From a virus: a DNA stretch of 64,000 nt. A program made the translations under genes and the position numbers. How positions within the stretch are numbered: the first letter of the stretch is position 1; each line of letters opens with the position of its first letter. Below are positions 1 through 64,000 of this stretch, piece after piece. The stretch is taken from the IMG/VR virus record IMGVR_UViG_3300045988_143923; one strand, given 5' to 3'. The notes beneath the pieces are model-generated. The model was given only the letters and a program-made list of their open reading frames with translations, was not told the DNA's origin and made no database searches.

Positions 1-34
1 CAAATGTAAAGACAGAGGAGTAGTATTCCATGCG

Positions 35-580
35 TTACGCCTCCTTTCCCGATGAGTTCGGACATTCCCTTACAATCAGTTCGGTCATCGCTGGCTGAAC
101 TACTGAGTGCATATATCCGTTGCCGCCGGCCTCTTCATAATCGCGAAACAACCCCCAGAAGGCTTCAGCCTCCATCTGTGTCCATGACTTACTGGGGTTG
201 GTTTCTTCGTTTGTGTAGTAACGGTAACTCTGAAGAAGCCTGTCACGGAGCTTGTTGCACTCGCGGCGTTTATTGGTTTCTTCTACTGAGTCCAGTCTGG
301 CTTGGTAGCGCTCCATTGCTTGGCGGATAGTCTGTATCTCGTTTTCCAGCGTTTGCTGTATCTTGATGCTCTGGGCGCGGTACTCAGGGTATTTATGCAC
401 AGCGTCGAGTGCTTCATTGATTCGCTGGTCGCGGGCTTTTTCAGCCTCGTAGCGTTCAATGAGAAAATCTCTGACCTTTTTGTAGATCAGATAAAGAAAA
501 ACGCCGGCGAGAACTAACTCGACGACGGTAGAAAGGGTGACTTGCCCAAATAGATTTATAAAATTATTAAGGCCGGTCAT
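35..580 (-). CDS. membrane-anchored coiled-coil protein, function unknown
   Basis: 181-aa ORF. N-terminal hydrophobic helix (VTLSTVVELVLAGVFLYLIY) followed by a charged helical region. It lies downstream of the tail-fibre genes on the same strand, so a lysis-module role is possible but unproven. Confidence 0.5.
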   Translation of the reverse strand: MTGLNNFINLFGQVTLSTVVELVLAGVFLYLIYKKVRDFLIERYEAEKARDQRINEALDAVHKYPEYRAQSIKIQQTLENEIQTIRQAMERYQARLDSVEETNKRRECNKLRDRLLQSYRYYTNEETNPSKSWTQMEAEAFWGLFRDYEEAGGNGYMHSVVQPAMTELIVRECPNSSGKEA

Positions 581-624
581 TACGCATCACGCTCATGGCG
601 AGCCTCCTTTCTTTGCAAAATTTA

Positions 625-653
625 TTGACGTTAGGTGGATTCTATTGTATAAT
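625..653 (+). promoter_or_regulatory. SigA/sigma-70-type promoter with overlapping palindromic operator
   Basis: TTGACG (625-630), 17-nt spacer, TATAAT (648-653). The perfect 15-nt palindrome TGTATAATTTATACA (646-660) covers the -10 element. Confidence 0.6.
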
Positions 654-676
654 TTATACAATAAAGAAATGAAGGT

Positions 677-1711
677 GTGAGACCAGTGACAGAGAACGAA
701 ACTCCGCTCAAGTTATGCAGAAAGTGGAGCGAGATGGCTCCCGGCTGCTTCGACACGTTAGACGTGTTGTGCAGAGAGTCTCACGAAGAAATGGGAGTAA
801 GCGATGTGTGCGACCTCCCAATAGGCGCAGCATATGAATATCTGCGAGTAAAGTGTCATTTGGAAAAAGACGGACGTGCTCGTCTCGCCAGTGAACTGAC
901 GGGATTATACATTTGGCGAAAGCATAAGGTTATCTACAACTTCGACCATACTCTTGCGCAAGAGTTGGTCGCTCAAGCCGATGCTATAACAGAAGATGAC
1001 AAAATCCCCACAGAAATTCTGCTGAGACCGCCTTATCCGTGCGTGTATATTCAGACCGATAAGCCGATTCCCGGAAATTCGCTGCCTCTCAAGTTTATGG
1101 CTTGGATAGAAGAAGACGCGAATTCACACGTTAGAGAGTTCCGCGTCCAACCTTTTTCAGATGACATGGAACATACCAAAACGTTCATGTTAGAGCTGAC
1201 GAAGCCCACGGTTTATGAGTGTATTTATGATACCGTAGCCACAACCGCAAAATATCACACTTTCGCCAAATTTCAGTTGAACAACATTCACATTGACGAA
1301 AGTGTTCGTGTGGTGCTCCGCGCTATGCAGTTATATCTGTATGTCTGCAGTGACCAAGCGGATATCCGAGAAAATCCTAAACAGAAGGGAATTTATCGGC
1401 CTCGCCAGCCGGGTCAGCCGATTAAAGATAAATTCCGCGAGATAGACATGAAGGACGTCGGTGTTGTGATTGGTCACACGCTGCGCCGTGCCGAACAGGA
1501 ATCCAGCGCTCCGCAATCAAACCCTTCGGTTGATGAATCGAAGCAGGGAAGTCATAAACGCCCGCATACTCGTCGAGGCCACTGGCATCATTACTGGACT
1601 GGCCCAAAGAGCGAGCCAGAACAGAGAAAACTGATTCTGAAGTGGACTCACCCGATACTCGTCGGCGGTTACACAGATAATGTCGTTACCATGTTCCCGG
1701 TAAAGGAGTAA
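677..1711 (+). CDS. hypothetical protein, first gene of a plus-strand moron cassette
   Basis: 344-aa ORF with a GTG start in the track; the true start may be a few codons downstream. His/Arg/Trp-rich C-terminal motif HTRRGHWHHYWTGP. No family recognised. Confidence 0.55.
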   Translation: MRPVTENETPLKLCRKWSEMAPGCFDTLDVLCRESHEEMGVSDVCDLPIGAAYEYLRVKCHLEKDGRARLASELTGLYIWRKHKVIYNFDHTLAQELVAQADAITEDDKIPTEILLRPPYPCVYIQTDKPIPGNSLPLKFMAWIEEDANSHVREFRVQPFSDDMEHTKTFMLELTKPTVYECIYDTVATTAKYHTFAKFQLNNIHIDESVRVVLRAMQLYLYVCSDQADIRENPKQKGIYRPRQPGQPIKDKFREIDMKDVGVVIGHTLRRAEQESSAPQSNPSVDESKQGSHKRPHTRRGHWHHYWTGPKSEPEQRKLILKWTHPILVGGYTDNVVTMFPVKE

Positions 1712-1714
1712 TGT

Positions 1715-1999
1715 ATGAAAAACAGAAGTTCTAACACTGTTGCTGTAATCATGTGGGTGTATGCAATAGTCAACGCGGTTGTTGGTATTATTTTTGCTTG
1801 TTCAATGTATGATACCTATGAAGTCTTGAGCATCTTGTTTATAGCAGTAACTGTTGTTTTCAGTTTTGGCATCTATGCTGTTGGTGAAATCATCCAACTT
1901 TTGCAGGACATCAAAGATAATACCAATGGTGCGATTCAACCTATCACATTATCGCAAAAGCAGAGCAGCTCGGTAGATGATGATTTGCCTTCGATATAA
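1715..1999 (+). CDS. small membrane protein (two predicted TM helices)
   Basis: 94-aa ORF starting 4 nt after the previous stop. Hydrophobic segments VAVIMWVYAIVNAVVGIIFAC and ILFIAVTVVFSFGIYAVGEII. Confidence 0.6.
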   Translation: MKNRSSNTVAVIMWVYAIVNAVVGIIFACSMYDTYEVLSILFIAVTVVFSFGIYAVGEIIQLLQDIKDNTNGAIQPITLSQKQSSSVDDDLPSI

Positions 2000-2011
2000 G
2001 CATCACTAGAG

Positions 2012-2950
2012 GTGAATGATATGTCTGAAAAATATACGGTTATACAACATGAAAAGCGTGTGTTCTGGGCGCATGATTGTCCTGTACTACTGCAGGCTCA
2101 TGCTTTAACAAAGAACAATGTAGACAACAGTATCTTGGTTCAATGCAAATTCGAAAATCTATCTGAACAGAACATAAAGGCGATGTTTGTTTCCGTCAAG
2201 TGTTTTGATGTTCTGAATAGAGAATTAACTGGAGTGGACAAATTTTCTTATCTGGATATTTCGATACAACCATATACGTTGTTTGGAGACAGGACAGCTA
2301 TACTACTGCCGGATAATGAAACCAGAAATATTCGCATCACTCCTGAGCAAATAGTGTTCTCTGACAACACAGTCTGGGAAAACAAATATAGGCAAGCATA
2401 TGAGTTAGCGAAATATGATCAACTACCAATTTCTTCTTTAGGAGAATTAGCAAGCCAGTATAGCCGAGATTTAAGTTACATCAGCCCCACACAGCAGCAT
2501 AACTATTTGCCTTGTCATGAAAATGGATTTGTTATTTGCGGATGTGGAAAAATTGTTATGAATTCGGTTGCGAATTGCCCCTGCTGCAAGGTTCCCTTGA
2601 AAGCATTGTTCGACTTGAATAATGTCAAAAATCTGGAAAAACATCTCTCTGAATACAATGCTGAACTAGAAGATAATTATAAAAAAATTGAGATTCAACG
2701 CGCCAAAGAGAAAGCCATACTATCTGAAAAGGCCCGACAAGAGGAACTTCAACATCTGCAGAGAAATCCTTTTATAAAACAAAATCCGAGTTCAGATCAT
2801 ACAAAAGTATATAATCTGAAGAAAAAAATCGAGTTAAGTATCTTTGAGAAGGTAGATAGTAAGATTGAAAAAAATAAAAATGCTGTTCTCATCGTTCTCT
2901 TCGTTTTGGTCATATTACTCGCAATCGTGTTACCTCTATATTTGGGGTAG
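2012..2950 (+). CDS. zinc-ribbon protein with C-terminal membrane anchor
   Basis: 312-aa ORF. CGCG-x13-CPCC zinc-ribbon-like motif, a Lys/Glu-rich coiled region, and a C-terminal TM helix (AVLIVLFVLVILLAIVLPLYL). AT-rich. Confidence 0.6.
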   Translation: MNDMSEKYTVIQHEKRVFWAHDCPVLLQAHALTKNNVDNSILVQCKFENLSEQNIKAMFVSVKCFDVLNRELTGVDKFSYLDISIQPYTLFGDRTAILLPDNETRNIRITPEQIVFSDNTVWENKYRQAYELAKYDQLPISSLGELASQYSRDLSYISPTQQHNYLPCHENGFVICGCGKIVMNSVANCPCCKVPLKALFDLNNVKNLEKHLSEYNAELEDNYKKIEIQRAKEKAILSEKARQEELQHLQRNPFIKQNPSSDHTKVYNLKKKIELSIFEKVDSKIEKNKNAVLIVLFVLVILLAIVLPLYLG

Positions 2951-2988
2951 TCAAAAAATGTGGCACTTTTGTCATTCAGAAAAAATAA

Positions 2989-3018
2989 GAAAAGCACCCT
3001 TTTACAGGGTGCTTTTAT
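2989..3018. terminator. bidirectional rho-independent terminator
   Basis: Hairpin AAAAGCACCCT-TTTAC-AGGGTGCTTTT (2990-3016) flanked by an A-run and a T-run. It sits between the converging plus cassette and the minus-strand tail genes. Confidence 0.65.
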
Positions 3019-3286
3019 TTGCATATGTTCCCTTCAGGTAGGCTTCGGCTATCTCATATTGACGCTGAAGCTCGCACAGGTGATCTTGAAGACGACGAAA
3101 GGAGTAGCTAGGAATTTCGTCGATGATAAAACCATTACTGCCCGTACCGGTCACCTTCTGACCCTTCGCATAAGCGATAGAGCCAGTCTGCATGTCGGAT
3201 GCGACAATGGTAGCGTCGTTAGTATCCACATCGAGCTTGCGGATATTAAGCGACTTTACAGGTGTACTGCCGAGACAAAGTTTCAA
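3002..3286 (-). CDS. truncated tail-fibre N-terminal paralogue
   Basis: 94-aa ORF. It shares the motif DTxDAT...(K/Q)KVTGTG with the N-termini of the two fibre proteins upstream but has no propeller domain. Confidence 0.45.
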   Translation of the reverse strand: MKLCLGSTPVKSLNIRKLDVDTNDATIVASDMQTGSIAYAKGQKVTGTGSNGFIIDEIPSYSFRRLQDHLCELQRQYEIAEAYLKGTYANKSTL

Positions 3287-3305
3287 TATTGATCACCTCT
3301 TTCTT

Positions 3306-4403
3306 TCAGGCCCAGGAATCAAAGGAGTCTTTGAGATAATAAGAAGATTCATTGCAAACGGCTACAAACTTTCCTGCACCATAAGTAACAGGAACTAATT
3401 TTGTCTGAGCTCCACCTGGATAAGTGCCACTTCTCCAATTAACACCATCTATCGAGTAAGCAAAAAGCCCTTGGGTAAATGACGTTGCTATAAATTTTCC
3501 ATTGCCATAGCAAACAGAACCCCAGCCTGAGGATGTTGGCATCTCAGTCAGAGTCCAGGAGATACCATCCTCAGAATAAGCTGCAGTATTGCTATCTTTC
3601 TCAACAGCTACAAATTTCCCATTACCGTAACAAACAGAGGCCCAGTTTTTATTTTTTGTCAAATGAGCCTCTCTAAAACCGTGTTTGGTACTTTCATTAC
3701 TATAGATAGCACCACATTCAGGTGAACCATCGGCAACAGCTACTAGTGTGCCTTTACCATAAGCAAGTGTCCAATTATCAGCATAGAATAGCAAACCTTC
3801 CGGTTCCCAATTGATACCATCCTCGGAATAAGCTGGATCGCAATCCTCACTTCCACCCTGTCCAATTACTTCGAAACCTTTATCGTAATAGCAAACAGAA
3901 TTCCAGTTTCCCATTATAGGTCCAAGACGAGGAAAAGTCCAATTAATACCATCAAGAGAATAAGCTACTGCACCATTTCTAGCTACAGCTATAAACTTAT
4001 CCGCGCCGTAGCAAACAGAAGTCCAGTTCTCCTTAATTGTAGCATTAGACTTAGACCAATTAATGCCATCAGTAGAATAAACAGGAGTATCAAGACCAAC
4101 AGCAACGAACTTACCCGCTCCATAACAAATAGAAGACCACGATGTATTAACTGGCATTGTTCCGGTAATCCATTCAGGTTTCTCGATGGGAATTAATGTA
4201 CCAGTGACCTTCTCGCCATTGACATAAAGAGTCTTACCGGACAGAATTTTGTCGGCAGTGGCAGTGGCATCGGAGGTATCCACACCAGTCTGGATTGCTA
4301 AAATTCGATTAGCAAAATCCGAAGCCTTGATTGGATCAGTAGATCCGTCCTTATCACGAATGGCATCTGCGATAGATTTAAGATTGGTTTCTTGAATATT
4401 CAA
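3306..4403 (-). CDS. tail fibre / receptor-binding protein with 7-bladed beta-propeller-like repeats
   Basis: 365 aa. Seven repeats of the W-x-S-V-C-Y-G-x-G-K-F-V-A-V ... A-Y-S-x-D-G-I-N-W type (Asp-box-like SxDGxxW). N-terminal module and C-terminal YLKDSFDSWA are shared with the neighbouring paralogue. Confidence 0.8.
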   Translation of the reverse strand: MNIQETNLKSIADAIRDKDGSTDPIKASDFANRILAIQTGVDTSDATATADKILSGKTLYVNGEKVTGTLIPIEKPEWITGTMPVNTSWSSICYGAGKFVAVGLDTPVYSTDGINWSKSNATIKENWTSVCYGADKFIAVARNGAVAYSLDGINWTFPRLGPIMGNWNSVCYYDKGFEVIGQGGSEDCDPAYSEDGINWEPEGLLFYADNWTLAYGKGTLVAVADGSPECGAIYSNESTKHGFREAHLTKNKNWASVCYGNGKFVAVEKDSNTAAYSEDGISWTLTEMPTSSGWGSVCYGNGKFIATSFTQGLFAYSIDGVNWRSGTYPGGAQTKLVPVTYGAGKFVAVCNESSYYLKDSFDSWA

Positions 4404-4420
4404 AATATCATACCTCCTCT

Positions 4421-5515
4421 CTATGCCCAGGAATCAAAGGAATCTTTGAGGTAAGCAGCGACTTTACTCCTGAAAACTATAGCTACAAACTTACCCGTAC
4501 CATAGCAAACATGTGTCGAGGCCGCGCTAGTCGGCAGCGTAGTCTGAATCTGAGTCCAGTTGATACCATCGGTAGAGTAAGCTGCGATATTGTTACTACT
4601 AGACATGGCTACAAACTTGCCATTGCCATAGCATACCCATTGCCAGGCTGCAGAAATCGGCATCGTAGCCTGAGTCCAGTTGATACCATCGGTAGAGTAA
4701 GCTGCAATATTACCGGTCCTAGACACGGCTACAAACTTACCATTGCCATAACAAACCGAGAGCCAGGTTTTATTAGCCGGCAACGTAGTCAGAGTCCAGT
4801 TGATGCCGTCCTTCGAGTAAGCGGCGCGATCATCAGAACCACCAACAGCCACAAACTTACCCGCACCATAGCAAACTGAATACCACCAAACCTCATCCGA
4901 AATCGTAGTCTTAGTCCAGTTAATGCCATCAGTAGAATAAGCAGCGACACCCTCTACACCACTAGCTATCGCTACAAACTTACCTGCACCATAACAAACC
5001 GAGCCCCAGTCGTAACGACTAGCAGGCATTGTAGTCTGAGTCCAGTTGATACCATCGGTAGAGTAAGCAGCGACATTATCACTGTTAGCCACAGCCACAA
5101 ACTTACCCGCACCATAGCAAACCGAGTTTCCGATTCCACTAGCAGGCATTGTAGTCTGAGTCCAGTTGATGCCATCGGTAGAATAAGCAGCGATATTGCT
5201 GCTATAATTCACAGCCACAAACTTACCCGCACCATAGCAAACCGAAAACCAGCTCTCGCTAGCAGGCATGTCGGAACTTTCCCATTTCGGTTTTTCAATA
5301 GGAACTAGAGTACCCGTTACCTTCTGGTTATTCGCATAACCGGTCAGTCCTGAGAGAATGTCTTTGGCTCCTGCAGTGGCATCAGATGTGTCGATGCCGG
5401 TCTCAATGGTGCTGATTTTACTCGCAAATTCCGATGCTTTAATAGTTCCGGTTTCCCCAGTCTTAGCTTTGATGGCGTCGGCGATAGCTTTAAGATTAGT
5501 CTCCTGAACGCTCAT
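4421..5515 (-). CDS. tail fibre / receptor-binding protein paralogue (7 propeller blades)
   Basis: Start refined to MSVQETNL (ATG 5513-5515), which overlaps the upstream TGA as TGATG. Seven very regular 40-aa blades (SVCYGAGKFVAV...AAYSTDGINWTQTTMPAS). Confidence 0.8.
   Translation of the reverse strand: MSVQETNLKAIADAIKAKTGETGTIKASEFASKISTIETGIDTSDATAGAKDILSGLTGYANNQKVTGTLVPIEKPKWESSDMPASESWFSVCYGAGKFVAVNYSSNIAAYSTDGINWTQTTMPASGIGNSVCYGAGKFVAVANSDNVAAYSTDGINWTQTTMPASRYDWGSVCYGAGKFVAIASGVEGVAAYSTDGINWTKTTISDEVWWYSVCYGAGKFVAVGGSDDRAAYSKDGINWTLTTLPANKTWLSVCYGNGKFVAVSRTGNIAAYSTDGINWTQATMPISAAWQWVCYGNGKFVAMSSSNNIAAYSTDGINWTQIQTTLPTSAASTHVCYGTGKFVAIVFRSKVAAYLKDSFDSWA
4450..5260 (-). repeat. tandem ~120-nt coding repeats (propeller blades)
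   Basis: A near-identical DNA string, gtccagttgataccatcggtagagtaagc, recurs at about 4554, 4674, 5040 and 5160, with diverged copies between them. Confidence 0.7.
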
Positions 5516-5784
5516 CAATAGCTCGCCTCCCAAGTGTCTTGAATAGCCACCTGAATAGCAGAATCGGTATACGCCTTAGCATTAGCTAAAGATTGCGCGG
5601 TTAAACCTTTCACATCTGCCGCATTCGGAATCTGTGTGTTCTTGCCATCAGCGTTGCCGGTATACAGCCGCTTTTCATTGGTTACATACGCAACCTTGCC
5701 CTCTTCCAGCGATGGCAAACCGGATTTAGGGCCAGTATAATCGACGGTGCTTTCGCCCGTCGGAAATGCCGAAATAATAGGCAT
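5515..5784 (-). CDS. short tail-fibre-associated protein
   Basis: 89 aa. The segment EGKVAYVTNEKRLYTGNADGKNTQI resembles the N-terminal motif of phage fibre / Mtd-type proteins. Translationally coupled to the fibre gene. Confidence 0.55.
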   Translation of the reverse strand: MPIISAFPTGESTVDYTGPKSGLPSLEEGKVAYVTNEKRLYTGNADGKNTQIPNAADVKGLTAQSLANAKAYTDSAIQVAIQDTWEASY

Positions 5785-5796
5785 ATTTCTACCTCC

Positions 5797-6201
5797 TTAA
5801 CCTAAAATAACAACCACAGCAGGAATATCCACCGTGGGCTTCTTGCCGTCGCAGTTCAGAGTAAGCAATCCATCAGCCTGCGCCGCAATCGAAAGCTGAG
5901 CCTTGCGGACAGCTGTACGCTGATCTGCCGTCGCACCGCTTGCAATCGCAATAGAGCCATTGGTATCAGCCTTCAGATTTGCTACTGCAACCTGTTGCGA
6001 AAATGGCGCGGCGTCGCCAGTCCAACCATCGGCCGTCAGCGTAATTTCAACCGAACGGCTTTGCTCAGCCTTTCCGGAAAGGGCGGCATCGATCTTCACC
6101 ATATTGGAATTGGACTCGGACGCCATCTGTTCGCGCCAGTCCTTGAATTTAGTCCCTGCATCATCTGTGACGAACAGGTCGTAGTTAGGTGTTCTGCTCA
6201 T
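5797..6201 (-). CDS. tail fibre/baseplate module protein
   Basis: 134 aa. N-terminus NYDLFVTDDAGTKFKDWREQM...NMVKIDAAL is typical of small Firmicutes phage fibre-module proteins (recollection only). Confidence 0.5.
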   Translation of the reverse strand: MSRTPNYDLFVTDDAGTKFKDWREQMASESNSNMVKIDAALSGKAEQSRSVEITLTADGWTGDAAPFSQQVAVANLKADTNGSIAIASGATADQRTAVRKAQLSIAAQADGLLTLNCDGKKPTVDIPAVVVILG

Positions 6202-6216
6202 CTCACACCGCCTTTC

Positions 6217-7434
6217 TTACAAAACCACATAATCTAAGTTGTCGAGCGTCATCGTGTCTATGTCAGCCAGAGACCTATCATCAACCTCAGACAGCAGCCG
6301 ATATCTCCGAATCAGCTCCTCAATCGCACAGCCAAGTACCATAACAGAAGCTAGCTCAGGAGAAGAACCAGTCAACGCCGCGTCACACGCAGCCGCGATA
6401 ACACTATCGGAATCAGCGTGTTCTCTCTTTTCGAGCAGAAAATGGCCGGCGGCCGTATTCTCTATCTGGACAGCATTTTCAAAGCCGCCGAGCGGAAAGT
6501 GTTCCTCAAGCTCGCCGAGTTTCGCTGTGATCTCCATGCCGGAGCTGCCGCCGGAGAAATAGTTGTAGCACAGGTTGGTAACTGCCGCAGAAACTACGGT
6601 TTGAGTCTCTGCACCCACGGCATATGTCAGTAAAAACTGAACCGGAAACGCGACCGGAATTACGGAAGTCTCAGTCTGCAGAAAACTATTCTTTGCTATT
6701 TCTACAACCGTAGAACCAAGAGCAAAAGAAGAAGCGCCGCCGCCCAGAGAGTAAAGAATCTCCACCTGCAGCGGTGCCGCGTAAGGCTCCATCGCTGTCA
6801 TGCCGCCATCAGAGAAAAGCTGATAGCATAAACTTTGCAATTTTGCCTGAAAATGCAATGCGTTCTCGGCTTTGTCGAATTTGTGGCTCCAAGTCTGCTG
6901 AACTTCTGCGGAGAAGGGAAGTGCGCCGGTTGCTTTTTCAAGCGTCTGCTTAGTCTCCTGCGCGGTGGTCTGAATCTCCAAACCATTCTCCGTGCCGGAG
7001 AGCTTTTTGCGTACTTCCATATTCAGCTTGTCTACTGCCAGAACAACAACGTCATCAGCCTGTTCGAAGGTCTCAGCGTGCAGTTCGGTCGGCTCGCTGT
7101 GAATCGTGAGCGCGTTAGGGAAGGAGCTCAGAATCTTGTGAGAGGTGAGCTCCGCCTTGCTGTCAATAACAAGCGCGTTCATGCCGCGTTCCATAACGTG
7201 TCGCAGAATCTGGTCAATCTCCGAATGGATAACCACGCCTTCATCTACAGAGAAAAGGCCGGTCAGATAAGTATCGACCACATGGCTGTCTACGATGATT
7301 GCGTCATATACCTCGCCGACATATTCACGGAAGGGGATAGAGGATATCGTCAGGTCACATTCGGTGTAACGAGACTTGGTGACCAGATCAATGTCGATCA
7401 GCCGGTCACGAAGATAGAGTTTATAATCCTTCAT
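6217..7434 (-). CDS. baseplate/tail-fibre module protein, unknown function
   Basis: 405-aa ORF within the contiguous minus-strand tail operon. No motif recognised. Confidence 0.55.
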   Translation of the reverse strand: MKDYKLYLRDRLIDIDLVTKSRYTECDLTISSIPFREYVGEVYDAIIVDSHVVDTYLTGLFSVDEGVVIHSEIDQILRHVMERGMNALVIDSKAELTSHKILSSFPNALTIHSEPTELHAETFEQADDVVVLAVDKLNMEVRKKLSGTENGLEIQTTAQETKQTLEKATGALPFSAEVQQTWSHKFDKAENALHFQAKLQSLCYQLFSDGGMTAMEPYAAPLQVEILYSLGGGASSFALGSTVVEIAKNSFLQTETSVIPVAFPVQFLLTYAVGAETQTVVSAAVTNLCYNYFSGGSSGMEITAKLGELEEHFPLGGFENAVQIENTAAGHFLLEKREHADSDSVIAAACDAALTGSSPELASVMVLGCAIEELIRRYRLLSEVDDRSLADIDTMTLDNLDYVVL

Positions 7435-7455
7435 GTTTGTCCCCTTATCTTAAAC

Positions 7456-7866
7456 TTAGGCGGTCGGGTTCTGAACGGACAGCTTGAGGTAATTCTCCTT
7501 GATGGTCATGATGGTAGCCGTCTCGACCGTTCTCGGCGTAGTCAGTGCGCCGTACATCAGCAGATTGCCCGCGCCGATCTCGTTGGAATCATATACAACA
7601 AAGTGGGTAACAGTGCCCCAGCCGTTGGTAGACTCGTTGAAATTGATTGCCTGCTGGTTGGTTACCAGACCGTCAACCGGCTCACCCAGACTGTTCAGCT
7701 CAACACGAGCGTAGCCTGCTGCAGTCTCCGGTTCCGTTACATTGCCGCCGGTCTCATTGGGCTCGGTCTTGCTCAGGCCGATGTAATACTTCGTCGGAAT
7801 AGCCGGCGTCTCCTTGGAACGAAATACATTGCCCGCTACAAGGTTCAGAAAATACTTAGTATTCAT
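7456..7866 (-). CDS. tail-collar-fibre-like protein
   Basis: 136 aa. The pattern YIGLSKTEP...GYARVEL...INFNEST..WGTVTHFVVYDS..GAGNLLMYGAL resembles the N-terminal tail-collar fibre domain of the P2 gpH type. Confidence 0.5.
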   Translation of the reverse strand: MNTKYFLNLVAGNVFRSKETPAIPTKYYIGLSKTEPNETGGNVTEPETAAGYARVELNSLGEPVDGLVTNQQAINFNESTNGWGTVTHFVVYDSNEIGAGNLLMYGALTTPRTVETATIMTIKENYLKLSVQNPTA

Positions 7867-7878
7867 GCCTTTTCTCCT

Positions 7879-8259
7879 TTACTTGATGATTGGTTTGTCA
7901 ATATTACGCGTCACATACATGATGCCCTGATAAGGAATGTCCACATCTCCCTCGGAGCCTTTGATAGTGACCTGATAAATAAATTTCCCCGCCAGATTGA
8001 CCGTATCAGATGGTTCGAGTTCGACGCGAAGAATGTTGTCTGTCGCGTCGGTTTTGCTCTCGATGATATCCATCGTTTTGGTAATCAGCGGGGAAGATTT
8101 ATTCAGATACTCAGCTACAGAAAAGTAGCCGGTGCAGCCTCTCATGCTGAGCGGGCGGCCGTTGTCCTCAAAGTAGGTATGGAACGCCAACTGCTGTGTT
8201 GCACCGCCAACAAATGTGACGGTCGGCAGCTGATAGGGCGATTGGTCGCAAAGCGACAT
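7879..8259 (-). CDS. Ig-like baseplate protein (BppU-N-like)
   Basis: 126-aa beta-rich ORF in the baseplate module. The assignment rests on pattern similarity only. Confidence 0.45.
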   Translation of the reverse strand: MSLCDQSPYQLPTVTFVGGATQQLAFHTYFEDNGRPLSMRGCTGYFSVAEYLNKSSPLITKTMDIIESKTDATDNILRVELEPSDTVNLAGKFIYQVTIKGSEGDVDIPYQGIMYVTRNIDKPIIK

Positions 8260-8275
8260 AAGTTCACCGCCTTTC

Positions 8276-8440
8276 TTAGTCCGCAGAGTTGTCCTCTTCT
8301 GCGAGTTTTGAGAGTTGCTGTGCGAGGTTTCGGCAGCGCGTCAGCACTTCTGCCATGCGGATAGCATCATCGCCGCGGACTGAGATTTCCGCCAGACGAT
8401 TGTGAATCTGTGCTACTTCCGCGAGAATTTCTTTTGTCAT
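8276..8440 (-). CDS. small helical protein
   Basis: 54-aa ORF below the track cutoff, translated by hand as MTKEILAEVAQIHNRLAEISVRGDDAIRMAEVLTRCRNLAQQLSKLAEEDNSAD. It fills the gap between two tail genes. Confidence 0.35.
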   Translation of the reverse strand: MTKEILAEVAQIHNRLAEISVRGDDAIRMAEVLTRCRNLAQQLSKLAEEDNSAD

Positions 8441-8450
8441 GCGTGCTCCT

Positions 8451-9353
8451 TTAGATTTGATCTATCCACTCATTCATACATCGGGCGAGCGTGGTAAAGT
8501 ACCAAGCATACACAGTGTCACCCGAGGCAACTTCGTTAATACCGGTAGAGTGACTGCGGCCAATATTATAGCGAAGTGAATTGAACCGTGTTGCAGTCAG
8601 CCTTTTATCAGATGTTGTCATTTTAGTGTCAGTATATTGGGCATATTTTGTGCTCCAAGTCTGCCCGAGCGCGTTTTCAATCTCAATAACCTTACCACAC
8701 ATATCGTTCCAGACTTTATAGGAGAAGTCTGAAAGTGCCCCTTTATTTATCAGAGCATCATACGCCGCTTTGGTCTGAGCTGCTGAAGCAGTACCGTTTG
8801 AAGAACTCCACGACCATTTAGATATGGCAGGCTTGTCTGTCGTAAATTCATCTGCGTCCAGCCATGAACCGTCAACGCGTACATTGATGGCGTAACGTGT
8901 GTTCGGCGAAAGATTTTTGTATGTTTTCGAGAAAGAAGAGCCACTCGCACTATAGTCTTGATTAACGACAGTCGTACTGGAATCATTGTACGGTCGAATC
9001 AGTACACGAATGCTTTGGCCATACGCGAGATCTTCAACATAAACAGTAACAGAGTTTGTTCCGATATTGCCGGTATAAAAATAAGGATTAAGCTCCGTTT
9101 TTGTTCGGAATTTTGCGCCAGTTTGCCATACGTTATTTACTCGGACGTTGGCGATATAAGCAGTATCAGGTTCGAGACCACCTATATCTGTGCTCATCGT
9201 TGTGCTGGTCGCAGTCGCATAATCAGTTCCCGACACGTCCGACGAATCGTCTTGTCGGCGAACGAAGAAAAACAGGTCGTCGCCCCTTTTTACGCCGCTG
9301 ACACGGACGGTAACGCTGGTAGACTCAATATTTCTTACGGAAACGGTAGCCAT
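8451..9353 (-). CDS. tail/baseplate protein with two fibronectin type III-like domains
   Basis: 300 aa with two FN3-like units (VSVRNIESTSVTVRVSG...LEPDTAYIANVRV and GTNSVTVYVEDL...LSPNTRYAINVRV). Confidence 0.6.
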   Translation of the reverse strand: MATVSVRNIESTSVTVRVSGVKRGDDLFFFVRRQDDSSDVSGTDYATATSTTMSTDIGGLEPDTAYIANVRVNNVWQTGAKFRTKTELNPYFYTGNIGTNSVTVYVEDLAYGQSIRVLIRPYNDSSTTVVNQDYSASGSSFSKTYKNLSPNTRYAINVRVDGSWLDADEFTTDKPAISKWSWSSSNGTASAAQTKAAYDALINKGALSDFSYKVWNDMCGKVIEIENALGQTWSTKYAQYTDTKMTTSDKRLTATRFNSLRYNIGRSHSTGINEVASGDTVYAWYFTTLARCMNEWIDQI

Positions 9354-9365
9354 AGATCAGCCTCC

Positions 9366-12300
9366 TTATCCGAATGTAGCCGTGAGTCCATTGACCGTTG
9401 CGTGGCTAAAATCCCATGTTCCATATAATTGAACTAAGTCTTTGTTATTGATCTGTAAAAATGGATTTTCGGAAAGAGATGAAAATGCAACGGTATCTAC
9501 TGCGTCGAAAATTCGAAAAGTCTTATCTCCATTAGCTCGATAAATAACAAAATCTCCGTATGCTCCACCGTCTAACTGCAATTTAGCTCCGCCTTCAATA
9601 TTATAATAAGCACTACCATAGAATTTGCCAGCTTCAATAGTCGGAGCAGATATCTTCGTACCTGTTATGAAAGTGACCGATGGAGCTTTCGCTTCACCGT
9701 ATTGTCCATGAGCAAGTTTATAAACGTCATCCGCTGCATCTTCAGCAGCAGAGGAGGCATTATTTGCTGTCGTCTGTGCATTCTCGATCTTCTGGTCAAT
9801 CGCATCTGTTCCGGTAACCGCGCCCCAACTGATCTTACCGCTCTTAATAGTTACATTACCAGAGCTATCTACTTGAAACGCTCCGTTGCCAATATCAAGA
9901 CTAACGCCTGTGATAGTGCCACCATCTTGGCCACCTTTTAGCGTGCCGTCCAGAGTAGTAGCTTTCAAAGTGCCGCTAAAAGTACCTCCGGTCGCCTCAA
10001 TTTCGCCAGTAAACTTTCCACTTGTAGCAGTAACTTTGCCGGTAAACTCGCCGTCCTTGGCATAAACGGTGCCGTTGAAAATGCCGTCTTCGGCATAGAT
10101 ATTGCCCCGGAAATAAGCCTTGCCGTCATTGGCGTCGATGTAGAAGTTCGTACCTTTCGGAATCTTCAAGCCCTTCAGTGTGATATCGTCGTCGAACACA
10201 ATCTTTCCGTCCTCGTCGATAAACGAAGGGGTGACTGTCGTGCCGTTCGTTGTATACAGGTCTCCCTTGCCGGATGCAATGCCGTAGCGTGGGTCGATTA
10301 AAATCTTGCCGCCGCCGTCCTTCGCCAAAACAAAGGTAGAGTTATACAGCCAAGCGCCGGTAGCGTCAACCTTGAACTGCATTACACCGTCATCGTTCGG
10401 AGCCTCAATTACCAGACCGTTACCGATAAGCAGCTTGCCGCCGATGATGTCGGCATTTACGCCCCAGTGGTCGCCCAGTTCATCAGTTGCAAAGTGCCCG
10501 ATAGCAACCTTCGCGCTCTGAAATCCGTCGTCCGACATAGCAATCATGCCGTTAATAATGCGAATCTGGTACGGAGAGTCAGGCTCGCCAATATGCAGAC
10601 CAGCACCGTCGATGCGGACACTCTGATTCTTTGCGCCGATAATAGAATTGACCGCCGCGTCCAAAGAACTGTTCATGAACTCGGAAACCTTGGAAGCCTG
10701 ATTCGCCGTCTGATTGTAGGTATACTTCGCCGCGTCAAAACTGCGGCTCGAAGAATAGCTGTTCTCAATCATCTCTTTCAGGTTCGCCACGTTGTCGTGA
10801 CGCTTGAACCTGTTGGAGAAGGTGAGCGACAGCTTTTCCTGATCCTCAAAGTCGAGGTCGAATCCAATCAGAACAGGGGTGATAACCTCATCATTGTGCA
10901 GACGCAGGTAAACGCCTTTGCCGAGCTCCAGTCCCTTTCGGAACGGCTCGAACTCCTGTGCCCAGATGAAGTTGCCGGTTTCAACGCTAAACTCATAGGT
11001 CGGCGAAGCAACGTCGGCGAGCGTCTTGACCGCATGGTCGTAAAGCTCCATCTCGACGGAATACTTCTGATAGTCCGACACATTGGTTGTCATATAAAGG
11101 TCGGCCGTCGTGATATCAAACGACAGAGAAGTGCCCTCGTAGGTAATAACCTCTTTGTCGTTTACCTCGTGAATGTCATTCTTGAGGTTGGACAGCGTAC
11201 CGGTCAGCGTAATCAGACCGCTTGGTGCGTTTTTTTCACCGATTTTCATTTCGCCGCAGTATAAACTGAACACAAATTCGTCACCGGCCTTGTGTTCCAG
11301 AGTACCACGGATAATTGAAATGGACATTTTGTTCGCCGCTGTTACCACGGCAGTGCCACCAGCGATGGTGTACATCTTCTTCTTGATCTCGCCGAAGTCA
11401 ACCTGCGCGAGGGTTGAATCAGAAATAGCAATCGCGCCATTCGTCACCTTGGAGCTCTCACCGGTCACAGCGGTATCAACATCGGAAGCGACAAAGGTAT
11501 CATCCGAAAGCGGTTGCTCGATAAAGTAGTGCCGTAACAGTGCGTACTCGTCTGCGGTAAAGAAAGCCGTCAGCTTCAGCTCGTCATTCACGGCTTTGAT
11601 TTGCGCCGGATAGGAGTCGGGGTTGGAAGCGTCGAGCGTGGTCTTGATATCTGCTACCACAGCTTCTTGGTCGGCAACCTCTTTCTTTTTCTTCTCCATG
11701 TTGGCGTTGATCTCGTCGAGCTTTTTCTGCTGCGAAGCCTTACCGTCCGCGGTCGTTTCCAGAGCCAGAGCCTGAATGGTTACAGACTGCTGATTCGTCA
11801 GGTCGTCCAGTTCGGCTTTTCGGTCAACCAGTTTGGCTTGTTCGGAGAGCAGCCGCGCTGTTGCAGAAGCTCGCAGTCCGACCAATCCCTTGTAGTATTC
11901 CTGACGGTTCAGCACGCTTTTCTGCCACTCTGTCCATTTTTCGGCCAGGGCAGAAGGAATATCGCCGTTCTCAATGAAGTACGAGATGTCGTAAATCCAG
12001 TTCGTGCCGGTCGGGTTTACTTGTCGTATGTCAAGGTCGTCCGCACCGCTTGGTGTCATAGCAGTTACTAACTCATCAGTCAGTTCTGTGATATCAAGGT
12101 CGGTCACGAGGTTGTCGAACCCGAGGTAAATCGGCAGGGTAGACACATCATCGTCCGCATCATAGGCGTTGATCGTCTTATTATACACGTCGAATACAAC
12201 CACGCAGCGAAACGTATCCATTGCGTCATCATACAGAAAACTCAGCGCGTAGTCGTCATACTGGTCGAACGTGCGGTAACGTCCAATCAAAGACGGCGCA

Positions 12301-12755
12301 ACATATCCTGCCTTCCAACCGGGGGATACTTCCAGAATTCGCCCCAGAATAGTATCATCCGGCGTTGCGGGATTCCAGAAGTTAAATGTGCCCTCCTCGA
12401 GGAAGAACTGCTTGTTCTCCAGCTTCTTCTCCAGAGAGTAGCCGGTCACCGACTTAATCTCTTCGATACCGTCACCGGAGATTTCCGGCTTCATCAGCAG
12501 AAAGATGCCGTAGTGCTCGGTGCGAATCACCTTGTATCCGACTACTTTATCATAGAGCGGCGTCGGCACGCCGTCAGAATAGGCGGGCAGGTCAAAAGAG
12601 ATTTCGCTTGTCTCGGAAAAGTTAACTGTGATTTTCAGATTCGCCACGTTGGGAAGCGTGCCAATCGTGCGCTCGTCAGCCGTTTGGAGCAGCAGGGTAG
12701 GCGGCTCCGGCCGACCAAATTTGTCAAAGGCGATTTGCGTATAATCGAGATACAT
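9366..12755 (-). CDS. tail-associated lysin / minor structural protein (Tal, prophage tail endopeptidase family)
   Basis: About 1129 aa. The N-terminus YLDYTQIAFDKFGRPEPPTLLLQT...NLKITVNFSETSEISFDLPAY is typical of siphovirus Tal. It lies directly after Dit. Start refined to the ATG 9 nt after the AAAGGAGG RBS. Confidence 0.8.
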   Translation of the reverse strand: MYLDYTQIAFDKFGRPEPPTLLLQTADERTIGTLPNVANLKITVNFSETSEISFDLPAYSDGVPTPLYDKVVGYKVIRTEHYGIFLLMKPEISGDGIEEIKSVTGYSLEKKLENKQFFLEEGTFNFWNPATPDDTILGRILEVSPGWKAGYVAPSLIGRYRTFDQYDDYALSFLYDDAMDTFRCVVVFDVYNKTINAYDADDDVSTLPIYLGFDNLVTDLDITELTDELVTAMTPSGADDLDIRQVNPTGTNWIYDISYFIENGDIPSALAEKWTEWQKSVLNRQEYYKGLVGLRASATARLLSEQAKLVDRKAELDDLTNQQSVTIQALALETTADGKASQQKKLDEINANMEKKKKEVADQEAVVADIKTTLDASNPDSYPAQIKAVNDELKLTAFFTADEYALLRHYFIEQPLSDDTFVASDVDTAVTGESSKVTNGAIAISDSTLAQVDFGEIKKKMYTIAGGTAVVTAANKMSISIIRGTLEHKAGDEFVFSLYCGEMKIGEKNAPSGLITLTGTLSNLKNDIHEVNDKEVITYEGTSLSFDITTADLYMTTNVSDYQKYSVEMELYDHAVKTLADVASPTYEFSVETGNFIWAQEFEPFRKGLELGKGVYLRLHNDEVITPVLIGFDLDFEDQEKLSLTFSNRFKRHDNVANLKEMIENSYSSSRSFDAAKYTYNQTANQASKVSEFMNSSLDAAVNSIIGAKNQSVRIDGAGLHIGEPDSPYQIRIINGMIAMSDDGFQSAKVAIGHFATDELGDHWGVNADIIGGKLLIGNGLVIEAPNDDGVMQFKVDATGAWLYNSTFVLAKDGGGKILIDPRYGIASGKGDLYTTNGTTVTPSFIDEDGKIVFDDDITLKGLKIPKGTNFYIDANDGKAYFRGNIYAEDGIFNGTVYAKDGEFTGKVTATSGKFTGEIEATGGTFSGTLKATTLDGTLKGGQDGGTITGVSLDIGNGAFQVDSSGNVTIKSGKISWGAVTGTDAIDQKIENAQTTANNASSAAEDAADDVYKLAHGQYGEAKAPSVTFITGTKISAPTIEAGKFYGSAYYNIEGGAKLQLDGGAYGDFVIYRANGDKTFRIFDAVDTVAFSSLSENPFLQINNKDLVQLYGTWDFSHATVNGLTATFG

Positions 12756-12770
12756 ACACACAGACCTCCT

Positions 12771-13559
12771 TTATGCGCCCACGTTGTACAGCATTCTGCC
12801 GCTGATTGTGAGCTTGCCGCTGCCAGTGATTTTCAGGTGATTATCACCGCGAACCAGCCGGAAAAAATTCATATTGAACTTGTCATACAGGTTTGTATCG
12901 TGGGATTCGGTGATGATACCGGCGTTGTTATCCACTGTAATGATAGAGTCAGCCGCGGGTACGCCCGTCAGCTTAAACTCGCGCCCATTGTCATCAGCGT
13001 TCACGATAGAGAAATCAGCCGCCGTCGGTTCAATGGTCAGCACGGGTTTGATGTACTCCCGAACCGAGCTGTTGTTCCGAAAGACGATTTCAGTTTCGCC
13101 GGCCACTTCGTATGTCTCTGTGAAAGGGAAGCCGTAAGCGTAAGGGCAGTCGCAGGTGACTGTAGCCTCAAATGCGAATGGCAGCCAGCCAACAGAGATT
13201 GGCTCGAGGTTTGTAATCAGGCAGCGGTACTGATAGTCTTCCATGTCAGGCTGACAGATGGAGAGCCATTGGTATTCCTGATAACCGGTCAGCCAGAGTT
13301 GAATCTCTTGAAAGTCGTAACGGTCAAGTGGCGTTTCCGAACCAAAGACAAGGTTGAACTCCAGAGGCTTCTCGTGGTAGTTTACGCCTTGATGAATTGG
13401 TTGAACGCGGCCGGTCGTTCTCGTTTCGATGATACTGGCTTCGTTACCGAACGCCGTGTCTTCGTTGCTTTTGCTGTCCAGATCACAGATAAAAAGGTTA
13501 TATGCCAGAGACGACTCTCCGGCGAACGTGAATTCGTAGGTGTTAAACAGGTTAAGCAC
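12771..13559 (-). CDS. distal tail protein (Dit)
   Basis: 262-aa ORF between the tape measure gene and Tal, which is the canonical siphovirus order. Confidence 0.7.
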   Translation of the reverse strand: MLNLFNTYEFTFAGESSLAYNLFICDLDSKSNEDTAFGNEASIIETRTTGRVQPIHQGVNYHEKPLEFNLVFGSETPLDRYDFQEIQLWLTGYQEYQWLSICQPDMEDYQYRCLITNLEPISVGWLPFAFEATVTCDCPYAYGFPFTETYEVAGETEIVFRNNSSVREYIKPVLTIEPTAADFSIVNADDNGREFKLTGVPAADSIITVDNNAGIITESHDTNLYDKFNMNFFRLVRGDNHLKITGSGKLTISGRMLYNVGA

Positions 13560-13602
13560 CTCCTATAGAAAGGCGCGGCATGTTTCCATACCGCGCTGGC
13601 CA

Positions 13603-16600
13603 TTATTTTTTGATTTTGAGAACTTCGATAATGTCGTTGACCATGCGGCGAGATACAGCTTCATGCTGCTTAACCGTGTCTCCGTCCGCACCCTTGATGA
13701 TGGTGTCACCGAAGGTAACGTTCGTGACGTTTTCACGCGGGATCGTGACAACTTCACGGTTCACGCCGGAAACAGGCATCTGAGCGGCCTTGGACAGGTC
13801 AGGCAGGGCAGAAGCGGACAAACCGCTGGTAATGGCGGACATTACCTTGAGAATGGAGTCGAGCGACTGCTGTTTGGGCTTGTCGAGCACGATTTCGCCC
13901 TTTTGCAGAATCGCCATCATCTCGTCTTGACGCAGGGTAGAGGCATCGCCGACAACGCCGCCGGTGTGGTATATACCGAGGTACTTATCATAGATGTTAT
14001 TGCCATACTTGTCATACCAAACACCAGTGTGACCATCATAGTGAACACCGAGATCGTACTGGCTGTTGAGTTGACCAGCATAGTCGGCATTCTTTTGGTT
14101 GAGCGCTTTCTTCTGCTCCACCGTCATGTTGGCAGACCAAGTATCACTGTTCTTCTTCATCTTCGCCACGATTCGAGCGATCCCAGCCGCATCTGCATCC
14201 CCAGTGCCGTATTTATTCGAATCGCCAATGATATTGGAGTTGGAACCGTTGGAAGAAGAATTGGAACCGTTTTCACCAAGACGATCATAGACTTCGAGGT
14301 AAGTAGCATTGTACTTCTCCATAGCCTTTTGGGCGTCTTGCCATGCTTGCGTAACCTTGGCATTGATGTCCGAACCCGCACGAGTGTTATATTCAATTAA
14401 ATCATCGTAAAGTGTTGCCCAACCATCTTGTATTCTCTTTCGAGCCATTTGGTAGAGTTTTTCCTCCGATGAAATTGAATCCTGCAGTTTCTTAATCTCG
14501 GCGTCCTTTTCCTTCTCGTAAGCCTCCTGCATCTTATCAAGATTATCGGTCTGACGGTCATAGGCTTCATTTGCCTGCGTCTCGCCAAGTTCTTTTTGGA
14601 GATCGGCGAGTTGTTCTTCAAGGTCTTTACGCTTTGCGATTGACTCGCGGCTGTCATCCAGAGACAGAGCGTTAATCTTCTCTTGGAGCTTTGCCATTTC
14701 CTTGACCTTGTCGGCTACCTCGTCCTGATAGTCGGCTTCGTCCTTGCTCAGTTGCAGGCTTTCCTTCTTCTTATCGATGATCTCGCTATACTTATCCTTC
14801 AGCTCTTCCAGAGCGTCGACCTGCTGGTCGATTTCGTCTCGAATCATATCCTCGACGTACTTGAACAGAGCGTCAACGCTATCCTTGGTGTCGTCGAAGT
14901 CGATTCCGACGCCGGCTTTTACGTTAGCCAGAACGCTGCGGTACGCATCTACATTCTTAACAGCCTGCGCATAGCCTTCCTCGGTGAGGTCAAGCATAGC
15001 GAGCTGTGCGTAAACGGAACCCCACTGAACCTCGGTCAGGTCGGCCGTTGCGTTCAGCAGATTATTCAGAGAAACAACGTCGTTCTCCTGCAGAGCCATA
15101 CGCAGACGCTCCACATAAGCGGAGGCGCTTTCCAAAGCCATCTGCTCAGTCTTAGCTTTGATAACGCGGTTGATGGCTTCCTCGTTGATGGTCAGAAGAC
15201 CATTCTCGTCTTTGAGGTATCCCATGTATTCGACGCCAAGTTTGGAGATTTCTTGGAAGGTATCGACGGAGATAAAACCACCATTTGTCGAGTATTCCTC
15301 GGCAGCCTTCTTGAACGTGTCGAGAACGTCCTGAATCGTATCAACAGAGTCGCTTGCCGCATCAACAATATCAGAGAGATAGTCGATAACTTTCTGCTTA
15401 ACATCCTTAACAGCGTCTTCGTATTCCCACCACTGATCTGAGAGGTCGGCCACTTCGTCGCTAAGGTCGGAATATCCCATGCCACGGTAATACTGCGCTT
15501 CCTTGTGCAGGTTCTTCTGAGCTTCGCGATAATGGTCAATGATGCCGTTGAGCGTAGACTCAATTGCGTCGCCATCGATAGACGAGAAGATAGTATCAAC
15601 AGTCTTGGTTTCGAAACTGTCTGCAATGCCGCTGAAGATGCCGGCCAGAGGATTGCCCTTCTTGGCGACACCGTTCAGAATATTCTGCGACAGCTTTGCC
15701 GAATTGAAAATCTTACGCTGAGCACGAGTGAAAGAGCGTTCGAGCTTATCAGTATCGAGCAGACGGTCAAGGCTTCGCTCGGCCAGTTTGATAGCATTTT
15801 CATGTTCCGACGTGATCTTGTCGTACATGTCCTTCATCGTGTCGATGATGCTGTCATGTGCCTCCCAGTATTTCTTCTGCATAGACATAATGTATTCAGA
15901 AGAATCTTTCTGCCCTTGAGCACGGTAACGCTCGGCGGCTTTATGGGTTTCATCCTGAATCTGCTTATAATAAGCGACAATCTTCATCGGGTCGCCACGC
16001 TGCTTTTCGACGAGGTATATCTTGTGCTCAATCTGGTCGATGATATCTTCGACTTCTTCTTTGATTTTGTCGAGAGCTTCCTTTGCAGAATCTGAAAGCT
16101 GAGAGGTATCAGCAGAGACTTTGACGGTGGCGTTACTGGATTTGCCAGATGAACTGGAAGGCACCCAGTTCCGGTAATGACCATTGGTGGCAAAGCTAAG
16201 ATTGCTCAATGCACCGTTAGCGTTCGCGCCGCCCCACACACCGCCAGATGCTTGATGGGGAATACCGCCGTGCATCAGACCAGCAGTCAGATTAGCAGGA
16301 ACAATCGCGTCACCGGGTTTAGTGTTGATGACTTCCATTCCATGCAAGCCAACAAATTTACTATGCTTGCCGTCCCGAGAAATCCACTGCTCAGGGCCAA
16401 GTTCGCCGACAAGTGTTTTGCCGCCTACAGCGTTGCCGCCAGATGCGTACTGAGTCATTTTGCCAACGTGTCCGGTGAAGTCTTGCTTTTTATTCCCCTC
16501 ACGGCGACTATGAATGTCAGCCTTGGTCTGAGCTTCGGTTCTGGTTGTCTGGACTGTGTTTACGCGAATGGTCACACTCTTATCGTGAATACCACTCATT

Positions 16601-19600
16601 AACCCAACTGTGTATAGAATCTTACTGTTGGCTTCCGAAGTATTTACATTGACATGGCGTTCTTTTTCGATAGGTTTAAGTGCTTCATCTATCGCATTGA
16701 CTTTCCCGGCAGCTTCCACAGTATTCCCTTCAATAGTAAGCTGTACTGGATTTCCCGCCTCATCTTGGATTTGCGCCATCGTACTCAATACAATTTGCGC
16801 CTGTTCTTGCGTAACACCAAGACTGCTTGCGAAAGCATCCAAGTTGCTCACATTGATAGACCAACCACCATCATCAAGACGTTCAACACTAGCAGCAGCT
16901 TCGCCCGAAGCGGTTTTCACGCTTTCAAGAGATGCTTTCAGGCCATCAAAAGTCGGAGTCTCTCCGCCAATGCTTGCCTTGAATTTATTCATGGCACTTA
17001 CAAGCGTGTCGAGCTCATCTACAGATATTTCTTTAACATCAATATCCGTTCCTTCAGTAAGAGACTCGAGTGCGATTTTCGCACTTTCACTCATGTGCTC
17101 CCATGCTTTTGTGGACGACCGATCAGCCGCAGAAACAGATTGTTTGATACGATAGGTGTCATCGTTCAGCGTCTGGATACTTGATGTAACCGAACTAACT
17201 GTTTTCGGAACATAATCCGAATATGTGGAGATTAAATCAAGTGATTGTTGCAGAGAAGCTGCCGAAATTCCAAAAGCGTCGGCCAGAGCGACAACATCAT
17301 GTTGTGCGACTTGGATAGAACCAGTATCCCAATCCACATCCATGAGTCCATCGACAATCTTTTTCTTGTCAGCACTGAGCTCGTTATACTTCTTATGAAG
17401 TGTATTAAACGTTCCGGTTAGGTCTTGACCGACATTATCCTCGTCTGTACCTGTTAAGAAGAGGCCCTCATTGTCCTTAACCCACTGCTTCGCTTCTTGC
17501 AGGCTAACAACCTTGCCGATGAGAAGCTCCATTTGATTGCGAGCTTCCTCTGTGTTAATTTGCCCTTTATTTACTGATTCTGCAAAATCATCGTAGATTG
17601 AAACCATACTCTCGTGATCTTGTACATGGTCGGTAATCCCTTCCATAGAGGTTTCATAATTTGCAAGAGCATCAGAAACCGTATTAAGAGAGTCAGTTTG
17701 TTTGCTCAGGGAATTTGAAATCGCATCCAGAGCTTCAGGCAAAGCGCCAACTTGAGCAAGAGCGGCCAACCGAGCGGCAAATTCCGAAGCATGATCGCCA
17801 GTATCAACCAGAGCGGAATTGAGAGCGGAAAGTTGATTCTTTGACAATTTTTCGAGATTGAAGTCCTTGAGAAGCTCGTCTACGGAAGAACCTTCAATAT
17901 CTGAGCCGCTTAGAGCCTCTTCGAAATTACTCCGGATGGTCTCTCGCATTTGATACATGTCTGACTGGAATTGTTTTAATCCGAAAGCCTCAGACAAATC
18001 AATTGCGTTCATTTCTTCAGGAGTTAATCGTTTCGATAATTCTGCGCGAACAGCCTCCATCACTGTTGACATTTTTGCAACATATTTATCGTAAGGCATC
18101 GAGTCCTGTTCTTCTTGAATCTTATAATAATCAGAAATAGCCTTTTTCCCTGCTTCGGTGTTTTTAACAACTTGAAGCATCGCATTCGCATATCTTAACG
18201 GCGCGTCGGGATTATTTGCGTCATAAAGCGCGTCAGAACTAATGCTGTCAGCGTATTGTGATAAAAATGTTTTCTGCTGGTCATCTAATTCGTAATAGAG
18301 TTTATTCGCCTCAAGAGACGCTTGCATCATCTGCTTGACCTCGGAGCTACTTGCATCTACACTCTCAGAAGCAGAATGCCAAGCATTAGCTAAACTTTCG
18401 CCATCTGCCGATAAATCGCCTGTCATTCCACGCATTTGATTCAATTGACCGAGAATATTATCAAAATTCTTTCCAAGAGCTTCGGAATTATCGCGAATAT
18501 AATCAAGCCAAGTAACACTTTTAGAGCCGTTGGTTTCTTTGTTGATTTTATCAGCGTACTCATCGTAAGTCATACCAATAGTGTCGGAAATTAACTTATT
18601 GAAATTCTTAATATCTCGGCCGCCGTTTTTAGACAAAGCAGTTTGAACCCGAGATAAATAATTAAAGATGTCATTATCGACACTTTTTACGCCTTCCTGT
18701 GCTGTTTTATATTGTTCTTGGAAGTCTTTATAGGCAGCTTCATAATTCTTCTTATGACCGTCATTCTCTGATGATCCACCATATACGGCATCTCGCGCTT
18801 CCTGTCTCTGCTGCTTCTCGAGTAATGCGATTGTTTCCTCGATAGCAGAATTTTTATCCAAGATAGCTTGTTGCTCATCGTTATAACCCTCCACTAATGA
18901 TGGATTGATCCCAACAAGTTGGGAAACAATATCTTGGTATTCTTGATATTCATCGGCAGCCAGAGAAATATTTTTGCCGTTGTCTGTTACGCCCTTGGAC
19001 AATTCTGCGAATCGATCTTTGAGATTTTCGACTGACGTAATATTGCCCTCGATAGATGATTTGGCGCTGTCGTAGTTGCTCAATGCATTTTGGGTTATTT
19101 CGGCTGCTTCTTGTGCGGACATCACTGTTTTATCAATAGCACTCATAAGACCGGTTAGTATAGTCTGAACAGCCATAAATGCTACCATCGACACGGCCAT
19201 ACTTGCAATAGCAGACCCGATCCCCTTAAAAGTCGATGCAATCTTGGCTCCGAGTGTTCCTACCTTTTCTTGCTTTGCAGTGAAGTTATCGATTTGTCCG
19301 TTAACAACATCACACTCATTCCCGACGGTGTCAAGGGATTTAGCAAACTCACGACTTTGAATACTTGCGCCAGAAAGAGCTTTTTCAAAATCAGCACCTC
19401 TAAGTTTTTGCTTCATCTGAGCGTAGTTTTTCAGAATTTCATTTTGTTCCTGCCAATAGTCGTGGTTTTTGGTGTTATAATTTTTCAGCCAACTGAATAA
19501 ACCACTTCCGCCAAAGATGTTTTCTCCATATTCTCCCTTTCCTCCGATAATGCTTTTCCCGTTCATTGACAGAAGCAGGGAACCTACAGGAGCGATAAGC

Positions 19601-19865
19601 CCCGGAAGAACGCCAAGTTTATCAATCAGAGTGTTGAAGAACCCGAGAATGCCAGAACCGGCGCCGATAGTTCCTTTCACAAGACCAGAATCAAGAATAG
19701 AAGTGCTCAAAGACTGGAATGTGGCTTGGAACTGTTGCATTTTACCCTCGATAGAATCAAGATGTTTTGCGTTCTCGGCATCGGCTGAGCCAGTTGCGTT
19801 TTTAGTCGACTCGATGACGTCCTCAACGGTCGACCAGTTCTGGATGAGCGCTGAAGTTGTATTCG
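13603..19865 (-). CDS. tape measure protein, exon 7
   Basis: The ORF 13603..19869 begins mid-domain (ANTTSALIQNW...HLDSIEGK). It is long and helical and has the C-terminal YHTGGVVG motif. The acceptor was placed after G19866. Confidence 0.8.
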
Positions 19866-20274
19866 CCATTCTCTTCGTTTTGTTTACAAGGGTTGCAAAG
19901 CCTTATGTTGTATCTACAACCTCATGCTTTCGCATGAGACCCGACTATTTCTTCACCCTTAAAACTAAGGGGCATACCTTTTCCATTTAAGGGATTTTCA
20001 CCCACGCCTTTGCTTGCGCCGTACTCCTGTTGCTCATAAAGAGCCGAGGGATAGTCTGTGAACCTTCTCCGTGTCATGAGACCGATAGGAGCTTGGCTGC
20101 ATGATCACCCATTGTTACTGCACTTAGGCTTTTGACCGTATGCAATCCGCACGTTGTTTCTGCTTTCGCACCGTCATAAACTGCTTTCGCGCTCATTGTG
20201 GTGTGCGGCTTTAGGGGGTACCTGCAATTAAATATGTTGTTATTGCACATTGCTGTACAACCGGGCAAGTGAAT
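19866..20274 (-). ncRNA. group I-type intron 6 (family A)
   Basis: mRNA-sense core CACAGACUA ... GAAGAAAUAGUCGGGUC (19938-19958). P1 is CGGGU|A...UGCCCG with a U.G pair. P9-like hairpin CUCAUGC-GAAA-GCAUGAG. Ends in G. Boundaries are within about 10 nt. Confidence 0.7.
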
Positions 20275-20309
20275 ACCCGAAATCTTTTCGAGCAAAGCTC
20301 AGTATATTC
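20275..20309 (-). CDS. tape measure protein, micro-exon 6 (NILSFARKDFG)
   Basis: A 35-nt segment that keeps the frame between exons 5 and 7 when homologous splice positions are used in introns 5 and 6. An alternative register is possible. Confidence 0.45.
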
Positions 20310-20705
20310 CACGGGGGCACAACTCCCGTGAGCTGTCTAAAACAGCATCTCTGCGTTTCCACAGAAGTTTAGATCATTTCTTAATCGTGCCTTTCGGCGA
20401 CGACCACACCGTTTCCATTTAAGGGGTTCTCACCCACGCCTTTGTTTGCGCCGTACTTCTGTTGCTGCTTACGCAGCCCTACATGGGAATGATCGTTTGA
20501 CACACCTCTATTCGAGGCTTCGCGACCAAGCTACCATTGTCACTGCACTTAGGCTTTTGACCGTATGCAATCCTTACCGTTGTTTTACTTTCGTTCCCGT
20601 CATGCCAGCTTATTTCATCCGCATTGTGGTGGTAAGGCTTTAGGTTTTACTGGTTTTAGATGTGTTATTTACGCACATTTCTGTACGCACAGGCAATATT
20701 GGTCT
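20310..20705 (-). ncRNA. group I-type intron 5 (family A, paralogue of intron 6)
   Basis: Clearly alignable with intron 6 over most of its length. Core CGAUCA ... UAAGAAAUGAUCUAAAC (20367-20386). The P1 helix is CAGGC|A...UGCCUG, with C-G where U.G is expected. Confidence 0.65.
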
Positions 20706-20944
20706 GCCTGATCTACGTCACTAAGTTGATCATAAACGCCGGCAATTTCGCGCATAATCTGCGTTGTACTCTTAAATTGAGTGCCTGCCTCGTCGGCCAT
20801 GATGTCAACTTTGTCGTGGGTTAAAGTTTTGATGGTTTCGCGAAGCTCGCTCACAGAGTTTGCCATACCATCCGTTTCGATTCCGGCCTCTTCAGCATCA
20901 GCTTTAGCGGCACGGAGGTACATACTAAGAGTTTTAGCCCATGT
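20706..20944 (-). CDS. tape measure protein, exon 5
   Basis: TWAKTLSMYLRAAKADAEEAGIETDGMANS...QLSDVDQA, the central TMP core, lying inside ORF 20669..20980. Confidence 0.7.
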
Positions 20945-21132
20945 CAATCTGTTACTTTCGGCGGGTCGCCTACTGACCACTTTTGTGGCGGCAAGGCCGT
21001 TAAACCTTGCTCTCGCGTTTCGTTGTTAGATTATAGCGCGAGTTCGGACTGTATCTTCACCCCAGAGCGGGGGAATGGCGAAGCCCCGCTTGTTACCAAG
21101 CGGGGCTTTACAGTCTCTACGGATATTAAAAT

Positions 21133-21660
21133 TTAAGTTATTGGAATGCTGACCGGTTCATCGAAAGAATATAGATCATGATCATTATCCATATAATATA
21201 CTAAATTTGCACTAGTTATATTATCTCGATCATCCCAATGTTCATTGTTACTATCTATGCTCAAAAATCCATCAAATGTTTGATCTGGGGCTAATAAGCC
21301 CGTATGCGTAAAACCTTCGGAGTAAACAATATTCCCGTTTGAATCCAATAAATCTGCACCAATAAGCGGAGATTTCAAAGCAGATCCAGAAATATTTTTT
21401 ATTTTGAAGTAAAAATACATTACAGATTCGCTCTCGTAATTTTCGCATTTTTTAGTTTGAAATGTAACTTCCAAAGGTATATCCACAGGACTAGTTTCAG
21501 GCTTAGCATCAGATTCATCTATTACCGTATATGTTGTAGCTGGAGATTCATCTTGAGCAGGCTCAGCTTTCTCAACGGATTCCTTCCCGCAACCGCAAAA
21601 GCTAAGCGTAGTTATAATAGCCAACAATATAAGGTGGCGTTTTCTTTTCATATTTCTCAC
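21133..21660 (-). CDS. putative lipoprotein encoded inside intron 4
   Basis: 175 aa. Signal peptide MRNMKRKRHLILLAIITTLSFCGC with a lipobox-like LSFCGC, followed by a beta-rich Ig-like domain. Markedly AT-rich. RBS AAAGGGTGAG. Confidence 0.75.
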   Translation of the reverse strand: MRNMKRKRHLILLAIITTLSFCGCGKESVEKAEPAQDESPATTYTVIDESDAKPETSPVDIPLEVTFQTKKCENYESESVMYFYFKIKNISGSALKSPLIGADLLDSNGNIVYSEGFTHTGLLAPDQTFDGFLSIDSNNEHWDDRDNITSANLVYYMDNDHDLYSFDEPVSIPIT

Positions 21661-21673
21661 CCTTTCAACTTTA

Positions 21674-21701
21674 ATTATACATTAAAAGAAGAAAAAGTAA
21701 A
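21674..21701 (-). promoter_or_regulatory. candidate SigA promoter for the intron-borne lipoprotein gene
   Basis: Minus-sense TTTACT, 16 nt, TATAAT, ending about 25 nt upstream of the ATG. Confidence 0.45.
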
Positions 21702-21803
21702 TCTTAAATTTTAATCTTTCCTCGGTCTGAACCGTCTCCGGCCTTTAACCGATATAGCCATTTGCTTGCTCGCATATTACTATGCGGCTGGGCGCATGGA
21801 TTC

Positions 21804-21825
21804 ACCCACTGTATCAGGATCTTGT
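21804..21825 (-). CDS. tape measure protein, micro-exon 4 (QDPDTVG)
   Basis: A 22-nt segment that completes the Val codon and then encodes QDPDTVG, the conserved TMP core motif expected between ...TAANEV and GT.AKT. Confidence 0.6.
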
Positions 21826-22108
21826 CGTTTCTGTTACTTGTTAGCGCTGATATACCACTAATCTGACCGCAAAGCGGCGGCAAGGTCTTTCGGCCTTACT
21901 CTCACGTTTCCTTTCATTATTGCGTGAGTCCGGACTGTATATTACACCCTTCCCAGAGGAGTGGGGTGGATTGGTTCAGCTCTGGTGTTACCATCAGAAC
22001 CCCGCAGTCTCTACGGATATTGCTACCCACGGTCTCTGCTGTCGCCAGCCTTTGACCGTTTTACCAATCTGCTTGCGAACGTATTACTACGCCGCGTGGC
22101 AAAGATCT
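21826..22108 (-). ncRNA. group I-type intron 3 (family B)
   Basis: P1 is GUGGU|...GCCAC with a U.G pair. Core GAGACUG ... UAAUAUACAGUCCGGACUC (21926-21949). 3' end AGUAACAGAAACG. Confidence 0.7.
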
Positions 22109-22214
22109 ACCACTTCGTTTGCTGCTGTTACGAGGCCCAAACTCTCATCGAGAGAGTTGCCGCCTGCGTACAGAGCTGCTGCTGATCTTTTAAGAGCTTC
22201 GCCAAGCCCTTCTG
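22109..22214 (-). CDS. tape measure protein, exon 3
   Basis: Encodes (S)EGLGEALKRSAAALYAGGNSLDESLGLVTAANEV(V), a canonical TMP core. It is not part of any ORF in the track. Confidence 0.7.
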
Positions 22215-22556
22215 CGTACCTTTAGCGCGGGTCGTTACTCCGCACCGACATAAAGTCCTCCGTCTTTCAACGGAGCCGAGATCATATCTTCACCCCATAG
22301 GGTGCCTACCACTTTCAGAGCACTCGCCCCTACTTTGATCGTTGAACCTTCCTCTGTTCGAGGCTTGGCTGCTGATTATCCATTGTCACGGCGTTTAGGG
22401 TTTAACCTTGCGCCATCTCTCATTTTTTTTCTGCTTTCGCCGCATTCACGTTTGCGCCTGTTCGGCACTGCGTTGTAGCATGAGAGCTTTAGGACGTCCC
22501 AGCAATTCAATAGGTGATTTTGCGAACACATTTCTGTGAACGAAGTCCAATGATTA
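22215..22556 (-). ncRNA. group I-type intron 2 (family A)
   Basis: P1 is AAGUU|U...GGACUU. Core CGAUCA ... GAAGAUAUGAUCUCGGCUC (22273-22295). It shares blocks with introns 5 and 6 (ACAGAAAUGUG, GUGACAAUGG, CAGCCAAGC). Confidence 0.7.
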
Positions 22557-22579
22557 AACTTATCGCGTAGTTGTTTCCG
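22557..22579 (-). CDS. tape measure protein, micro-exon 2 (GNNYAIS)
   Basis: A 23-nt segment. Joining it gives ...DRFNEV-GNNYAIS-SEGLGEAL..., which matches the usual TMP core. Confidence 0.6.
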
Positions 22580-22856
22580 CTGTTTGTTACTTTTTTCCTT
22601 AAAAACGAAAAGAACAGGTCATTTCTGCCTGTTTCTGCAATTTCATTATTCGATTATATTTGCAGACCCGACTATATCTTCACCTCCAAAAAAGGAGGGG
22701 ATGGCATGACTCTGCACGTTACCGTGCAAAATCGGTTAGTCTGTACGGATTCTTGTGGTCAAACACAAGTCTTTCCTCGGTATTGCCCATCTCTGGGTGT
22801 TCACCGATATAGCCATCTTTTACGCTGCACATCGCTGTGCAGGGAGGCCGGTCAAA
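22580..22856 (-). ncRNA. group I-type intron 1 (family B-like)
   Basis: P1 is GAGGU|...GCCUC. P2 CUGCAC/GUGCAG. P3 AUCGGU/ACCGAU. P7 CAGACUA/UAGUC. P8 UGCACG-GUAA-CGUGCA. Core GAAGAUAUAGUCGGGUC (22663-22687). 3' end AGUAACAAACAG. Confidence 0.75.
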
Positions 22857-24532
22857 ACCTCATTGAAACGGTCTACGACGCTTCCAACATCATCAGCAGC
22901 AAGATGGAAGCCCTGCAGAGTAGAAACAAGCGACTGTGCCGCGTCCTCAATGTTCGTGTATTCCGACACGTTCATATATTTGGTCGCCCAGTCGCCAAGA
23001 TTGGAGGCATCCTCCAAATTAAATCCGAGTCGGCTAAACTCAGATGTTGCTCCAATTACATCCGTAATCGAAGCGCCGAGGCTCTTCGCGCGTTCACCAG
23101 CGCTGTCAAGATAATTAGCGTAATCCTGACTTGAACCTTCCGAAACCTTTTTCAGGTCGGTCATCGCCGTGTCAACGTCGATAACATTCTGGAGCGTCTG
23201 CTGTAAGCCATTCTGCAATAAGTGCAGTCCTGCCATCGCAATAGCCGTGTTAAAGTGATCCTTGAACAGGCGAGTCAGCTTCTGCCCGACAGTTTCAGAC
23301 GTAAACCCGAGTTCTTCCATACTGGAGCGAACAGATGCGAGGTCTCTTTGAAGTCCCTCAACGCTATCACCTTCGCCCGGGTTTCTCGCACGGCTCATAA
23401 TGTTCCGCAGTTCGCCTTGAAAATAAGAACCCGCCGCTTTTGGGTTATTTTTAAGTGTTTCGCTGGCCTGCCGATAAATGTTCGCCAAATGTTCCTGCGA
23501 TCTCTGAGAACGAACGGTCGCAGTTTGCTTAGCATTAAACAAATCTGCCTGTGCGCTCGCATCAGCCCACGCGGAACGGAGTCCATTCAGGCCCTGCTCC
23601 AGCTCATAAGTACCGGCCGCCGCATTCTGGAAAACAGATTTTGCATTCTCGAATGCCGTCCAATCATAATTCTGCAGCGTCCCTTTATCTTTTAGAGCCT
23701 GAAGCTGCGTTATATATTTCTGGCCGGATGCCAAAACATTATCAGTAACCGACTGAGAGTTCTGTCTGGACACTGTAGTCCACATCTTCTTGATGTTTTT
23801 CTCAAGCGCGTACTTCTCTGGCGTAAAATCCGCCATGCTCTTGTACTGTTTGAGCATCTTATCAAGGCTGGCTACATTCTCCTCACCAAAAAGGTTACCC
23901 TTCTTGAGCTTTCCAAACTTAGAGCTAATCTGCTGAACATCCAACATAGATCGCTCGGCCTTTTCTGCAGCCTTCAAATTGTTGCGAGAGAACGCAATAT
24001 TGGTCGCCTGCTGTGCCTCTTTCAGAGCGTTAACGCTTTCTACAGTTCCCTTGGTCGTTGACTCAAACTTCTTCATCGCGGTTTCAGCCGCCGAGATAGC
24101 CTTTGAATCGATAGGACTCGGCATGTTCTTCAGATACGACATCGTCTGTCTCAAGCCGGTCGCCTGACGCTCCATTGTACGCAACTGCCGTTCCGCAGCC
24201 TTCTCTGCGTCTGTTTTGCCCGATGTGGAGCTTTTAGACGAGCTGCTCTTTGTGGTAGAGGAGCGGGTCGAAGCCGCAGAAGACTTAGCTTTGCCGGAGC
24301 TGTTTGTTCCAGTTCCGGCCGCCGAGATAGCCTTTTTAATCTGAGCAGTGATATTGGCAGTATCAACGTTTACTTTCAGCTTGGTTGAGGAAGCGTTTTT
24401 GATTGCTGAACTGATACTTTTCTGCAGAGCTGCAGCATCAACTTGAATTGGAAAATCCTTGTAGTTACTGAGGGCGCTTTCGAGTTTGTCAAAATTAGGG
24501 ATAAGTTCGACAGTAACGCCTAAATCAGCCAT
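22857..24532 (-). CDS. tape measure protein, exon 1
   Basis: ORF 22820..24532 runs MADLGVTVEL...SVVDRFNEV and then reads into the intron (LTGLPAQRCAA stop). RBS AAGGAAGGTGA. Confidence 0.8.
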
Positions 24533-24548
24533 AAATTCACCTTCCTTA

Positions 24549-24611
24549 TAGCAAAAAAGCCGCGGAAAGGCGCGGCTAAAATAAAAGAAGCACCACGGAA
24601 ACGTGGTGCTT
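24549..24611 (-). terminator. two tandem rho-independent terminators
   Basis: In the minus sense, GCACCACG-TTTC-CGTGGTGC followed by a T-run (24588-24611), then AGCCGCG-CCTTTC-CGCGGCT followed by TTTTTT (24552-24577). Both lie between the membrane ORF and the TMP start. Confidence 0.6.
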
Positions 24612-24621
24612 GGGAATCTTC

Positions 24622-25209
24622 TTAAATTTTAGAACTGTTCTTGGGATATTTAATTTCGACCCGAGAAATTTTCGCAGTGTCTAACGCAATTTTTCGAGTG
24701 TCGTCTTCTTTGTAATCAAATATCGGTTCATCCGCATGTGATTCGCTACCCTGATATTTTTTGTAATTAGTTAAAACAATCCACTGTCGGCCATCCTCGC
24801 TTTTGTGATCTTCTGTAAAATATCCACGATAAGACACATCAGAATCACTTAGATATACGCGGAGCGTAGTTCCTTTTTCGAAGTCGGATATTGCATACCA
24901 GACATCTTCTTCGAGCGTTTTATAGAAGAATTGGTCGAGAATACATGATACAAATTCAGAATTGCGGAGAATGCCACCAACGAACCCGAAAGCAAAAGAA
25001 AATGCAAGGATTGCTAAAATACTAATTTGAGGATAAACAGAGCGAAGAACGACAGTCAGAACATAGCTCCAAATAATTGTAGTTGCGGAGAAAATATCTC
25101 TTTTAGCCGAATAGCGTGCTGTCAGTTTATATGCGAACATAAAAACAGTAGCAGGCACAAAATATACCATTATTTTGTCGAGATTTTCTAAAATATACTC
25201 AATGTTCAT
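24622..25209 (-). CDS. AT-rich integral membrane protein (moron candidate)
   Basis: 195 aa with three or four N-terminal TM helices and a soluble C-terminal domain. Lower GC than its neighbours and followed by its own terminators. Confidence 0.65.
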   Translation of the reverse strand: MNIEYILENLDKIMVYFVPATVFMFAYKLTARYSAKRDIFSATTIIWSYVLTVVLRSVYPQISILAILAFSFAFGFVGGILRNSEFVSCILDQFFYKTLEEDVWYAISDFEKGTTLRVYLSDSDVSYRGYFTEDHKSEDGRQWIVLTNYKKYQGSESHADEPIFDYKEDDTRKIALDTAKISRVEIKYPKNSSKI

Positions 25210-25217
25210 AGATGCTC

Positions 25218-25424
25218 CTATTCATCATCGATAGGTTTGCGACGCTTTCCACCACACACAAGGCGTGCGGGCTTTGTAAATCCACGGCGAGCATGTCGTT
25301 TGCATTGCCCTTTGAAGCATCCGTAAATACGGATATTGGAAGTCCTGCGATGATTATCGCTCATATACCAACCGTGCATATTGCTGCTGGTTCGAATTCT
25401 TCCTCTAACAGTCTTCCGTTTCAT
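25218..25424 (-). CDS. small highly basic protein
   Basis: About 68 aa starting at MKRKTVRGRIR after the RBS GGCGGAG. Arg/Lys-rich with no recognisable family. It may not be a real gene. Confidence 0.3.
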   Translation of the reverse strand: MKRKTVRGRIRTSSNMHGWYMSDNHRRTSNIRIYGCFKGQCKRHARRGFTKPARLVCGGKRRKPIDDE

Positions 25425-25486
25425 AATATCTCCGCCAATCTTTATTTCTGGAGACATTATACATCTTTCCGTTTCGCCTGTCTACT

Positions 25487-26677
25487 TTATTTGAACAGCT
25501 CAGCGAACAGTTTACTTGCGCTGCTTCTTACATCCTCATCAAGGTAAATGCACCCGAAGGACTTCTCGCCGCGCAGTTCATTACACATCTTTACCAGTGG
25601 ATTGTTCGCAGTTCTGTCCACTAGTGACTGACCATAATCGCCGCTCAAGAAGATACGGCTGTTCTGTCCGAGACGGGTTCCTACAAGTCGAATCTGTGCT
25701 TCAGACAAGTCTTCCGCCTCGTCCACAAGCATAATCGTGTCGTTGTAGGTTGTACCCTTCATATAATAGGGGATGTTCGTATCAAGCTGGCCGCGCTGAC
25801 GAAGAGCTTCAAGCTCAAACTCGCCGCCCTTTAGCTGCTGTTCAATCGGCAGAAAGAAGTTGCGCGTCTTGTCCTCAAGCGTACCCTTCAAATAGCCGAC
25901 CGGAGCGCCTTCACCGGCAGGCTCACGAATTCCCAACAGCTTGCTCTGGTTGCCCTTTTCGAGCACATGATATAGCCCCATCTGGGTGGTCAGAAAAGAC
26001 TTGCCGCTGCCGTAAGTGCCGAGAATTGCTACAATGTCAATATCACGGTTCATCAGCAGGTCGAGAGCACATCGCTGAAGCGAGTTCTTTCCCTTGAGAT
26101 AGCCGGACGGCGGCAAACGCAGTTCAACAAACTTCTCGCCGTCGAATCGCATTTCGCTCGTCTTGCCGGTCTCCGTGTCCGTCAGCAGAAGATACTGATT
26201 CGGGAACAGGGCAGCGGTGTCGAGCTGCTCCATGTACTGGTTGATTTCATCAGAAGTACCCGCGAACTGAACATATCCGGTATAGACATCATCCTCTACA
26301 TCAGAAGATGCTACTTCCATGTGATACAGCCCCCGCGCAATACAGCGACAGGAGAGGTCATCCGTCACGAATACAATCGGCTCTGCCGCGCGGGTCTGTG
26401 CCGCATCGTAGCAGATTAGGTAATCCGGAGAACCGTCATGCAGAGCAATAGAAGTGCTCGGAATCACCGTGGCGTAGTTTGCTACCGTATACATCTCTGG
26501 GTGACTGTCCAGTAGTCGGGTCACCTTGCGAGCCTTATGCTTGACCTCGGCATCCTTGCTGCGGCTGGTCTTGATATTCTCCAGCTCACGCAACGTCACC
26601 ATAGAGATGTAAAAAGGCTCCGCGAACGCACGTTCACCGGCGTTCAGCAGAGCACAAGTGTCATAGAATTTCTTCAT
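25487..26677 (-). CDS. phoH: PIN-domain PhoH-like ATPase (YlaK-like)
   Basis: 396 aa. N-terminal PIN-like region (FYDTCALL...). Walker A GTYGSGKS and Walker B-like IMLVDEAED. Confidence 0.75.
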   Translation of the reverse strand: MKKFYDTCALLNAGERAFAEPFYISMVTLRELENIKTSRSKDAEVKHKARKVTRLLDSHPEMYTVANYATVIPSTSIALHDGSPDYLICYDAAQTRAAEPIVFVTDDLSCRCIARGLYHMEVASSDVEDDVYTGYVQFAGTSDEINQYMEQLDTAALFPNQYLLLTDTETGKTSEMRFDGEKFVELRLPPSGYLKGKNSLQRCALDLLMNRDIDIVAILGTYGSGKSFLTTQMGLYHVLEKGNQSKLLGIREPAGEGAPVGYLKGTLEDKTRNFFLPIEQQLKGGEFELEALRQRGQLDTNIPYYMKGTTYNDTIMLVDEAEDLSEAQIRLVGTRLGQNSRIFLSGDYGQSLVDRTANNPLVKMCNELRGEKSFGCIYLDEDVRSSASKLFAELFK

Positions 26678-27258
26678 GCGCCAATTACCTCATCCACAAG
26701 ACCATACTTGAGCATATCATCCGAGTCCATGTACCACTCGTAGCGTTCCATGCGTTCGTATTCATCCTCCGTGATCTTGGAATGAGAGAGTGTGTAGTCG
26801 CGAAGACGCTGTTCAAAGCGTTCCGTAAACTTAAACGTATCCTTCACCGATGAGCTCGTGCCTTCCATATAACTGGAGCCACCGTGCAGCAGGGCAGTAG
26901 AGTGCTTGAAGCACTTCTTGGTTACGTTTGGGTTACTGTATCCGGCCATCAGAAAATAGCCGCCCATCGAATAGGCGTGGCCGGTCACCAAAATGGTTGT
27001 CGGAGTCTTGAGATTGTCAATAATATCACAAAGAGGCATGCCGTCAAACAGCGAGCCGCCACAGGTGTTCAGTACAATCGTGATTGGCTTGCCACTGCCG
27101 TCGTTGTCCATCTCCAGCAAGGGGAGCATAACACTCTCGACAATGCGGTCGTCAACCTCATCGTTGAATACGATGCGGCGATCCTGCAAACCCTTAAAAT
27201 ACTGATAGGTGGACGGGTCCATTGCGTCTTTTGCAATATTCTCCAGAAAAAGTTCCAT
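26674..27258 (-). CDS. ClpP-family serine protease
   Basis: 194 aa. LNTCGGSLFDGMPLCDII...GHAYSMGGYFLMAG matches the ClpP/S14 core. There is a 4-nt overlap with the PhoH-like gene. Confidence 0.7.
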   Translation of the reverse strand: MELFLENIAKDAMDPSTYQYFKGLQDRRIVFNDEVDDRIVESVMLPLLEMDNDGSGKPITIVLNTCGGSLFDGMPLCDIIDNLKTPTTILVTGHAYSMGGYFLMAGYSNPNVTKKCFKHSTALLHGGSSYMEGTSSSVKDTFKFTERFEQRLRDYTLSHSKITEDEYERMERYEWYMDSDDMLKYGLVDEVIGA

Positions 27259-27320
27259 TTATGGTCTCCTTAAATTTTGAAAGATTTTTGAGCGAATGCT
27301 CATTAGTGTGAGGGAATCCC

Positions 27321-27758
27321 TCAAATGTTGGCTAAAAAGCCGGCGCGAACCACAGAAATAAGCTCGCTGGAACCGTTAAGGTCTGCAACCGCAGCGTCAT
27401 AGAATTTACGCGGGTGCATCCATGGGTAATCTGCATTGTTAAATACGTTCGGCGCACCAGTGTCGTTAATCATCTGGGCGAAATATCCGGGGCCCGGAGG
27501 GCTGCCGCTCCTCTGCGGTGTGTTTGCAGAGCTGATATCATAAATGCGAAGATTGTACCCACTTGGGATGAGTGCAAACGTAGTGCCAAGCGTATTTCGA
27601 CGGGAATACATAACAGGTGAGTAACTGCCGTAAACAACTTCCTGTGCTTTTTCTCGAATTTTATGCTCAACCAGCGTTGCAACCTGATTGCGTAGGGTTA
27701 CTTGTGCCGATCTCTTAGCAGCAGCTTCCAGAGCTGCAAGACTCTTAAAGGTTTTCAT
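27321..27758 (-). CDS. HK97 gp10-like head-tail/tail-completion protein
   Basis: 145 aa. The pattern ...AQEVVYGSYSPVMYSRRNTLG... resembles the gp10 family. Confidence 0.45.
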   Translation of the reverse strand: MKTFKSLAALEAAAKRSAQVTLRNQVATLVEHKIREKAQEVVYGSYSPVMYSRRNTLGTTFALIPSGYNLRIYDISSANTPQRSGSPPGPGYFAQMINDTGAPNVFNNADYPWMHPRKFYDAAVADLNGSSELISVVRAGFLANI

Positions 27759-27772
27759 AAGTCAGCCTCCAA

Positions 27773-28780
27773 TCACTTTTCGGCTTCTTCTGCCTCCGCA
27801 GCGCGTTTGTTTTCAAAGAACTTGCTCAGTCGCTCGCTGGCTGGCACATCGTTATAAACCTGTACCATCGCGCTGTTCGCCCAGCCGACCACATCGGTAA
27901 TATCGCTCTCAGACATACCGTCACGCACCAGATTGGACACAAAAAGGTGCCGCATAGAGTGCCAGTAGAACGGCTTAACCGTGAATCGGTCAATCGTCTG
28001 TGCCCAGCTGTTCAAAGTCTCGGCCGAAGCCTGCTCGTAACCCTTATCGGTTTTGGTCACGAACAGCCATTCGCTGTTAATGCTGAGGTCTTTACGCTGC
28101 TGTAACCAGCGTTTCAGGTACGGGTCAAATCCTGATTTTATAACGTAGCAGTCGATCATCTTCGCACCCTTGGTCAAAACCTTCTCGGGAGTGCAGTAAA
28201 AATAGTCAAAAACCACGTTTTCAGGCTTAAACCAGTCCACTTTGAATCGAGTCAGTTCAGCCTTTCGGCGACCGCTGTAGACTGCCAGAGCGAGAGCACA
28301 GGCAATCTGAAACTTGCCCGCCTCAGTCAGTTTCTGCAGAATAACCTCCATCTCCTCGGTGGAGAAGACGCTCTTCTCACGGACAGGCGTATTCTGTGGG
28401 TTCTCAATCTTGCGGATGATCGGACGGAAGTCCTCGTATTCATCGTCAAGGATGTTCTCGATGTAGTTCGAGAGAGAAGAAAGCGCCGCCTTTACACGGC
28501 GCACACGGGCAGGGGAGTTGCCGTTCTCGTTGATGAGCCAGTTCTGTAGAGAAACAATCTCTCGCTTTTTCAAATCAATGAACGACTTATTTCCGCAGTG
28601 CTGGAGCACATAAGTGAATACGATAAGCAGGTCGCTCTTGTATCCTTTAATCGTGCCTTCACTGCGTTTTAGAGAACGAAGATACTCCAGAAAATCATTC
28701 ATCAACTGAATGTTCTCCGGATTTATCTGCTTCGTCAGCTCCGGAGAGGTCAGCTTGTTCATCTGTGTCTGGCGTCCCAT
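27773..28780 (-). CDS. int: tyrosine recombinase / integrase
   Basis: Start refined to MGRQTQ after the RBS GGAAAGGAGGG. SAM-like N-domain (EGTIKGYKSDL). C-terminal catalytic region with HSMRHLF and GWANSAMVQVY. Confidence 0.8.
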   Translation of the reverse strand: MGRQTQMNKLTSPELTKQINPENIQLMNDFLEYLRSLKRSEGTIKGYKSDLLIVFTYVLQHCGNKSFIDLKKREIVSLQNWLINENGNSPARVRRVKAALSSLSNYIENILDDEYEDFRPIIRKIENPQNTPVREKSVFSTEEMEVILQKLTEAGKFQIACALALAVYSGRRKAELTRFKVDWFKPENVVFDYFYCTPEKVLTKGAKMIDCYVIKSGFDPYLKRWLQQRKDLSINSEWLFVTKTDKGYEQASAETLNSWAQTIDRFTVKPFYWHSMRHLFVSNLVRDGMSESDITDVVGWANSAMVQVYNDVPASERLSKFFENKRAAEAEEAEK

Positions 28781-29360
28781 CTTCACCCTCCTTTCCGAAA
28801 AGGCCGTAGACGAGGTTGTCTGCTGTGGAATCATCCAGTGTGCCGGACAGCAGTGCCTTCGCAGTATCAACATCAATGCCGGTAATCACATTCTTCAGAC
28901 CACTCATCAGGTCAGTCGCCGCGTCTGCGATACGGTCAAACGGGTTAGACTGGGTCATTGCCTGCATCAGTACCAACTCGGTATCAATCGCGGCGTTAAT
29001 CTGCTTGTAACAAGCCTCTTCCAGCTCAGCCAGTTTATCCTCGCCGATAACCTCTGCAATCAGAGTATAGATATCGGTCTTGTACAGCAGAGCAGCTTCA
29101 AAGCCACCATCCAGTGAGATATGCAGGTCAGTGCAAATCTTCACGACAGCGGAGCGGAAAGCCCAGTCAACCAGACCAAAATTGCGGCCGTCACCGTCAT
29201 CAATATGCTGGCCGACCTCATTTACAATAGTCGCACGCATCTTCGGGGTAATCAGCGGCTTAATCTTGATTGGAATAATGGTCTCGCCGATAGTGAGATC
29301 CTTGGTTACAGACTCTACATACGGAGTCAGAGCCGCCATAATATCAGTCTTCTTGGACAT
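28695..29360 (-). CDS. hypothetical acidic protein
   Basis: 221-aa ORF whose 3' end overlaps the integrase start. A tail-chaperone role is possible from position only. Confidence 0.5.
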   Translation of the reverse strand: MSKKTDIMAALTPYVESVTKDLTIGETIIPIKIKPLITPKMRATIVNEVGQHIDDGDGRNFGLVDWAFRSAVVKICTDLHISLDGGFEAALLYKTDIYTLIAEVIGEDKLAELEEACYKQINAAIDTELVLMQAMTQSNPFDRIADAATDLMSGLKNVITGIDVDTAKALLSGTLDDSTADNLVYGLFGKEGEDGTPDTDEQADLSGADEADKSGEHSVDE

Positions 29361-29844
29361 TTTTCTTTTGTTCCTCCAAATTTTTAAGATACGCCAACGC
29401 GATGCAAAGCGCGTCAGCTTCGTCCGTTTCCACGGACAAGTTATAGGTTTCGCGAATCAGGTCGATAGCCTGTTGTTTCAGATTTTCGCGAGTGACGCGC
29501 CCTTGCTTAAAGCCGAGCACCTTGCGCCACTGGGTAGGCAGGTAAATCGTTACGGGAACCTGAAAAATGTGACAGTATCCCAGAATGACACCCTGCAGTC
29601 GGGCAAGAACAATAAGCGCCTGCGCCGACTTCATGTACATAACATCCTCGACAACCACTTGGTCGGGCTTGTATTTTGTGATGACATCACGGATAGCAAG
29701 ACACATCTCCGTAAAGCGTATACTGCCGTCTTTCTGGCTGTGCAAGTCGATCATTCCGTGACGGACATATTTACCGTCATCAAAAACAGCCCAGCCGGTT
29801 ATCAAGGTTGATTGGTCAAAACTTAATACGCGCATTGGATTCAC
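29344..29844 (-). CDS. ruvC: RuvC-like Holliday junction resolvase
   Basis: 166 aa with RuvC motifs: VLSFDQST, VVVEDV, ETDEADALCIA. Confidence 0.8.
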   Translation of the reverse strand: MNPMRVLSFDQSTLITGWAVFDDGKYVRHGMIDLHSQKDGSIRFTEMCLAIRDVITKYKPDQVVVEDVMYMKSAQALIVLARLQGVILGYCHIFQVPVTIYLPTQWRKVLGFKQGRVTRENLKQQAIDLIRETYNLSVETDEADALCIALAYLKNLEEQKKNVQED

Positions 29845-30674
29845 TCAACCTTATCCAATACACGCGCAATGACCGCTGCGAGTTCCTCTCGGGTTACAGC
29901 AGCCTTTGGTCGGAACTTCCCGTTCGCGTCTCCCTGCATAATGCCGGATACAACCATCTTCTCAACACAGGGTCGTGCCCAGATTGCAATCTCGTTCTGG
30001 TCGGCCAGCTTCGCGAGCGGGTCTTCTTTCAGATATACACAGAACACATTGTCAACCGGTCGGTTTTCAATCGGCGTATTCATAACCTTGTTCTCGTGCA
30101 TCTTGCGAACAGAGCCGCCGCCATCGAGGTTCATCGCATACTGGGCATCGTATTCAACGAAGATTTTCGCCATCTCGGCAAACTTCATGCCCGGTTTGTC
30201 TACCGTCAGGATGAGAAGCGTTCCATCCTCACGAACACCCACCGCCGAGCGCAAGGTTAAATAATTGAGGCTGGAAGCATTGCCGTAAACGGTATTTACC
30301 TTGCCGTTAATGACGAGCATAGGGTAGGCAGTCATGAAATACTTCCACTTCTGCGCCTTGTCAGTTCCGTATACCAGTTTTGCCGGGTCACCGCCAAGCA
30401 CACCCATACCTGTAAATCCATTCTGGTAGTTCTGTTCCTCGCCGTCGCAGACAAAGGACATAACGTTATGCCCGGTAGACATATTGAAAAGACCGCCGTT
30501 AATCATAATCTGCGGTTTCTTTTTCTTGCTGGAATAGTAACTGCCGAGTGTCTCTTTCGGGTCGGCGCATTTTTCAAAAGCCACAGCCTCAATCGAGCTG
30601 TGCGGCACGATGTCAAGCTGTGTGTAGCTGTTGATCTTTACCGTCTGAAACGGTTTATGATCGATTAAAGCCAT
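29841..30674 (-). CDS. phosphodiester glycosidase-like (DUF2233/NAGPA) protein with C-terminal SLH domain
   Basis: 277 aa. Central NLDGGGS motif region. The C-terminal WARPCVEKMVVSGIMQGDANGKFRPKAAVTREELAAVIARVL is an S-layer homology repeat. Confidence 0.65.
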   Translation of the reverse strand: MALIDHKPFQTVKINSYTQLDIVPHSSIEAVAFEKCADPKETLGSYYSSKKKKPQIMINGGLFNMSTGHNVMSFVCDGEEQNYQNGFTGMGVLGGDPAKLVYGTDKAQKWKYFMTAYPMLVINGKVNTVYGNASSLNYLTLRSAVGVREDGTLLILTVDKPGMKFAEMAKIFVEYDAQYAMNLDGGGSVRKMHENKVMNTPIENRPVDNVFCVYLKEDPLAKLADQNEIAIWARPCVEKMVVSGIMQGDANGKFRPKAAVTREELAAVIARVLDKVE

Positions 30675-30744
30675 TCGCGTTCGCCTCCATTCAAAAAATT
30701 TTCGTTTTATTTGCGAAATGTAAAGAAACCGAGGACAAAAACGG

Positions 30745-31026
30745 TCATTCCTCGGTTAATACACTCACATCCGCGTCATATACATCCTCAGCAGGACGCG
30801 AATCCTCATAGGTGATGGTCGGAGTCTCCGCGATAACGGGAGTTTCTACGACCGGTTCCTTCGCCGCAGCTTCAGCGGCTTTGCGTGCGCGAACAGTGTC
30901 TACCCAGATATTCCAGCATTCGGGCGAGCATGCTACAGCACGCCAGCTGCCGATCTGTTCACACTTCTCGCAATGGTGATACTTTTTACCGCAGACTTTG
31001 CAGACTGCGTTCAGATATTCAGCCAT
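30745..31026 (-). CDS. small zinc-ribbon protein
   Basis: 93 aa. CKVCGKKYHHCEKC plus CSPEC, with an Ala/Glu/Pro-rich tail. Confidence 0.55.
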   Translation of the reverse strand: MAEYLNAVCKVCGKKYHHCEKCEQIGSWRAVACSPECWNIWVDTVRARKAAEAAAKEPVVETPVIAETPTITYEDSRPAEDVYDADVSVLTEE

Positions 31027-31050
31027 AATAGTTTCCTTTCTTATTTAATG

Positions 31051-31126
31051 TGGCACGAGTGCTTCGAGTCGAACGAAGATCGGAGAATTTTGGAGATTCC
31101 CAGTTTCCCAATTAGCCTACACTCGC
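31051..31126 (-). tRNA. tRNA-Trp (anticodon CCA)
   Basis: Manual cloverleaf. Acceptor GCGAGUG/CACUCGU, anticodon stem GGAAU/AUUCU, loop CUCCAAA, T-arm CUUCG-UUCGACU-CGAAG, discriminator G, encoded CCA. Confidence 0.8.
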
Positions 31127-31129
31127 ATG

Positions 31130-31222
31130 TGGCAGAGATGGTTGGATTCGAACCAACGAGCGAGAGCGTTACCTCTCTTGGCGGAGTCAAATTCCGCTGC
31201 CTTACCGCTTGGCCACACCTCT
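31130..31222 (-). tRNA. class II-shaped tRNA with apparent UUG anticodon (isotype ambiguous)
   Basis: Manual fold. Acceptor AGAGGUG/CAUCUCU, 3-bp D stem GCC/GGC, anticodon stem GCGGA/UCCGC with loop AUUUGAC, a roughly 23-nt variable arm (GAGAG-GUAACG-CUCUC), T-arm GUUGG-UUCGAAU-CCAAC, discriminator G73, encoded CCA. Confidence 0.65.
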
Positions 31223-31224
31223 GT

Positions 31225-31252
31225 ATAAAAAGGGAGGCTCGAAAGCCTCCCG
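31225..31252 (-). terminator. rho-independent terminator after the major tail gene
   Basis: In the minus sense, GGGAGGCT-TTCG-AGCCTCCC followed by TTTTT, 15 nt after the stop at 31267. Confidence 0.7.
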
Positions 31253-31266
31253 ATGAATCAGATAAC

Positions 31267-32070
31267 TTAGGCTACCAGATAGATGTTCCAGAGGGTCTTG
31301 TCCTTGGCACATACGTCGGTCAGAGTCTTAGCGCTGAACGCATGAACAGCCGGCTCGTCACCGATATCCAGAGTGTAGTTGCCGTCGATCTTAGCCTTCG
31401 GAATCTCGAGGATTGCATGGTGCTTGATGTTCTCGTCGCACTTCTCAGCAACAGTGCAGTCAACCAGAATGCGTGCATTCTTAGAGAAGTTGTCTGCGAT
31501 GTTGGAAATCTTGCGGCCCTCGGTGATCTCGTGGTCATAAGCAACGTAGATCTCGGAACCCTTCTTCAGATCATCAGCTGCGAAGGTGATGGTCTTCTCT
31601 GCAGCATTAACAGTGAAGGACTTGCCCTTAACCGGAGTCTCAGCAACAACAGTGTACTCAGCACCCTGCGTGCCATCGCTTGCAACCAGCCAGATGCGCT
31701 TAACCTCAGCACCCTCAACGCCTACCGGAACGTAGGACAGCTTAGCGGTGGTGTCGGTGTCCAGCTCAACGCGCTCGAAGTTCGGAACCTGAATCTTGTT
31801 GTCCTCAGATGCCTCTTCAATGTCAGTACCAGCCTGAGCAGCCAGCAGACCAGCTACGAGGAATGCGTTGTTCCAAGTAATCGTTGCAGCCTTGTTACGG
31901 TCGAGGGAAGCGAGCAGCATGCCCATCTTACCGGTAACATCGCTGGAATCAACGGTGTTTTCCAGAGAACCATCCTTAATCTGGTCGCACAGTGCATACA
32001 GCTCACCGGTGGTGATGTCGTAGATAGACGCCAGGTCGAAGGACTCCAGAAGGAAATTCTCCATATTCAT
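31267..32070 (-). CDS. major tail protein
   Basis: Start refined to MNMENFLL after the RBS AAAGGAAGAG. About 267 aa and beta-rich. Position and strong expression signals (RBS, terminator) fit a major tail protein. Confidence 0.6.
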   Translation of the reverse strand: MNMENFLLESFDLASIYDITTGELYALCDQIKDGSLENTVDSSDVTGKMGMLLASLDRNKAATITWNNAFLVAGLLAAQAGTDIEEASEDNKIQVPNFERVELDTDTTAKLSYVPVGVEGAEVKRIWLVASDGTQGAEYTVVAETPVKGKSFTVNAAEKTITFAADDLKKGSEIYVAYDHEITEGRKISNIADNFSKNARILVDCTVAEKCDENIKHHAILEIPKAKIDGNYTLDIGDEPAVHAFSAKTLTDVCAKDKTLWNIYLVA

Positions 32071-32114
32071 AGTGTGTCTCTTCCTTTCTTTAGTGTAAGT
32101 TAGTAAAGGAAACC

Positions 32115-32840
32115 TCAACTCAGGTTCCCTAACCAATTCAGAGCGTCATCGCTGATGCTCTTTTTATCCAACGTGCCGGCATACAATCCGGCCGTCAGTT
32201 GCCTTGCTTCGGTGATTTTCTGTGTTCGCTTTAAGCTGTCATAAAACACAAAAATCCGCACATCCCAAACCGTATCGGGGTTGTATTTGAACCCCTCATG
32301 GTTGCAGAGTGCGGAAATCAAAGGGAACAGGACAGATTCAAAGTGCGGGTGGCGGCGAGCGTACTTTGCAGCACGTCTCTCCTTGGCCAGCATATATTCT
32401 CTGTCATGCTCGGTTACCGTCTTGACGATCTTCTTCGTCATGGAGTGCATCTGACGAATGAATGACGTGATCTGTTGATAGATCGCGTTATCAACGACGG
32501 ATTGTGTTTTAGGATTGTATAAGCGAAGCTGACCGTCCTGTGGGTTGAGCTGCGGCTCATAAGCAGACAAGTCTAAATCTCCGAGTAAAATACGGGTATC
32601 ATCTGGTGTTAAGTTGCGAGTGAGCATCAAGAACAGTTGAAAGTCCGTGATCTCCTCGTATCGGATACCCATGTCATCAAGTGCCACCATAAAGTCGCTC
32701 GGCGAACCACAGATAGCGGAAAGCATCTGAAAATAACGCTCTTCGCCAAAATCTGCAATCTCTCCGAGTGTCGGCTGCCGCACTTGGATTAAGTCATTGA
32801 TGACCAAAGGGTCGCCTCGGTACATTTTCAGGTCATTCAA
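32115..32840 (-). CDS. head-tail joining/tail completion module protein
   Basis: 241-aa ORF, translationally coupled with its upstream neighbour through a 4-nt overlap. Confidence 0.5.
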   Translation of the reverse strand: MNDLKMYRGDPLVINDLIQVRQPTLGEIADFGEERYFQMLSAICGSPSDFMVALDDMGIRYEEITDFQLFLMLTRNLTPDDTRILLGDLDLSAYEPQLNPQDGQLRLYNPKTQSVVDNAIYQQITSFIRQMHSMTKKIVKTVTEHDREYMLAKERRAAKYARRHPHFESVLFPLISALCNHEGFKYNPDTVWDVRIFVFYDSLKRTQKITEARQLTAGLYAGTLDKKSISDDALNWLGNLS

Positions 32841-33340
32841 TGAATATTGGCCTGCCCATTCTTCAGGTCATTGCCGCGAATTGCGGTAAACTGCAATGTT
32901 CTGAAATAGTATTGCTGAGCAGACATAACGCCCTCCTGCTCATTTACGAGTTTCAAACGGAACATGCCGAGGCTGCGGTTCCAGTTGAGCGTTTCGGAAA
33001 TATCTCCGGCGAGAATATCGGTGCGCGTACCTTTCTGTCCTTTTACCTGCATATTGGTAATCGGGCAAAAGGCAGTCACCGTTACAAGTAGCTGCTTGAA
33101 TCGGTCGTTCTCCAGCGGGCCATTGGAGTCAATGGTCACACCAATGAAGGTGCCAACCTCTTCCTGAATATTAGCCAGCTTTACATACGGGAAAATACAA
33201 ACCCATTCAGCGGTATCTGGGCAGTCAGGGTCAACCTGCTCGTTGTCCAGAATTTCAATGATTTCAGGATTGGAATACAGCAGCTTGATGATCTCTCGCT
33301 TGAGCTTCGTTACTTCGGACTGCTTGTCTCCGTTTCTCAC
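32837..33340 (-). CDS. head-tail module protein
   Basis: 167-aa ORF with 4-nt overlaps on both sides. Confidence 0.5.
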   Translation of the reverse strand: MRNGDKQSEVTKLKREIIKLLYSNPEIIEILDNEQVDPDCPDTAEWVCIFPYVKLANIQEEVGTFIGVTIDSNGPLENDRFKQLLVTVTAFCPITNMQVKGQKGTRTDILAGDISETLNWNRSLGMFRLKLVNEQEGVMSAQQYYFRTLQFTAIRGNDLKNGQANIH

Positions 33341-34359
33341 GAAACCACCTCCACATCCAGACTTCCTTCAATATCGCCATGCTTAGCGATAAGCTGAACC
33401 ACTACGCCTTGCAATTCGACAAAATCCATAGCCGCCAGACGAGCGAAAGCGCCGCTCGGTGTCAATGTGAATTTGTCCATCAGTACGCCGTCCACAGCAA
33501 TACTCCACTCAAACTCAGCATCAAGAATCTCATTATCCGCGCTGTCATACAGATGTGCGGTGAACTTCTTAGCTGAACCGCCTTGACGAATCGTTGCGTT
33601 GCCATTATAGGTGAACGTAATTTTTCCGTCATCGGCAGGAGATGGTGTCGGGTCTGGCATTTGCGCCGGTTCAACATAATCGCAAAGGAGCAAGTCCTTG
33701 CGGTCGGTCTTGGGGTTGTAAAGGTCTTGTGTTACGTTGAGCACCAAGAATCCGCGAATCTCGCCGCTCTGGTAAGAACGCGCGGTAATGGTATCGACAG
33801 CAGTAACCTTGTACGTTTTCGGGCTTTCACCGATGATTTCGAGCATGAATCGCTTGTCTACGTCGATAAGAGAGGTCTCTTCGTCGAACGTAACCTGAAT
33901 CTTGTACTCACGACTGGAAACTGTGAGCGGCTTTGCCTCATCCAGATTGGAGTAATACGGCTTTTCGGCCGTAACCCAACGGCGAAGAATCTCGCCGGTA
34001 TGGCGATTCTGCCAGATAAGCTCGCGGTTACAGAGCTGCATAATGCCCTTGGTGTATACTTCTTTGTTCTGATCAACTTCTGTGATCAGCCACTTGGCAT
34101 TAAGTGCATCTACCACATCGCCCGCATAAAAGGTTTCGCCCGGATAGGCGTAGATACGGCGGGTGTTGGTAACGCTCTTGTTTTTTGCCACAATTAGTTC
34201 TTGTTGTTTTCCATTGACCTTCGCTTCCGGCTGATAATCAATCGAATCTTTGAAGTGATTTGCAAAGTCCTTTTGAAGAGCAGCGATACGCGAGTCTTTG
34301 GCGTAAGTGGCTTCTTTGCCGAAACAAATCCAACGGTTTTTTTCCAGCGCGTTCATCAA
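33337..34359 (-). CDS. head-tail module protein with Ig-like C-terminal region
   Basis: 340-aa ORF. The C-terminal roughly 100 aa are beta-rich (KITFTYNGNATIRQGGSAKKFTAHLYD...). Confidence 0.5.
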   Translation of the reverse strand: MMNALEKNRWICFGKEATYAKDSRIAALQKDFANHFKDSIDYQPEAKVNGKQQELIVAKNKSVTNTRRIYAYPGETFYAGDVVDALNAKWLITEVDQNKEVYTKGIMQLCNRELIWQNRHTGEILRRWVTAEKPYYSNLDEAKPLTVSSREYKIQVTFDEETSLIDVDKRFMLEIIGESPKTYKVTAVDTITARSYQSGEIRGFLVLNVTQDLYNPKTDRKDLLLCDYVEPAQMPDPTPSPADDGKITFTYNGNATIRQGGSAKKFTAHLYDSADNEILDAEFEWSIAVDGVLMDKFTLTPSGAFARLAAMDFVELQGVVVQLIAKHGDIEGSLDVEVVS

Positions 34360-34871
34360 CTTTCCTCCGTTTCGTAGGAGGTATAGTCAATACTGCGCTG
34401 TTTGCCGGTCGTTCGGTCTCTGCGAGCATAACGGTCGAGCTTAACCTTGTTCTCCTCTACGACCGTATTGTACATAGCCATAAAGGTCTTTCGGTCATTA
34501 GCAGGGGAGAATACCTGAAGGTCGCTCGGCGTATATTGGTGCTGGAATGCACGGAGCTTGGAAACATCTCGCTTCAGATAGCCCTCATACATCAGGTTGG
34601 CGAGAAGGTCGATTTCGAAGAGAGTTAAGTCAGCAGTGAAAAACTCCTTTTGTTTGCGCCCTTCGCCTTCCGTATAGGTGTCAGTGAAGTCGATTTCAGC
34701 ATCGCATTCCATCTGCATTCTGATTGCGGCGTCGCGGAGCAGAGCTTTTGCTCGCTGAATGGCAAGCATGTAACTCTCTTCATCAGTCGCTTCATAGTAG
34801 TTGAAAAAGTCACGATCTTCTTCAATCAAGTCGAAGAAAACATCATAGACAGATTCACAAGGAGTAGACAT
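34356..34871 (-). CDS. head-tail connector/adaptor candidate
   Basis: 171-aa acidic ORF immediately downstream of the capsid module. Confidence 0.45.
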   Translation of the reverse strand: MSTPCESVYDVFFDLIEEDRDFFNYYEATDEESYMLAIQRAKALLRDAAIRMQMECDAEIDFTDTYTEGEGRKQKEFFTADLTLFEIDLLANLMYEGYLKRDVSKLRAFQHQYTPSDLQVFSPANDRKTFMAMYNTVVEENKVKLDRYARRDRTTGKQRSIDYTSYETEES

Positions 34872-34892
34872 TGGGCGTACACCTCCTCGTGT

Positions 34893-35558
34893 TTACTCAG
34901 CGTCGGTCTTCGCAGCCGGAGCAGCTTTCTTGCGGGTGGTCTGCTTCTTCGGTGCGGGCGCAGTCGCAGTCTGCGATGCAGTCTGCATAGCCGCCAGCTG
35001 TGCCTGGAGTGCAGCCATCTGTTCCATCATCGCCGTAATGCGCGGGTCTTCGTCCTGCTTTGCGCGTTCCTTCGCCTTGCCAAGATTGATCTCAGAGTTG
35101 CGGACGCCACGGTTGATCTCATCATAACGCTGGTTGATAATATCGATCATGCGGTTGGAGATTTCCGCACCATCATCGTTCTGCAGAGCAACCATATGAC
35201 TGCGAACACGATGAATCTCCGCAACATCGGCAATCTTCACGAACCGCGCCGCTGCATCCATATCGTTTTCACGAATAATGCGGTCGATCTCTTCATCGAA
35301 GAGAACCGTGTCCTTCCAGTTGTCGAGATAAAGCGCATGATAAATATCATCTCGCTCTTTCTCATCAAACTGAACACGACCATTGCGGAACACCGGTGTG
35401 CGCGAGTTGATGTATTCCACATCAGAGAATGGCATCGTCAGAACCGTTGGAACCCCACGGCTGCCTTCCAGATAATACTCTCGAAACTGACCGGGAAGGT
35501 TGATAGAACTGATGCTGTGGTTAAATACCTTTACTGGGGTATCTGCTTTGTAATTCAA
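34893..35558 (-). CDS. capsid-module protein of unknown function
   Basis: 221 aa with an Ala/Gln/Lys-rich basic C-terminal tail. Confidence 0.5.
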   Translation of the reverse strand: MNYKADTPVKVFNHSISSINLPGQFREYYLEGSRGVPTVLTMPFSDVEYINSRTPVFRNGRVQFDEKERDDIYHALYLDNWKDTVLFDEEIDRIIRENDMDAAARFVKIADVAEIHRVRSHMVALQNDDGAEISNRMIDIINQRYDEINRGVRNSEINLGKAKERAKQDEDPRITAMMEQMAALQAQLAAMQTASQTATAPAPKKQTTRKKAAPAAKTDAE

Positions 35559-35620
35559 GATTTAGTCTCCTTAGATTTATTTTTGGGCGGACTATTGCCC
35601 GCCCGAACACCAAAGGTGGA

Positions 35621-36622
35621 TTACTTAGCGTAAACTACCTTGGCTGCCTTAGAAATGTCGGTGATGACAGAACCGAACGAGTAGCCAGAAACCTTGATGT
35701 GAATCTGTTCGTTGTTGATGTCGGTCTCCTGCAGAGTGCGGGTCTCGCCACGAGTGATGACCTTGCCGATCTTGCCAGCAGCAGCGAACAGGCGCTTGTC
35801 AGGAATAATGAAGTTGCCGTTAGCCAGCTTCTTCACACCAGACAGACCGAACAGACGGCAACCAGCGTACAGTTCAAACTTGCCGAGCTTGTTGTACTGG
35901 TTCTTCACCTCGTTGGACAAACCGGTTACTGCAGACGGCAGTTTGGTCAGGCCAACAATGTACTTGTTCTGACCAAAGATAGCCGGGGTTTCACCATTCT
36001 CAGCAACATCCATTAGGTAGGTTGCCAGATTGCGAGAAACCGTATCAGACGGAACAGCCTCAGCCTCGTTGAATACGTTGTCGCCGTCAGCCAGAGCCTT
36101 GTCGATAACGTTGATGATGCGAGCAACGCGCTCCAACTCAAATGCCTCGTTGATGTAGGCGATCAGATTAGCGACGGTCTTGTAGCCGCCGCGACGGATG
36201 TCCTCCAGCTTCAGAGAGGTCTCAGCCTGCAGAGAGCAGAAAGTCGGCTTCAGGACCTTGTGGTCAATGAAAGAACGCGGTACGTTGCCGCCGGTGATTG
36301 CGTCATATACCTCGATGGTGTTCTTCGGGTCAACGGTTACACGGTAATCATCAAACTCGCCGATAGAATCGGTGTCGAACAGCATATCGATCAGCTCGGA
36401 CGGAGCAGAAACGGTCTCTGGAGTGAAGGTCTTGGTAATCAGAGCGGACAGCTCGTGATCCTTGTCATAGCCGGTCTTGCCCAGCTCCTTTACCCAAGCG
36501 TCGGTAACTGCGGAGATTTCCTTGTCCTCAGCGGACAGCTCAGCCGGGGAATACTTTACAGCATTAGCCCAGTCCAGAACACGGCCAGACTGATCCATAA
36601 TTGCACTGATTTCAGTGTTCAT
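35621..36622 (-). CDS. major capsid protein
   Basis: Start refined to MNTEISAIMDQ after the RBS GAAAGGAAG. About 333 aa. It follows the scaffold-like and decoration-like genes. Confidence 0.65.
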   Translation of the reverse strand: MNTEISAIMDQSGRVLDWANAVKYSPAELSAEDKEISAVTDAWVKELGKTGYDKDHELSALITKTFTPETVSAPSELIDMLFDTDSIGEFDDYRVTVDPKNTIEVYDAITGGNVPRSFIDHKVLKPTFCSLQAETSLKLEDIRRGGYKTVANLIAYINEAFELERVARIINVIDKALADGDNVFNEAEAVPSDTVSRNLATYLMDVAENGETPAIFGQNKYIVGLTKLPSAVTGLSNEVKNQYNKLGKFELYAGCRLFGLSGVKKLANGNFIIPDKRLFAAAGKIGKVITRGETRTLQETDINNEQIHIKVSGYSFGSVITDISKAAKVVYAK

Positions 36623-36694
36623 GTGTATCTTCCTTTCTTCGAAAAATAGAAAAGAGGAGTACAAGACTCCTCAAATGTAGTTGGTTTACAGGGT

Positions 36695-37141
36695 TTACGC
36701 GACGGTAGAAACCTCTACGCGCACGATCTTGCCCATCTTGATACCGGTCGGATCAGAGTAGATGCCGCGGTACTCGTAAGCGTACTGACCAGCAGTTGCC
36801 TTTACGAACTTGCCGTCCTTAGCCTGCAGCTTGTCGCCAGCCTGCAGGGTCTCGGTGTCCAGCTCGGAAGTAGCATACATCTCGCCCGGCAGGGTCTGGA
36901 TAACGCGAACGCGCTCGCCAGCTTCAGCCTTCTCGAACTCGCCGTCGGTCGGCTCAACGATAGAGTAGATGCCCTCGTACTTTGCGTTTACGTCGCACAG
37001 CTTGGTGCCAAGACCTTCTGCGGTTGCCTTTACGGTCTGGTCCTCAGAGTCAACGTCTACCGGCGCGCCCTTCTTAACAACTGCGGAAGTCAGAAGCAGC
37101 TCAACGGGCTTGCCCTGTACAGTTTCAAGCTCTCGAATCAT
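36695..37141 (-). CDS. head decoration/cement-like protein
   Basis: Start refined to MIRELETV. About 148 aa and beta-rich, lying between the scaffold and the capsid gene. Confidence 0.4.
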   Translation of the reverse strand: MIRELETVQGKPVELLLTSAVVKKGAPVDVDSEDQTVKATAEGLGTKLCDVNAKYEGIYSIVEPTDGEFEKAEAGERVRVIQTLPGEMYATSELDTETLQAGDKLQAKDGKFVKATAGQYAYEYRGIYSDPTGIKMGKIVRVEVSTVA

Positions 37142-37166
37142 GTCAATTTCTCCTTTTCTTTTGATT

Positions 37167-38672
37167 TTAGTGGCGCAGGAACGCACGCATCAGAGATACG
37201 CCGTCTGCGGACGGTTCATTGACCGTCAGGTTGGAAGTATTGGACAGCTGAACCTGCGGTGCAGATACAGTTGCCTGAATCTGCTGCGCCTGTGCGGAAA
37301 CCACACGGTCAGCAATCATCATCTTCAGCACGGACTCATCCAGTTCGCTGAAAATCTTCGTCATTTCCTCGCTCTGCAGCTCTTCTTCAGTGAACTGCTT
37401 GGAATTCTCTGCATAAGCGCGGAGCTTTGCCTCAGCCGCATCGTGTTCTGCCTTCTGAGCAGCCTCACGGTACGGAGTCAGCGTCTCAACCTCAGCCGTC
37501 AGGTCATTCACCTTCTGGTTGAGAGAAGCAATCGTATCCGTCAGTTCAGCGACCTTGCTGTTGATTTCCGATACGGAAACAGACAGCTTCACGTCAACCG
37601 GGTCAGATACGGTAACGGTATCATCATCGTTTACAACGTAAGATACCTGCATATAGGACAGCTCGTCGCCGCCTTCTACGCGCAGAAGTGCCTTGTGCTC
37701 CTCCGGGAACAGATAAGCCACCCAGTACCAGCCGTCAATCAGGTCGCGTGCGCCCTCATCAATCTTTCGCTGGATATCCCAGTCAGTCAGGGAAGCAACT
37801 ACCGGCTCGCCCTGCGGCTCTTCCGGCTGCGGTTCTGCAGGCTCAGCCTGAGCGGGCTCGATATTCTGCGGCTCAGCCTGTGCCGGCTCAACGGTCGGCT
37901 CAACAGGAGCTACCTGTGCAGGCTCAACAGTAGGTTCGGTTGCCTGCGGGTCAACCTGAGGGTCAACCTGCGGCTCAACCTGTGCAGAAGTCTTATTCTT
38001 CTTCAAAGTTTCGTCCTCCTTACTCGATTTTTGGTCGATCAGGTCGCGGCTCAACGCTTCAGCAACCATCAGCTCATCGGTCTGTGACAAAGAAACAACC
38101 TTCGCGTCCTTGCCATAAGCAGGGTCGGCAAATTCATAGCCGAGGAAGGTATTGCCCTCAAATTCATAGCCGGTGATGGTCTTTACGCCATCTGCAAAGC
38201 TGTATTCATAGCTGGCAATCTCCCACGAATTGTGGAGTTTCCCCTCGGCAAATAGCCGTTTTATAGCCGCTACAGCGTTTTTATTGCGCTTCCAGATCTT
38301 TTGAGTTGCAAAAAGGCAGGGGAGTGTCTCCAGCTTTCCGTTTACGTCCACCGTGTCATCCTTGATTTCAACGGCTGTATGAACGCCAATCGGAGTCGTG
38401 TCGAAGAACAGCTCTCCATCTGCATCCAGTGCAACTTCGTGACTGCCGAAAGTCGGCTCGCCGTCTGCGTTCGTGCGGCATTTTGCATATACCGGCATGT
38501 CAATCAGAGACTGAGCGCACTCTTCAGCAGTATCGGAGGGAAGCAGAACCGAGTTCAGATTTGGCTCATCGTAGTAGCAGATACGGTTGACAAGCGTAAG
38601 AAACTGAGAATTCTCTTCGTCCTCGCTCAGTTCAATCGTGCTACTGGTCAGAAATGTCTTTTCTTTATTCAT
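37167..38672 (-). CDS. scaffolding protein, possibly fused to a prohead protease-like N-domain
   Basis: 501 aa. Globular N-terminal 200 aa, a Pro/Glu/Gln/Val low-complexity linker, then a coiled-coil C-terminal half. Confidence 0.5.
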   Translation of the reverse strand: MNKEKTFLTSSTIELSEDEENSQFLTLVNRICYYDEPNLNSVLLPSDTAEECAQSLIDMPVYAKCRTNADGEPTFGSHEVALDADGELFFDTTPIGVHTAVEIKDDTVDVNGKLETLPCLFATQKIWKRNKNAVAAIKRLFAEGKLHNSWEIASYEYSFADGVKTITGYEFEGNTFLGYEFADPAYGKDAKVVSLSQTDELMVAEALSRDLIDQKSSKEDETLKKNKTSAQVEPQVDPQVDPQATEPTVEPAQVAPVEPTVEPAQAEPQNIEPAQAEPAEPQPEEPQGEPVVASLTDWDIQRKIDEGARDLIDGWYWVAYLFPEEHKALLRVEGGDELSYMQVSYVVNDDDTVTVSDPVDVKLSVSVSEINSKVAELTDTIASLNQKVNDLTAEVETLTPYREAAQKAEHDAAEAKLRAYAENSKQFTEEELQSEEMTKIFSELDESVLKMMIADRVVSAQAQQIQATVSAPQVQLSNTSNLTVNEPSADGVSLMRAFLRH

Positions 38673-38853
38673 CGGTCTCGTTCACCTCCTTCGTCACGCC
38701 AAACTCCAGACCGCGCTCTTTCAGTTTTTGTGCGATCAGTTCAGCGTTTTCTTCTTCAAAAAAGGCATCCGCTGGTTTGCAGATGCCTGATTTGCATAAT
38801 AGAAAGTAGTCCCGCTTGCAATACGGGCAAACCAGTTTCAGCTTTTTTTCCAT
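38665..38853 (-). CDS. small zinc-ribbon protein
   Basis: 62 aa with CPYC...C..GIC. Confidence 0.4.
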   Translation of the reverse strand: MEKKLKLVCPYCKRDYFLLCKSGICKPADAFFEEENAELIAQKLKERGLEFGVTKEVNETDE

Positions 38854-38856
38854 TGC

Positions 38857-40452
38857 TTACTCCCGTGTGTCGTTGTAGGTTTCGTCGTATCCCTGTTTGT
38901 CCGGGTCATTGGAATCAGCCGGTCGGCCGGGTTCGCTCTCGCCGTCAGCGTTGCCATCAGAATTATACGAGGTAGCATACGGAAGGAAGATATCGCTGAG
39001 ACCGTCAGCCTCTTCCTTTTCGCGCTTAACCCGTTCATCCTCAAGGTCGATGCCGACCATGCCGAGGGCGGTCTCACGGCTGACAGCAAACGTGCTGTAC
39101 AGCAGCTTACTAAGCTCCATACGCATATCCATGTCGAGCAGTTCAGAATCGATAATCTTTACACTCGGGATATACTCGGCACCAATGCCGTTGAGCGACA
39201 GAACCTGACGGTAGAAATGTTCCAACATACGCTCTACCTGCTCAGAGATAGAGTTGATACACTTGAGCAGCTGAGACAGGTTGATGTTGGCAGTGGAAGC
39301 CGTCTGGGACTTGTCTGCTGCCAGAAAGGCGACGCCCAGAGACGAAAGAACTTTGTTGCGGTACAGATTTACCGTTTCCGCAGAGGTTTCGTTTACCTCC
39401 GGCTCAACATACTTGATTTCCTTAACGGATGGGCCAGTGGTAACAACAACCGTACTGGCTTTCCACGCTTGCATCAGATTGTCATGGTTGTATGCCTGTT
39501 CTTCAAAACAACGGCGGTCAGCACTGGGTCCAAGACATTTCTCATTCATCACCTGATGGATGATTTTCTTAGCCTTGCTTTTCGCCGTGGTCTCATCTGC
39601 GTTGCGGTAAGTCTCCAGCATCAAAACGGAAGACATTGCGCGGAAGATAGGGGAGACACCATATTTCTTGCCAAAATTATTGACGCGAACCATATAAGTA
39701 TAATTGTTGTCAAGAATGGCATAGGTCTCCTTAGCCTTCATCGCTTCACCGACCTCTTTCGGGAAGGTTGCTTCGACCTCTTCCTGCGTGTCGTTGAAGA
39801 ACAGAGGCTTGCGCTGCTTGTTCTTGAGCATGGTCTTCTGTAGTGCAGACTTCAGGTTTTCGATGCCCACCAGCAGAACCGGATTGCCATTGCTCTCATA
39901 CCCGGAGTTCTCGATAATATCCAACGGGAGCCAATCAATCTGCCAGTTCTCCGTATTGTTGCGAAGCACAGCCGCGAAGTTGCCCTCAATATATGCCGTG
40001 ATAATTGCTTCTCGGATAAACTGCTCGACTCGCACCTGAGAGTTGAAATCATTCAGGATAGCCTGTGCTTTTTCCAGCGTTTTGGTCTTGTTTCGGGCCC
40101 CGTTGAAGTTGCGGTACGACAGCCGGATATCCGTGTTGATGTTGTTTTGAATGGACTGTACGACCATGCCAACAATGTCATCAATGTTGATGTACTTGCG
40201 GATAATAGCATTGATACTCTGGACGCTGGACAGGTTGGATTGCGCTCCTTCGCCCAGAGAGGAAATCGTGCTGGTAGTCAGCGTGCTTGCTGAAGCGCCA
40301 TCGTTGAGATATGCGCTGTACATGCGATTTTGCGGGTCATATGTCGCAACAGCGTGCTTGTATCGCTCCGCAGTTTCGCGGTCGGCAAATGAGGTGACGA
40401 TAGTTGCACCATCTTCCGCCTCATCAATCAGCGGCTTTGGATTTTCAGCCAT
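38857..40452 (-). CDS. portal protein
   Basis: 531-aa ORF directly downstream of the terminase large subunit. Acidic C-terminus. Confidence 0.7.
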   Translation of the reverse strand: MAENPKPLIDEAEDGATIVTSFADRETAERYKHAVATYDPQNRMYSAYLNDGASASTLTTSTISSLGEGAQSNLSSVQSINAIIRKYINIDDIVGMVVQSIQNNINTDIRLSYRNFNGARNKTKTLEKAQAILNDFNSQVRVEQFIREAIITAYIEGNFAAVLRNNTENWQIDWLPLDIIENSGYESNGNPVLLVGIENLKSALQKTMLKNKQRKPLFFNDTQEEVEATFPKEVGEAMKAKETYAILDNNYTYMVRVNNFGKKYGVSPIFRAMSSVLMLETYRNADETTAKSKAKKIIHQVMNEKCLGPSADRRCFEEQAYNHDNLMQAWKASTVVVTTGPSVKEIKYVEPEVNETSAETVNLYRNKVLSSLGVAFLAADKSQTASTANINLSQLLKCINSISEQVERMLEHFYRQVLSLNGIGAEYIPSVKIIDSELLDMDMRMELSKLLYSTFAVSRETALGMVGIDLEDERVKREKEEADGLSDIFLPYATSYNSDGNADGESEPGRPADSNDPDKQGYDETYNDTRE

Positions 40453-40467
40453 GATGTCACCTCCAAG

Positions 40468-41004
40468 TTAAAATTCCACGGTCGAAACGCACCGTGGCGC
40501 GTATTTGAATTCATCCGTTGACCGTCGGCGCAGGTCGCGCTCCAGTTCGGATGCAATGTAATTGGCATAAGCCAGACTCGAGTAACGGTCTTTACGCATA
40601 CCGGATACTTCGTACACCCTGATGTTCTGACCGGCCATCTCGTATTCGAGGTTGATCGTCTCGTTTACAAAGGCGGTAGTCTGGTAGTACGGGTGCTGGT
40701 ATGCAACCTGTTCCTCAACGGAGAGTTTGCGGTAAGCCTTGCTCTTTTCGAGCAGCTCAACGCCGTCAATTTCGTTGATAAGCAGGCGCAGTTTGCCTCG
40801 TTTGATACAGTCTCGAAGGGAAACTGCCATCTCGGAGTTCTTCGAAGCAGATGCTTTGATGCTGTATATAACTCTCGGAGCATTCGGATTGCGACTTCGT
40901 GCCGCCATATTTTCGTCATTGATGCACGACCATGCTTTATACTCAACTCCTCGGGTCTCGTCGTAAAGGTCTTGAACGAGTTGATCATAGATTGATATTC
41001 CGAC
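40468..41004 (-). CDS. terL: terminase large subunit, C-terminal nuclease part (3' exon)
   Basis: VGISIYDQLVQDL...MRKDRYSSLAYANY continues the RNase H-like nuclease domain. The track ORF begins inside the intervening sequence. Confidence 0.7.
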   Translation of the reverse strand, partial: VGISIYDQLVQDLYDETRGVEYKAWSCINDENMAARSRNPNAPRVIYSIKASASKNSEMAVSLRDCIKRGKLRLLINEIDGVELLEKSKAYRKLSVEEQVAYQHPYYQTTAFVNETINLEYEMAGQNIRVYEVSGMRKDRYSSLAYANYIASELERDLRRRSTDEFKYAPRCVSTVEF

Positions 41005-41256
41005 CTCACCTTTTCTTTCTGGTTTTTTATCCAGAAACTTACGGTTTATTTCCCGTAAGATGAGCATATCTTTTCATCTACGTGAGATGGCGCGGACTCG
41101 TGCGAGGATTATAGTTCGCCAAATTGGCGAGATCACCTCGTATGCGTTGCCTGTGACTTCGTCTTTACTCGAAGCCTTCCAGTCGGATTCCCGTCTCAGG
41201 GTTCCCGTTTTCTTCCGCGCTACACTCCAACTGTCGCCAGAAGGAGGGGCGTCGCC
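41005..41256 (-). other. 252-nt intervening sequence in terL (candidate intron) containing an in-frame TGA
   Basis: It sits between ...DYVVVDTNG and VGISIYD. Its translation is Arg-rich and not protein-like, and it contains TGA at 41074-41076. Strong helices are present (GCGCGGA/UCCGCGC, UCGCCAA/UUGGCGA, GGCUUCG/CGAAGUC, CUUACGG/CCGUAAG). Boundaries are approximate. Confidence 0.5.
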
Positions 41257-42432
41257 ACCATTGGTATCAACTACGACATAATCCACATCCAAATCATCAT
41301 AAAGCTGACGGATACGGATCGCTTGGTCTTGACCATGACCACCATCAATGGTCTCCATGTAACATTCATTGCGGATATACTGTCCGGAGTTGTTAGGCAG
41401 GAGCTGCAACAGAGTGATCGCTGTTGCGTCGTTCTTCGCGCCGCCGGAGGTTGCGATATCGCAGCTCAGCAGGCGAATTTCTCCGGGTTCCTTTGTTGGG
41501 TACTTCAGCTTGGGATCGCCGAGTGCCGCATACATAGGCCGCGGATAGACTGGGCGCGTGATGCGCCGGACAGAGTTTAGGTCTGTAAAAGAGAAGAATG
41601 CACGTTCGGACTCGCCATAAAATTCTGAGCACATTTCCATGCTCCAGCTTATCTCGTTGAAATCATCTTCCTGCATCTCTTCTCGAATCTGTTCCATCGG
41701 GTAATATCCCGCAGAAACAGGAAGTTGATAAGGGAATCCGCACACGATATACGGTTCGCTCTTGATCATCGACTTAAAATAAGCCTTAAATTTCGCCCAG
41801 CTGTAATGCCATTTGAAGTATGCCGAGCTGATATAGGTCTCCGTGTTACGTTCCTTTGGATAGTTCTTGTATTTCGGGAAACTGTAAAAGCCCGGGGTAC
41901 GCTCGCCAGCTTTGAACTTTCTGAGCACCTTATCAATAATATCCTTCGGAATCTGCACGAATTCGTCCGCAATCATCCAGTTTGTACGCGCAGAACGTGA
42001 AGAATCACGCGCTGTTACAACTTTGACCACGGAGCCATTTTTGAATTTGATATACGCCTCGCTAGGCGTCACTTTGTAATCTTCAATCTCGTTCGTTAGA
42101 TTGGGCGAGTCAGGCATGAACTTTTCGACTATCTTGTTCAATAGGTTCGTTGACTGACTTCGGACGCCGGCTGCGACAGTGACTTCCAAACCGGGATACA
42201 AAATACACCGAACACAAATGGCCGCCGCCACGATCATGGACTTACCCATGCCGCGAGAAGCGATAATCATCACATAGGTGTTCAGACAGATTAAGTCCAG
42301 CAGGATGCACTGGAACATCGCCAGCCATTTCATGCCGAGATAATCCTGAGCAAAACGATGTGGATTAGCTCGATAGAAACTAACCCACTTGCACATACCT
42401 CGTTCAATTTTTTCAGCTTTGGTGGCATCCAT
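41257..42432 (-). CDS. terL: terminase large subunit, ATPase and N-terminal nuclease part (5' exon)
   Basis: Walker A ASRGMGKS, Walker B WMIADEF, nuclease motif LLSCDIATSGGAKNDATAI. Confidence 0.8.
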
Positions 42433-43499
42433 CAGGCATCACCGCCGTTCTCTTCTCCGGCTTCCTTTTCTGCCAGAAGGTCAACACCCTCCATAGCGCG
42501 ATTCATAATGGCGTCAAAGACGTCCTCATCATCGAGATCCTCCAAATCAGGGTCATCGACGCGATATTTGTTCATTTCGTCCTCGTACATCTTGGCGTGT
42601 CGGTTCTTAATGCCAAGCATATGGCACAAATGGCCGAGAAAGTAAATGCTGATGAGACGGACGATACCGTCCACATCCTTCCACTCTGGAAGCGGTTCCG
42701 GAATCGGGTCGTGATCCTCGAATCGCTTAATCATCTTTCCGAGCGGGATTTCCGACTCTCGATCCTTTGCTTCAACGATTTTCGGCGTCAGAGCAGCACG
42801 GTCGAGTGTCTTCTGATAGGTGTCGGTCAATTTCTGATATACGTCCACCTTGCCGTCCAACAGCATCTTGTTCTGCTGCAGCTTGATGATACAGAGCTCG
42901 CGAACCAGAGATTGCTGTGACTTGCCTTTGACGACACACTTCGCCAGCCAGTCCTCATACTCATTCTGCAGGAATTCATACTCGGTGGCGGTAAAGTTAA
43001 GCCCCCACTCATTCATCAGTTCCTTGGTTACTTGAAAATCTGTCTGCTGAGTAGGGGTTTCGGTATCTTCATAGGTCTGCAAAGCCAAGTCCTGTTCCTC
43101 ACGAATCGTCGAATCGTAAGTCTTGCTGTCATAAGCGTTGAGGTTCAATTTTGCGATATAAGCCGACATACGGCTCTTATGTGCTCCCATCTCTTTGGAT
43201 GCTTCAACCAGAGTGGGAGAGTAGTATAGATCAAACTTCATGCAGATACGCCGAATCGCCGTGTCTGCATCGAACATTTCCTGATAGCGGTCGAACAGCG
43301 CATCAATACAACCTCGGCAGACAGGAAGTCGGCCGCTGTTGTTGCGATACAGCATTGTGTTCGGTGCATTGTAAAAATCGGTCGCGCGGGAATATTCCGT
43401 CCCGCAGCAGACGCATCGCTTAATCTGGTGCGGCTTTACTGCGGGTGTGAGCTTGTCTTCTTTTTTAGGGATGGTGGGAATCTTAGGCACTAATGCCAT
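42432..43499 (-). CDS. putative terminase small subunit / DNA-binding protein with zinc finger
   Basis: 355 aa. CVCCG...CRGC motif. It lies immediately upstream of terL with a 1-nt overlap. Confidence 0.4.
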   Translation of the reverse strand: MALVPKIPTIPKKEDKLTPAVKPHQIKRCVCCGTEYSRATDFYNAPNTMLYRNNSGRLPVCRGCIDALFDRYQEMFDADTAIRRICMKFDLYYSPTLVEASKEMGAHKSRMSAYIAKLNLNAYDSKTYDSTIREEQDLALQTYEDTETPTQQTDFQVTKELMNEWGLNFTATEYEFLQNEYEDWLAKCVVKGKSQQSLVRELCIIKLQQNKMLLDGKVDVYQKLTDTYQKTLDRAALTPKIVEAKDRESEIPLGKMIKRFEDHDPIPEPLPEWKDVDGIVRLISIYFLGHLCHMLGIKNRHAKMYEDEMNKYRVDDPDLEDLDDEDVFDAIMNRAMEGVDLLAEKEAGEENGGDA

Positions 43500-43858
43500 T
43501 AACCCTCACCACCTTCCGCCTCCTGCATCGTAGCGTAGAACTGGTCGGAGGCTTCGTTCAGCTTCGGAAAAGCAGTGAATCGCACCGTGTGCTTAGTCGG
43601 TACAATGCGCTTCTTGCCATCAGAACCCGGGAAGTTGTCTACCATCTGGTAAGATTTACGCTCATGGTTTTCAAACTTGCCGAAGTCCGGCAGCGATAGC
43701 ACCTCGCATTCCTTGAGAAGCTGCTTAATGCTGTCCAACACGCTGTTTACAACCTTCTTGCTGTCTTCGTAAGCCATCTCGTACAGTTCGGAGTGCTTCG
43801 AGTACAGTGCAGCATAATACAGCGTGTTCTTATCTTCTTTCTTCTTGGCTCTTGCCAT
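43499..43858 (-). CDS. HU/IHF-like DNA-binding protein
   Basis: 119 aa. The pattern LPDFGKFENHERKSYQMVDNFPGSDGKKRIVPTKHTVRFTAFPKL fits the HU-fold beta-arm. Confidence 0.6.
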   Translation of the reverse strand: MARAKKKEDKNTLYYAALYSKHSELYEMAYEDSKKVVNSVLDSIKQLLKECEVLSLPDFGKFENHERKSYQMVDNFPGSDGKKRIVPTKHTVRFTAFPKLNEASDQFYATMQEAEGGEG

Positions 43859-43861
43859 GCT

Positions 43862-45067
43862 TTAATCTTCCTCCAGTTTGAGATAATACACGGCATCGCG
43901 GCCATAGTCCTGCTCGAAAGTCATCAGGAGCTGGCTCGGCTTAGCATAAAGTCGCTTGCCGTGTGCATGATTGTCCGAACCGCAAAGAGCCGGCGCGATC
44001 ATGCTGTCCACACCGAATCGGTCAAGCGATTCTGCATGGTGCTTGTCACCCATGATGGCAATATCCACCGGAGTGCCAAGGTCGCGCGACAGCAACATAT
44101 TCGCCGTCACGCCAAAGTCTCGAACCGTGTCCAGATCGCCGTGTGTAGAAACAACGGTCTTGCCGCCGATGAAGTCTGTGATGAACTCCTCGCACATCGG
44201 GCAGACGTTGATGGTATCGTCATCCTTGAGTCGTGTTGCCAGCCACCAAGGGATGATTTTCTCCATATTGTCGGCGTGGATGCTTTCTTTCTTGTTCTGG
44301 ACGGTTCTCATATGATTGCCGTAAGTAGCAAACACATCTACACGGTCTACAGCCGCAGAGATCTCATGGATTGCCTCGGCAAGAATTTCTGAGACGCGCA
44401 TCAGCTGGTCGCAGGTATTCTCGACCGATTCCAGTCGAACTGTAGGATGAATTGCTCCATGAGCAAAATCGCCCAGCAGATGAATATGCAGGTCGGTGAC
44501 CTGATGCATCAGCAGACGCTCTACCGTCTCATCAATCAGGCGGCGGACACGCTGAGCGCATGCCTCTGGGTTATAGCTGTTGAACGGATTGTCGCATACC
44601 ATGCCATAGTGCCAATCGGTCAGAACCAGCAGGGCTTCTGTCCCGAGTCGATGAACTTCTCCCGCTCGAGACAGCGGAACCAGTGGCTTGCTCATATTGA
44701 GCTGCTCAGCCGAGCGGATAATGCACTCGTGCAGGCTTTCTTCGCGTGCCTTTGCGTTGACTACGCGTGTCAGTGCCTGACGCTGGTCGTAGAACTTGCG
44801 CTGTTCCTTGCGGAGCTCAAGCTCGCGCTGTTCAATCTCGTGAAGCTGAGCACTGTTATCGGTCAGCTTATCGCGGTTGGCTTCAAAGAGTTTGCAGAAT
44901 GCCGCATAGTCCTTGCGGTACTTGCTCTCGGTGTACTGGTAGCCAAGCTGATAGTTCAGCAGGTCAGCTACGTCCTGCCAAGAACCAATCTGCTCTTTGA
45001 TATTGCCGATACGGTAAATGTAGGCGTACTCGCTCTCATCTTCTTTTCTGAGCCAGTCAGTCTTCAC
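43862..45067 (-). CDS. calcineurin-like metallophosphoesterase
   Basis: 401 aa with motifs LTDWHYG, LLGDFAHG, YGNHMR, STHGD and GDKHH. Confidence 0.7.
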   Translation of the reverse strand: MKTDWLRKEDESEYAYIYRIGNIKEQIGSWQDVADLLNYQLGYQYTESKYRKDYAAFCKLFEANRDKLTDNSAQLHEIEQRELELRKEQRKFYDQRQALTRVVNAKAREESLHECIIRSAEQLNMSKPLVPLSRAGEVHRLGTEALLVLTDWHYGMVCDNPFNSYNPEACAQRVRRLIDETVERLLMHQVTDLHIHLLGDFAHGAIHPTVRLESVENTCDQLMRVSEILAEAIHEISAAVDRVDVFATYGNHMRTVQNKKESIHADNMEKIIPWWLATRLKDDDTINVCPMCEEFITDFIGGKTVVSTHGDLDTVRDFGVTANMLLSRDLGTPVDIAIMGDKHHAESLDRFGVDSMIAPALCGSDNHAHGKRLYAKPSQLLMTFEQDYGRDAVYYLKLEED

Positions 45068-45276
45068 GCATTAGCCTCCTCGGCAAGGGCAGCCAGTCGT
45101 GCGCGGCGACGGTCGATAACGTCAAGCAGTGCAGCGGCGTCCTTGTTATGTGGGATAACGCGGAGGTACTTCTCCTCCTCGCACAGCCAATACTTGCCGG
45201 TGGCGGTACGCGGAACACGAAGCTCTGGATAAAGTTTGTAGATGGCGGCTCTCTCAGCCTTGGAAATTCGGATCAA
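45064..45276 (-). CDS. small hypothetical protein
   Basis: Start refined to a TTG 9 nt after the RBS AAGGAGA (LIRISKAERAAIYKLY...). About 70 aa. Confidence 0.4.
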   Translation of the reverse strand: MIRISKAERAAIYKLYPELRVPRTATGKYWLCEEEKYLRVIPHNKDAAALLDVIDRRRARLAALAEEANA

Positions 45277-45425
45277 ATCGTTATGTCTCCTTAATTTTTG
45301 ATAGGTTAGAACGACGAAAAATCGCTTTCTATACCACTTTGGAGAAAAATAAAAAATGGAGCGATTCCCGAAATTTCGGAATATCGCTCCATTTTTATGT
45401 GTCATACTTCTCTCGATTTTTTATG

Positions 45426-48371
45426 TCAACTTGTCATTTTCTGCTTTTTCTCAATGTTCGCTCGGAGGATCTTCGCAATTTCCTGCATAGTGTGAGGTCG
45501 ATTTCGTTCTTTGCGACGTTCTTCTTTTTCTGCTTCGTAGAGCTCTTCAAACACACGGCGTTTTGCCTCATACGCCTCGAATGTATAACCGTACAGCTTT
45601 ACACTACCTGTCAGGCATTCGGTCGCGATCTGAATTGGCTCACGGCTCGTCTCGAGCATCTCGTAGAACGAAGAGTTCGCCGTCCCGAACAAAGAATCGA
45701 AGAGCAGCTTACTCACGTCTGAATTTTCTTCTTTCTCCATGTCACGCAAGATAACATACATAGTAGCCGTATTGCATTTGTATTTTCCAACATATTCAAT
45801 CAAATCTCGCTTAATTTCCTTAATCTCGTCCCAGTATGCTTCATAGCGTTCATTGGCATCATGATTATCTCCATCTTTGACAGGAGACGCCAGAGCTCCA
45901 TAGATGGAAGCTATCTGTCGGCGCGCATCTCGAACAGCTTCAATAAACTTCCGTGCCAGCTCATACCGCGCCCCAGCCGTGCCGACCATTACCGGGTCGA
46001 TTACATAACTAAAGGGCTTATTTGCTTTGTACGAGCCTCGCCAGAACCGGCAGCGGTTGATTGTGTGCTGAACGTAGTCCATCGCGGTTTTGTGAAACAG
46101 ATAGGCTTTCTTTTCGCTATCATAGTATCCTTTACGGCGAGCAAGCGTCCCGAAGAAGTTCGGCTTGATTGCGCGACCCTTGTCGTCACGGCGCTCATAC
46201 TTAGCTTTCAGGCGCTTGTACTCGTCGCGGTTGTTTACCACAAACTCTTTTTTTGCTTTATCAATTTCCAGGCCGCTCATGACATCTAGCATAGACGTAT
46301 CATAGTAAATCTCAGCCACATCCTCAAAAGCCGCGCCGCTGTTGAGCTTATCCCAAAGCAGACTGTTAAGCTCCTGAGAAAGGTTGATAATCTCGCCGAT
46401 CATATTTTCGCTAGTTTTGATGTCGAGGTCTGTCTGCTGGGCACTGGTATAAGCACGCTTGGTTTTTTTAGACTCAACCAACGAAGTCGGAACTTTGAAG
46501 AGGGAGTAATTCTTCTCAGCCGCCTTAATCAGCATCGGATCATCAGTCAACATGCACGTGTCCGAGTCAAAATCAGCACCTGACAATCTTTGTAAAATAT
46601 TCTCGCCGATAGAATTCAAGCATACGATTTCTTCTGTTAAGTTCATATACCGGCGCACTTCAGGCACATACAGGTTGTCCGCCAGCAAGATATTCCCCTG
46701 ACACACATGCGGACTGCGTGACCCCAGTAGACGCTGACCGTCATCAAACCGCAGTGACATCACATGACCAACCGGGATAGACGACTCGCCGTCGAACTGC
46801 CCAATAGACGCTTTCAGCATTTCCAGTGGATTGCCGACCAGAGTTGAATAATTACCGTTGACCAAAACATGGCCGCGACGGATGTTGTTCTGATACGAAC
46901 GAATCAGCCCGTCTCGGAACTCGGCATACATCTGCGTCTGTGCGAATCTGTCGTTGATACCCAACAGACGGAAGATAATGTCGTTTCTGGTCAGCAGTGG
47001 AGACTTCATCTCACTGGCCGCCGACTGCTGTTTCAGATGATAGCGCATAACCGCCGGATTGTTCTTCAGCTGTCGCATGTACTCGATGGACGGTTCGAGG
47101 AACTCATCCACCTCTTCCTGCGACATCTGCAGAGTATTCAGTAGCTGATAATGGGTAGACACCATACGTCCGTCAAAGAAGTGTGTCTTCTTCTCATGCT
47201 TTACCACGCCGAACATAGGGTCAGTACGTTTCAGCCACTCGCGCAGCCGGCCAAACTTCAAATACTTAATGCTGGACGGTGTAGTGATCAGCTTGATGTC
47301 CTCTATGGACTTCGCTAACGTGAATCCGTTCAGCTGCTCGATTTTCGTAATCCCGTGGTCAGCAAGGAACTGCTGAATGTTTGCGTTGAAGCAGCAGGAC
47401 TTGAAAAATCGGTTTCGGAGCAGCAGCATGCCGTACTGCTCGTACTTGGGGCCAAACAGAGACTTGTCCATCAAAGACTGACCGTCCCAGATGCTGTTCG
47501 TGATCTCGACGTGCTCGGGGCCAGACACCAGATGACCGTCTTCACGCACTCTGGTCGCGATAACGTCATCCGTAAACGTGCTCTCAAAATCATCGATTAC
47601 CAGAAAGTTCTCCGGCCGCACCTCCAGCGTGTCCACAATAGAGCTTGCCGTCAGCGCGATATAGCTTTCCAGAGCAGCGAGGTCAATCGCCTGTCCCGGC
47701 TGCACCTTGATGCCGCACATCTCCCACTTGTGCATAGCGGGGTAGAGGCGTTCATCGATGTACAAACACTTGCCAACACGAGAAGAACCGGCCGACCGCT
47801 TGTAACGAACATAATGGATACCGTCACAATAGAAGCCCTTTTCGTAAAGCTCCTCGCGGATGTCAGCAACACTAACCTCGGTGGCAATGTTAATCTTTGC
47901 TTTGTACTGGCCGTCTTCCAGATAGAAATACTTGCCGAGTACGGAATGGGGTAGGGGGTTCTGGACATTCGTGTCGCACTGGATGGCAATCAGCTCGCCG
48001 TCGACAACATACACGCAGTCATCCATGTTCTCGGCAATCTCATCGTATCGCCAGCCGTTTTTGATGTACAGCGTCTTGCGGATACGGTTGAATGCCTTGA
48101 CTGCGTAATGCGCCGTCACGTTGATAACACGGTGGGTGTATTCCTTGCCGCCCAACTCAAAAGAGAAATTCCTGCGGCGGTATACCCGCTCGTAGACGTC
48201 TCTCAACTTGAGCAGGTCGAGCGAGTAATCCAGCGTGTTTCTGAATCGCTTCAGATTGAACCCGCCGTCCGAAGACCGGATGTTGTATCCGATCTCGGTT
48301 GGACGGTCATAGTGGTTTGCGAGGTAGACATCCTTGCCGTCCACACTTGGAATGTATACGGCATTCGTCAT
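45426..48371 (-). CDS. YonO/RdRP-like single-subunit double-psi beta-barrel RNA polymerase
   Basis: 981 aa. GSRSPHVCQGNILL ... LSGADFDSDTCMLTDDPML (DFDSD at aa 600-604, nt 46560-46574) matches the R.P....GD ... sG.D.DGD signature of the YonO and cellular RdRP family. Confidence 0.65.
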   Translation of the reverse strand: MTNAVYIPSVDGKDVYLANHYDRPTEIGYNIRSSDGGFNLKRFRNTLDYSLDLLKLRDVYERVYRRRNFSFELGGKEYTHRVINVTAHYAVKAFNRIRKTLYIKNGWRYDEIAENMDDCVYVVDGELIAIQCDTNVQNPLPHSVLGKYFYLEDGQYKAKINIATEVSVADIREELYEKGFYCDGIHYVRYKRSAGSSRVGKCLYIDERLYPAMHKWEMCGIKVQPGQAIDLAALESYIALTASSIVDTLEVRPENFLVIDDFESTFTDDVIATRVREDGHLVSGPEHVEITNSIWDGQSLMDKSLFGPKYEQYGMLLLRNRFFKSCCFNANIQQFLADHGITKIEQLNGFTLAKSIEDIKLITTPSSIKYLKFGRLREWLKRTDPMFGVVKHEKKTHFFDGRMVSTHYQLLNTLQMSQEEVDEFLEPSIEYMRQLKNNPAVMRYHLKQQSAASEMKSPLLTRNDIIFRLLGINDRFAQTQMYAEFRDGLIRSYQNNIRRGHVLVNGNYSTLVGNPLEMLKASIGQFDGESSIPVGHVMSLRFDDGQRLLGSRSPHVCQGNILLADNLYVPEVRRYMNLTEEIVCLNSIGENILQRLSGADFDSDTCMLTDDPMLIKAAEKNYSLFKVPTSLVESKKTKRAYTSAQQTDLDIKTSENMIGEIINLSQELNSLLWDKLNSGAAFEDVAEIYYDTSMLDVMSGLEIDKAKKEFVVNNRDEYKRLKAKYERRDDKGRAIKPNFFGTLARRKGYYDSEKKAYLFHKTAMDYVQHTINRCRFWRGSYKANKPFSYVIDPVMVGTAGARYELARKFIEAVRDARRQIASIYGALASPVKDGDNHDANERYEAYWDEIKEIKRDLIEYVGKYKCNTATMYVILRDMEKEENSDVSKLLFDSLFGTANSSFYEMLETSREPIQIATECLTGSVKLYGYTFEAYEAKRRVFEELYEAEKEERRKERNRPHTMQEIAKILRANIEKKQKMTS

Positions 48372-48490
48372 TCAGTCACCTCGCCACTATATTCGGCGCG
48401 GAGACGATCACGCATAGACAAGTGCGCGTCAGGATCGCCCGCTTGGTAGTAACTCATTTCGAGCCAATATTCACTTGGCTCAAGATCTAC

Positions 48491-48592
48491 CTATACAACT
48501 GCGTACCCGCAGACATCATCTGCTGTCATGTTGCAGGAGTTGTAGCGCGAGCAATACTCGCAGTCATCGTGGATGCAGTGGTTTTTCTTCAT
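48491..48592 (-). CDS. small Cys-rich peptide
   Basis: 33-aa ORF translated by hand as MKKNHCIHDDCEYCSRYNSCNMTADDVCGYAVV. It lies upstream of the RNA polymerase gene and is below the track cutoff. Confidence 0.3.
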   Translation of the reverse strand: MKKNHCIHDDCEYCSRYNSCNMTADDVCGYAVV

Positions 48593-48654
48593 TTAGTTTT
48601 CTCCTTTTATTGGTTTTCTGGCGGCAAAAGCGGCCGCCTCGCTCTCCTTGCTTT

Positions 48655-49410
48655 TTAAGCCTCAGCCGCGAACTTCTCGAACAGCTTCTGCTGACCCTTG
48701 CCGGTAATGGAAGGAACGGTGAAGGCGTGACCGGCCTTGATGACCTCGTAGGTCTTGAACCAGCCGTTGTTGATGTAACGCTGATACGGCATATTGTTAG
48801 CCTGCAGGAAGCCATTTTTGCGGAGCCACTGGAACATGCGGTTGCGGCCAGTCTGGATGCCGAGTTTCTCAGTTACGAGCTTTGCAAAACGCTCGATGGT
48901 GAGAGTTGCGGAAGTGCTGCCGACCGCGTTATAGAAATCAACTTTGTGCTCATCGGCGGCGATCTTAGCTTCGGCTTCCATTCGGCGCTGCTTCTCTTCC
49001 TTCAGCGTGGTAGCCAGTTGGATGAGAAAATCAGGATCGGCCAGAGACTTCTCGATGATGTCCGTGTCCATGTAAGCGCCGTGCTTGCGGATAGTGGGCA
49101 GAACCTCGGAAGTCACCCAACGCTTGAAAACCTTTGCAGTCGGCAGCTTGCTTGCAACGATGAGGCTGTAAAGACCTGATTCGTTGATAACAACTTTATT
49201 TGGGTTGCCCTGAATACCGTCGCGAATCGCGACGCTATTTTTATCTTCATCGTCTACATGTTTCGCTAAAGCATCACGCTGATTCTTGTACCCGAGAATA
49301 TCGGCTACATCCTTGCCTACAAACCACGGCTCGCCGTCACGGACAACGGTGCGTACCTGCTGGTCGTTAAAGATGAATTCCTGGGTTACATAGTTGGTAT
49401 TTGCGTTCAT
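48655..49410 (-). CDS. Bro-N / KilAC-type antirepressor
   Basis: Start refined to MNANTNY. Bro-N motif FVGKDVADILGY...ESGLYSLIVASKLPTAKVFKRWVTSEVLPTIRKHG. The C-terminal half is KilAC-like. Confidence 0.75.
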   Translation of the reverse strand: MNANTNYVTQEFIFNDQQVRTVVRDGEPWFVGKDVADILGYKNQRDALAKHVDDEDKNSVAIRDGIQGNPNKVVINESGLYSLIVASKLPTAKVFKRWVTSEVLPTIRKHGAYMDTDIIEKSLADPDFLIQLATTLKEEKQRRMEAEAKIAADEHKVDFYNAVGSTSATLTIERFAKLVTEKLGIQTGRNRMFQWLRKNGFLQANNMPYQRYINNGWFKTYEVIKAGHAFTVPSITGKGQQKLFEKFAAEA

Positions 49411-49432
49411 AATATTTGCACTTCCTTGAGAA

Positions 49433-50503
49433 TTAGTTTTCTGTTTTCTTGCGTCGTTTTTTATACTTGCCACGCTTCCGCACCAGAAACAGAGGTTCAA
49501 GCTCGGCGGCTATCGCTTTGTTACCGGTGTAAAATACGCGGGGGTTTAACATAATGCTTCCGACCGGCAAACCGTGGAACGGTTCTTTCAGCCGGGTCAT
49601 AATCGTCTCCGTTCCTTTGCTGGTTCGGATGACTTGGTTGTAATAGAGGCTGGTCAACTCTCCGTAACCGCTTCGCTCATAGCCACCAGCGGCACAAAGC
49701 CGAGCGGCTGTAAGAGGAGCCACCAGAAACGGATCATCCTGAAAGGGGTTCAGACAAAATACGTTGAAGTCCTTATGCAGATAAGGAAGCATCGGAAGCA
49801 GGTATTTCAGCCCCAGACTCATGGACTCAGTCCTATACATCTGTGCGATAGAGGAGAAATACATCCTCACATACCTGAAACCGCTCTGCTCCGCTTTCGT
49901 AGACTCGCGTCGTGTAATCTCACCCCTGCGAAACAGGTCTTGGTTAAACAACCACTCGCCGCGGTCATTCTGCCAGATGAAGTCTCTCGCTCGGAACGTC
50001 CGCAGCATTCCCTGAACAACTGGCGCGGTCAGCTGGAACACCTTTGACAAATAGTTCACGATGTCCGGCGGATACACGTCAGCCGCGATCATCAGGTGCT
50101 TGTCAGTAGTAGTCAGGAGCATCATCAGCTTCTGCGCCTCGGTTGGCGTGACGTCATAATAGCTCCCGCCTTCGAGCGGGACGCGCAGCCAGACGAAAGA
50201 GCCATAGGCCGGAGTGGCTGTTGAAACATCTCGCTTATAAGGCTTCGCGGCTGGATTGGCTCCGATATCTCTAATGCGTGCTTCAAAGAAGTCCGGGTCG
50301 AGATAACGGATATCCTTTGGCTCAAGTTTCACCTTGGGGTTGTAGTACCGCAGTACCGAGGTCGGAATATAAGCCCGCTGTCCATTGCCCTCCAGTGTGA
50401 AGGGAACAACGGCGGCGAACTCATGTAAATCAGCCCCGGAGTTGGCTATGTCACGCAGGGTCAGCTCGGCCAACTGCGTTTTTTCTGGCTGGGATTTACC
50501 CAT
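49433..50503 (-). CDS. putative replication initiator / origin-binding protein
   Basis: 356-aa ORF whose start lies 10 nt from five iterons. Basic C-terminus. No family recognised. Confidence 0.5.
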   Translation of the reverse strand: MGKSQPEKTQLAELTLRDIANSGADLHEFAAVVPFTLEGNGQRAYIPTSVLRYYNPKVKLEPKDIRYLDPDFFEARIRDIGANPAAKPYKRDVSTATPAYGSFVWLRVPLEGGSYYDVTPTEAQKLMMLLTTTDKHLMIAADVYPPDIVNYLSKVFQLTAPVVQGMLRTFRARDFIWQNDRGEWLFNQDLFRRGEITRRESTKAEQSGFRYVRMYFSSIAQMYRTESMSLGLKYLLPMLPYLHKDFNVFCLNPFQDDPFLVAPLTAARLCAAGGYERSGYGELTSLYYNQVIRTSKGTETIMTRLKEPFHGLPVGSIMLNPRVFYTGNKAIAAELEPLFLVRKRGKYKKRRKKTEN

Positions 50504-50512
50504 GTTGCTTCC

Positions 50513-50617
50513 CGTCCTTCCAAATCGAACTCGCGTCCTTCCAAATCAAACCCGCCGTCCTTCCAAATCAAACTTATCGTCCTTCCAAATCAAACTCGTC
50601 GTCCTTCCAAATCAAAC
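50513..50617. repeat. five 21-22-bp iterons
   Basis: CGTCCTTCCAAATC(A/G)AAC begins at 50513, 50534, 50556, 50578 and 50600. Confidence 0.85.
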
Positions 50618-50620
50618 CCT

Positions 50621-50675
50621 AATCATAAATACACTAATCATAAATACATAATCAAAATACTTAATCATAAATACA
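50621..50675. repeat. AT-rich direct repeats adjacent to the iterons
   Basis: AATCATAAATAC occurs three times (50621, 50636, 50664), with one variant AATCAAAATAC at 50651. Confidence 0.8.
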
Positions 50676-50778
50676 TAGGCTGAGCTGGGCAGATTTTGAA
50701 AATGCCAGCCAGAGAAATGGAGAAATGGAATCACGCGGAATGAGGCTCACTCAGAATGAGGCTCACTCAAGAGGAGCG

Positions 50779-51159
50779 TCACGCTTCGTCTGAACGATTG
50801 GTCGGTATATAAATGCGCGGGGTAGAGAACTGACATTGGCTGTGTCGGCGAATCAGATGTGCTTCTTCAAGCTCCTTAAATATCTGCAGCGCTTTCTTCT
50901 CTCCACAAGAGATGTCGTTCATAACATCTTTGAGAGAGTAATAGATGAATGGCTCGCCATCTTCGTCAATCCATTCTGGCCGGCTTTTTGATAGCTGCAT
51001 TCGGTAGAGCATGAGAGAATACAGGATCTTCCCAGCCGGAGAGACAGACTTGAGGTCAGGAGTTACGGGGATAGGGATGAAATCGAATCCGCTGCGGCCA
51101 TCGTAGCTACGGAACTTTGGGTTCTTCTATGTCGTGTGGATAGCTGGTCGTTTTGCCAT
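50779..51159 (-). pseudogene. RepA_N-like replication initiator wHTH gene interrupted by an in-frame TAG
   Basis: RBS GGAGGAGG with ATG at 51157-51159, then TAG at codon 11 (51127-51129). The same frame continues as FRSYDGRSGFDFIPIPV...AGKILYSLMLYRMQLS...WIDEDGEPFIYYSL...ALQIFKELEEAHLI. Confidence 0.55.
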
Positions 51160-52497
51160 CTGAATACCTCCTCCGCGGGGTAATTGGATTTTTTTTGCTT
51201 CTATTAACTACTATACAAAAAAGGCGTTTTTGGGACGCGAAGTTGAAGAAAAAGATGCATAAAGATTGAGAATTCTTTTGTGCATGTTGCTGAATGGGAA
51301 AATAGCAATCTGAAGTATGCTCTTCTGGCTGGCTTAGACCTATGTAGCAATACTTAGGTAGCAATACTGAAATAGATAAAGCCGACCATTAGACCTTGGC
51401 CGGCTGTTTTAATGAGCGGATACGCCTCTGTGATAGAGCAGGTATGGAGAGGTACGTCAATCATTGAAGAACCATTTTCGTTCTGGCGGCAGAATTGAGC
51501 TGTAATCGATTTTGACATGCGGATGGGAAATTATACCACGAGAATACAAAAAGCCAGTACAGGGCATTCTGAGGCGAATACAGGGCATTGTAGGCAATAT
51601 GTGGAAATGTATGGAAACTATAGGGGTGGGTTTTAGAGATCGCGGCGGCTAATTTATATAGCAGAGAACAATCATAGTAGAGCAGGAGTGTGTAGTGCTA
51701 CATAGTGCTATAGGCAGTATTCCCTTCTGGCGGGAGATAAGGAGATGATAAGTTAGATACAGGATTGCATGGCAGCTGTAGACCTGCGTGACAGATGCAT
51801 GATGGAGCTGCAGTAGAGCTTCCGTAGAGCTTGTGGCTGGCTATACTCGAGCTGACGGTTACAGCAGATTATAGGAATGCACCTTTTTCGAGTGTTCGGG
51901 AAAGGGGGAGTGGCGAAAACTCGGGAACAGCGCACGAAATTGAGGAAACGGGGATTAAAGAGGGGAAAAGGGATGGGGAGGAGAGCGAAAGTTCGGGGAA
52001 AGAGGGGGAAAATATGGGGTAGAGTGAGATGAGGTAACTACCTTTCCTGAAACTGGTAAAATATCTGGAAAAGTGTAAAATATACCCCATATGATAAAAA
52101 AGAAGCATTTACACCGCTGAAAAGTGCCGGAATGCTGTTTTATAGTATACTTGAAAAGTCGATTTTTGAAGCAGGCCGATTTTTTGAGGTGTCAAGACAC
52201 ATATCTTTACGCCTAAAGTTGGATATATGAACAGTCGCTCATATGTTATTTTCTTAACATAGTGTTGGCGTGTTGTCTTCTGGTGATCGGCAGGACAGAG
52301 GGCGGAATTCTCAAAAAATAGGCGTGCAGCACGACGGAAAAATCTTTTTTGCGCGCTTTTCTGATTTTTTCTAAAAACTTTTCCGTGCTCTAAATCCCTG
52401 TTTTCGTCTTTTTCGCCTGTTTTGCGAACCTCTACGCGCGCGTGCGTTTTCATTATCTTTGAAAAAATTGCCCCCAAAAATTTTTTTGAAAAAAGTG

Positions 52498-52526
52498 TTG
52501 ACACTGTGCGCACAGAGTGCTATACT
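52498..52526 (+). promoter_or_regulatory. near-consensus SigA promoter with two CTGTG..CACAG operators
   Basis: TTGACA (52498-52503), 17 nt, TATACT (52521-52526). Palindromes CTGTGCGCACAG (52504-52515) and CTGTGAGCACAG (52525-52536). Upstream A/T tracts run from 52330 to 52495. Confidence 0.75.
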
Positions 52527-53134
52527 GTGAGCACAGTCAAGGAACGGCACCCCGCCGGACGGCTTGACAGGGACAGTGCCCACTGTATAGGGCACGGGGC
52601 GCGCCCCCTATAGCGTGAAGTCCGGACGGCGTCCGGCGTGAAGTTTGACAAGTGAACAGCGACTTCTCGGCTTGTACCGCTTTCCCTCGATAGAGGGCGG
52701 GCGGGTTTCGAGTGCACCGCTTTTCCCTCGATAGAGGGCGGGCGGGCGTTATGCTTGACAGGTCGAAAAGAACAGTTGTGAGAATACCGCTTTCCGGTCG
52801 TGCATAACGGAATTGCACGACTTTCCGCGGGCGCGTTGCGCTTGCGGGTGGGAAAGTGCTTGCGTTCTGCATATGCGGTTCAATCGTGACAGGTGCACCG
52901 CGCAGAGTAGGCAAGGACGGGCTTAGCCCCCGCAAGCAAGCTACGTTTAGCGTGTCCGTGAAAACACGTACCAAAACCGCGCAAGCGGCGGCGGGGTTTG
53001 CGGTTATCCAAAACCGCGCAGGCAGTACATAACAGGTTTCCCCCCGGGGGGTCCCCTTCAATTGACCCCCCGGTGCCAATGCCGCAAGGCAAGTACATAT
53101 TCACGCAAGGACTTTACATACTGGAGGTTTTATT

Positions 53135-53866
53135 ATGACTATGGAAAACATTAAGAACGCTGTCAAGGCGTACAACGACAACCGCGACACCGCAACCGCA
53201 ACCGTAAGCGCAAAGGCGTTTGCAAGCATTGATGAATCGTGCAAGGATATCAGCAAGCAGAACCGCAAGTCTGCCCTGTCTGCTCTGGTTGCTTCCGGCA
53301 ACCGTTCCGACGTTCTCACCGCGTTCGTAATGGGGTACACTTACAACCGTGTATCCGTCAAGATTGACAAGGACAGCGGCAAGGCGGTTGTCGCTGAAAC
53401 GCCCACCGAACTGCAATGGAAACACGCGAACAAGGCATACGCCGACGCTCACGACGGTGCAAGCCTTGCGGACTCTGTCGGTTTTAACGCCCTTGCCGAC
53501 GGCTTTTTTGACCACCTGTTCAAGGGTCACGTCCGTCTTCAGGGCCGTGGCGGCAAAGCCGCTGTTCTCGTAAGCAAGACGAAAGACGGCGTTATCCGTG
53601 ACACCCTCACGCCGGACTTTGAAGCAAACGACGCAATCAGCGCAACCAAGGCAATGAAAATGCTGGCTGACCTGTACACGGCACTGTTGCCGGAAGATAT
53701 CCGCGTAAAGCCGTGCAAGTGCGATCTGATCCGACTGCACGACGCGGTTATCACTCCGCGCGGTGGCAAACAGCTTAAGTCGTCCTCTGACACTCTGTAC
53801 AAGCAGTTCTTTATGGGCGTTCGCGTCCGTATCACTGGCAACGCATACGAGGTTTACGAGAAGTAA
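53135..53866 (+). CDS. hypothetical protein in a GC-rich island
   Basis: 243-aa ORF with the RBS CTGGAGG. Preferred over the overlapping antisense ORF. Confidence 0.6.
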   Translation: MTMENIKNAVKAYNDNRDTATATVSAKAFASIDESCKDISKQNRKSALSALVASGNRSDVLTAFVMGYTYNRVSVKIDKDSGKAVVAETPTELQWKHANKAYADAHDGASLADSVGFNALADGFFDHLFKGHVRLQGRGGKAAVLVSKTKDGVIRDTLTPDFEANDAISATKAMKMLADLYTALLPEDIRVKPCKCDLIRLHDAVITPRGGKQLKSSSDTLYKQFFMGVRVRITGNAYEVYEK

Positions 53867-53974
53867 CCGACAGGGCGGTGCAAACCGCCCATGCCCGCAA
53901 CAGTCCAACCTCCACGCGGTGCGGGTGGATAACCAACCAATGGACTAAAAAACAACGCAAAGGAAGTGCAAGAC

Positions 53975-54508
53975 ATGATGGAAAACTGGGAATGCGGAAC
54001 CCGCAACGCAAGCGGGGCAAAAGTCCGCACTTACGCAAGTGACCTGCCTCGACTTCGTATGAGCACACCGCAATCTGGCTTTGTGCCTTTTCAGTACGAA
54101 AAGGCGTACGGCGTGAAGAATGCGGTGGGAATCCGCATGGTGGCAAAGTGCACGCCTGCGAAGATTCCGGCATGGTCGCGCAAGAACGATTTTGCCGCAG
54201 TCCACGCGGCAACCGGTCGCAAACTACCGGAGAACGTAGCCGCGGCATTGTTCGTAGCAATCGCAATGCCTACGAGCAAACGTGCCGTCCGCAACCGCCG
54301 CCACGCAATAAACGTGTTACGTGATTTCTGCGCAGGCGAAAACCACCGCGCAATGCGATCCGCAACGATTGCGTTCAATCAGGGTTACGCAACCGTAAAG
54401 GTTGCAGGTGAAAACGCGGCAACCCCTGCAACCGTTATGATTCTGGTTGACGGTCTGCGCCGCGCTGGCTATGCAATCGTAAGACCGGCGCGACCGGTAT
54501 CTTTCTAA
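53975..54508 (+). CDS. hypothetical basic protein in a GC-rich island
   Basis: Start refined to the ATG after the RBS AAAGGAAG. About 177 aa. Confidence 0.5.
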   Translation: MMENWECGTRNASGAKVRTYASDLPRLRMSTPQSGFVPFQYEKAYGVKNAVGIRMVAKCTPAKIPAWSRKNDFAAVHAATGRKLPENVAAALFVAIAMPTSKRAVRNRRHAINVLRDFCAGENHRAMRSATIAFNQGYATVKVAGENAATPATVMILVDGLRRAGYAIVRPARPVSF

Positions 54509-54666
54509 CCCGAAAGTATACCATCTTGCTCTGCGATAAGAGCAAAATAATCGCAATGCACAGGAAAAGTGCATCCTTTTTACGTCAGTCACCGCCGCGT
54601 AAAAAATTGACCTTTTCCTAAGTTCATGATAAAATGAACCTATACTTCTGTATAGGCGGTGAAATA

Positions 54667-54861
54667 ATGAATAAGAATCAATATGATAGTGATTTTGTAA
54701 AAAGAAACTACGATAGGGTTTCATTCCAAGTTCCCAAAGGAGGAAAAGATAGACTCAAGAAAGAATGTGACATACGAGGGTTTTCTGGAATTAACGCCCT
54801 TATTACCAACGCTATATTGGAAGCATATGGGATAGATCTCCGCAAGAAAACCGAAAAGTAA
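54667..54861 (+). CDS. ribbon-helix-helix-like DNA-binding protein
   Basis: 64 aa. YDRVSFQVPKGGKDRLKKECDIRGFSGINALITNAILEAY has a beta-strand plus two-helix pattern. Confidence 0.55.
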   Translation: MNKNQYDSDFVKRNYDRVSFQVPKGGKDRLKKECDIRGFSGINALITNAILEAYGIDLRKKTEK

Positions 54862-54864
54862 ACA

Positions 54865-54897
54865 AGCCCCGGAACAACCATGTTCCGGGGCTTTTCC
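54865..54897 (+). terminator. rho-independent terminator
   Basis: AGCCCCGGAACA-ACCA-TGTTCCGGGGCT followed by TTTTCC. Confidence 0.7.
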
Positions 54898-54918
54898 TTG
54901 CTCAAAGGAGGAAATTAT

Positions 54919-55161
54919 ATGTCAGAACAAACGACAGTAGACTACAATGCACTCGCAGCTCTGTGTATTGCTGAAATCGAGAAAGCAAAAGCTACTCCTC
55001 GTAGCAAATATGACAAAATTACTTTAAGTCTACCTAAAGGGAGTAAAGACTATCTTAAAACACAAGCCGCTATTCGTGGCAAAAAAAGTGTAACAGAGTT
55101 AGTAACTGACGCAATCGAAAGTTACTGCGACGTAACATTGAAAAAAACCGACCGAGAATAA
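54919..55161 (+). CDS. ribbon-helix-helix-like protein, paralogue of 54667..54861
   Basis: 80 aa. YDKITLSLPKGSKDYLKTQAAIRGKKSVTELVTDAIESY. RBS AAAGGAGG. Confidence 0.55.
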   Translation: MSEQTTVDYNALAALCIAEIEKAKATPRSKYDKITLSLPKGSKDYLKTQAAIRGKKSVTELVTDAIESYCDVTLKKTDRE

Positions 55162-55177
55162 ACTCGGTCGGTTTTTA
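55141..55177. terminator. bidirectional terminator
   Basis: AAAAAA-ACCGACCGAG-AATAAA-CTCGGTCGGT-TTTTTA, between converging genes. Confidence 0.7.
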
Positions 55178-55654
55178 TTAGCAATCTTTCCATTCAAAAT
55201 CGTAAACAGAGTTCTTTTCGAGATAATCAGGCTTAGGAAGTTCCATGTTAATATGTTTCTCGAAAGTCAAGAGATATTTTTTGATAGAAAAATCTCTCCC
55301 GGTTAAGAATAAATTCGCTTGGCTCCGCAAGAAAAGTTCCGCAGGACCTTTATGCATACGCTCAGCTTGTTTGAGTTTTGCAACTCCTGTGATTGTTTTG
55401 TCGTCGATTTGCTGATAAAAAATAATTTTCTGCAACCGCATGACATCACAATGCAAATCTTTAGACAATTCGACAAGATTGGGATATTTGATTGCTAATT
55501 TGAACACTTTTTCGGTGAAAGCGTCATCGTTTTCTACTTTGCAATTATCAAGAAATAATTGTAAATAATTGCGACTGCTTTCACTTTCACAAGCATTCAA
55601 TTTCTGGTACACAATAAAATCAATCACATTGTCTAAATCCTCTTTAGTATACAT
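55178..55654 (-). CDS. AT-rich hypothetical protein (lone minus-strand gene)
   Basis: 158-aa ORF with low GC. It has an opposite-strand neighbour on each side. Confidence 0.55.
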   Translation of the reverse strand: MYTKEDLDNVIDFIVYQKLNACESESSRNYLQLFLDNCKVENDDAFTEKVFKLAIKYPNLVELSKDLHCDVMRLQKIIFYQQIDDKTITGVAKLKQAERMHKGPAELFLRSQANLFLTGRDFSIKKYLLTFEKHINMELPKPDYLEKNSVYDFEWKDC

Positions 55655-55768
55655 ATTTTCACCTCACTTTCTACCGCAATCATATCATAACAACCTAATA
55701 AACACAAGCACCCAATCCGGGTGCTTTTCTTTTACCCAAAACCGACACATAGAAAGGAAGTTTTCACC

Positions 55769-56080
55769 ATGATTAAAAGCACAATTTCTCTGCTCCTCGC
55801 AACCCTTATGACCGGTAGCGTGTCCGCGCCGGTAGCAAATCCGATTGAAAATAAATCGGAAACCCGCACAATCGCTGGCGAAATCTATTCGGTTTCGTAC
55901 CCGACCGATGACCGTGATTACGCAATCACGACTATCGAAACCGAGGACGGTAACCTCTGGAATGCAGAGGACTACGTTGCCCCGCGCAATGTGAAAGTCG
56001 CGGTCACCTTCGATACGATGGGCACGGAAACGATTCTGGATGATGAAATCGTCCAGATCGTAACCGTCTGGAACGCATAA
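55769..56080 (+). CDS. small secreted protein
   Basis: Start refined to MIKSTISLLLATLMTGSVSAP (signal peptide) after the RBS GAAAGGAAG. Confidence 0.55.
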   Translation: MIKSTISLLLATLMTGSVSAPVANPIENKSETRTIAGEIYSVSYPTDDRDYAITTIETEDGNLWNAEDYVAPRNVKVAVTFDTMGTETILDDEIVQIVTVWNA

Positions 56081-56154
56081 GAAACGCAACCGAAACCGGC
56101 CGGAAACGAAAACAAAACCGACCGGAAACGAAAACAAAAAAGGAGTAAAACAAA

Positions 56155-56478
56155 ATGAAAATCATCAACTGCACACCGCACGCAATCACCTTCCTGCGCG
56201 AGGACAATTCCGTCCTCGCAACCATCGAGCCGAGCGGCTCGATTGCCCGCGCCGCTCAGACCCGCGAAAGGGTTTCCGAAGTAAACGGTATCGTAGTAAA
56301 CCAGTGCAGCTACGGTGCCGTAACCGGTTTGCCCGACCCGCAGCCAGAAACAATTTATCTTGTGTCTGCGCTGACTGCGCAGGCATGCCGCAACCGTTCC
56401 GACGTTTTCATTGTGGACGACGCAGTCCGCAACGAATCCGGTCAGATTATCGGCTGTCGAGCAATCGCTCACATCTGA
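56155..56478 (+). CDS. hypothetical protein
   Basis: 107-aa ORF with the RBS AAAGGAG. Confidence 0.55.
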   Translation: MKIINCTPHAITFLREDNSVLATIEPSGSIARAAQTRERVSEVNGIVVNQCSYGAVTGLPDPQPETIYLVSALTAQACRNRSDVFIVDDAVRNESGQIIGCRAIAHI

Positions 56479-56987
56479 TGATCAGCAATAAAAACGAAAG
56501 AGGGGATGCCTATGATTGCGGAGCACGGGAAAAAGCTTGTGCCCAACAATAGAAAAGGCCGAGCCTTTCAGGTCTTGCAATCTGCACCGCAGGGCGGAGA
56601 ACAAGAAACCGAAAGGTAAGTAATTTGAAAATGATTCCTGCCGGAAGGTTCTCGAGGGTTCATCCTTAAAGCCCTCATCCACGCCGAAAGGCGGTGATAA
56701 TCTGGTTGTCACAAAAGAAAACACCGACAAGCGCAAGCCTGCCGGTGCTGTCATCAACCGCGCTTGATTGCCAGTACGATCAGCGCAAAGCAAAGCACGA
56801 AAACGTTCTGCTCCACAGTGACCCCTCCATTTCATTATAAAAATCTGCGGCTATGTAAGGTGAAACCGCACACATACTTTCAGTATGTAAAGATTTATAT
56901 CACTGGCCGGAGCGGATCAAAGTTGGTGACAACCAGATTATATCACAAAAGAAAACCATTCGCAATAAATCGAAAGGGGTAATACAT

Positions 56988-57188
56988 ATGACAGCTATCG
57001 CAACTACCATGCCGCGCAAGTGGCGTAACGTCTATCTCACTCGCAACGAATGGGACAAACTCCGCCCCGCAATCAAATCTGCCACGATCAGTTACAGCGC
57101 AAGCGGCTGTTTCGAGGGAATCTATCTTGAAGTCTATGTAAACGAAACGGAAGCGAACCAGATTGAAAACGATCTGGAAACGCTCTGA
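56988..57188 (+). CDS. hypothetical protein
   Basis: 66-aa ORF with the RBS AAAGGGG. Confidence 0.45.
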   Translation: MTAIATTMPRKWRNVYLTRNEWDKLRPAIKSATISYSASGCFEGIYLEVYVNETEANQIENDLETL

Positions 57189-57216
57189 AACCGGAGCAAA
57201 ACGGAGGCAAAACGAA

Positions 57217-57492
57217 ATGAAAATCGAAACCTTTCTGGACAGCTATGGTGTCCGCAATATGTGCATTGCTCATGATTACTGCACCTGTATGGACAATGAC
57301 CAGTACAGCAAAATGCTTAACTGGGTGAACGAAACCACCTTCGGAGCAAACGAAATCGAAACGCTCGCAAGATGGATTGCAAACGGCAGCGATTTCACCG
57401 ACAGGGAAACCGAAGACCCTGTCGCAAGCGTAGCCTACTCTATCATGAATGAGGCTATCACATGGATTCCGATCATGAATGTTCCGAAATAA
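57217..57492 (+). CDS. hypothetical protein
   Basis: Start refined to MKIETFLD after the RBS ACGGAGG. About 91 aa. Confidence 0.5.
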   Translation: MKIETFLDSYGVRNMCIAHDYCTCMDNDQYSKMLNWVNETTFGANEIETLARWIANGSDFTDRETEDPVASVAYSIMNEAITWIPIMNVPK

Positions 57493-57500
57493 ATCCATTT

Positions 57501-57748
57501 CGTCAGATCACCCGTGGATGCAAGAAAAAAAGACCGCCTGCGCAAACAGGCGGTCGCAAATCAGCGGCAGAAAATCGCAAGGATAAATCCTGCCACGGTC
57601 AGACACTGGGTTAACAGTGCCATGAAGCAAATCGTAGACTTGCTCAGACCAATCACTCCGTTTCTTTAAGTATTAGGCTTGACGATTTTTCGCAAGCCTA
57701 TGTACAAGATCATTATGTCAACGCCTTGCATCCACGGGTGATCTGACG
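57501..57748. repeat. 24-bp perfect inverted repeats flanking a 200-bp spacer
   Basis: CGTCAGATCACCCGTGGATGCAAG (57501-57524) is the exact reverse complement of 57725-57748. Confidence 0.85.
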
Positions 57749-57850
57749 GAAACATTATATCATAACAAACGGAATAAATCAAATGCCCACAGCACCCGAA
57801 AAGGGTGCATTTTTTATACCCAAAATCGAAAATAAAGGAGTCTGAACCTC

Positions 57851-58057
57851 ATGAAACACTACTTTTCTACCGCAATGTTTGCGGTGCTCGCTATCATGGC
57901 AACCGTAGCAACGGTTGCAACCGGGGAAAATAATTTCCTTGGATCGATTGTGTTCGGAACGTTCGCAATCGGCGATTTCTGGAGCACCACAAAGGCACTC
58001 TGGAAGCGTTACAAAGAGGAAACAAATTACCGTGCCAAACACAGCCGCGCAGCCTGA
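57851..58057 (+). CDS. small membrane protein
   Basis: 68 aa with two hydrophobic helices and the RBS AAAGGAG. Confidence 0.5.
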   Translation: MKHYFSTAMFAVLAIMATVATVATGENNFLGSIVFGTFAIGDFWSTTKALWKRYKEETNYRAKHSRAA

Positions 58058-58071
58058 AAGGAGAATACATA

Positions 58072-58908
58072 ATGAACGACACCAAACGCATCTTAGATGT
58101 TCTGGGGCACGCAATCGAGCTTGCCCGGGACGAACTTGAGAACAGCCCGCAGGAGTATGGACAGCCTGCAGCTCCACAGCGGACTGAAACCACGCTCCAA
58201 CCAGTACCCGAAACCGGGACAAAAAATAATCCGCTTCTGACGAGCAGCAAGATCGAAACATTTTACCACCCAAACTTCGGAACAATCGAAGCCACAAAGA
58301 TTGGTGGTAAGCCGTATTTCAAAGCACTTTCGATTCTCTCTGCGCTGGGTTATAAAAATCCCGCAAGCGTTGCGGAATTATGCCCATTCAAGAAAGTAAT
58401 CCGCGCTCCAAAGTCGAATGGCTCGGTTGATTCTGTGACGTATTTATCACAGTATGACGTCCATTCGCTTATAAATCGCCGCAAAATTGAGCTGCTTTTC
58501 GAGTTTGAGCGATGGATTGACGAGGAAATCGTTCCGACACTTTGCGGCAAGCCATTGCAAAAGAAAATCTATCCGCCGATGAAGCAATTCAAGCATGACG
58601 AATACGGAACCGTTCTTGCAACTCTGGTTGATGGCGAGGTGTACTACAGAACCATCGACATTTGCAAGATTTGCGGATATAACCGCACTGCGGTTGCAAA
58701 CATATCCGACAAATATTACTTTGCAGGGCCTCGTGATATCTGCGGATCTAATTCAACTTTCATCAAAGCGGAGACAGTTTACTCGGTGTTCCGGCGTAAA
58801 AAGCTGGATAAAATTCCAGTCACAAAAAAGATGCTTGACTGGGTAATCTACGACATTTCGGAACAAATGCGTTCCGAATTCACCGACAGCGATTCCACAA
58901 TCGCATAA
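58072..58908 (+). CDS. protein with two Bro-N-like domains
   Basis: 278 aa. FGTIEATKIGGKPYFKALSILSALGY...YDVHSLINRRK...FERWIDEEIVPTL, and a second diverged copy YGTVLATLVDGEVYYRTIDICKICGY. Confidence 0.6.
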   Translation: MNDTKRILDVLGHAIELARDELENSPQEYGQPAAPQRTETTLQPVPETGTKNNPLLTSSKIETFYHPNFGTIEATKIGGKPYFKALSILSALGYKNPASVAELCPFKKVIRAPKSNGSVDSVTYLSQYDVHSLINRRKIELLFEFERWIDEEIVPTLCGKPLQKKIYPPMKQFKHDEYGTVLATLVDGEVYYRTIDICKICGYNRTAVANISDKYYFAGPRDICGSNSTFIKAETVYSVFRRKKLDKIPVTKKMLDWVIYDISEQMRSEFTDSDSTIA

Positions 58909-59027
58909 CTGGAAGAAATTACAACGTCCCAAATCAGGGCGATTTGTATAGTAATTAGTGTAAGGTTCTCGCGGGTTCATCCATAAAGCCCGCAGCCAAC
59001 CTAAATAAGGCAAGGAGGCAATACATA

Positions 59028-59336
59028 ATGAAATATGAACTCACACAGGAACAGTGCCACACGTTCTCTATAAGCGCACTGTTTGACCATTTTGCGGAGG
59101 CAATGGGATACAAGAACGTATCCGCACTCCGCTACGACTGTACCCGCATTCTGGTATCGACCGCAATCCAGAATGAATTCTTTGCGGCTTACAAAGAAAA
59201 CGGTACTCCGGAGGCCGCAGCCAGAATGATATGGTGTTTGGCAGGCCCCAAATCAACCATCGACGATGAGCGGTTCCTTTTCGAACCGCAAGAAGGATTC
59301 ATTATCGAAAACGAAAAGGAGGAAGAATCACTATGA
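59028..59336 (+). CDS. hypothetical protein
   Basis: 102-aa ORF with the RBS AAGGAGG. Confidence 0.5.
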   Translation: MKYELTQEQCHTFSISALFDHFAEAMGYKNVSALRYDCTRILVSTAIQNEFFAAYKENGTPEAAARMIWCLAGPKSTIDDERFLFEPQEGFIIENEKEEESL

Positions 59337-59593
59337 CGATGACAACTATTCTGCGGTACATGAACCGAAATGACCCGAACGGTGAATATGATGATGCAAT
59401 CGCAATCGCCGAGGGCACCGACACCGCAAAGCAGGCAGAAATCGCAAGAGAAGTAATGACGATTCTCGACCGTTGGATGGATGATATTGGCGATGACCCG
59501 CTGTTGTGCAGTCAGCTAATTGACATGTTCGCGTTCTGCAATCGGTACGCAACCGAGCGCGAACGCAAGAATTCGGTTCTCCTGCTGAGATAA
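59333..59593 (+). CDS. hypothetical acidic protein
   Basis: 86-aa ORF with a 4-nt overlap with the upstream gene. Confidence 0.5.
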   Translation: MTMTTILRYMNRNDPNGEYDDAIAIAEGTDTAKQAEIAREVMTILDRWMDDIGDDPLLCSQLIDMFAFCNRYATERERKNSVLLLR

Positions 59594-59675
59594 AACCGTC
59601 ATTTAACAAGGGGAAAAGTCCTTGTTATTGTACCTTGACAATGTTATAATGGCAAGCAAAGAGAGGTGATAAGCG

Positions 59676-60152
59676 TTGTCAATGGCAAAAGCACAATGTC
59701 ACTGTGCGGTCTGTGGGAATGATTTTGAGATAAAAGTCAAGCGCCGCAACAGGGAAGAAGCCACCAGCTTTGAAGAATGGGCAGCGAAAAATATCACAGT
59801 CTGCCGTGGTTGTGAGCAGAAGATTCGGAAACAAGAAAACCATAAACGTGCATTAGAAAACTCCGATGGCCTTCCTGCTCTGGAAGGAACCGAGAAACAA
59901 ATTGCATGGGCTTTCGACATCCGCGGCAAGTTTACTGATTTCTCTTTTCTGGATGATCGCTCATGGGGTTTCTTCATCGAACATTATCTACAAGGCAAGA
60001 CTTCGGCGAAGTGGTGGATTGACCATCGAGAGCCATCCAATGCTCGAGACATGTTCTGTAATCTCATGGCAGGAACGTGGGGCGATGAAGAGCGCGACGA
60101 AATGATGAAGGCTGCAGCCGCTTACGATAGATTGAAAGGTGAGAACAAATGA
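59676..60152 (+). CDS. zinc-ribbon protein
   Basis: 158 aa with CHCAVCG...CRGC. Confidence 0.5.
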   Translation: MSMAKAQCHCAVCGNDFEIKVKRRNREEATSFEEWAAKNITVCRGCEQKIRKQENHKRALENSDGLPALEGTEKQIAWAFDIRGKFTDFSFLDDRSWGFFIEHYLQGKTSAKWWIDHREPSNARDMFCNLMAGTWGDEERDEMMKAAAAYDRLKGENK

Positions 60153-60325
60153 AAACGACCAAGTTCTATGATCCTGAAACCGAGAAGATAATTGACTATC
60201 CTATTACGGATGAAGCCTACGAATACTACAAAGAAAATATCGGAGACCCTTCCGAGATGGGATTTTGGGCAGGGTTATTTGGAAACCTAACAGATTTCTC
60301 CGATTTTCCGCACAAAGACAAGTAA
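60149..60325 (+). CDS. small hypothetical protein
   Basis: 58-aa ORF translated by hand (MKTTKFYDPETEKIIDYPITDEAYEYYKENIGDPSEMGFWAGLFGNLTDFSDFPHKDK). It has a 4-nt ATGA overlap with the previous gene. Confidence 0.45.
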   Translation: MKTTKFYDPETEKIIDYPITDEAYEYYKENIGDPSEMGFWAGLFGNLTDFSDFPHKDK

Positions 60326-60429
60326 ATATCGAATATATGTAAGAGCTTGCAATAACCTGCAAGCTCTTCTTTTTTGCACAAATTGCCGGACAAAATGTTC
60401 GGACGGACGCTTAAAAGGAGCGAATACCT

Positions 60430-60936
60430 ATGGAAAAGAAAGTAATCTGGAGCAATTACAATCTCGATTATGAAGATTGGAAGGATTTCTTCGATGATGA
60501 GTATCCCGATCTGGATGAAGATAAGCGCATCGACCTGATGTACGAATTGAATAACGTATATCTGGACGATGAGCGCATGAACCTTGACATTCCTGTTTCC
60601 GAGGAAATCATCGTGCTCGGTGACCTTGGTCTCTGGGACGGTCGTAAGTCCGGTTACAAAGAAATCCACGGACATTCGATTAAAGATTGCCTGTATACAG
60701 ATACCGACTACGCAACGTGGTATCTCGATGGCCGCGGTGATTTGTGCTGCGAAGCCATTCATCATGACGGAACCAACCATTACCTATATCGAGTATTCAA
60801 GCCGGACGTAAGCGACATTCGAAAGGAAAACTTTCTGGAAAAGGTTCTTCGCGGAACCGTGACCAGAGCAGATATCACTCGTACCACTCAGCGTCTCGGT
60901 GATAAAATCGCCGATGTGTATGGCTGGAAGATTTGA
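60430..60936 (+). CDS. hypothetical acidic protein
   Basis: 168-aa ORF with the RBS AAAGGAG. Confidence 0.55.
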   Translation: MEKKVIWSNYNLDYEDWKDFFDDEYPDLDEDKRIDLMYELNNVYLDDERMNLDIPVSEEIIVLGDLGLWDGRKSGYKEIHGHSIKDCLYTDTDYATWYLDGRGDLCCEAIHHDGTNHYLYRVFKPDVSDIRKENFLEKVLRGTVTRADITRTTQRLGDKIADVYGWKI

Positions 60937-60950
60937 AAGGAGAATTAACC

Positions 60951-61379
60951 ATGGCAAATTACAATTGTGCAATCAGAACGAATTATTTCCGTGTTAAGGA
61001 TGCTGACAAGTTCAAAGCATTCATGTCCGATGTATATGGCTCCGAGGACGAAATCGAAGTATTCGAGGAAACCGATAAGGACGGTGTAACTCGTTATGGT
61101 TTCGGTTGTTACGGAGGCATCAGCGGCGTTTGTTCGATGGACGAAGATTGTGAAGATTCCTCATATGATCTGTTCATCGAGGGCTTGCAGCAGTGCGTTG
61201 CAGACGATGATGCAATCATCCTTCTTGAATCCGGAAACGAAAAGCTCCGTTATCTGGTAGGTTCCGCGGAAGTTATTACCTCCAAAGAACACAGGTATAT
61301 GCGGATTGAAGATTTTGCTATCTCCGAAGCCGCAAAGATGCTCAATAACCCGAAATTTACCACCGAAGTTGCTTATTAA
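60951..61379 (+). CDS. hypothetical acidic protein
   Basis: Start refined to MANYNCAI after the RBS AAAGGAGA. Confidence 0.55.
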   Translation: MANYNCAIRTNYFRVKDADKFKAFMSDVYGSEDEIEVFEETDKDGVTRYGFGCYGGISGVCSMDEDCEDSSYDLFIEGLQQCVADDDAIILLESGNEKLRYLVGSAEVITSKEHRYMRIEDFAISEAAKMLNNPKFTTEVAY

Positions 61380-61392
61380 GGAGGCGTGAATT

Positions 61393-61719
61393 ATGACAGA
61401 CAAGCAGCGCAAAATCTGCGAAGACCTCGGCTGGAAAGTTTATGAAGACGGGGATGATATCGAACTCGAAAAATATTCTTCATTAGGTGAAGATGTTTGT
61501 TTTAGTGTAAGTGCAAACAAATTTCTTAAAGATTTATGTGATTACTACGAGGATTTCGATCCAGAAGAGCACGCAGCAATGTGGTACAATGCGCGACATT
61601 CCATGGTAGGAGTTCCACAGAGCCTTCGTGCTCTTTTGGATGATGCGATTGAAATCGACGGAATGCTCGAAGATTTGTGCATTGAGTTATCCAGACCAGA
61701 AGAGCGAGGAGGAGAGTGA
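61393..61719 (+). CDS. hypothetical acidic protein
   Basis: 108-aa ORF with the RBS AAGGAGG. Confidence 0.55.
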   Translation: MTDKQRKICEDLGWKVYEDGDDIELEKYSSLGEDVCFSVSANKFLKDLCDYYEDFDPEEHAAMWYNARHSMVGVPQSLRALLDDAIEIDGMLEDLCIELSRPEERGGE

Positions 61720-61722
61720 ATC

Positions 61723-62394
61723 ATGAAAACAGAATTTGACGTAAGTTTCGAGAAAAACGGAGTTTGTCAAGCAAGAATTGTTGTTGCCAAGAATAAGGAT
61801 TTCGCCGAGCGGTGGTTCCGTATGATCGAACCAGAGGCGGTCGTACTCGGAATTAGTGAGAACTATGAGTACAAACCCGGGAAGCCGGTTGAAGAGGTCC
61901 CCTACGAGTGGAACGGCATCGTGTTCGATGATGTTTTCGATGATAAATACAGCAGCGAACGAATCCTGTACTTCGATGTTCCGTTGGAATACCTTGGTGA
62001 GGATTACTTCGATGAAAAAGACCGAGCCAAAGCAGTTGGTGCAACCATCAGTATCTCGTTCAATCCAGAATATCCGAATTGGATTGAATCTCGATTTGAA
62101 ATTTCTCCAACCGACGCAGACGGCAGTGACTTCGATTGGCTGCAGTACGACATGGATCGCGACCAGTATGAAGAACTTATGAATCTGGCAGGTGAAACAT
62201 TCGACCGTTGCATCAATGTAGGCTATTCCTATCGTGATGATGATGGGACCACCAGATACGACGAAACACAGTTCGATCTTCCGAATATAAACGGAGGATA
62301 CGATGAGCTCGAACTTCTTAACCTCATCGTAAATTTCTTCAAGGAAAACGAGGACATCAATCTTCCCTCGGTAACCTACATTGAGGAGGCATAA
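61723..62394 (+). CDS. hypothetical strongly acidic protein
   Basis: 223 aa, rich in Asp, Glu and aromatic residues. Confidence 0.55.
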   Translation: MKTEFDVSFEKNGVCQARIVVAKNKDFAERWFRMIEPEAVVLGISENYEYKPGKPVEEVPYEWNGIVFDDVFDDKYSSERILYFDVPLEYLGEDYFDEKDRAKAVGATISISFNPEYPNWIESRFEISPTDADGSDFDWLQYDMDRDQYEELMNLAGETFDRCINVGYSYRDDDGTTRYDETQFDLPNINGGYDELELLNLIVNFFKENEDINLPSVTYIEEA

Positions 62395-62397
62395 CAA

Positions 62398-62730
62398 ATG
62401 GACAACACATTAAAACTCCCTCGTTGGAACATAGAAGAGATGTGCGGCTACAAGCCGTTCACTACCTTCTGGCAGGACTTTAGCATCGCCGACAATTTTG
62501 GTATCGACGCGGTTTGTGATACATATAACCGCGCTTTTCAGGAATGGAAAACCGATTATAAGTACCTGACCGAGCTGGTCATGGTGCTCAACTGGAAGAT
62601 CTGGCAGCACTACGAACACAATGAGCCGCTCGCCAGACTGTATAACACCCTCTGGGAGCGTGCCGCTCAGTATGCACAGGAAAACCTCAAGGGTGACGAA
62701 CTGACCTATTACTTCGTCACAACAGACTAA
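62398..62730 (+). CDS. hypothetical protein
   Basis: 110-aa Trp-rich ORF. Confidence 0.55.
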   Translation: MDNTLKLPRWNIEEMCGYKPFTTFWQDFSIADNFGIDAVCDTYNRAFQEWKTDYKYLTELVMVLNWKIWQHYEHNEPLARLYNTLWERAAQYAQENLKGDELTYYFVTTD

Positions 62731-62770
62731 CACAAAATACGTGTTTCATGGGAAGATTGGAGAAATCGAT

Positions 62771-62974
62771 ATGAAAAAATATTATCCTATTGAGGATGCA
62801 ATAAACAATGTATCAAAGAAATTTCGTTTAAATCTAAAAGACTCAAATGAGATGGATGAGAAAGAATTAGAAGAAGCTGAGATGTTGATAACGGAATATG
62901 TCGAGTTTGTAGAACATCCTGAGTATGTTCAATTGGTTCCTAAAATGAAAAGGACAAACGAACTTATACTTTGA
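62771..62974 (+). CDS. hypothetical protein
   Basis: Start refined to MKKYYPIED. AT-rich. Confidence 0.45.
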   Translation: MKKYYPIEDAINNVSKKFRLNLKDSNEMDEKELEEAEMLITEYVEFVEHPEYVQLVPKMKRTNELIL

Positions 62975-63064
62975 ATCTAAGATTTGAAAGAAAACAAGAA
63001 AAATGACGAATACACCGGTTGGTGGTATGTCCAGTTTGTGTAAAAAGAGAAGGAGATAAAACTT

Positions 63065-63289
63065 ATGCTGAAAACTGATCGTGAACCTGATCTGACCATG
63101 ACGAATGCGTGGCTTGCTCAGATGTATGATGAAGAAATCAAGGATGTCGAGGGAGACATCCTGAACATATCACTCTGGGTAATTGGAAGTGCAGATGATT
63201 CGGAGCGCGAAATGTTCCTTCAGAACGTAGCCGACAAGCAGGCGTATCTCGAAAAGCTAAAGGAGCTCCGCGCTAAAACGAGTATTTGA
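63065..63289 (+). CDS. hypothetical protein
   Basis: 74-aa ORF with the RBS AAGGAGA. Confidence 0.5.
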   Translation: MLKTDREPDLTMTNAWLAQMYDEEIKDVEGDILNISLWVIGSADDSEREMFLQNVADKQAYLEKLKELRAKTSI

Positions 63290-63300
63290 GGTGAAGATAC

Positions 63301-63672
63301 ATGACGTTAGATGAATATTTTGAAAAGCACTACGGAGATTTTGAATGCGAGTGTGAGTGGTATGTAGACCCAACTCCAAAATCGTGGAAATTCTATGTCC
63401 CGAGCCTCCACGTTGACATTGTATTATCTGAAAACGATGGAGAAGTAACCGAATTGAAAGTTTCTAAGCTCCCCAGTGACAGAGCTTTTAGGGATGTAGT
63501 TGTAGAAGAACTCTGGGACAATCTAACTGATGTCCCCTTTGACCCCGAAACGGAAGAGCTCGACGAGCCTTATTACATCTGGCCCAAAGGAACCGACAAG
63601 GAAGATATCTGGCATTGGTTCGACGAGCATCACAGCAAAGGCGTCGCATATCTTCTGGGGTTTGCAGACTAA
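63301..63672 (+). CDS. hypothetical protein with C-terminal IWHWFDEHHSKGVAYLL motif
   Basis: 123-aa ORF. Confidence 0.55.
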   Translation: MTLDEYFEKHYGDFECECEWYVDPTPKSWKFYVPSLHVDIVLSENDGEVTELKVSKLPSDRAFRDVVVEELWDNLTDVPFDPETEELDEPYYIWPKGTDKEDIWHWFDEHHSKGVAYLLGFAD

Positions 63673-63693
63673 ATAGTTGAGAGGTGAAATATT

Positions 63694-63936
63694 ATGACCC
63701 TGATGGAAAAGCTCGAAGCCGCAGGCTATCCGCGAGAGGAAATGTACCATCATGAATCTGATCTCTATGTGTTCATCACTCCGCTGACCAAGCGAGTAAT
63801 TGACGAATGGCTCCAAGAAGAGGGCCTTACGCGAAACCTGTTCGTAAGCACATTCAGAGATCAGATTACTGGCAAGCCGATGTATGACGTCGCTTTTCAG
63901 TACACGCCAGCATTTGACCGAAGCATTTGGCCTTAA
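63694..63936 (+). CDS. hypothetical protein
   Basis: 80-aa ORF with the RBS GAGAGGTGA. Confidence 0.5.
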   Translation: MTLMEKLEAAGYPREEMYHHESDLYVFITPLTKRVIDEWLQEEGLTRNLFVSTFRDQITGKPMYDVAFQYTPAFDRSIWP

Positions 63937-63951
63937 GGAGGGTACATAGTA

Positions 63952-64000
63952 ATGTATTTCAAAACAGTCTGGGGATTCAGCGGAACTGATGAGCAGAAGG
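63952..64000 (+). CDS. 5' end of a further ORF (truncated by the window edge)
   Basis: ATG follows the RBS TAAGGAGGG, and the frame is open to the end of the window. Confidence 0.4.
   Translation, partial: MYFKTVWGFSGTDEQK

What the first reader, a model, noticed from the sequence alone, without database searches (positions are those of the whole stretch)
19866..22856. Tail tape measure gene split into seven exons by six group I-type introns
Three separate minus-strand ORFs (22820..24532, 20669..20980, 13603..19869) each encode consecutive pieces of a single TP901/PF10145-type tape measure core. The missing connecting peptides are present as short in-frame segments in the gaps: GNNYAIS (22557-22579), SEGLGEALKRSAAALYAGGNSLDESLGLVTAANEV (22109-22214), QDPDTVG (21804-21825) and NILSFARKDFG (20275-20309). 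In the mRNA sense, each of the six gaps carries a copy of the group I J8/7-P7 core element: GAAGAUAUAGUCGGGUC (22663-22687), GAAGAUAUGAUCUCGGCUC (22273-22295), UAAUAUACAGUCCGGACUC (21926-21949), GAAGAUACAGUCCGAACUC (21040-21064), UAAGAAAUGAUCUAAAC (20367-20386) and GAAGAAAUAGUCGGGUC (19938-19958). For comparison, the Tetrahymena element is AAGAUAUAGUCGGACC. The upstream partner strand covaries with it (CAGACUA/UAGUC, CGAUCA/UGAUC, GAGACUG/CAGUC). Predicted 5' splice sites lie in P1 hairpins with the canonical U.G pair in five of the six introns (GAGGU|..GCCUC, AAGUU|..GGACUU, GUGGU|..GCCAC, UGGGU|..GCCCA, CGGGU|..GCCCG). Every intron ends in G. Joining the exons gives one open frame of 8364 nt (2787 codons) that reads ...DRFNEVGNNYAISSEGLGEALKRS...TAANEVVQDPDTVGTWAKTLSMYLR...DVDQANILSFARKDFGSNTTSALIQNW.... 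To my knowledge, phage genes with introns usually carry one to three, so six in one structural gene would be exceptional.
Basis: partly seen in the sequence, partly recalled or inferred. Interest (0 to 1): 0.92.

Follow-up and report, generated by a model that had tools for sequence, protein, structure and literature searches.

The report
Six-intron phage tape measure gene
The tail-length ("tape measure") gene of a common SPbeta-like prophage, apparently from gut Clostridia, is split by six self-splicing-type group I introns within 3 kb; this kind of intron is already known in such genes, but six in one gene is more than I found described for any phage gene.

Summary
Minus strand 13603-24532 is one TP901-type tape measure gene (8364 nt, 2787 codons) cut into seven exons by six subgroup-IA-like group I introns. 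Each intron has a natural intron-less allele in near-identical public contigs. At least nine independent metagenome assemblies carry the same six-intron region at 98.7-100% identity, so it is not an assembly chimera.

Two splice sites were each wrong by 10 nt. Intron 5 ends at G20300, exon 6 is 20275-20299, and exon 7 starts at 19875. The product reads ...DVDQAALLEKISGKRMANTT..., restoring a near-invariant GKR motif.

Rfam reaches its gathering score for two introns. The other four rest on covariation (class B: 96% of cells paired, 40 of 65 pairs compensatory) and helix-by-helix checks.

None of the six encodes a homing endonuclease. Relatives carry endonuclease-bearing versions at three of the same sites.

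Two oddities:
- Intron 5 has a C-G pair instead of U.G at its 5' splice site.
- Intron 4 carries a low-GC lipoprotein gene with a promoter-like site.

Introns in tape measure genes were already described, with 1-2 per gene. This is a new, extreme member of a known kind. Splicing itself is untested.

The parts
22857..24532 (-). Exon 1 (1676 nt). Start codon ATG at 24532, preceded by the ribosome-binding site AAGGAAGGTG. Ends ...DRFNE + GT.
   Evidence: PF10145 positions 3-85 only (26.8 bits) when this ORF is read alone.
22580..22856 (-). Intron 1, 277 nt, class B (IA-like, has P7.1), no ORF. P1 is GAGGU/GCCUC with U.G. P10 is CGG/CCG. Ends in G22580. Phase 2.
   Evidence: Rfam 32.7 bits, E 8.8e-6. 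Covariation. Absent precisely in L001 and L092/L103.
22557..22579 (-). Exon 2, 23 nt, encoding (V)GNNYAIS.
   Evidence: L001 joins 22857|22579..22557|22214. Near-invariant FNEVGNNYAISS in homologues.
22215..22556 (-). Intron 2, 342 nt, class A (large P5 extension, P7.1/7.2, 3' extension after P9), no ORF. P1 is AAGUU/GACUU with U.G. Ends in G22215. Phase 1.
   Evidence: Rfam RF00028 69.2 bits, above the gathering score of 50. Absent in L001 and L103.
22109..22214 (-). Exon 3, 106 nt, encoding SEGLGEALKRS...TAANEV.
21826..22108 (-). Intron 3, 283 nt, class B, no ORF. P1 is GUGGU/GCCAC with U.G. P10 is AAGAUC/GAUCUU. Ends in G21826. Phase 2.
   Evidence: No Rfam hit. Structure from covariation. 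Absent in L002. L104 has the same intron type at this site with a phrog_559 endonuclease ORF in P6.
21804..21825 (-). Exon 4, 22 nt, encoding (V)QDPDTVG.
20945..21803 (-). Intron 4, 859 nt, class B (67% identical to intron 3 without the insert). A 585-nt insert sits in the P6 loop. P1 is UGGGU/GCCCA with U.G. P10 is CAUGG/CCAUG. Ends in G20945. Phase 0.
   Evidence: Covariation. Empty site in L104. L098 has this intron type at the same site with a phrog_1271 endonuclease ORF.
21133..21651 (-). Gene carried inside intron 4: a 172-aa predicted lipoprotein (lipobox LSFCGC), GC 35.5%, with an Ig-like beta-sandwich fold. It is not an endonuclease.
   Evidence: AlphaFold pLDDT above 90 for residues 55-172. 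Fold hits to ApaG, DUF4352 and DUF5067-like proteins. GC content.
21674..21701 (-). Promoter-like site TTTACT-16-TATAAT, 23 nt upstream of the lipoprotein ATG. It is the best match in the region (10 of 12).
   Evidence: This is a consensus match only; function is not shown.
20706..20944 (-). Exon 5, 239 nt, encoding TWAKTLSMYLR...DVDQ + GC.
20300..20705 (-). Intron 5, 406 nt, class A (65.5% identical to intron 6), no ORF. P1 is CAGGC/GCCUG, so the pair at the cleavage site is C-G, not U.G. Ends in G20300. Phase 2.
   Evidence: Rfam 15.5 bits, E 1.3. Helices P1-P9 verified. Absent precisely in L114 and L089-L093. Homologues L088 and L096 at the same site also have C at position -1.
20275..20299 (-). 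Exon 6 (revised), 25 nt, AGCTTTGCTCGAAAAGATTTCGGGT, encoding (A)ALLEKISG.
19876..20274 (-). Intron 6 (revised 3' end), 399 nt, class A, no ORF. P1 is CGGGU/GCCCG with U.G. P10 is AAG/CUU. Ends in G19876. Phase 0.
   Evidence: Rfam 61.2 bits, above the gathering score. Absent in L104 and L117-L126, where the alignment resumes at 19875. The 3' core resembles the phi3T/SPbeta bnrdF intron.
13603..19875 (-). Exon 7 (revised start), 6273 nt, encoding KRMANTTSALIQNW... to the stop codon.
   Evidence: Followed by Dit (12771-13559) and a minor tail protein (9366-12761).

Best explanation
The minus strand 13603-24532 is a single gene for a 2787-aa TP901-family tape measure protein. It belongs to an SPbeta-like temperate siphophage of gut Clostridia/Lachnospiraceae.

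Six group I introns of the IA type interrupt the conserved core of the gene. There are two sequence classes: I1, I3 and I4 (class B), and I2, I5 and I6 (class A). The introns sit in three pairs, separated by micro-exons of 23, 22 and 25 nt.

After transcription, each intron is expected to fold on its own. Its P1 and P10 pairings lie within its own flanking exons. It would then excise by the usual two guanosine-initiated transesterifications, joining the seven exons into one 8364-nt reading frame.

All six introns have lost a homing endonuclease gene. They persist passively and reshuffle by recombination between co-circulating phage variants. Endonuclease-bearing versions at sites J3, J4 and J5 in relatives explain how the sites were colonised.

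Shown here: the intron borders, the RNA architecture, the restored protein, the presence/absence polymorphism and the population prevalence. Inferred: that splicing actually occurs, and how efficiently.
For: 1. Restored protein.
- The spliced core matches PF10145 over 3-201/201 and TIGR01760 over 27-340/349 in one stretch. ORF1 alone stops at profile position 85.
- 218 homologues were found, and many are uninterrupted. The alignment shows no indel at any junction.

2. Empty sites at DNA level.
- I1 and I2 are absent in L001 and L103. I3 is absent in L002. I4, I5 and I6 are absent in L104. I5 is absent in L114 and L089-L093. I5 and I6 are absent in L117-L126.

3. RNA.
- RF00028 scores: I2 69.2 bits, I6 61.2 bits, I1 32.7 bits.
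- Class B: RNAalifold on an unguided alignment recovers P1-P9.1. With P7 added, 96.1% of cells pair and 40 of 65 pairs show compensatory changes. None of 500 shuffles reaches this, and slid controls give 30-39%.
- Class A: helices P1, P2, P3, P7, P8 and P9 were checked by script. All six form in the right order in I5, I6 and L088; in L096 the P8 strands I supplied pair only partly. For I2 the P1 and P3 strands I gave the script were wrong and were re-paired by hand. P7 covaries.
- The cores resemble known phage introns, including phi3T bnrdF.

4. Not an artefact.
- Nine independent assemblies are colinear with window 24600..19700 at 98.7-100% identity.
- The intron-4 ORF is listed in 673 index blocks.

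5. Context.
- YomU/V/W/N tail genes in relatives, with Dit and a minor tail protein downstream.

6. Endonuclease-bearing relatives at the same sites.
- phrog_559 in L104 (site J3) and L096 (J5); phrog_1271 in L098 (J4).
Against: - There are no RNA data. The one search for the spliced E5|E6|E7 junction in metagenome contigs found nothing.
- I3 and I4 get no Rfam hit, and I5 scores only 15.5 bits.
- I5 has a C-G pair at the cleavage site. In Tetrahymena, changing U.G to C-G raises P1 undocking about 80-fold (PMC1891724).
- In I5, P10 to the revised 3' exon is only 2 bp. A cryptic 3' site is therefore conceivable.
- Folding six ribozymes in one transcript, with 22-25-nt exons between them, may need protein help.
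Confidence: 0.88

Rival explanations
1. The introns are genuine, but at least one of them splices poorly or needs a phage or host protein cofactor. Intron 5, with its C-G cleavage-site pair and weak P10, is the main candidate. The six-intron allele would then make little full-length tape measure protein. That could throttle or time tail assembly, or it could mean a crippled prophage.
For: - C at position -1 in I5, L088 and L096.
- The U.G pair is required for Tetrahymena ribozyme activity, and a C-G substitution destabilises docking.
- There is a competing P10-like pairing in I5 (direct reading of the sequence).
- In Bastillevirinae, four of the eight introns that spliced did so only in infected cells (PMC11878797 abstract).
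Against: - The C is forced by the invariant Ala codon (GC|N).
- It is conserved, with its G partner, in three lineages whose intron cores are otherwise intact and covarying.
- The six-intron allele accounts for nine of the ten places listed for the exact intron-4 ORF.
- Related contigs are in the IMG/VR viral collection.
Confidence: 0.15
2. The gene is a decayed pseudogene, or a set of independent small proteins. The gaps are insertion debris and are not removed at the RNA level.
For: - ORF callers split the locus into 570-, 84/103- and 2088-aa products.
- Rfam does not detect I3 or I4.
Against: - All exons join in one frame with no indel relative to homologues.
- Micro-exons of 22-25 nt are kept.
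- The intron helices retain compensatory changes.
- The internal pieces have no start codon or ribosome-binding site of their own.
- The same arrangement appears in many samples at 99-100% identity.
Confidence: 0.02
3. The six-intron arrangement is an assembly chimera of two strains, one carrying I1-I4 plus I6 and the other carrying I3-I6, joined in their shared I3-I4 region.
For: - The window is 97-98% identical to L089/L091 on the exon-1 side.
- It is 99.4% identical to L092/L103 on the exon-7 side.
- Both groups share 21641-22214.
Against: Nine assemblies from different samples and projects are colinear over the whole 4.9 kb. Two of them are 100% identical.
Confidence: 0.01

Closest known systems
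Group I introns in tape measure genes of Bacillus cereus-group prophages (TMP-IVS1, -IVS2, -IVS3a/b; Tourasse & Kolsto 2008, PMC2504315)
   Same: - IA-type group I introns in the tape measure gene of temperate siphophages of Firmicutes.
- Mostly lack a complete endonuclease gene.
- Patchy presence or absence among related prophages.
- Related introns adapted to neighbouring sites by changing P1. Their IVS1 and IVS2 are 80% identical; here I3/I4 are 67% and I5/I6 65.5% identical.
   Different: - Three sites and at most two introns per gene there. Here there are six in one gene within 3 kb, with 22-25-nt exons.
- Different host clade: gut Clostridia.
- One intron here carries a lipoprotein gene.
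SPbeta/phi3T bnrdE and bnrdF introns
   Same: - Same broad phage type: Yom-family tail genes.
- The 3' core of the I5/I6 class matches the 3' part of the phi3T bnrdF intron.
   Different: - The host gene there is ribonucleotide reductase.
- The bnrdF intron carries the HNH endonuclease yosQ.
- There is one intron per gene segment there, not a stack.
Vibrio phage ICP1 tape measure intron (Barth et al. 2023, PMC10448857)
   Same: - A tape measure gene interrupted by a spliced intervening sequence.
- The carried gene varies between isolates while the surroundings are conserved.
- Boundaries of genetic exchange lie at such elements.
   Different: - One locus carrying one or two HNH endonuclease genes, with splicing shown by RNA-seq.
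- Here there are six endonuclease-less introns, and splicing is not shown.
Multi-intron phage genes and intron-rich phages (Bastillevirinae, PMC11878797; Jug phages, PMC12880540)
   Same: Several IA introns per gene in conserved genes of phages infecting Firmicutes or found in the gut. Gene fragments are mis-annotated as separate ORFs.
   Different: - Up to three introns per gene in Bastillevirinae.
- Jug phages average 18.5 introns per genome, but their terL is split into only 2-3 fragments.
- Most Bastillevirinae introns (32 of 45) carry endonuclease genes. None of the six here does.
Organellar genes packed with group I introns, such as fungal mitochondrial cox1 (my own knowledge, not checked here)
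   Same: Many group I introns stacked in the most conserved part of one protein gene, short exons between them, and presence/absence polymorphism.
   Different: An organelle rather than a phage. Those introns commonly encode LAGLIDADG or GIY-YIG endonucleases or maturases.

Membership tests
Group I intron (Rfam RF00028) | Score at or above the Rfam gathering score (50 bits) | tested here: inconclusive
   Met by I2 (69.2) and I6 (61.2). Below threshold for I1 (32.7, E 8.8e-6) and I5 (15.5, E 1.3). No hit for I3 or I4. The single general model is known to miss divergent or ORF-split introns.
Group I intron | Core helices P3-P9 in canonical order, with the P3/P7 pseudoknot, supported by covariation | tested here: met
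   - Class B (I1, I3, I4, L098): 96.1% of cells paired and 40 of 65 pairs compensatory. None of 500 shuffles reaches this; slid controls give 30-39%.
- Class A: P1, P2, P4, P5 and P6 come from RNAalifold. P3, P7, P8 and P9 were checked by script in I5, I6, L088 and L096, except that P8 in L096 pairs only partly with the strands I supplied.
- I2 and I6 align to the full Rfam model.
Group I intron | P1 formed by the 5' exon end and an internal guide sequence, with a U.G wobble at the cleavage site | tested here: met
   U.G is present in I1, I2, I3, I4 and I6 (the I2 pairing AAGUU/GACUU was read by hand). The exception is I5, which has C-G (CAGGC/GCCUG), as do its homologues L088 and L096.
Group I intron | Terminal G (omega-G) at the 3' end, and P10 to the 3' exon | tested here: met
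   With the revised borders all six end in G: 22580, 22215, 21826, 20945, 20300 and 19876. P10 is 3-6 bp for I1, I2, I3, I4 and I6 and only 2 bp for I5 (direct reading of the sequence).
Group I intron | Precise excision restores the host reading frame | tested here: met
   The frame is open across all junctions. Natural intron-less alleles exist for all six sites.
Group I intron | Guanosine-dependent self-splicing, in vitro or in vivo | not testable with these tools
   No transcript data. The spliced-junction search in metagenome contigs found no hit.
Subgroup IA | Extra helices P7.1/P7.2 between P7 and P3' | tested here: met
   In class B, P7.1 is predicted with 8 of 9 pairs compensatory (helix 8). 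In class A, Rfam alignments show 22-70-nt insertions at that position. I did not assign IA1, IA2 or IA3, because no subgroup models were available.
Mobile (homing) group I intron | Intron-encoded homing endonuclease | tested here: not met
   - No ORF in I1, I2, I3, I5 or I6. The I4 ORF is a lipoprotein with a beta-sandwich fold.
- No endonuclease Pfam family among 73 window ORFs.
- Relatives do carry phrog_559 or phrog_1271 endonuclease ORFs at J3, J4 and J5.
TP901-family tape measure protein (PF10145 / TIGR01760) | Full-length match to the curated domain models, and position in the tail module | tested here: met
   PF10145 74.4 bits over 3-201/201. TIGR01760 98.2 bits over 27-340/349. Dit and a minor tail protein lie downstream.
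Ltp-type superinfection-exclusion lipoprotein (considered for the intron-4 ORF) | Lipoprotein signal peptide plus the Ltp fold or family | tested here: not met
   The lipobox is present. The fold is an Ig-like beta-sandwich resembling ApaG, DUF4352 and DUF5067. There is no Pfam or NCBIfam family above cut-off. That Ltp is helical is from my own knowledge. A similar role is not excluded, but membership is.

The most novel reading that the evidence does not exclude
The stack of introns may not be mere parasitism.

- Endonuclease-bearing introns circulate at the same sites in relatives (J3, J4, J5). Each occupied site can no longer be cut by a co-infecting relative's homing endonuclease. The six-intron allele could therefore be favoured in phage-versus-phage competition, and it would mark recombination boundaries.
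- Intron 4 may have swapped its endonuclease for a prophage-expressed surface lipoprotein. That would make a ribozyme the vehicle of a lysogenic-conversion or superinfection-exclusion gene.
- The I5 family would be a natural group I lineage that works with a C-G pair at the cleavage site.
Probability: 0.3. Interest if true: 0.75.

Novelty: new member of a known kind. Interest (0 to 1): 0.58.

Why it matters
- **Annotation.** This is a very common prophage; the sample labels suggest human gut. The intron-4 ORF alone is listed in 673 index blocks. Its tape measure gene is routinely called as three to four unrelated ORFs, so tail length, gene counts and protein clusters are wrong. Dozens of the fragments in the protein database end or begin exactly at intron sites.
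- **Intron biology.** Six introns lie within 3 kb, separated by 22-25-nt exons. Every combination from two to six introns occurs in near-identical genomes, and endonuclease-bearing and endonuclease-less versions share the same sites. This is an unusually complete natural series for studying gain, loss, site-switching (I3 to I4, I5 to I6) and cargo replacement.
- **Ribozyme resource.** I1 and I3 are compact at 277-283 nt and have no ORF. I5 offers a natural test of the near-universal U.G rule.
- **Limit.** It does not change the picture of what group I introns are.

Tried and rejected
- **Megablast of 13600-24600 against GenBank phages.** No match.
- **Rfam for I3 and I4.** Nothing, even at E up to 10 on 3.7 kb. 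I used covariation instead.
- **Rfam at gathering score on ten more distant relatives' loci.** No group I hit. So what ends many homologue ORFs near residues 805-820 remains unexplained.
- **MAFFT plus RNAalifold for class A.** The 3' half was misaligned, so I checked the helices by script instead. In that script my first P1 and P3 strands for I2 were wrong; I re-paired them by hand.
- **Covariance model of my own.** Not built. The introns are 280-400 nt, beyond the practical calibration limit.
Rejected.
- **A one-base-shifted border for I5 (CAGGCA|...GA|).** Rejected, because the intron would then end in A.
- **Pfam on the endonuclease-like ORFs of L104, L098 and L096.** No useful hit. PHROGs did give hits.
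- **Metagenome-contig scan for the spliced E5|E6|E7 junction.** No hits.
- **Assembly chimera.** Rejected.
- **Intron-4 ORF as a homing endonuclease or an Ltp homologue.** Rejected.

Full report
**Observation**

The degenerate J8/7-P7 motif KAAKAWAYRRTC occurs six times in the 64-kb window. All six hits are on the minus strand, one in each gap, against 0.46 expected by chance. The pattern was derived from these sites, so the informative result is that nothing matches elsewhere.

Rfam RF00028 passes its gathering score of 50 bits for gap 2 (69.2 bits) and gap 6 (61.2 bits). On the region alone, gap 1 scores 32.7 bits (E 8.8e-6) and gap 5 scores 15.5 bits (E 1.3). Gaps 3 and 4 give nothing.

**Protein test**

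The conceptually spliced core matches PF10145 and TIGR01760 end to end in a single stretch. ORF1 alone stops at PF10145 position 85 and falls below the curated cut-off. A search of 5.8 billion proteins gave 218 homologues. Many of them cover 92-100% of the spliced core as one uninterrupted protein. In the alignment, junctions 1-4 fall inside near-invariant motifs (FNEVGNNYAISS.G.GEAL and VVQDPD.VGT..KT.SMYLR) with no indel. Dozens of other homologue ORFs begin or end exactly at the predicted junctions. That was the first sign of intron presence/absence polymorphism in relatives.

**Correction of two splice sites**

Relatives L089, L090 and L093 lack intron 5 and read ...DVDQAALLKTISG before intron 6. 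In the window, the same frame gives GCT TTG CTC GAA AAG ATT TCG GGT, which is ALLEKISG. This matches the near-invariant GKR.(A/S)N of homologues.

The revised map is:

| Feature | Coordinates (minus strand) | Length |
|---|---|---|
| Exon 5 | 20944-20706 | 239 nt |
| Intron 5 | 20705-20300 | 406 nt |
| Exon 6 | 20299-20275 | 25 nt |
| Intron 6 | 20274-19876 | 399 nt |
| Exon 7 | 19875-13603 | 6273 nt |

The total is still 8364 nt. The evidence for the revised map is:
- Mean blastp score against 75 homologues rises from 100.1 to 112.7 bits.
- TIGR01760 rises from 82.4 to 98.2 bits, and PF10145 now covers 3-201/201.
- Intron 6 gains a P10 pairing (AAG:CUU) next to P1.
- Intron-less alleles read ...GGC AAGAGAATGGCGAATACAACT, identical to the revised junction.

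**Empty sites and independence of the assembly**

| Introns absent | Loci |
|---|---|
| I1 and I2 | L001, L092/L103 |
| I1, I2 and I3 | L002 |
| I4, I5 and I6 | L104 |
| I5 | L114, L089-L093 |
| I5 and I6 | L117-L126 |

So each of the six introns has a natural, precisely intron-less allele.

The window resembles one group of relatives on the exon-1 side and another on the exon-7 side. I therefore tested whether it could be an assembly chimera. Nine assemblies from different samples are colinear with window 24600..19700 at 98.7-100% identity, and two are identical over 4901 nt. The exact intron-4 ORF is listed in 673 blocks of the assembly index. Three of the nine carrying contigs are 331-439 kb long, which means an integrated prophage.

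**RNA architecture**

The introns form two classes:
- Class B: I1, I3 and I4. Pairwise identity is 58-67%.
- Class A: I2, I5 and I6. Pairwise identity is 56-66%.

For class B I used an unguided MAFFT alignment of four sequences: I1, I3, I4 without its insert, and a distant homologue, L098. RNAalifold on this alignment recovers P1 (U.G in all four), P2, P3, P4, P5, P6, P7.1, P8, P9 and P9.1. After adding the P7 pseudoknot, 96.1% of cells pair and 40 of 65 pairs carry compensatory changes. None of 500 shuffles reaches this, and sliding the 3' partners gives 30-39% paired.

For class A, RNAalifold finds P1, P2, P4, the P5 extension and P6. I checked the remaining helices by script. P3, P7, P8 and P9 form in the canonical order in I5, I6 and L088. 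In L096, P8 pairs only partly with the strands I supplied. For I2, the P1 and P3 strands I first gave the script were wrong, and I re-paired them by hand. P7 covaries across the class: GAUCA/UGAUC, GACUA/UAGUC and GGUCA/UGACC. I2 and I6 also align to the full Rfam model.

All six introns have helices between P7 and P3', which is the IA hallmark. Distant blastn finds the cores in 196 phage records, mainly Staphylococcus and Bacillus phages. One match is the 3' part of the phi3T/SPbeta bnrdF intron. nhmmer profiles of both classes find no further copy elsewhere in the window.

**Who carries it**

In relatives, the neighbouring genes are YomN, YomU, YomV and YomW, plus RuvC, ClpP and PhoH. Downstream of the gene are Dit and a minor tail protein. 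A 981-aa ORF gives a weak RdRP-family hit, reminiscent of SPbeta YonO (the YonO link is my own knowledge). Genome-collection relatives are in Lachnospiraceae and Clostridia assemblies.

**Population picture**

| Locus or group | Introns |
|---|---|
| Window and the nine colinear assemblies | 6 |
| L099-L102, L114 | 5 (no I5) |
| L103 | 4 (I3-I6) |
| L117-L119, the longest contigs of the L117-L126 allele | 4 (I1-I4) |
| L104 | 3 |
| L105, L106 | 2 |

L118 and L120 add a further intron site in the exon-7 part, with a GIY-YIG ORF. Identity between relatives changes abruptly at the intron clusters. This fits the reported association of such elements with exchange boundaries (PMC10448857).

No endonuclease family is detectable among 73 window ORFs. 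Relatives, however, have the same intron types at the same sites carrying endonuclease genes: phrog_559 in L104 (J3) and L096 (J5), and phrog_1271 in L098 (J4). phrog_559 is the family reported in Bastillevirinae terminase introns.

The most similar introns are also positional neighbours. I3 and I4 are 22 nt apart, and I5 and I6 are 25 nt apart. This suggests site-switching by change of the guide sequence, as described for B. cereus TMP-IVS1 and IVS2.

**Two oddities**

1. *Intron 5 has a C-G pair at the cleavage site.* Intron 5 follows the second base of an invariant Ala codon (GC|N). The cleavage-site pair is therefore C-G, not U.G. The same is true in L088 and L096. In the Tetrahymena ribozyme, that substitution raises P1 undocking about 80-fold. 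I5 is therefore the intron most likely to be inefficient.

2. *Intron 4 carries a lipoprotein gene.* The P6 loop of intron 4 holds a 172-aa ORF.
   - It has a lipobox and a GC content of 35.5%, against 46-49% for the exons.
   - The best sigma-70-like match of the region (TTTACT-16-TATAAT) lies 23 nt upstream.
   - The predicted fold is a confident Ig-like beta-sandwich.
   - Some relatives carry a highly divergent lipoprotein at the same place.
   - Its function is unknown. A prophage-expressed surface protein is my inference.

**Comparison with what is known**

- Group I introns in prophage tape measure genes were described in 2008. That study found three sites and at most two introns per gene.
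- The ICP1 tape measure intron is spliced in vivo.
- Bastillevirinae genes carry up to three introns.
- Jug phages average 18.5 introns per genome.
- Searches for reports of four to seven group I introns returned one phage paper (on Silviavirus), which I did not open. I do not know whether its five introns are in one gene.

The kind is therefore known. The new points are six introns in one gene, the micro-exons, the carried lipoprotein gene and the C-G splice site. The literature search covered open-access papers only.

**Not done**

Nothing here shows RNA splicing. The single junction search in the metagenome collection was negative and is uninformative.

Noticed in passing
window 31130-31222 (-) and 31051-31126 (-): A 93-nt tRNA-Gln(UUG) has a roughly 21-nt extra arm (hairpin GAGAG...CUCUC) in the variable region. 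This is unusual for a Gln tRNA. A tRNA-Trp(CCA) lies next to it. Both sit inside the tail module.
   Followed up: no
window 24578-25486 (-), including ORF 24622-25209 and hairpins 24611-24588 and 24577-24558: A roughly 0.9-kb segment lies between the PhoH-like gene and the tape measure start. It holds a 195-aa ORF with no family hit and two terminator-like hairpins. It is absent from relatives L003, L109, L113, L115 and L116, so it is a variable insert directly upstream of the gene.
   Followed up: partly
window 27773-28876 (-): A tyrosine recombinase/integrase gene sits in the middle of the tail-gene block, together with ClpP, PhoH/PIN, RuvC and an SLH-domain NAGPA protein.
   Followed up: no
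window 45426-48371 (-): A 981-aa ORF gives a weak RdRP-family Pfam hit (E 5e-5, just below the cut-off). This is possibly a YonO-like single-subunit RNA polymerase, as in SPbeta. The link is from my own knowledge.
   Followed up: no
window 21641-22214 and 20706-21161, compared with L089-L092: Identity to relatives changes abruptly at the intron clusters. Against L092 it is 99.4% downstream of exon 3 but 90% in exon 1. Against L089/L091 it is 97.8% upstream of the intron-4 ORF but 80-85% downstream. Recombination breakpoints therefore coincide with the introns.
   Followed up: partly
L118 11374-12414 and L120 7018-8058: In relatives that lack I5 and I6, the long 3' part of the tape measure gene is split into 1435-aa and 743-aa pieces by a segment encoding a 346-aa GIY-YIG protein. 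This is a further intron site that is not occupied in the window.
   Followed up: no
Homologue ORFs P0068, P0082, P0085, P0098 (ending near residue 661); P0059, P0061, P0067, P0097 (near 736); many ending near 805-820; L005 11067-12806; L080 7144-7243: Many homologous tape measure ORFs end at three further positions. L080 has a weak class-A-like match there. Rfam at gathering score found no group I intron in ten such loci, so the cause of these breaks is unresolved.
   Followed up: partly
L094 (Enterocloster phage CB457P1, record 8340-9529): Isolated Enterocloster bolteae phages of about 100 kb carry a class-A-like intron core in an unannotated gap next to an I-TevI-like 'intron-associated endonuclease 1'. 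It probably splits the two flanking 'hypothetical' ORFs.
   Followed up: no
L019 7554-7797 (-): A FuFi-1 sRNA family hit (61.8 bits, gathering score 59.6) lies just downstream of the tape measure core in a distant relative.
   Followed up: no
window 20300-20310 and 20688-20695 (-): In intron 5, the P1 loop AAUAUU can pair with AAUAU 5-9 nt upstream of the 3' splice site. The conserved 3'-terminal element GGAAUAUAYUG is shared with L088, whose loop cannot make this pairing. It may be a possible cryptic 3' site or just chance.
   Followed up: partly

Follow-up and report, generated by a model that had tools for sequence, protein, structure and literature searches.

A putative lipoprotein gene with its own predicted promoter occupies the homing-endonuclease slot of a tape measure gene intron in an SPbeta-like phage

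Intron 4 of the tape measure protein gene

The stretch of viral DNA analysed here (the window; 64,000 nt, IMG/VR record IMGVR_UViG_3300045988_143923) belongs to an SPbeta-like phage of gut Firmicutes. The intron and exon features described below lie on its minus strand, in the gene for its tape measure protein (TMP). Intron 4 of this gene (20945..21803) is, as judged from its sequence, a group I intron of 859 nt that runs from its 5' end at 21803 to a terminal G at 20945 and is predicted to be spliced. It is separated by TMP exon 4, a segment of 22 nt (21804..21825, ACAAGATCCTGATACAGTGGGT), from intron 3 (21826..22108), an ORF-less paralogue of 283 nt with a short P6 loop, and is followed by TMP exon 5 (20706..20944, TWAKTLSMYLRAAK...SDVDQA). 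In two related loci that are both devoid of intron 3 (L016 and L118), exon 4 is joined directly to its neighbour exons. The ribozyme core of intron 4 is split in two: the 5' half (21716..21803) comprises P1, P2, P3, P4, P5, P4' and the 5' strand of P6 and ends in GACCGAGGAAAG, while the 3' half (20945..21124) holds the 3' strand of P6, P7, a P7.1-like hairpin, P3', P8, P7', P9, P9.1, P9.2 and the terminal G.

The intron ends originally predicted were corroborated by the U.G pair in P1, the terminal G and the restoration of a conserved TMP motif. Excision of intron 4 yields ...QDPDTVG|TWAKTLSMYLR, which aligns without gaps to intron-less TMPs, at 63% identity for MT837120 and 43% for Brevibacillus phage Sundance. 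RNAalifold analysis of eight family members recovered P1, P2-P6, P8 and P9-P9.2 with compensatory changes in 43 of the 68 pairs, and the P1 U.G pair at the 5' splice site was present in 7/7 members of this family set. The two P7 strands (GACUG/CAGUC), which form a pseudoknot, and the 3' end of the intron (...CAGAUUG) were read by eye in the sequence. The relationship with intron 3 was borne out as well, as intron 4 aligns with introns 3 and 1 and is one large insertion apart from them. When searched with the Rfam group I model (RF00028), neither intron 4 nor intron 3 gave a match, even at E<=10. The paralogous intron 1 scored 32.7 bits (E=8.8e-6), which is under the gathering score of 50, and introns 2 and 6 of the same gene passed with 69 and 61 bits, respectively. 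The miss on intron 4 is probably due to its 591-nt insert together with subgroup divergence, and the assignment of intron 4 to group I relies on paralogy, covariation and exon restoration.

An AT-rich cassette closed by an RNA stem

An insertion of roughly 590 nt had been proposed to distinguish intron 4 from intron 3; it measures 591 nt (21125..21715), lies in the P6 terminal loop between GACCGAGGAAAG and (AU)AUCCGUAGAGACUG, and carries a closing stem, a promoter, an RBS and a lipoprotein ORF. The insertion has a GC content of 0.33, the intron core 0.54 and the downstream exon 0.48, in agreement with the claim that it is more AT-rich than its flanks. The closing stem, P6a, consists of a 5' arm (21703..21715, AUUAAAAUUUAAG) and a 3' arm (21125..21137, CUUAAAUUUUAAU) that includes the stop codon of the ORF (21133-21135). 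The 13 bp foreseen were found as a pairing of 21715-21703 with 21125-21137, with a duplex energy of -13.9 kcal/mol. This stem appears in the duplex fold and also in the unconstrained minimum free energy (MFE) fold of the whole 859-nt intron, where it is present together with the enclosing P6 (21721-21719 / 21121-21123), in line with the idea that the insertion is extruded as a peripheral loop and leaves the core intact. Among the cargo variants described below the arms of the stem vary yet stay complementary. Such a covarying stem would close off the cassette so that the ribozyme core still folds and splicing repairs the essential TMP mRNA.

Upstream of the ORF, a predicted sigma-70/sigma-A-type promoter (21674..21701) consists of TTTACT (21701-21696), a 16-nt spacer and TATAAT (21679-21674), and an RBS (21656..21665, GAAAGGGTGAG) was read from the sequence 5 nt 5' of the ATG. 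The promoter coincides with the TTTACT-16-TATAAT element already proposed, matches the consensus at 10 of 12 positions and is the best site in 4.9 kb. Promoter-like sites in this 4.9-kb region are not above chance (3 found versus 5.7 expected), and hence its credibility rests on conservation in other cargo variants. A -10 box occurs at the equivalent position in every variant checked, the bacterial chromosomal copies included, although the 5' UTR modules otherwise differ; the -35 box is good in five variants (TTTACT or TTTACA) and weak in three (TTCCAT), and an AGGAG- or GGTG-type RBS stands at the equivalent place in other variants. No terminator was found 3' of the ORF within intron 4.

From this internal promoter, host RNA polymerase would transcribe the lipoprotein gene with a predicted start around 21667. 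This start lies downstream of the ribozyme 5' half, which implies that ribozyme folding would face no competition from translation of such a transcript. The lipoprotein gene would also be present on the late TMP pre-mRNA or the excised intron. On the pre-mRNA, ribosomes translating the ORF would meet the closing stem, and this could act against splicing. In SPbeta, late genes are transcribed by YonO-type polymerases, and a YonO-like RNA polymerase is encoded in the window (a weak match), so that a sigma-A-type promoter would give expression by the host polymerase independent of late transcription. The original prediction went further and invoked expression from a prophage. Of this, the gene's own sigma-70-type promoter and RBS stand, while a Pfam scan of the window that took in 30 further ORFs found no repressor or integration module; its matches among those ORFs comprise, besides the YonO-like polymerase, a terminase and a Bro-N/ANT antirepressor. 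A tyrosine recombinase identified by Pfam is located within the structural-gene region. No prophage copy with the lipoprotein was confirmed when the lipoprotein profile was run against 185,579 GTDB representative genomes.

The lipoprotein and its domain

An ORF of 175 aa (21133..21660) had been announced; the frame is indeed open from a GTG at 21660, but translation probably begins at the ATG at 21651, which is preceded by AAAGGGTGAG, giving a protein of 172 aa plus stop (21133..21651). Its signal peptide and lipobox (21589..21651; residues 1-21) read MKRKRHLILLAIITTLSFCG|C21. The motif MKRKRHLILLAIITTLSFCGC, with Cys21, fits a regular expression for a PROSITE PS51257-type rule (N-terminal basic residues, a hydrophobic stretch, [LIVMFWSTAG](2)-[LIVMFYSTAGCQ]-[AGS]-C, and the Cys at residue 15-35), as expected for the predicted signal peptide with lipobox. 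Seven other alleles also satisfy this rule, L010 and L009 are near-misses, and Cys21 is invariant in 10/10 family members. The AlphaFold2 (AF2) model begins with a disordered region (residues 1-47), followed by a seven-strand beta-sandwich with pLDDT >90 over residues 55-172. The Ig-like sandwich itself corresponds to residues 59-172 (21136..21477), and the beta-rich Ig-like domain that had been anticipated is thus recovered. The product is predicted to be a secreted, lipid-anchored protein with a flexible linker and an Ig-like beta-sandwich.

Foldseek searches against PDB and BFVD returned generic Ig-like sandwiches only, for instance the Ig-like modules of glycosidases, ApaG and IrmA. A sandwich of this generic kind is compatible with many surface functions. 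Neither Pfam, PHROGs, NCBIfam and PADLOC nor PDB sequence search and Foldseek revealed endonuclease features, whether of the LAGLIDADG, GIY-YIG and HNH types, as stated beforehand from the translation, or of the His-Cys box and PD-(D/E)xK/Vsr-like types. Searches of Pfam, NCBIfam, PADLOC and PDB with seven or more family members gave sub-threshold signal-peptide matches only, and a PDB profile search with the lipoprotein gave matches at the signal-peptide level only; NF047972 is such a sub-threshold signal-peptide match (E=0.011, 15.7 bits versus a cut-off of 31). In PADLOC-DB, searched with seven family members, the window protein hit no family at E<=1, and the sole match, of P0011 at E=0.059, is meaningless. 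Matches to NF038353 (FxLYD; E=0.087, 12.7 bits versus 23) and PF11906 (DUF3426-like; E=0.092, 13.3 bits versus 27.7) stayed below their cut-offs, pointing at most to a distant kinship with these domains. On these profile searches, the lipoprotein belongs to no curated family. The same domain does occur in tandem, in 14 and 8 copies, in the giant proteins P0012 (3698 aa) and P0016 (1196 aa), and its distant relatives P0018, P0019 and P0021 are ordinary multi-domain lipoproteins.

Between the window and the related locus L001, the domain shows 5 synonymous changes and 1 nonsynonymous change (omega 0.05), and the signal peptide plus linker 3 synonymous and 8 nonsynonymous changes. In distant pairs, omega amounts to 0.13-0.33 with synonymous sites saturated. 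Judged by these substitution patterns (omega about 0.05-0.3), the beta-sandwich domain is under purifying selection.

Cargo alleles in related phages and copies in bacterial chromosomes

A survey of homologous introns, which had been suggested as a check on the conservation of the ORF, came out in its favour: the ORF is conserved, as related phages have this intron at the same TMP site and in it nine divergent alleles of the lipoprotein. Lipoprotein ORFs at this QDPDxVG|TW site were found in L001-8, L010, L013, L016-20, L025/27/56, L079 and L118, and all nine phage-borne alleles found sit at this one site and nowhere else in the phage genomes. All alleles that could be checked keep the -10 box, the RBS and a lipobox or near-lipobox. 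We compared the cargo by protein identity, since the global nucleotide identities of the diverged inserts (72-78%) are inflated by cheap gaps. Cargo protein identity takes values of 95, 52, 30 and 26%, while the intron core and the flanks are each at least 97% identical. The ribozyme 5' half of the window is 100% identical to that of L001 and 97-99% identical to that of phages with other cargo alleles. In L013 compared to L001, the cargo is replaced between flanks of 99-99.6% identity. The adjacent 200-300 nt of the TMP gene remain unchanged where cargo alleles change, and a tight allele-for-allele co-evolution with this neighbouring segment is accordingly not seen. A search of metagenome contigs added one further locus, 100% identical, and megablast of the 3.1-kb region against the INPHARED phages gave no match.

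The original prediction placed this cargo in the intron instead of a homing endonuclease, which is literally true: sister introns at the same TMP site hold Vsr-like ORFs or nothing. The slot is ORF-less in L069 and L023/L043 and holds ORFs of 266-309 aa in L044, L096, L081 and L112. Pfam identifies the ORFs of L044 (E=3.8e-6) and L096 as Vsr-like, with a Zn-finger, and that of L081 had no Pfam match, in a scan covering these three of the four. In the same intron family, many P6 inserts of 950-1155 nt are without an intact ORF.

Two intact, promoter-equipped copies of the cassette gene were identified in bacterial chromosomes. The first (L014) has genes for EF-G, GH115 and an ABC transporter as neighbours and retains 24 of 28 nt of the intron P7/P7.1 together with a degenerate P5-P6. 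The second (L009) adjoins a 5S rRNA gene and possesses its own terminator; its cassette is homologous to that of intron 4 and has the same ends. The intron fragments flanking L014 indicate transfer from phage to host, and for L014, to which this argument applies, the flanking P5-P6 and P7-P7.1 remnants rule out the bacterial copy as the source. We also considered the cassette as an independent transposon bounded by terminal inverted repeats. Its ends do form inverted repeats, in the intron as well as in L009, but neither a target-site duplication nor a transposase was found, and combined with the intron fragments of L014 this makes capture of intron DNA the simpler reading.

Possible functions of the lipoprotein

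The explanation that we put forward, tentatively and as a real possibility, is that of an intron-lodged, internally promoted lipoprotein gene whose product excludes related phages. A moron-like accessory gene occupies the homing-endonuclease slot in the P6 loop of a TMP intron, and the lipoprotein would sit on the outer face of the cytoplasmic membrane, where it would block the entry of related phages. It would do so by interfering with TMP-mediated DNA injection or by receptor masking, and this function is the least certain step of the explanation. Functionally, an unrelated protein would thereby achieve the superinfection exclusion known from Ltp, Llp and Cor. An exclusion function is plausible, and a role in such an arms race would explain the allele swaps, the linkage to TMP and the capture and retention of the cassette by bacteria. 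The intron would gain a cargo that selects against intron loss, and the gene an insertion site without polar or coding cost.

Several other roles can be weighed against exclusion. The lipoprotein may act in lysogenic conversion or surface remodelling, altering adhesion, nutrient capture, or immune or bacterial recognition without excluding phages, in which case the absence of a cost would be the sole reason for its insertion in the P6 loop of the intron. The generic fold, resembling Ig-like modules of glycosidases, ApaG and IrmA, would suit such a role, and so would the tandem arrays in P0012 and P0016, which are typical of adhesin-like surface proteins, the ordinary multi-domain lipoproteins P0018, P0019 and P0021, and the position of chromosomal copies among carbohydrate-utilisation genes. 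We nevertheless regard it as rather unlikely, since nine phage alleles all sit at one TMP site and their fast replacement within near-identical backbones is more typical of conflict loci than of accessory genes for metabolism or adhesion, neither point being decisive. Less probable still is a role in the lytic cycle of the phage itself: late synthesis from the TMP pre-mRNA or the excised intron, with the promoter being incidental, would yield a lipoprotein that acts at the membrane and stops progeny from injecting into lysing cells or debris, as T5 Llp does, or aids tail or TMP steps or lysis. Being in sense orientation in a gene for a late structural protein, the ORF is bound to be part of late transcripts; moreover, a lysogeny module was not seen in the window, and in T5 the llp gene is linked to that for the receptor-binding protein. 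An incidental promoter fits poorly with the conservation of the promoter region (a -10 box in all variants, next to a -35 box that is good or weak), nor would a lytic role account for a gene kept in bacterial chromosomes without any phage, and translation of the pre-mRNA would unwind P6a and P6.

That the ORF is functionless, either an AT-rich expansion or a decaying passenger left open by chance or by constraint at the RNA level, is a reading that the selection analysis largely refutes and that we consider very improbable. Peripheral loops of group I introns do tolerate insertions, and the many 950-1155 nt P6 inserts devoid of an intact ORF in this family speak for it too, but it is hard to reconcile with a domain omega of 0.05-0.3 with synonymous sites saturated in distant pairs, with nine intact alleles possessing a lipobox or near-lipobox, RBS and -10 box, with a high-confidence predicted fold and with the persistence of intact copies in bacterial chromosomes. 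The least probable of all is that the lipoprotein is a new kind of mobility or maturase factor, which would promote the spread or splicing of the intron while having no recognisable nuclease domain. It does occupy the exact slot of the endonuclease ORFs in sister introns; yet its signal peptide and lipobox direct its export, which takes it away from the DNA and RNA of the cytoplasm, nucleic-acid-binding or nuclease features are absent, ORF-less sister introns survive at the same site, and the chromosomal copies survive without a functional intron.

Building on the exclusion reading, the P6 loop might be a dedicated exchange site for hypervariable, promoter-equipped surface-lipoprotein genes, an 'intron-borne moron cassette', a proposal that we consider somewhat doubtful. 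The two ribozyme halves would then act as homology arms, through which co-infecting phages would swap exclusion alleles with the TMP frame left untouched. Splicing would erase the insertion from the mRNA. The cassette could also escape into bacterial chromosomes, to become a domesticated defence gene there. Should TMP-mediated DNA entry be what the lipoproteins act on, the exclusion determinant would be physically coupled to the gene of its target.

Comparison with known systems

The classical phage group I intron, exemplified by T4 td with I-TevI, carries a homing-endonuclease ORF in a peripheral loop. Intron 4 shares with such introns the self-splicing group I type, the location in an essential gene, and a sense ORF in P6 with its own expression signals, but differs in that its cargo is an exported lipoprotein and is hypervariable within a conserved ribozyme. 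Lacking nuclease features, this cargo would be unable to drive homing. In the IStrons of Clostridioides, a group I intron is fused to an IS200/IS605 element with TnpA/TnpB at the intron 3' end. These are likewise bacterial group I introns whose cargo is not a classical homing endonuclease, but that cargo is a mobility module, whereas the P6 loop here holds an exported, non-mobility protein. Fungal mitochondrial group I introns may harbour rps3 and other host genes and are thus a further instance of a non-endonuclease protein gene kept in a group I intron; those genes are organellar housekeeping genes without their own promoter, not hypervariable and not viral.

Regarding the gene itself, morons of temperate phages, such as lambda bor and lom and the cor genes of phi80 and N15, are autonomous transcription units with a promoter and usually a terminator of their own, and offer a parallel in organisation: one accessory gene, here under a predicted sigma-70-type promoter, in the late/tail region, scattered among phages and bacteria and of deviant composition (33% versus 48-54% GC). 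Unlike them, the gene studied here lies within an intron within a gene rather than between genes, is without its own terminator and has to keep a closing stem intact in the RNA. Ltp of Streptococcus thermophilus phage TP-J34 has helical repeat domains C-terminal to its lipobox. It resembles our protein in being a phage-encoded surface lipoprotein of a Gram-positive host with a thematic link to TMP, but the window protein is modelled as a beta-sandwich, and the place of ltp is the lysogeny module rather than the TMP gene. Ltp was absent from the PDB sequence and Foldseek matches of the window lipoprotein. It has been termed a moron (PMC3952083) and, as far as it is presented there through the citation of Bebeacua 2013, provides a precedent for a TMP-targeting lipoprotein. 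With Ltp, Cor and Llp, the window lipoprotein has no sequence or fold similarity; for Llp and Cor, the sole match was the sub-threshold one of the signal peptide to NF047972. Cor and T5 Llp are small, entry-blocking phage lipoproteins whose genes are linked to tail or receptor-binding genes; they differ in being outer-membrane lipoproteins of Gram-negative hosts.

Significance

To our knowledge, ORFs in group I introns are, almost as a matter of definition, taken to be homing endonucleases or maturases. The current intron/HEG database annotates nuclease-like ORFs only (PMC11835236), and our full-text literature searches did not turn up an exported accessory protein encoded in a phage intron. 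Here the endonuclease slot holds a lipoprotein gene that occurs across the clade, is under selection and has a predicted promoter, a new form of intron-encoded gene. A gene caller blind to introns will report such a locus wrongly, as a TMP gene in pieces alongside a hypothetical protein. The family found here is a candidate new family of exclusion or defence lipoproteins in gut Firmicutes and SPbeta-like phages. More generally, it suggests that an essential gene can safely harbour accessory or conflict genes inside a self-splicing intron. The cargo of such an intron can be exchanged among near-identical phages, with the ribozyme kept constant, and can pass on to bacterial chromosomes.

The tape measure gene and its introns

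All genes around intron 4 lie on the minus strand of the window, where the tape measure protein (TMP) gene is split into two large ORFs of 570 aa (22820..24532) and 2088 aa (13603..19869), separated by ~3 kb in which the sole long ORF is one of 175 aa at 21133..21660. Six group I introns interrupt the gene within ~3 kb (19876..22856): intron 1 (~22856..22577), intron 2 (~22566..22258, possibly longer), intron 3 (~22108..21826), intron 4 (21803..20945) and introns 5 and 6 (within 20705..19876), all on the minus strand; TMP exon 4 is only 22 nt long. Rfam detected group I introns at 22566-22258 and 20284-19921, a sub-threshold match at 22866-22648 and none over intron 4 (20945-21803), a miss by RF00028 that is an issue of sensitivity. 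Among related loci, L001-L008 possess introns 1-4 and carry 25 nt in place of introns 5 and 6, and L016 and L118 are without introns 1-3 or intron 3. A 346-aa GIY-YIG ORF splits the TMP gene farther downstream in L002 (13667..14707) and L004 (7018..8058), leaving pieces of 1435 and 743 aa; it suggests a seventh, putatively endonuclease-bearing intron site, and the sequence adjoining it resembles window intron 2. Elsewhere on the minus strand of the window, adjacent tRNA-Trp(CCA) and tRNA-Gln(TTG) genes (31051..31222; the latter called at an unusual 93 nt) were observed, as were two adjacent paralogous ORFs of 365 and 370 aa downstream of the tail genes (3306..5533) with Zn_ribbon_2 and DUF6242 matches, which may encode receptor-binding or tail-fibre-associated proteins.

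Intron 4 is a group I intron with a cassette in P6

Alignment places introns 4, 3 and 1 in one family with the common blocks CUAUAUCGG...ACCGAGGAAAG...AUCCGUAGAGACUG...GAAGAUACAGUC...GUAACAG. The original prediction of a roughly 590-nt insertion relative to intron 3 was borne out, as a single block of 591 nt (21125..21715) between GACCGAGGAAAG and AUAUCCGUAGAGACUG sets intron 4 apart from introns 3 and 1; the insertion point, on the analogy of intron 1 as aligned by Rfam, is the P6 terminal loop. The 5' splice site is predicted after GGGU (21804), the U of which pairs with G in the P1 hairpin GGGUG/CGCCC, and the intron ends in ...GUAACAGAUUG (20945). With the junction marked by a slash, the spliced exons read ...NEVVQDPDTVG/TWAKTLSMYLRAAK..., a peptide that in tblastn gave gap-free, single-piece matches in the intron-less TMPs of human-gut phage scaffold MT837120 (63% identity) and of Brevibacillus phage Sundance, an SPbeta-like phage with annotated TMP (43% identity), in which the junction reads QDADTVGTTLKSLSMYLR and QDPKIVGTALKTVSMRLR. 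An RNAalifold consensus of eight family members with their ORFs cut out contained P1, P2, P3, P4, P5, P6, a P7.1-like hairpin, P8, P9, P9.1 and P9.2, with the U.G pair of P1 in 7/7 and compensatory double changes in 43/68 predicted pairs. The unconstrained MFE fold of the full 859-nt intron retains P6 (21721-21719 / 21121-21123) together with the 13-bp closing stem (21715-21703 / 21125-21137), present as originally described. Given the restoration of the exons relative to intron-less TMPs, the covarying consensus structure and the presence of P6 and the closing stem in the MFE fold, intron 4 is a real intron of the self-splicing type, in which a co-varying stem loops the cassette out of P6.

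The cassette encodes a lipoprotein

At 33% GC, the insert is AT-richer than both the ribozyme core (54%) and the next exon (48%), as had been noticed. On the minus strand it consists of the 5' arm of the closing stem (21715-21703), a putative promoter TTTACT-16-TATAAT (21701..21674), the RBS AAAGGGTGAG upstream of the ATG and a lipoprotein ORF of 172 codons (ATG at 21651, stop at 21133-21135), the stop codon of which falls within the 3' arm of the closing stem. The proposed promoter stands as a motif, with 10/12 consensus matches and the best score in 4.9 kb, whereas the regional count of such sites is not above chance.

The N-terminus, MKRKRHLILLAIITTLSFCG/C, follows the PS51257-type lipoprotein rule at Cys21, in line with the anticipated lipobox-bearing signal peptide. 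In the AlphaFold2 model, residues 1-47 are disordered and a 7-strand beta-sandwich spans residues 55-172 (pLDDT above 90), and Foldseek matched it in the PDB to generic Ig-like sandwiches (ApaG, GH2 Ig-like modules, IrmA; E ~1e-4 to 1e-5, TM-scores 0.35-0.47), in agreement with the suspected Ig-like domain, and in BFVD to phage proteins labelled uncharacterised, DUF4352, DUF5067 or 'lipoprotein'. Searches of Pfam, PHROGs, NCBIfam, PADLOC and PDB profiles returned no nuclease and no curated family, only sub-threshold matches to signal peptides and FxLYD/DUF3426, so that the claimed absence of endonuclease features holds. The beta-sandwich domain, tandemly repeated 14 times in the giant protein P0012 (3698 aa) and 8 times in P0016 (1196 aa), may be a general surface-display module.

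The homing-endonuclease slot holds different cargoes

A 25-base degenerate intron-core pattern, searched in IMG/VR and GTDB genomes, found 81 and 13 loci respectively, the latter mostly in Clostridia MAGs. P6 inserts of 16-44 and 147-165 nt had no ORF; those of 528-594 nt encode lipoproteins and were found only at the intron-4 site, one of 758 nt encodes a PBECR3 barnase/EndoU-like ORF, and those of 950-1528 nt carry Zn-finger-rich ORFs of 224-470 aa, several matching Vsr (PD-(D/E)xK) or the homing-endonuclease-associated HNH_repeat. The intron-4 TMP site itself is occupied by an ORF-less intron in L069, L023/L043 and others, and by an intron with a 266-309-aa ORF in L044, L096, L081 and L112. 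Among the three of these ORFs scanned against Pfam, those of L044 (E=3.8e-6) and L096 are Vsr-like and that of L081 had no match. Given these states of the same slot in other phages, it is accurate to say that intron 4 carries a lipoprotein gene instead of a homing endonuclease.

The 758-nt insert belongs to a same-family intron (L064, 7053..7900, plus strand), whose 142-aa P6-loop ORF has PBECR3/PBECR2 domains (E=2.9e-16; barnase, EndoU, colicin E5/D, RelE-like RNase) and is a second cargo other than a classical homing endonuclease. Read with genetic code 11, the sense strand of the 950-1156-nt inserts in L039, L040, L041, L042, L048, L078, L091, L036, L095 and others has no intact ORF; these inserts represent either decaying endonuclease genes or phages with a recoded stop codon.

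Alleles, selection and cassette exchange

The lipoprotein family is small and consists of lipoproteins throughout (7 proteins in a word-indexed search; among 1.8 billion, 19 representatives at E<1e-3). Almost every member found in a phage occupies one position: it sits at the same QDPDxVG/TW site of TMP, within the P6 loop of the orthologous intron, on SPbeta-like phage contigs with YomN, YomU and YomV Pfam families and with PhoH, ClpP and a tyrosine recombinase upstream; the proposed survey of homologous introns thus recovered the same slot with a conserved lipoprotein ORF. Nine cargo alleles were counted: A (window, L001-8, L011/12) with A' (L001-type, 95% identical to the window allele), B (L010), C (L013), D (L016-18), E (L019/20), F (L025/27/56), G (L079) and H (L118). 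Every checkable allele has a -10 box (TATAAT or TATATT) 16-28 nt upstream of the ATG, an RBS and a lipobox or near-lipobox, and in each the two arms of the closing stem vary in sequence and remain complementary; five alleles have a good -35 box (TTTACT or TTTACA, 16-17 nt spacer) and three a weak one (TTCCAT).

Compared with L001, the window has 5 synonymous and 1 nonsynonymous changes in the beta-sandwich (omega 0.05), and 3 synonymous and 8 nonsynonymous ones in the signal peptide plus linker; distant pairs, saturated at synonymous sites, have pN ~0.2-0.4 and omega 0.13-0.33. In view of the low omega in the domain and in distant pairs, the ORF is a protein-coding gene under selection, with conserved host-type expression signals. 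The carrier is far less variable than the cargo: identity of the cargo protein is 95%, 52%, 30% and 26% among phages whose intron core and flanking exons are each 97-100% identical, and L013 and L001, with 99-99.6% identity in either flank and 97-99% in the ribozyme, hold unrelated-looking alleles. Together with three distinct 5' UTR/promoter modules shuffled among alleles, this indicates that recombination replaces one cassette by another, the two halves of the ribozyme serving as conserved flanks.

Chromosomal copies

Two homologues (L014 and L009) are not phage-borne. On the 14.9-kb contig L014, which carries EF-G-like, GH115, GH43, ABC-transporter and LacI genes, the lipoprotein ORF is intact, and a promoter sequence of allele-II type is present that shares 81% identity with its L013 counterpart over 96 nt. 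Directly 3' of the ORF stands AGAG-CTGTAAAGTCCCGCTTGATACCA, a 24/28 match to intron P7 and P7.1 (AGAGACTGTAAAGCCCCGCTTGGTAACA), and on the 5' side a degenerate P5-P4'-P6 (16/26), so that this copy came from an intron, a transfer from phage to chromosome. On either side of the insertion lies a copy of an imperfect ~65-bp direct repeat (5497-5562 and 6172-6240), which takes in the end of a GH43-like ORF along with half of that ORF's terminator. In L009 the cassette has a 5S rRNA gene on one side and a convergent sulfatase gene on the other, homology being bounded by its inverted-repeat ends (ATTAAGATTTAAG...TTTTAATAT), with a canonical terminator at the position of P7.1. The retention of gene and promoter by bacteria, in the absence of the phage, speaks in favour of a cellular benefit.

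Proposed expression and function

Host RNA polymerase would start a transcript near 21667, 3' of P1-P6 5', so that this mRNA could not form the ribozyme and its translation would not oppose folding; on late pre-mRNA, a ribosome stopping at 21133-21135 would melt the closing stem P6a and P6. A 981-aa ORF (45426..48371, minus strand), with a Bro-N/ANT antirepressor (48655..49500) and a terminase (41074..42432) encoded nearby, matches PF05183 (RdRP) weakly (E=5.3e-5, 22.6 bits vs a cut-off of 23.8), which is the signature that the YonO-type single-subunit RNA polymerase known from SPbeta-like phages would be expected to give. By analogy with SPbeta, such a polymerase would transcribe the late genes, and the sigma-A-type promoter would render lipoprotein expression independent of it.

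We favour, as our most speculative proposal, that the lipoprotein might exclude related phages at the membrane, either because it interferes with TMP or DNA entry or because it masks a receptor. This is based on the exclusive and ancient TMP linkage, the conflict-like allele turnover, host capture and the precedent of Ltp, the superinfection-exclusion lipoprotein of Streptococcus thermophilus phage TP-J34, described as targeting TMP (Bebeacua 2013, as cited in PMC3952083). Against exclusion count that we found no homology to known exclusion proteins, that the fold is generic, that no lysogeny module was seen in the window, and that cargo changes without change in the adjacent TMP segment.

Our literature search found no report of a group I intron, from phage or bacterium, that encodes a lipoprotein or any other accessory protein that is exported. 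Group I introns have been described that carry cargo other than homing endonucleases, namely IStron transposases and fungal mitochondrial rps3, but these differ in character from the exported lipoprotein described here. Intron 4 is an ORF-bearing group I intron whose cargo is of a new class and behaves like a cassette.

Follow-up and report, generated by a model that had tools for sequence, protein, structure and literature searches.

Group I introns in the phage terminase large-subunit gene, terL, are already known, and the family described here is missed by the standard Rfam model. The terL gene of Lactobacillus phage LL-H is interrupted by a group I intron. Among the Bastillevirinae, which infect Bacillus, 5 of 52 terL genes are split by group I introns (PMC11878797), mostly of the IA type and often with an HNH endonuclease gene lodged in one of the loops. 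We examined a window of 64,000 nucleotides, the whole stretch of viral DNA analyzed here (IMG/VR record IMGVR_UViG_3300045988_143923), in which terL is split in a comparable manner. The likeness to the Bastillevirinae and LL-H systems, drawn from their descriptions, is a group I intron in terL. The host phage differs, the TerL of the window belonging to the SPbeta YonF type (46% identical). The Bastillevirinae introns came from scans with Rfam and GISSD models; the family of the window, in contrast, is invisible to the Rfam model RF00028. We propose from the sequence that the terL insert is, very probably, an IA-type group I intron without an open reading frame (ORF) of its own.

The terL gene is interrupted by a 252-nt insert

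Two minus-strand ORFs, 41074..42432 (452 amino acids) and 40468..41067 (199 amino acids), share one reading frame and are separated by a single TGA. The gene consists of two parts with a gap of exactly 252 nt between them:

41257..42432, minus strand: terL exon 1, encoding the ATPase domain and the first part of the nuclease domain, and ending in GAU ACC AAU GGU (D T N G); assigned from the ORF list, Pfam Terminase_6N and PHROG terminase matches and the alignment of intact homologs.
41005..41256, minus strand: predicted ORF-less group I intron of 252 nt, with G1 at 41256 and the terminal G at 41005.
40468..41004, minus strand: terL exon 2, encoding the remainder of the nuclease domain, stop codon included, and beginning with GUC GGA AUA (V G I).

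The limits of the insert follow from protein homology. Matches to the PHROG 26582 profile cover positions 1 to 178 in the first ORF, up to its residue 390 (...VVVDTNG), and positions 180 to 346 in the second, from its residue 21 onward (VGISIYD...); the insert falls between profile positions 178 and 180. Intact full-length TerL homologs (n = 10; 57 to 81% identical) align with zero residues between NG and VG, so the conserved protein insert that the initial annotation had named as evidence against an intron is absent from all ten. YonF of SPbeta likewise runs continuously across D-x-N-G/V-G without an insert, and the D389..G392 motif of TerL is invariant in the homolog alignment. Removal of the insert yields a 570-amino-acid TerL that is collinear with homologs of 570 to 571 amino acids at 81% identity. 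These data bear out the earlier description of a terL frame split at 41005 to 41256 by 84 in-frame codons with one TGA (41074 to 41076).

The flanking bases were also described correctly, with a U (41257) before the insert and a G (41005) as its last base. The intron and exon 2 both start with G, and a shift of both boundaries by one base would produce an identical mRNA; the U at position -1 favors the boundaries given above. The predicted spliced RNA junction joins GAUACCAAUGGU to GUCGGAAUAUCA, also written as GTTGATACCAATGGT joined to GTCGGAATATCAATC, and would encode the junction peptide DTNG-VGISIYD.

The insert folds into a group I core

The region 40990..41275 (286 nt, comprising the insert and 15 to 19 nt of each exon) folds better than 200 of 200 of its own shuffles (z = -3.9). 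All group I helices could be located in the order P3-P4-P5-P6-P7-P3'-P8-P7', and P3 and P7 cross to give a pseudoknot. All elements lie on the minus strand:

41248..41259, minus strand: P1, exon GGU and intron G1 (41259..41256) pairing with CGCC (41251..41248), loop GCGA.
41254..41251 with 41004..41001, minus strand: P10 candidate, CGAC with exon-2 GUCG, an alternative to the P1 pairing.
41225..41246, minus strand: P2 hairpin, CUCC..CUG-GCGA-CAG..GGAG, with a GNRA loop.
41215..41220, minus strand: P3 5' strand, GCGCGG, partner at 41090..41095.
41184..41207, minus strand: P4 (CGGG/UCCG) and P5 (CCC/GGG), with AA on both sides of the internal loop (J4/5 and J5/4).
41151..41182, minus strand: P6 (CUG/CAG) and P6a (GGCUUCG/CGAAGUC), all ten pairs changed on both sides among the copies.
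41141..41147, minus strand: P7 5' strand, A-C(bulge)-GCAUA, partner UAUGCU at 41063..41068.
41103..41140, minus strand: P7.1 (CGAGG/CCUCG) enclosing P7.2, or P7.1a (UCGCC/GGCGA), between P7 and the P3 3' strand.
41090..41095, minus strand: P3 3' strand, CCGCGC.
41075..41089, minus strand: P8 hairpin, CAUCU-CACGU-AGAUG, with a 5-nt loop and no ORF in the window copy.
41063..41074, minus strand: J8/7 (AAAAGA), then the 3' strand of P7 (UAUGCU), nearly invariant in the family.
41016..41059, minus strand: P9 (CUUACGG/CCGUAAG) and P9.1 (UUUCUGG/CCAGAAA), the P9.1 loop being the conserved 8-nt AUAAAAAA.
41005..41015, minus strand: 3' tail, GAAAAGGUGAG, closing with the terminal G.

In P1, U41257 stands opposite a G, forming a U.G wobble at the 5' splice site. 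P7, the presumed guanosine-binding helix, has a bulged nucleotide beside a G-C pair (G41145 with C41064) and is flanked by the A-rich J8/7. The in-frame TGA is made up of the end of the P8 stem and the first base of J8/7, and a P9.0 may tentatively be drawn between GUG of the tail and CAU (41060..41062), positions that are invariant among window-type copies. At 7 nt, J3/4 of the window copy is unusually long. The extra hairpin between P7 and P3' is an IA-type feature, and it is by that criterion that the insert is assigned to subgroup IA.

The initial annotation had suggested a self-splicing intron, possibly of group I, but could not fit a canonical fold by hand. The fit succeeds once P7 is set at ACGCAUA/UAUGCU and CGAGG...CCUCG is taken as a P7.1-type insertion. 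An earlier P7 candidate of ours, GAGU/GCUC, was discarded, being broken in Yersinia phage phiR1-37, while GCAUA/UAUGC with a bulged C suits all copies. Four helices noted at the outset are real and covary, now identified as P3 (GCGCGG/CCGCGC), P6a (GGCUUCG/CGAAGUC), P7.2 (UCGCC/GGCGA) and P9 (CUUACGG/CCGUAAG). The element noted for its resemblance to J8/7 is indeed J8/7 with the P7 3' strand (AAAAGAUAUGCU); this region resembles the Rfam group I consensus AAGAUAUAGUC, which is present in two other introns of the window. A suggested GAGGUG/CAUCUC pseudoknot is not supported, as it is complete just in near-identical copies and retains 3 to 5 of its 6 pairs elsewhere; the two strands are instead parts of P7.1 and P8, both of which covary.

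Related RNAs interrupt terL and unrelated phage genes

A blastn search of the terL region against phages returned a sole match, which falls inside the insert, in phiR1-37, where it sits between two pieces annotated as DNA topoisomerase II and beside an endonuclease gene. A profile hidden Markov model (HMM) of the family matches 41004..41264 of the window (E = 5e-65), and a covariance model of the core, R1, matches 41062..41223 with 165 bits. The same terL codon is interrupted in IMG/VR contigs L002, L009, L013, L046, L058, L076, and L081 and in genome contig L221, a Gastranaerophilales metagenome-assembled genome. Homologous RNA also occurs in the terL of Staphylococcus phage SpP, the gyrase A gene of Bacillus phage BpSp, the tape-measure genes of phiCD211 and Staphylococcus phage 6ec, a major tail protein gene, and Enterocloster phages; the host gene in L064 is, as we take it by eye, nrdD-like. 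By blastn, matches extend to more than 100 records of sequenced phages, among them phages of Firmicutes, a Yersinia jumbo phage, and crAss-like phages. The truncated terL ORF falls in a cluster of 213 member sequences; judging from this cluster and several contigs, phages with the intron-bearing terL allele are common.

Several relatives carry ORFs of 282 to 302 amino acids between the two strands of P8 (L013, L002, L009, L076, L081, and L046), and that of L013 matches Pfam HNH and DUF7487. L013 is of the same phage type as the window, and sequence identity between the two falls downstream of the P8 site. The window copy, with its 5-nt P8 loop, has no such endonuclease ORF and is, as judged by these relatives, an ORF-less member of a mobile intron family.

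Matches to a 15-mer, CACAGGCAACGCATA, in genome contigs were overwhelmingly due to chance. A longer gapped pattern gave seven matches in genome contigs, of which L221 and L222 are real and L219, L220, and L223 to L226 are coincidences in coding sequence. Among the matches of a 17-mer scan of viral contigs, seven lie in unrelated coding sequence (L004 to L007, L011, L015, and L017).

The fold covaries across copies

Across 18 related copies, 92.4% of the cells pair in the proposed helices, versus 68.8% in shuffles and 32 to 42% with slid partners. Both sides have changed in 36 of 43 pairs, and the observed value was reached by none of 500 shuffles on four of five measures; a model-based alignment yields similar results. 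Both-side changes affect 5 of 6 pairs of P3 in alignment A3 (6 of 6 in A4), 6 of 7 pairs of P4/P5, where 94% of the cells pair, and all 10 pairs of P7.1/P7.2, whose hairpin is flanked by conserved UGA and AUAUAA motifs. P8 covaries at 4 of 5 pairs. P7 is invariant in most copies, with compensatory GCGUA/UACGC in L227 and GCUUA/UAAGC in L230; the closing pair and the bulge of L227 have swapped together, from A-U with a bulged C to G-C with a bulged A.

Peripheral elements are retained with changing sequences. As aligned, P1 is complete with its four pairs in 12 of 13 copies, the fourth pair varying among G-C, A-U, and C-G. The P1 pairing of phiR1-37 exists but was misaligned by MAFFT. P2 and P9 were likewise misaligned by MAFFT and hence seem poorly paired, and their hairpins become visible when each copy is folded separately: P2 is present in 13 of 13 copies with differing stems and a GNRA loop in 12, and P9 and P9.1 are present in 12 of 13, also with differing stem sequences. 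The P9.1 loop AUAAAAA(A/G) is kept in all 13. The terminal G is likewise found in 13 of 13 copies with defined junctions, which were set by protein alignment in the window and by reading the exon frame in the others.

P10 in the window comprises 4 bp adjoining P1, with a shuffle fraction of 0.30 that is not significant alone. In eight other copies (L002, L009, L081, L221, L046, L058, L227, and L232), P10 complements of 6 to 8 bp track the exon sequence, with guide and exon changing together as GAAUUUGU/ACAAAUUC, AAACUUGU/ACAAGUUU, AGAAAU/AUUUCU, and AGUUGCAC/GUGCAACU; L076 and L064 show little P10 complementarity.

Among window-type copies, all five variable positions (35, 132, 133, 177, and 234) lie in loops or junctions, and this pattern, together with the abundance of the 213-member cluster, shows signs of selection. 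The 3' domain of the window copy (J7/9, P9, P9.1, and tail) is 66% identical to that of its sister L013 and is without the usual family tail, G(A/G)UAAC...UUG, which makes docking of the 3' splice site less certain for this copy.

The family is invisible to the Rfam group I model

The Rfam search suggested by the initial annotation was negative for the insert and likewise for the whole family. Scans of the insert region with cmscan (2.1 kb, and 301 nt at E <= 10) gave no match to RF00028 and returned just chance-level miRNA, snoRNA, PreQ1, and pntA matches. RF00028 also misses phiR1-37 and eight other members, making 10 of 10 missed among those tested, and one of the missed members, in phiCD211, has an annotated Intron_gpI as its neighbor, about 22 nt away. 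The same model scores the proven T4 introns td and nrdB at 40.3 and 35.7 bits, below its gathering threshold of 50 bits. Because it overlooks the whole family and places proven introns below threshold, its silence weighs little; the miss reflects a limit of the model and does not bear on what defines a group I intron biologically.

Like the window family, the T4 introns (subgroup IA2) reside in phages, are built on the group I plan with additional pairing between P7 and P3', and bear an endonuclease gene in a peripheral loop. There is, however, no detectable sequence or profile similarity, and P7.2 is nested in P7.1 in the window family, whereas the two stand side by side in td and nrdB. R1 matched neither T4 intron at E <= 1 and provides no link to an experimentally spliced intron. 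The window itself contains two other group I introns on the minus strand (19921 to 20284 and 22258 to 22566; RF00028, 61 to 69 bits), which share with the terL insert the genome, the strand, the structural-gene region, and a J8/7-like AAGAUAU motif. The HMM of the terL family and R1 match neither of them, which places them in a different group I lineage.

The relative in phiR1-37 (NC_016163, approximately 243616 to 244905) lies in the topoisomerase II/gyrase A gene. Its core is 72.7% identical over 127 nt by blastn, scores 164 bits with R1, and shares all helices with compensatory changes. The host gene is thus not terL, and in Bacillus phage vB_BpuM-BpSp it is gyrA; by our reading, the insertion lies ahead of the RYHPHGD motif. 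The endonuclease gene of phiR1-37 is in the P1 loop, not P8, and its 3' domain folds differently with extra hairpins; BpSp carries one further hairpin between P7 and P3'. The NC_016163 record annotates no intron feature in that stretch, and none of the papers matched in a literature search on phiR1-37 and introns is, by title and abstract, concerned with that intron.

Alternative explanations

An in-frame insert raises the question of whether it is translated. Its length is a multiple of three with a single stop, and the phage does encode a tRNA-Trp(CCA), the gene noted earlier being confirmed at 31051 to 31126. UGA read-through, for example by this tRNA, would then produce a TerL of 654 amino acids whose nuclease domain contains 84 extra residues. 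We consider this extremely unlikely: homologs have zero residues at this position, the insert peptide matches no Pfam family, conservation tracks base pairing and not codons, and the same nucleotides interrupt unrelated genes, where the same in-frame peptide is impossible. An in-frame length is itself a one-in-three chance, and other ORF-less copies measure 261, 263, and 268 nt. An intein was also rejected. Inteins are stop-free in-frame inserts that begin with Cys, Ser, or Thr and end with His-Asn before another Cys, Ser, or Thr; here, the 84 codons include a TGA and the peptide, which has no Pfam match, starts with Gly and ends with Gly-Glu before Val. Ribosomal bypassing would have peptidyl-tRNA-Gly leave GGU at 41257 to 41259 and land on GGU at 41008 to 41010, and these codons are indeed in frame, 249 nt apart, with exon flanks that are able to pair. 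The take-off codon, however, is not followed by a stop, and the product would bear an extra Glu (DTNG-E-VG; junction peptide DTNGEVGISIYD) that is absent from all ten homologs. The bypass of T4 gene 60 spans about 50 nt, and a gap of 249 nt is several times longer than known bypasses. The group I fold and the mobile relatives account fully for the element, and bypassing is, in our judgment, extremely unlikely.

Somewhat more weight falls on a group I intron that has decayed and lost the ability to splice. In that case, terL would be a pseudogene or would work as two polypeptides, an ATPase of about 452 amino acids and a nuclease restarted at the ATG at 41067. The presence of that ATG, the divergent 3' domain, and the lack of a homing endonuclease gene are consistent with decay. 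Against it, the core helices are all intact; J4/5, J6/7, J8/7, the P7 bulge, and the terminal G are present; differences among the window-type copies are confined to loops and junctions; and the intron-bearing allele is abundant. The ATG that opens the second ORF falls within the 3' strand of P7, with homology resuming 63 nt further downstream, and a two-polypeptide split would cut the nuclease domain directly after the invariant D389..G392. Decay is improbable in our judgment. The alternatives raised by the initial annotation, UGA read-through by tRNA-Trp or a genuinely disrupted gene, are without support. It is also very unlikely that the insert is a structured RNA outside group I, for instance another ribozyme or an intron of a new type, with a superficial resemblance to group I. 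In favor of another class, the insert matches no Rfam family, and the family model does not match the T4 introns; yet the full group I feature set is represented and most of it covaries, including the U.G pair in P1, a guide that pairs with exon 1 and may also pair with exon 2, the P3/P7 pseudoknot, a P7 with a bulge beside a G-C pair, A-rich J4/5 and J8/7, the terminal G, and peripheral loops that house endonuclease genes in relatives.

Proposed splicing and implications

The covarying fold and the HNH-bearing relatives at the same terL codon support the suggestion of a self-splicing group I intron. Under this proposal, a single pre-mRNA would cover the whole of terL, and the intron would adopt the group I core with an external guanosine docked in P7. 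The guanosine would attack the bond after U41257, held in P1 by the U.G wobble, and the freed end of exon 1 would then attack the bond after the terminal G41005 while the P10 guide sequence holds exon 2. GAU ACC AAU GGU would thus be joined to GUC GGA AUA to encode the 570-amino-acid terminase, and the TGA and the Arg-rich "codons" would be intron RNA that is never translated. We infer this chemistry, and the continued splicing of the window copy, from the group I features. The HNH homing endonuclease in the P8 loop of relatives may spread the intron into intron-less conserved phage genes; in the window copy, the endonuclease gene would have been lost or never present.

A more tentative possibility is that the family represents a distinct, uncatalogued IA-like subgroup, invisible to Rfam, that has spread via terL, tape-measure, tail, capsid, gyrase, and possibly nrdD genes. 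The nested P7.1/P7.1a with its UGA and AUAUAA strands, the AUAAAAAR loop of P9.1, and the ACGCAUA/UAUGCU P7 might, equally tentatively, serve as its marks. HNH endonucleases are present or absent among its members and sit in different loops, and many of the host genes are annotated as fragments.

If the insert is spliced as proposed, this phage has an intact terL, which calls for annotation as a single spliced gene of 570 amino acids and not as two ORFs or a pseudogene, and stop-codon recoding is not needed to explain it. The Rfam group I model overlooks a whole family of phage introns, leaving split structural and replication genes of Staphylococcus, Clostridium, Bacillus, Enterocloster, and metagenomic phages as "hypothetical protein" fragments, annotations that a family covariance model such as R1 would repair. 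The window copy and L013 form a natural pair for the gain or loss of a homing endonuclease.

Insert boundaries in the terminase gene

The terminase large-subunit gene (terL) of the window is split as follows:

41074..42432, minus strand, terL ORF 1 (452 aa)
41005..41256, minus strand, the insert (252 nt)
40468..41067, minus strand, terL ORF 2 (199 aa)

The two ORFs share a frame and are separated by a single TGA (41074-41076). Profile searches place ORF 1 in Pfam Terminase_6N and in several terminase families of PHROG, and the 363-position profile of PHROG 26582 spans both pieces, with positions 20-178 corresponding to residues 229-390 of ORF 1 and positions 180-346 to residues 21-184 of ORF 2. 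Homology ends at ...VVVDTNG and restarts at VGISIYD..., which leaves 84 codons (252 nt, 41005..41256) unaccounted for between exon 1 (41257..42432) and exon 2 (40468..41004).

The joined TerL protein retrieved 1253 relatives, including uninterrupted proteins of 569-572 aa with 73-81% full-length identity, and SPbeta YonF-type terminases align to it in one piece at 46% identity. In all ten TerL homologues that we aligned, D-x-x-G is joined directly to (V/I/S)-G with zero residues between, and D389 and G392, just upstream of the insert, are invariant; a conserved protein insert, looked for at this site, is absent from all ten. The RNA at 40990..41275 (286 nt: the insert with 15-19 nt of exon on either side) has a folding energy of -94 kcal/mol, compared with -75 +/- 5 for shuffles (z = -3.9). 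The insert is as described in the initial annotation, including its preceding U and terminal G.

Group I fold of the insert

As modeled, the insert fits the group I plan once P7 is correctly placed. We number the intron from G1 (window 41256), such that the window coordinate equals 41257 minus the position.

Predicted elements of the insert (intron numbering, minus strand of the window)
P1: exon GGU and G1 with CGCC; U.G wobble at the splice site; loop GCGA
P10: CGAC, immediately 5' of the P1 guide strand, complementary to the GUCG that opens exon 2
P2: hairpin with a GNRA loop
P3: GCGCGG (37-42) with CCGCGC (162-167)
P4 and P5: CGGG/UCCG and CCC/GGG; internal loop with AA on each side
P6 and P6a: CUG/CAG and GGCUUCG/CGAAGUC
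P7: A-C(bulge)-GCAUA (110-116) with UAUGC-U (189-194), crossing P3
P7.1 and P7.2: CGAGG/CCUCG around UCGCC/GGCGA, placed after the P7 5' strand and before the P3 3' strand
P8: CAUCU/AGAUG
J8/7: AAAAGA
P9 and P9.1: a hairpin each, followed by an 11-nt tail with the terminal G

The P7.1/P7.2 hairpin is an IA-type feature. Once ligated, the exons (GGU joined to GUCG) would pair with the guide sequence in one uninterrupted 7-bp helix. The in-frame TGA is made up of the end of P8 and the first A of J8/7, and the ATG of ORF 2 lies inside the P7 3' strand. In place of the family-typical GAAC ... G(A/G)UAAC..UUG, the window copy carries a J7/9 and tail of its own; a candidate P9.0 would pair CAU (195-197) with GUG (248-250), both of which are invariant in the window-type copies.

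Relatives in terL and other phage genes

When the 2.1-kb terL region was compared by blastn with 50,697 phage records, the sole match of the whole region was to Yersinia phage phiR1-37 (72.7% over 127 nt), and it lies within the insert. This match sits between two CDS pieces, each named DNA topoisomerase II, just past a gene named endonuclease, and the flanking exon ends are ...TTIG and RYHPHGD..., the latter of which we take to be a gyrase A/topoisomerase motif. Further copies were recovered by pattern scans, profile searches, blastn, and HMM. Five further viral contigs (L003, L008, L010, L012, and L016) carry near-identical introns, and less closely related terL genes (L002, L009, L046, L058, L076, L081, and L221) are interrupted at the same codon by the same RNA. 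Copies also occur in genes other than terL, and the family includes members in Enterocloster phages, Clostridium perfringens phages, Bacillus phage BpSp (gyrA), phiCD211 and Staphylococcus phage 6ec (tape-measure genes), and Staphylococcus phages SpP (terL) and F1 (major tail protein gene). Partial matches were found in crAss-like phages, and one query matched 106 records in all.

Several of these loci have further features. The tape-measure gene of Clostridium phage phiCD211 (NC_029048) apparently carries two introns (~1793-2075 and ~2098-2363) around a micro-exon of ~22 nt; the depositors annotated the second as Intron_gpI, and the first, unannotated, belongs to the terL intron family. The SpP record (PP468606) breaks terL up into several pieces named "terminase large subunit"; the gene is probably interrupted twice by the family, since the core model has two separate matches (1911-2080 and 3391-3563; 106 and 65 bits). 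Enterocloster phage CB457P2 (OP172754) has a family member in region 2457-2713, between two "hypothetical protein" pieces, and ~750 nt downstream an Rfam-detected group I intron (3459-3789, 95.9 bits) that adjoins an I-TevI-like endonuclease gene. The ORF-less copy at ~2050-2330 of IMGVR_UViG_3300014826_000001 (L064) has exon ends ...KQFCTIGG and VGMYEV... in a gene that, by eye, looks like one for NrdD, the anaerobic ribonucleotide reductase. This copy and terL copy L046 have identical P1 loops, yet in the L064 copy the loop is mismatched to its own 3' exon, a sign that the intron may have moved from one gene to another recently.

Covariation across the family

A MAFFT alignment of the intron core from 18 sequences was scored at 43 pairs against 500 shuffles. 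Standard pairs fill 92.4% of cells, compared with 68.8% in shuffles and 32-42% with partners slid; both sides change in 36 of the 43 pairs, and on four of five measures none of the shuffles equalled the real alignment. The majority of pairs covary in each helix except P7, which is unchanged in most copies; an A-U pair there becomes G-C in the Enterocloster phage copy, where the closing pair and bulge are altered together, and U-A in the SpP copy. Our covariance model of the core (R1) gave similar results on its own alignment, and its sole match in the window is 41062..41223 (165 bits).

Hairpins P2, P9, and P9.1 are found in almost every copy; their stems differ, and their loops are conserved (GNRA in P2, AUAAAAAR in P9.1). 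The exception is the phiR1-37 copy, whose P2 loop is not GNRA and whose 3' domain has another arrangement. Across the family copies, the guide sequence follows the exon sequence, and the 4-bp P10 of the window, taken alone, is not significant. An additional GAGGUG/CAUCUC pseudoknot suggested in the initial annotation is complete in window-type copies only and is not conserved elsewhere in the family. The feature is real, and its initial reading as an intron, possibly of group I, was correct in outline.

Endonuclease genes and a sister copy

Six terL relatives carry an ORF of 282-302 aa between the P8 strands, whereas the endonuclease gene of phiR1-37 is in the P1 loop. One of the six, L013 (IMGVR_UViG_3300045988_113551, ~3648-4850), is from the same phage type as the window and has the same intron with a 288-aa P8 ORF matching Pfam HNH and DUF7487. 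Identity between the two is 96.5% over the first 172 intron nucleotides and 95.7% over exon 1, but only 66% over the intron 3' domain and about 76-82% over exon 2. The pair of alleles thus has a mosaic structure around the endonuclease site, and the drop in identity suggests a recombination or co-conversion boundary there.

Rfam searches and other RNAs in the window

An Rfam cmscan of the insert, as initially proposed, gave no relevant match, even with a 301-nt query and a cutoff of E <= 10. This silence means little. In controls, RF00028 scored the T4 td and nrdB introns at 40.3 and 35.7 bits, both below its 50-bit gathering score, and it detected none of nine other terL intron family members. 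R1 did not match td or nrdB.

Two further group I introns, at 19921-20284 and 22258-22566 (minus strand), score 61.2 and 69.2 bits with RF00028 and had been assigned to the tape-measure gene region; unmatched by the family HMM and R1, they belong to a lineage distinct from that of the terL intron. A 93-nt tRNA at 31130-31222 (minus strand; Rfam tRNA model, 53 bits) adjoins tRNA-Trp (31051-31126); ARAGORN calls it Gln(UUG), and its extra arm of ~21 nt is unusual for a glutamine tRNA.

Alternative explanations and function

Translation of the insert by UGA read-through, an alternative raised at the outset, is contradicted by its absence from TerL homologues, the lack of a protein-family match for its peptide, the occurrence of this RNA in unrelated genes, and conservation that tracks base pairs. 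Ribosomes bypassing the insert would add an extra Glu to the product, and known bypass signals are missing. That the intron is dead, or that the terminase works in two pieces, is unlikely: all core elements are intact in the window copy, the five positions at which window-type copies differ are confined to J2/3 and the loops of P7.2, P8, and P9.1, position 86, where the window copy has U for the C of L013, stays paired (G.U), and alleles with the intron are common, with 213 member sequences in one cluster and several contigs besides. From these sequence features, we infer that the window intron is functional; the divergent 3' domain in the L013 comparison is a caution on this point.

That phage terL genes can carry group I introns, often with HNH endonucleases, is already established. 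Lactobacillus phage LL-H reportedly has one. Such introns are present in 5 of 52 Bastillevirinae terL genes and mostly resemble IA2 or IA3 models (PMC11878797). The window intron, from an SPbeta-like phage, is another such case, and its lineage is widespread and undetected by the Rfam model; the practical value of the finding is chiefly in annotation.
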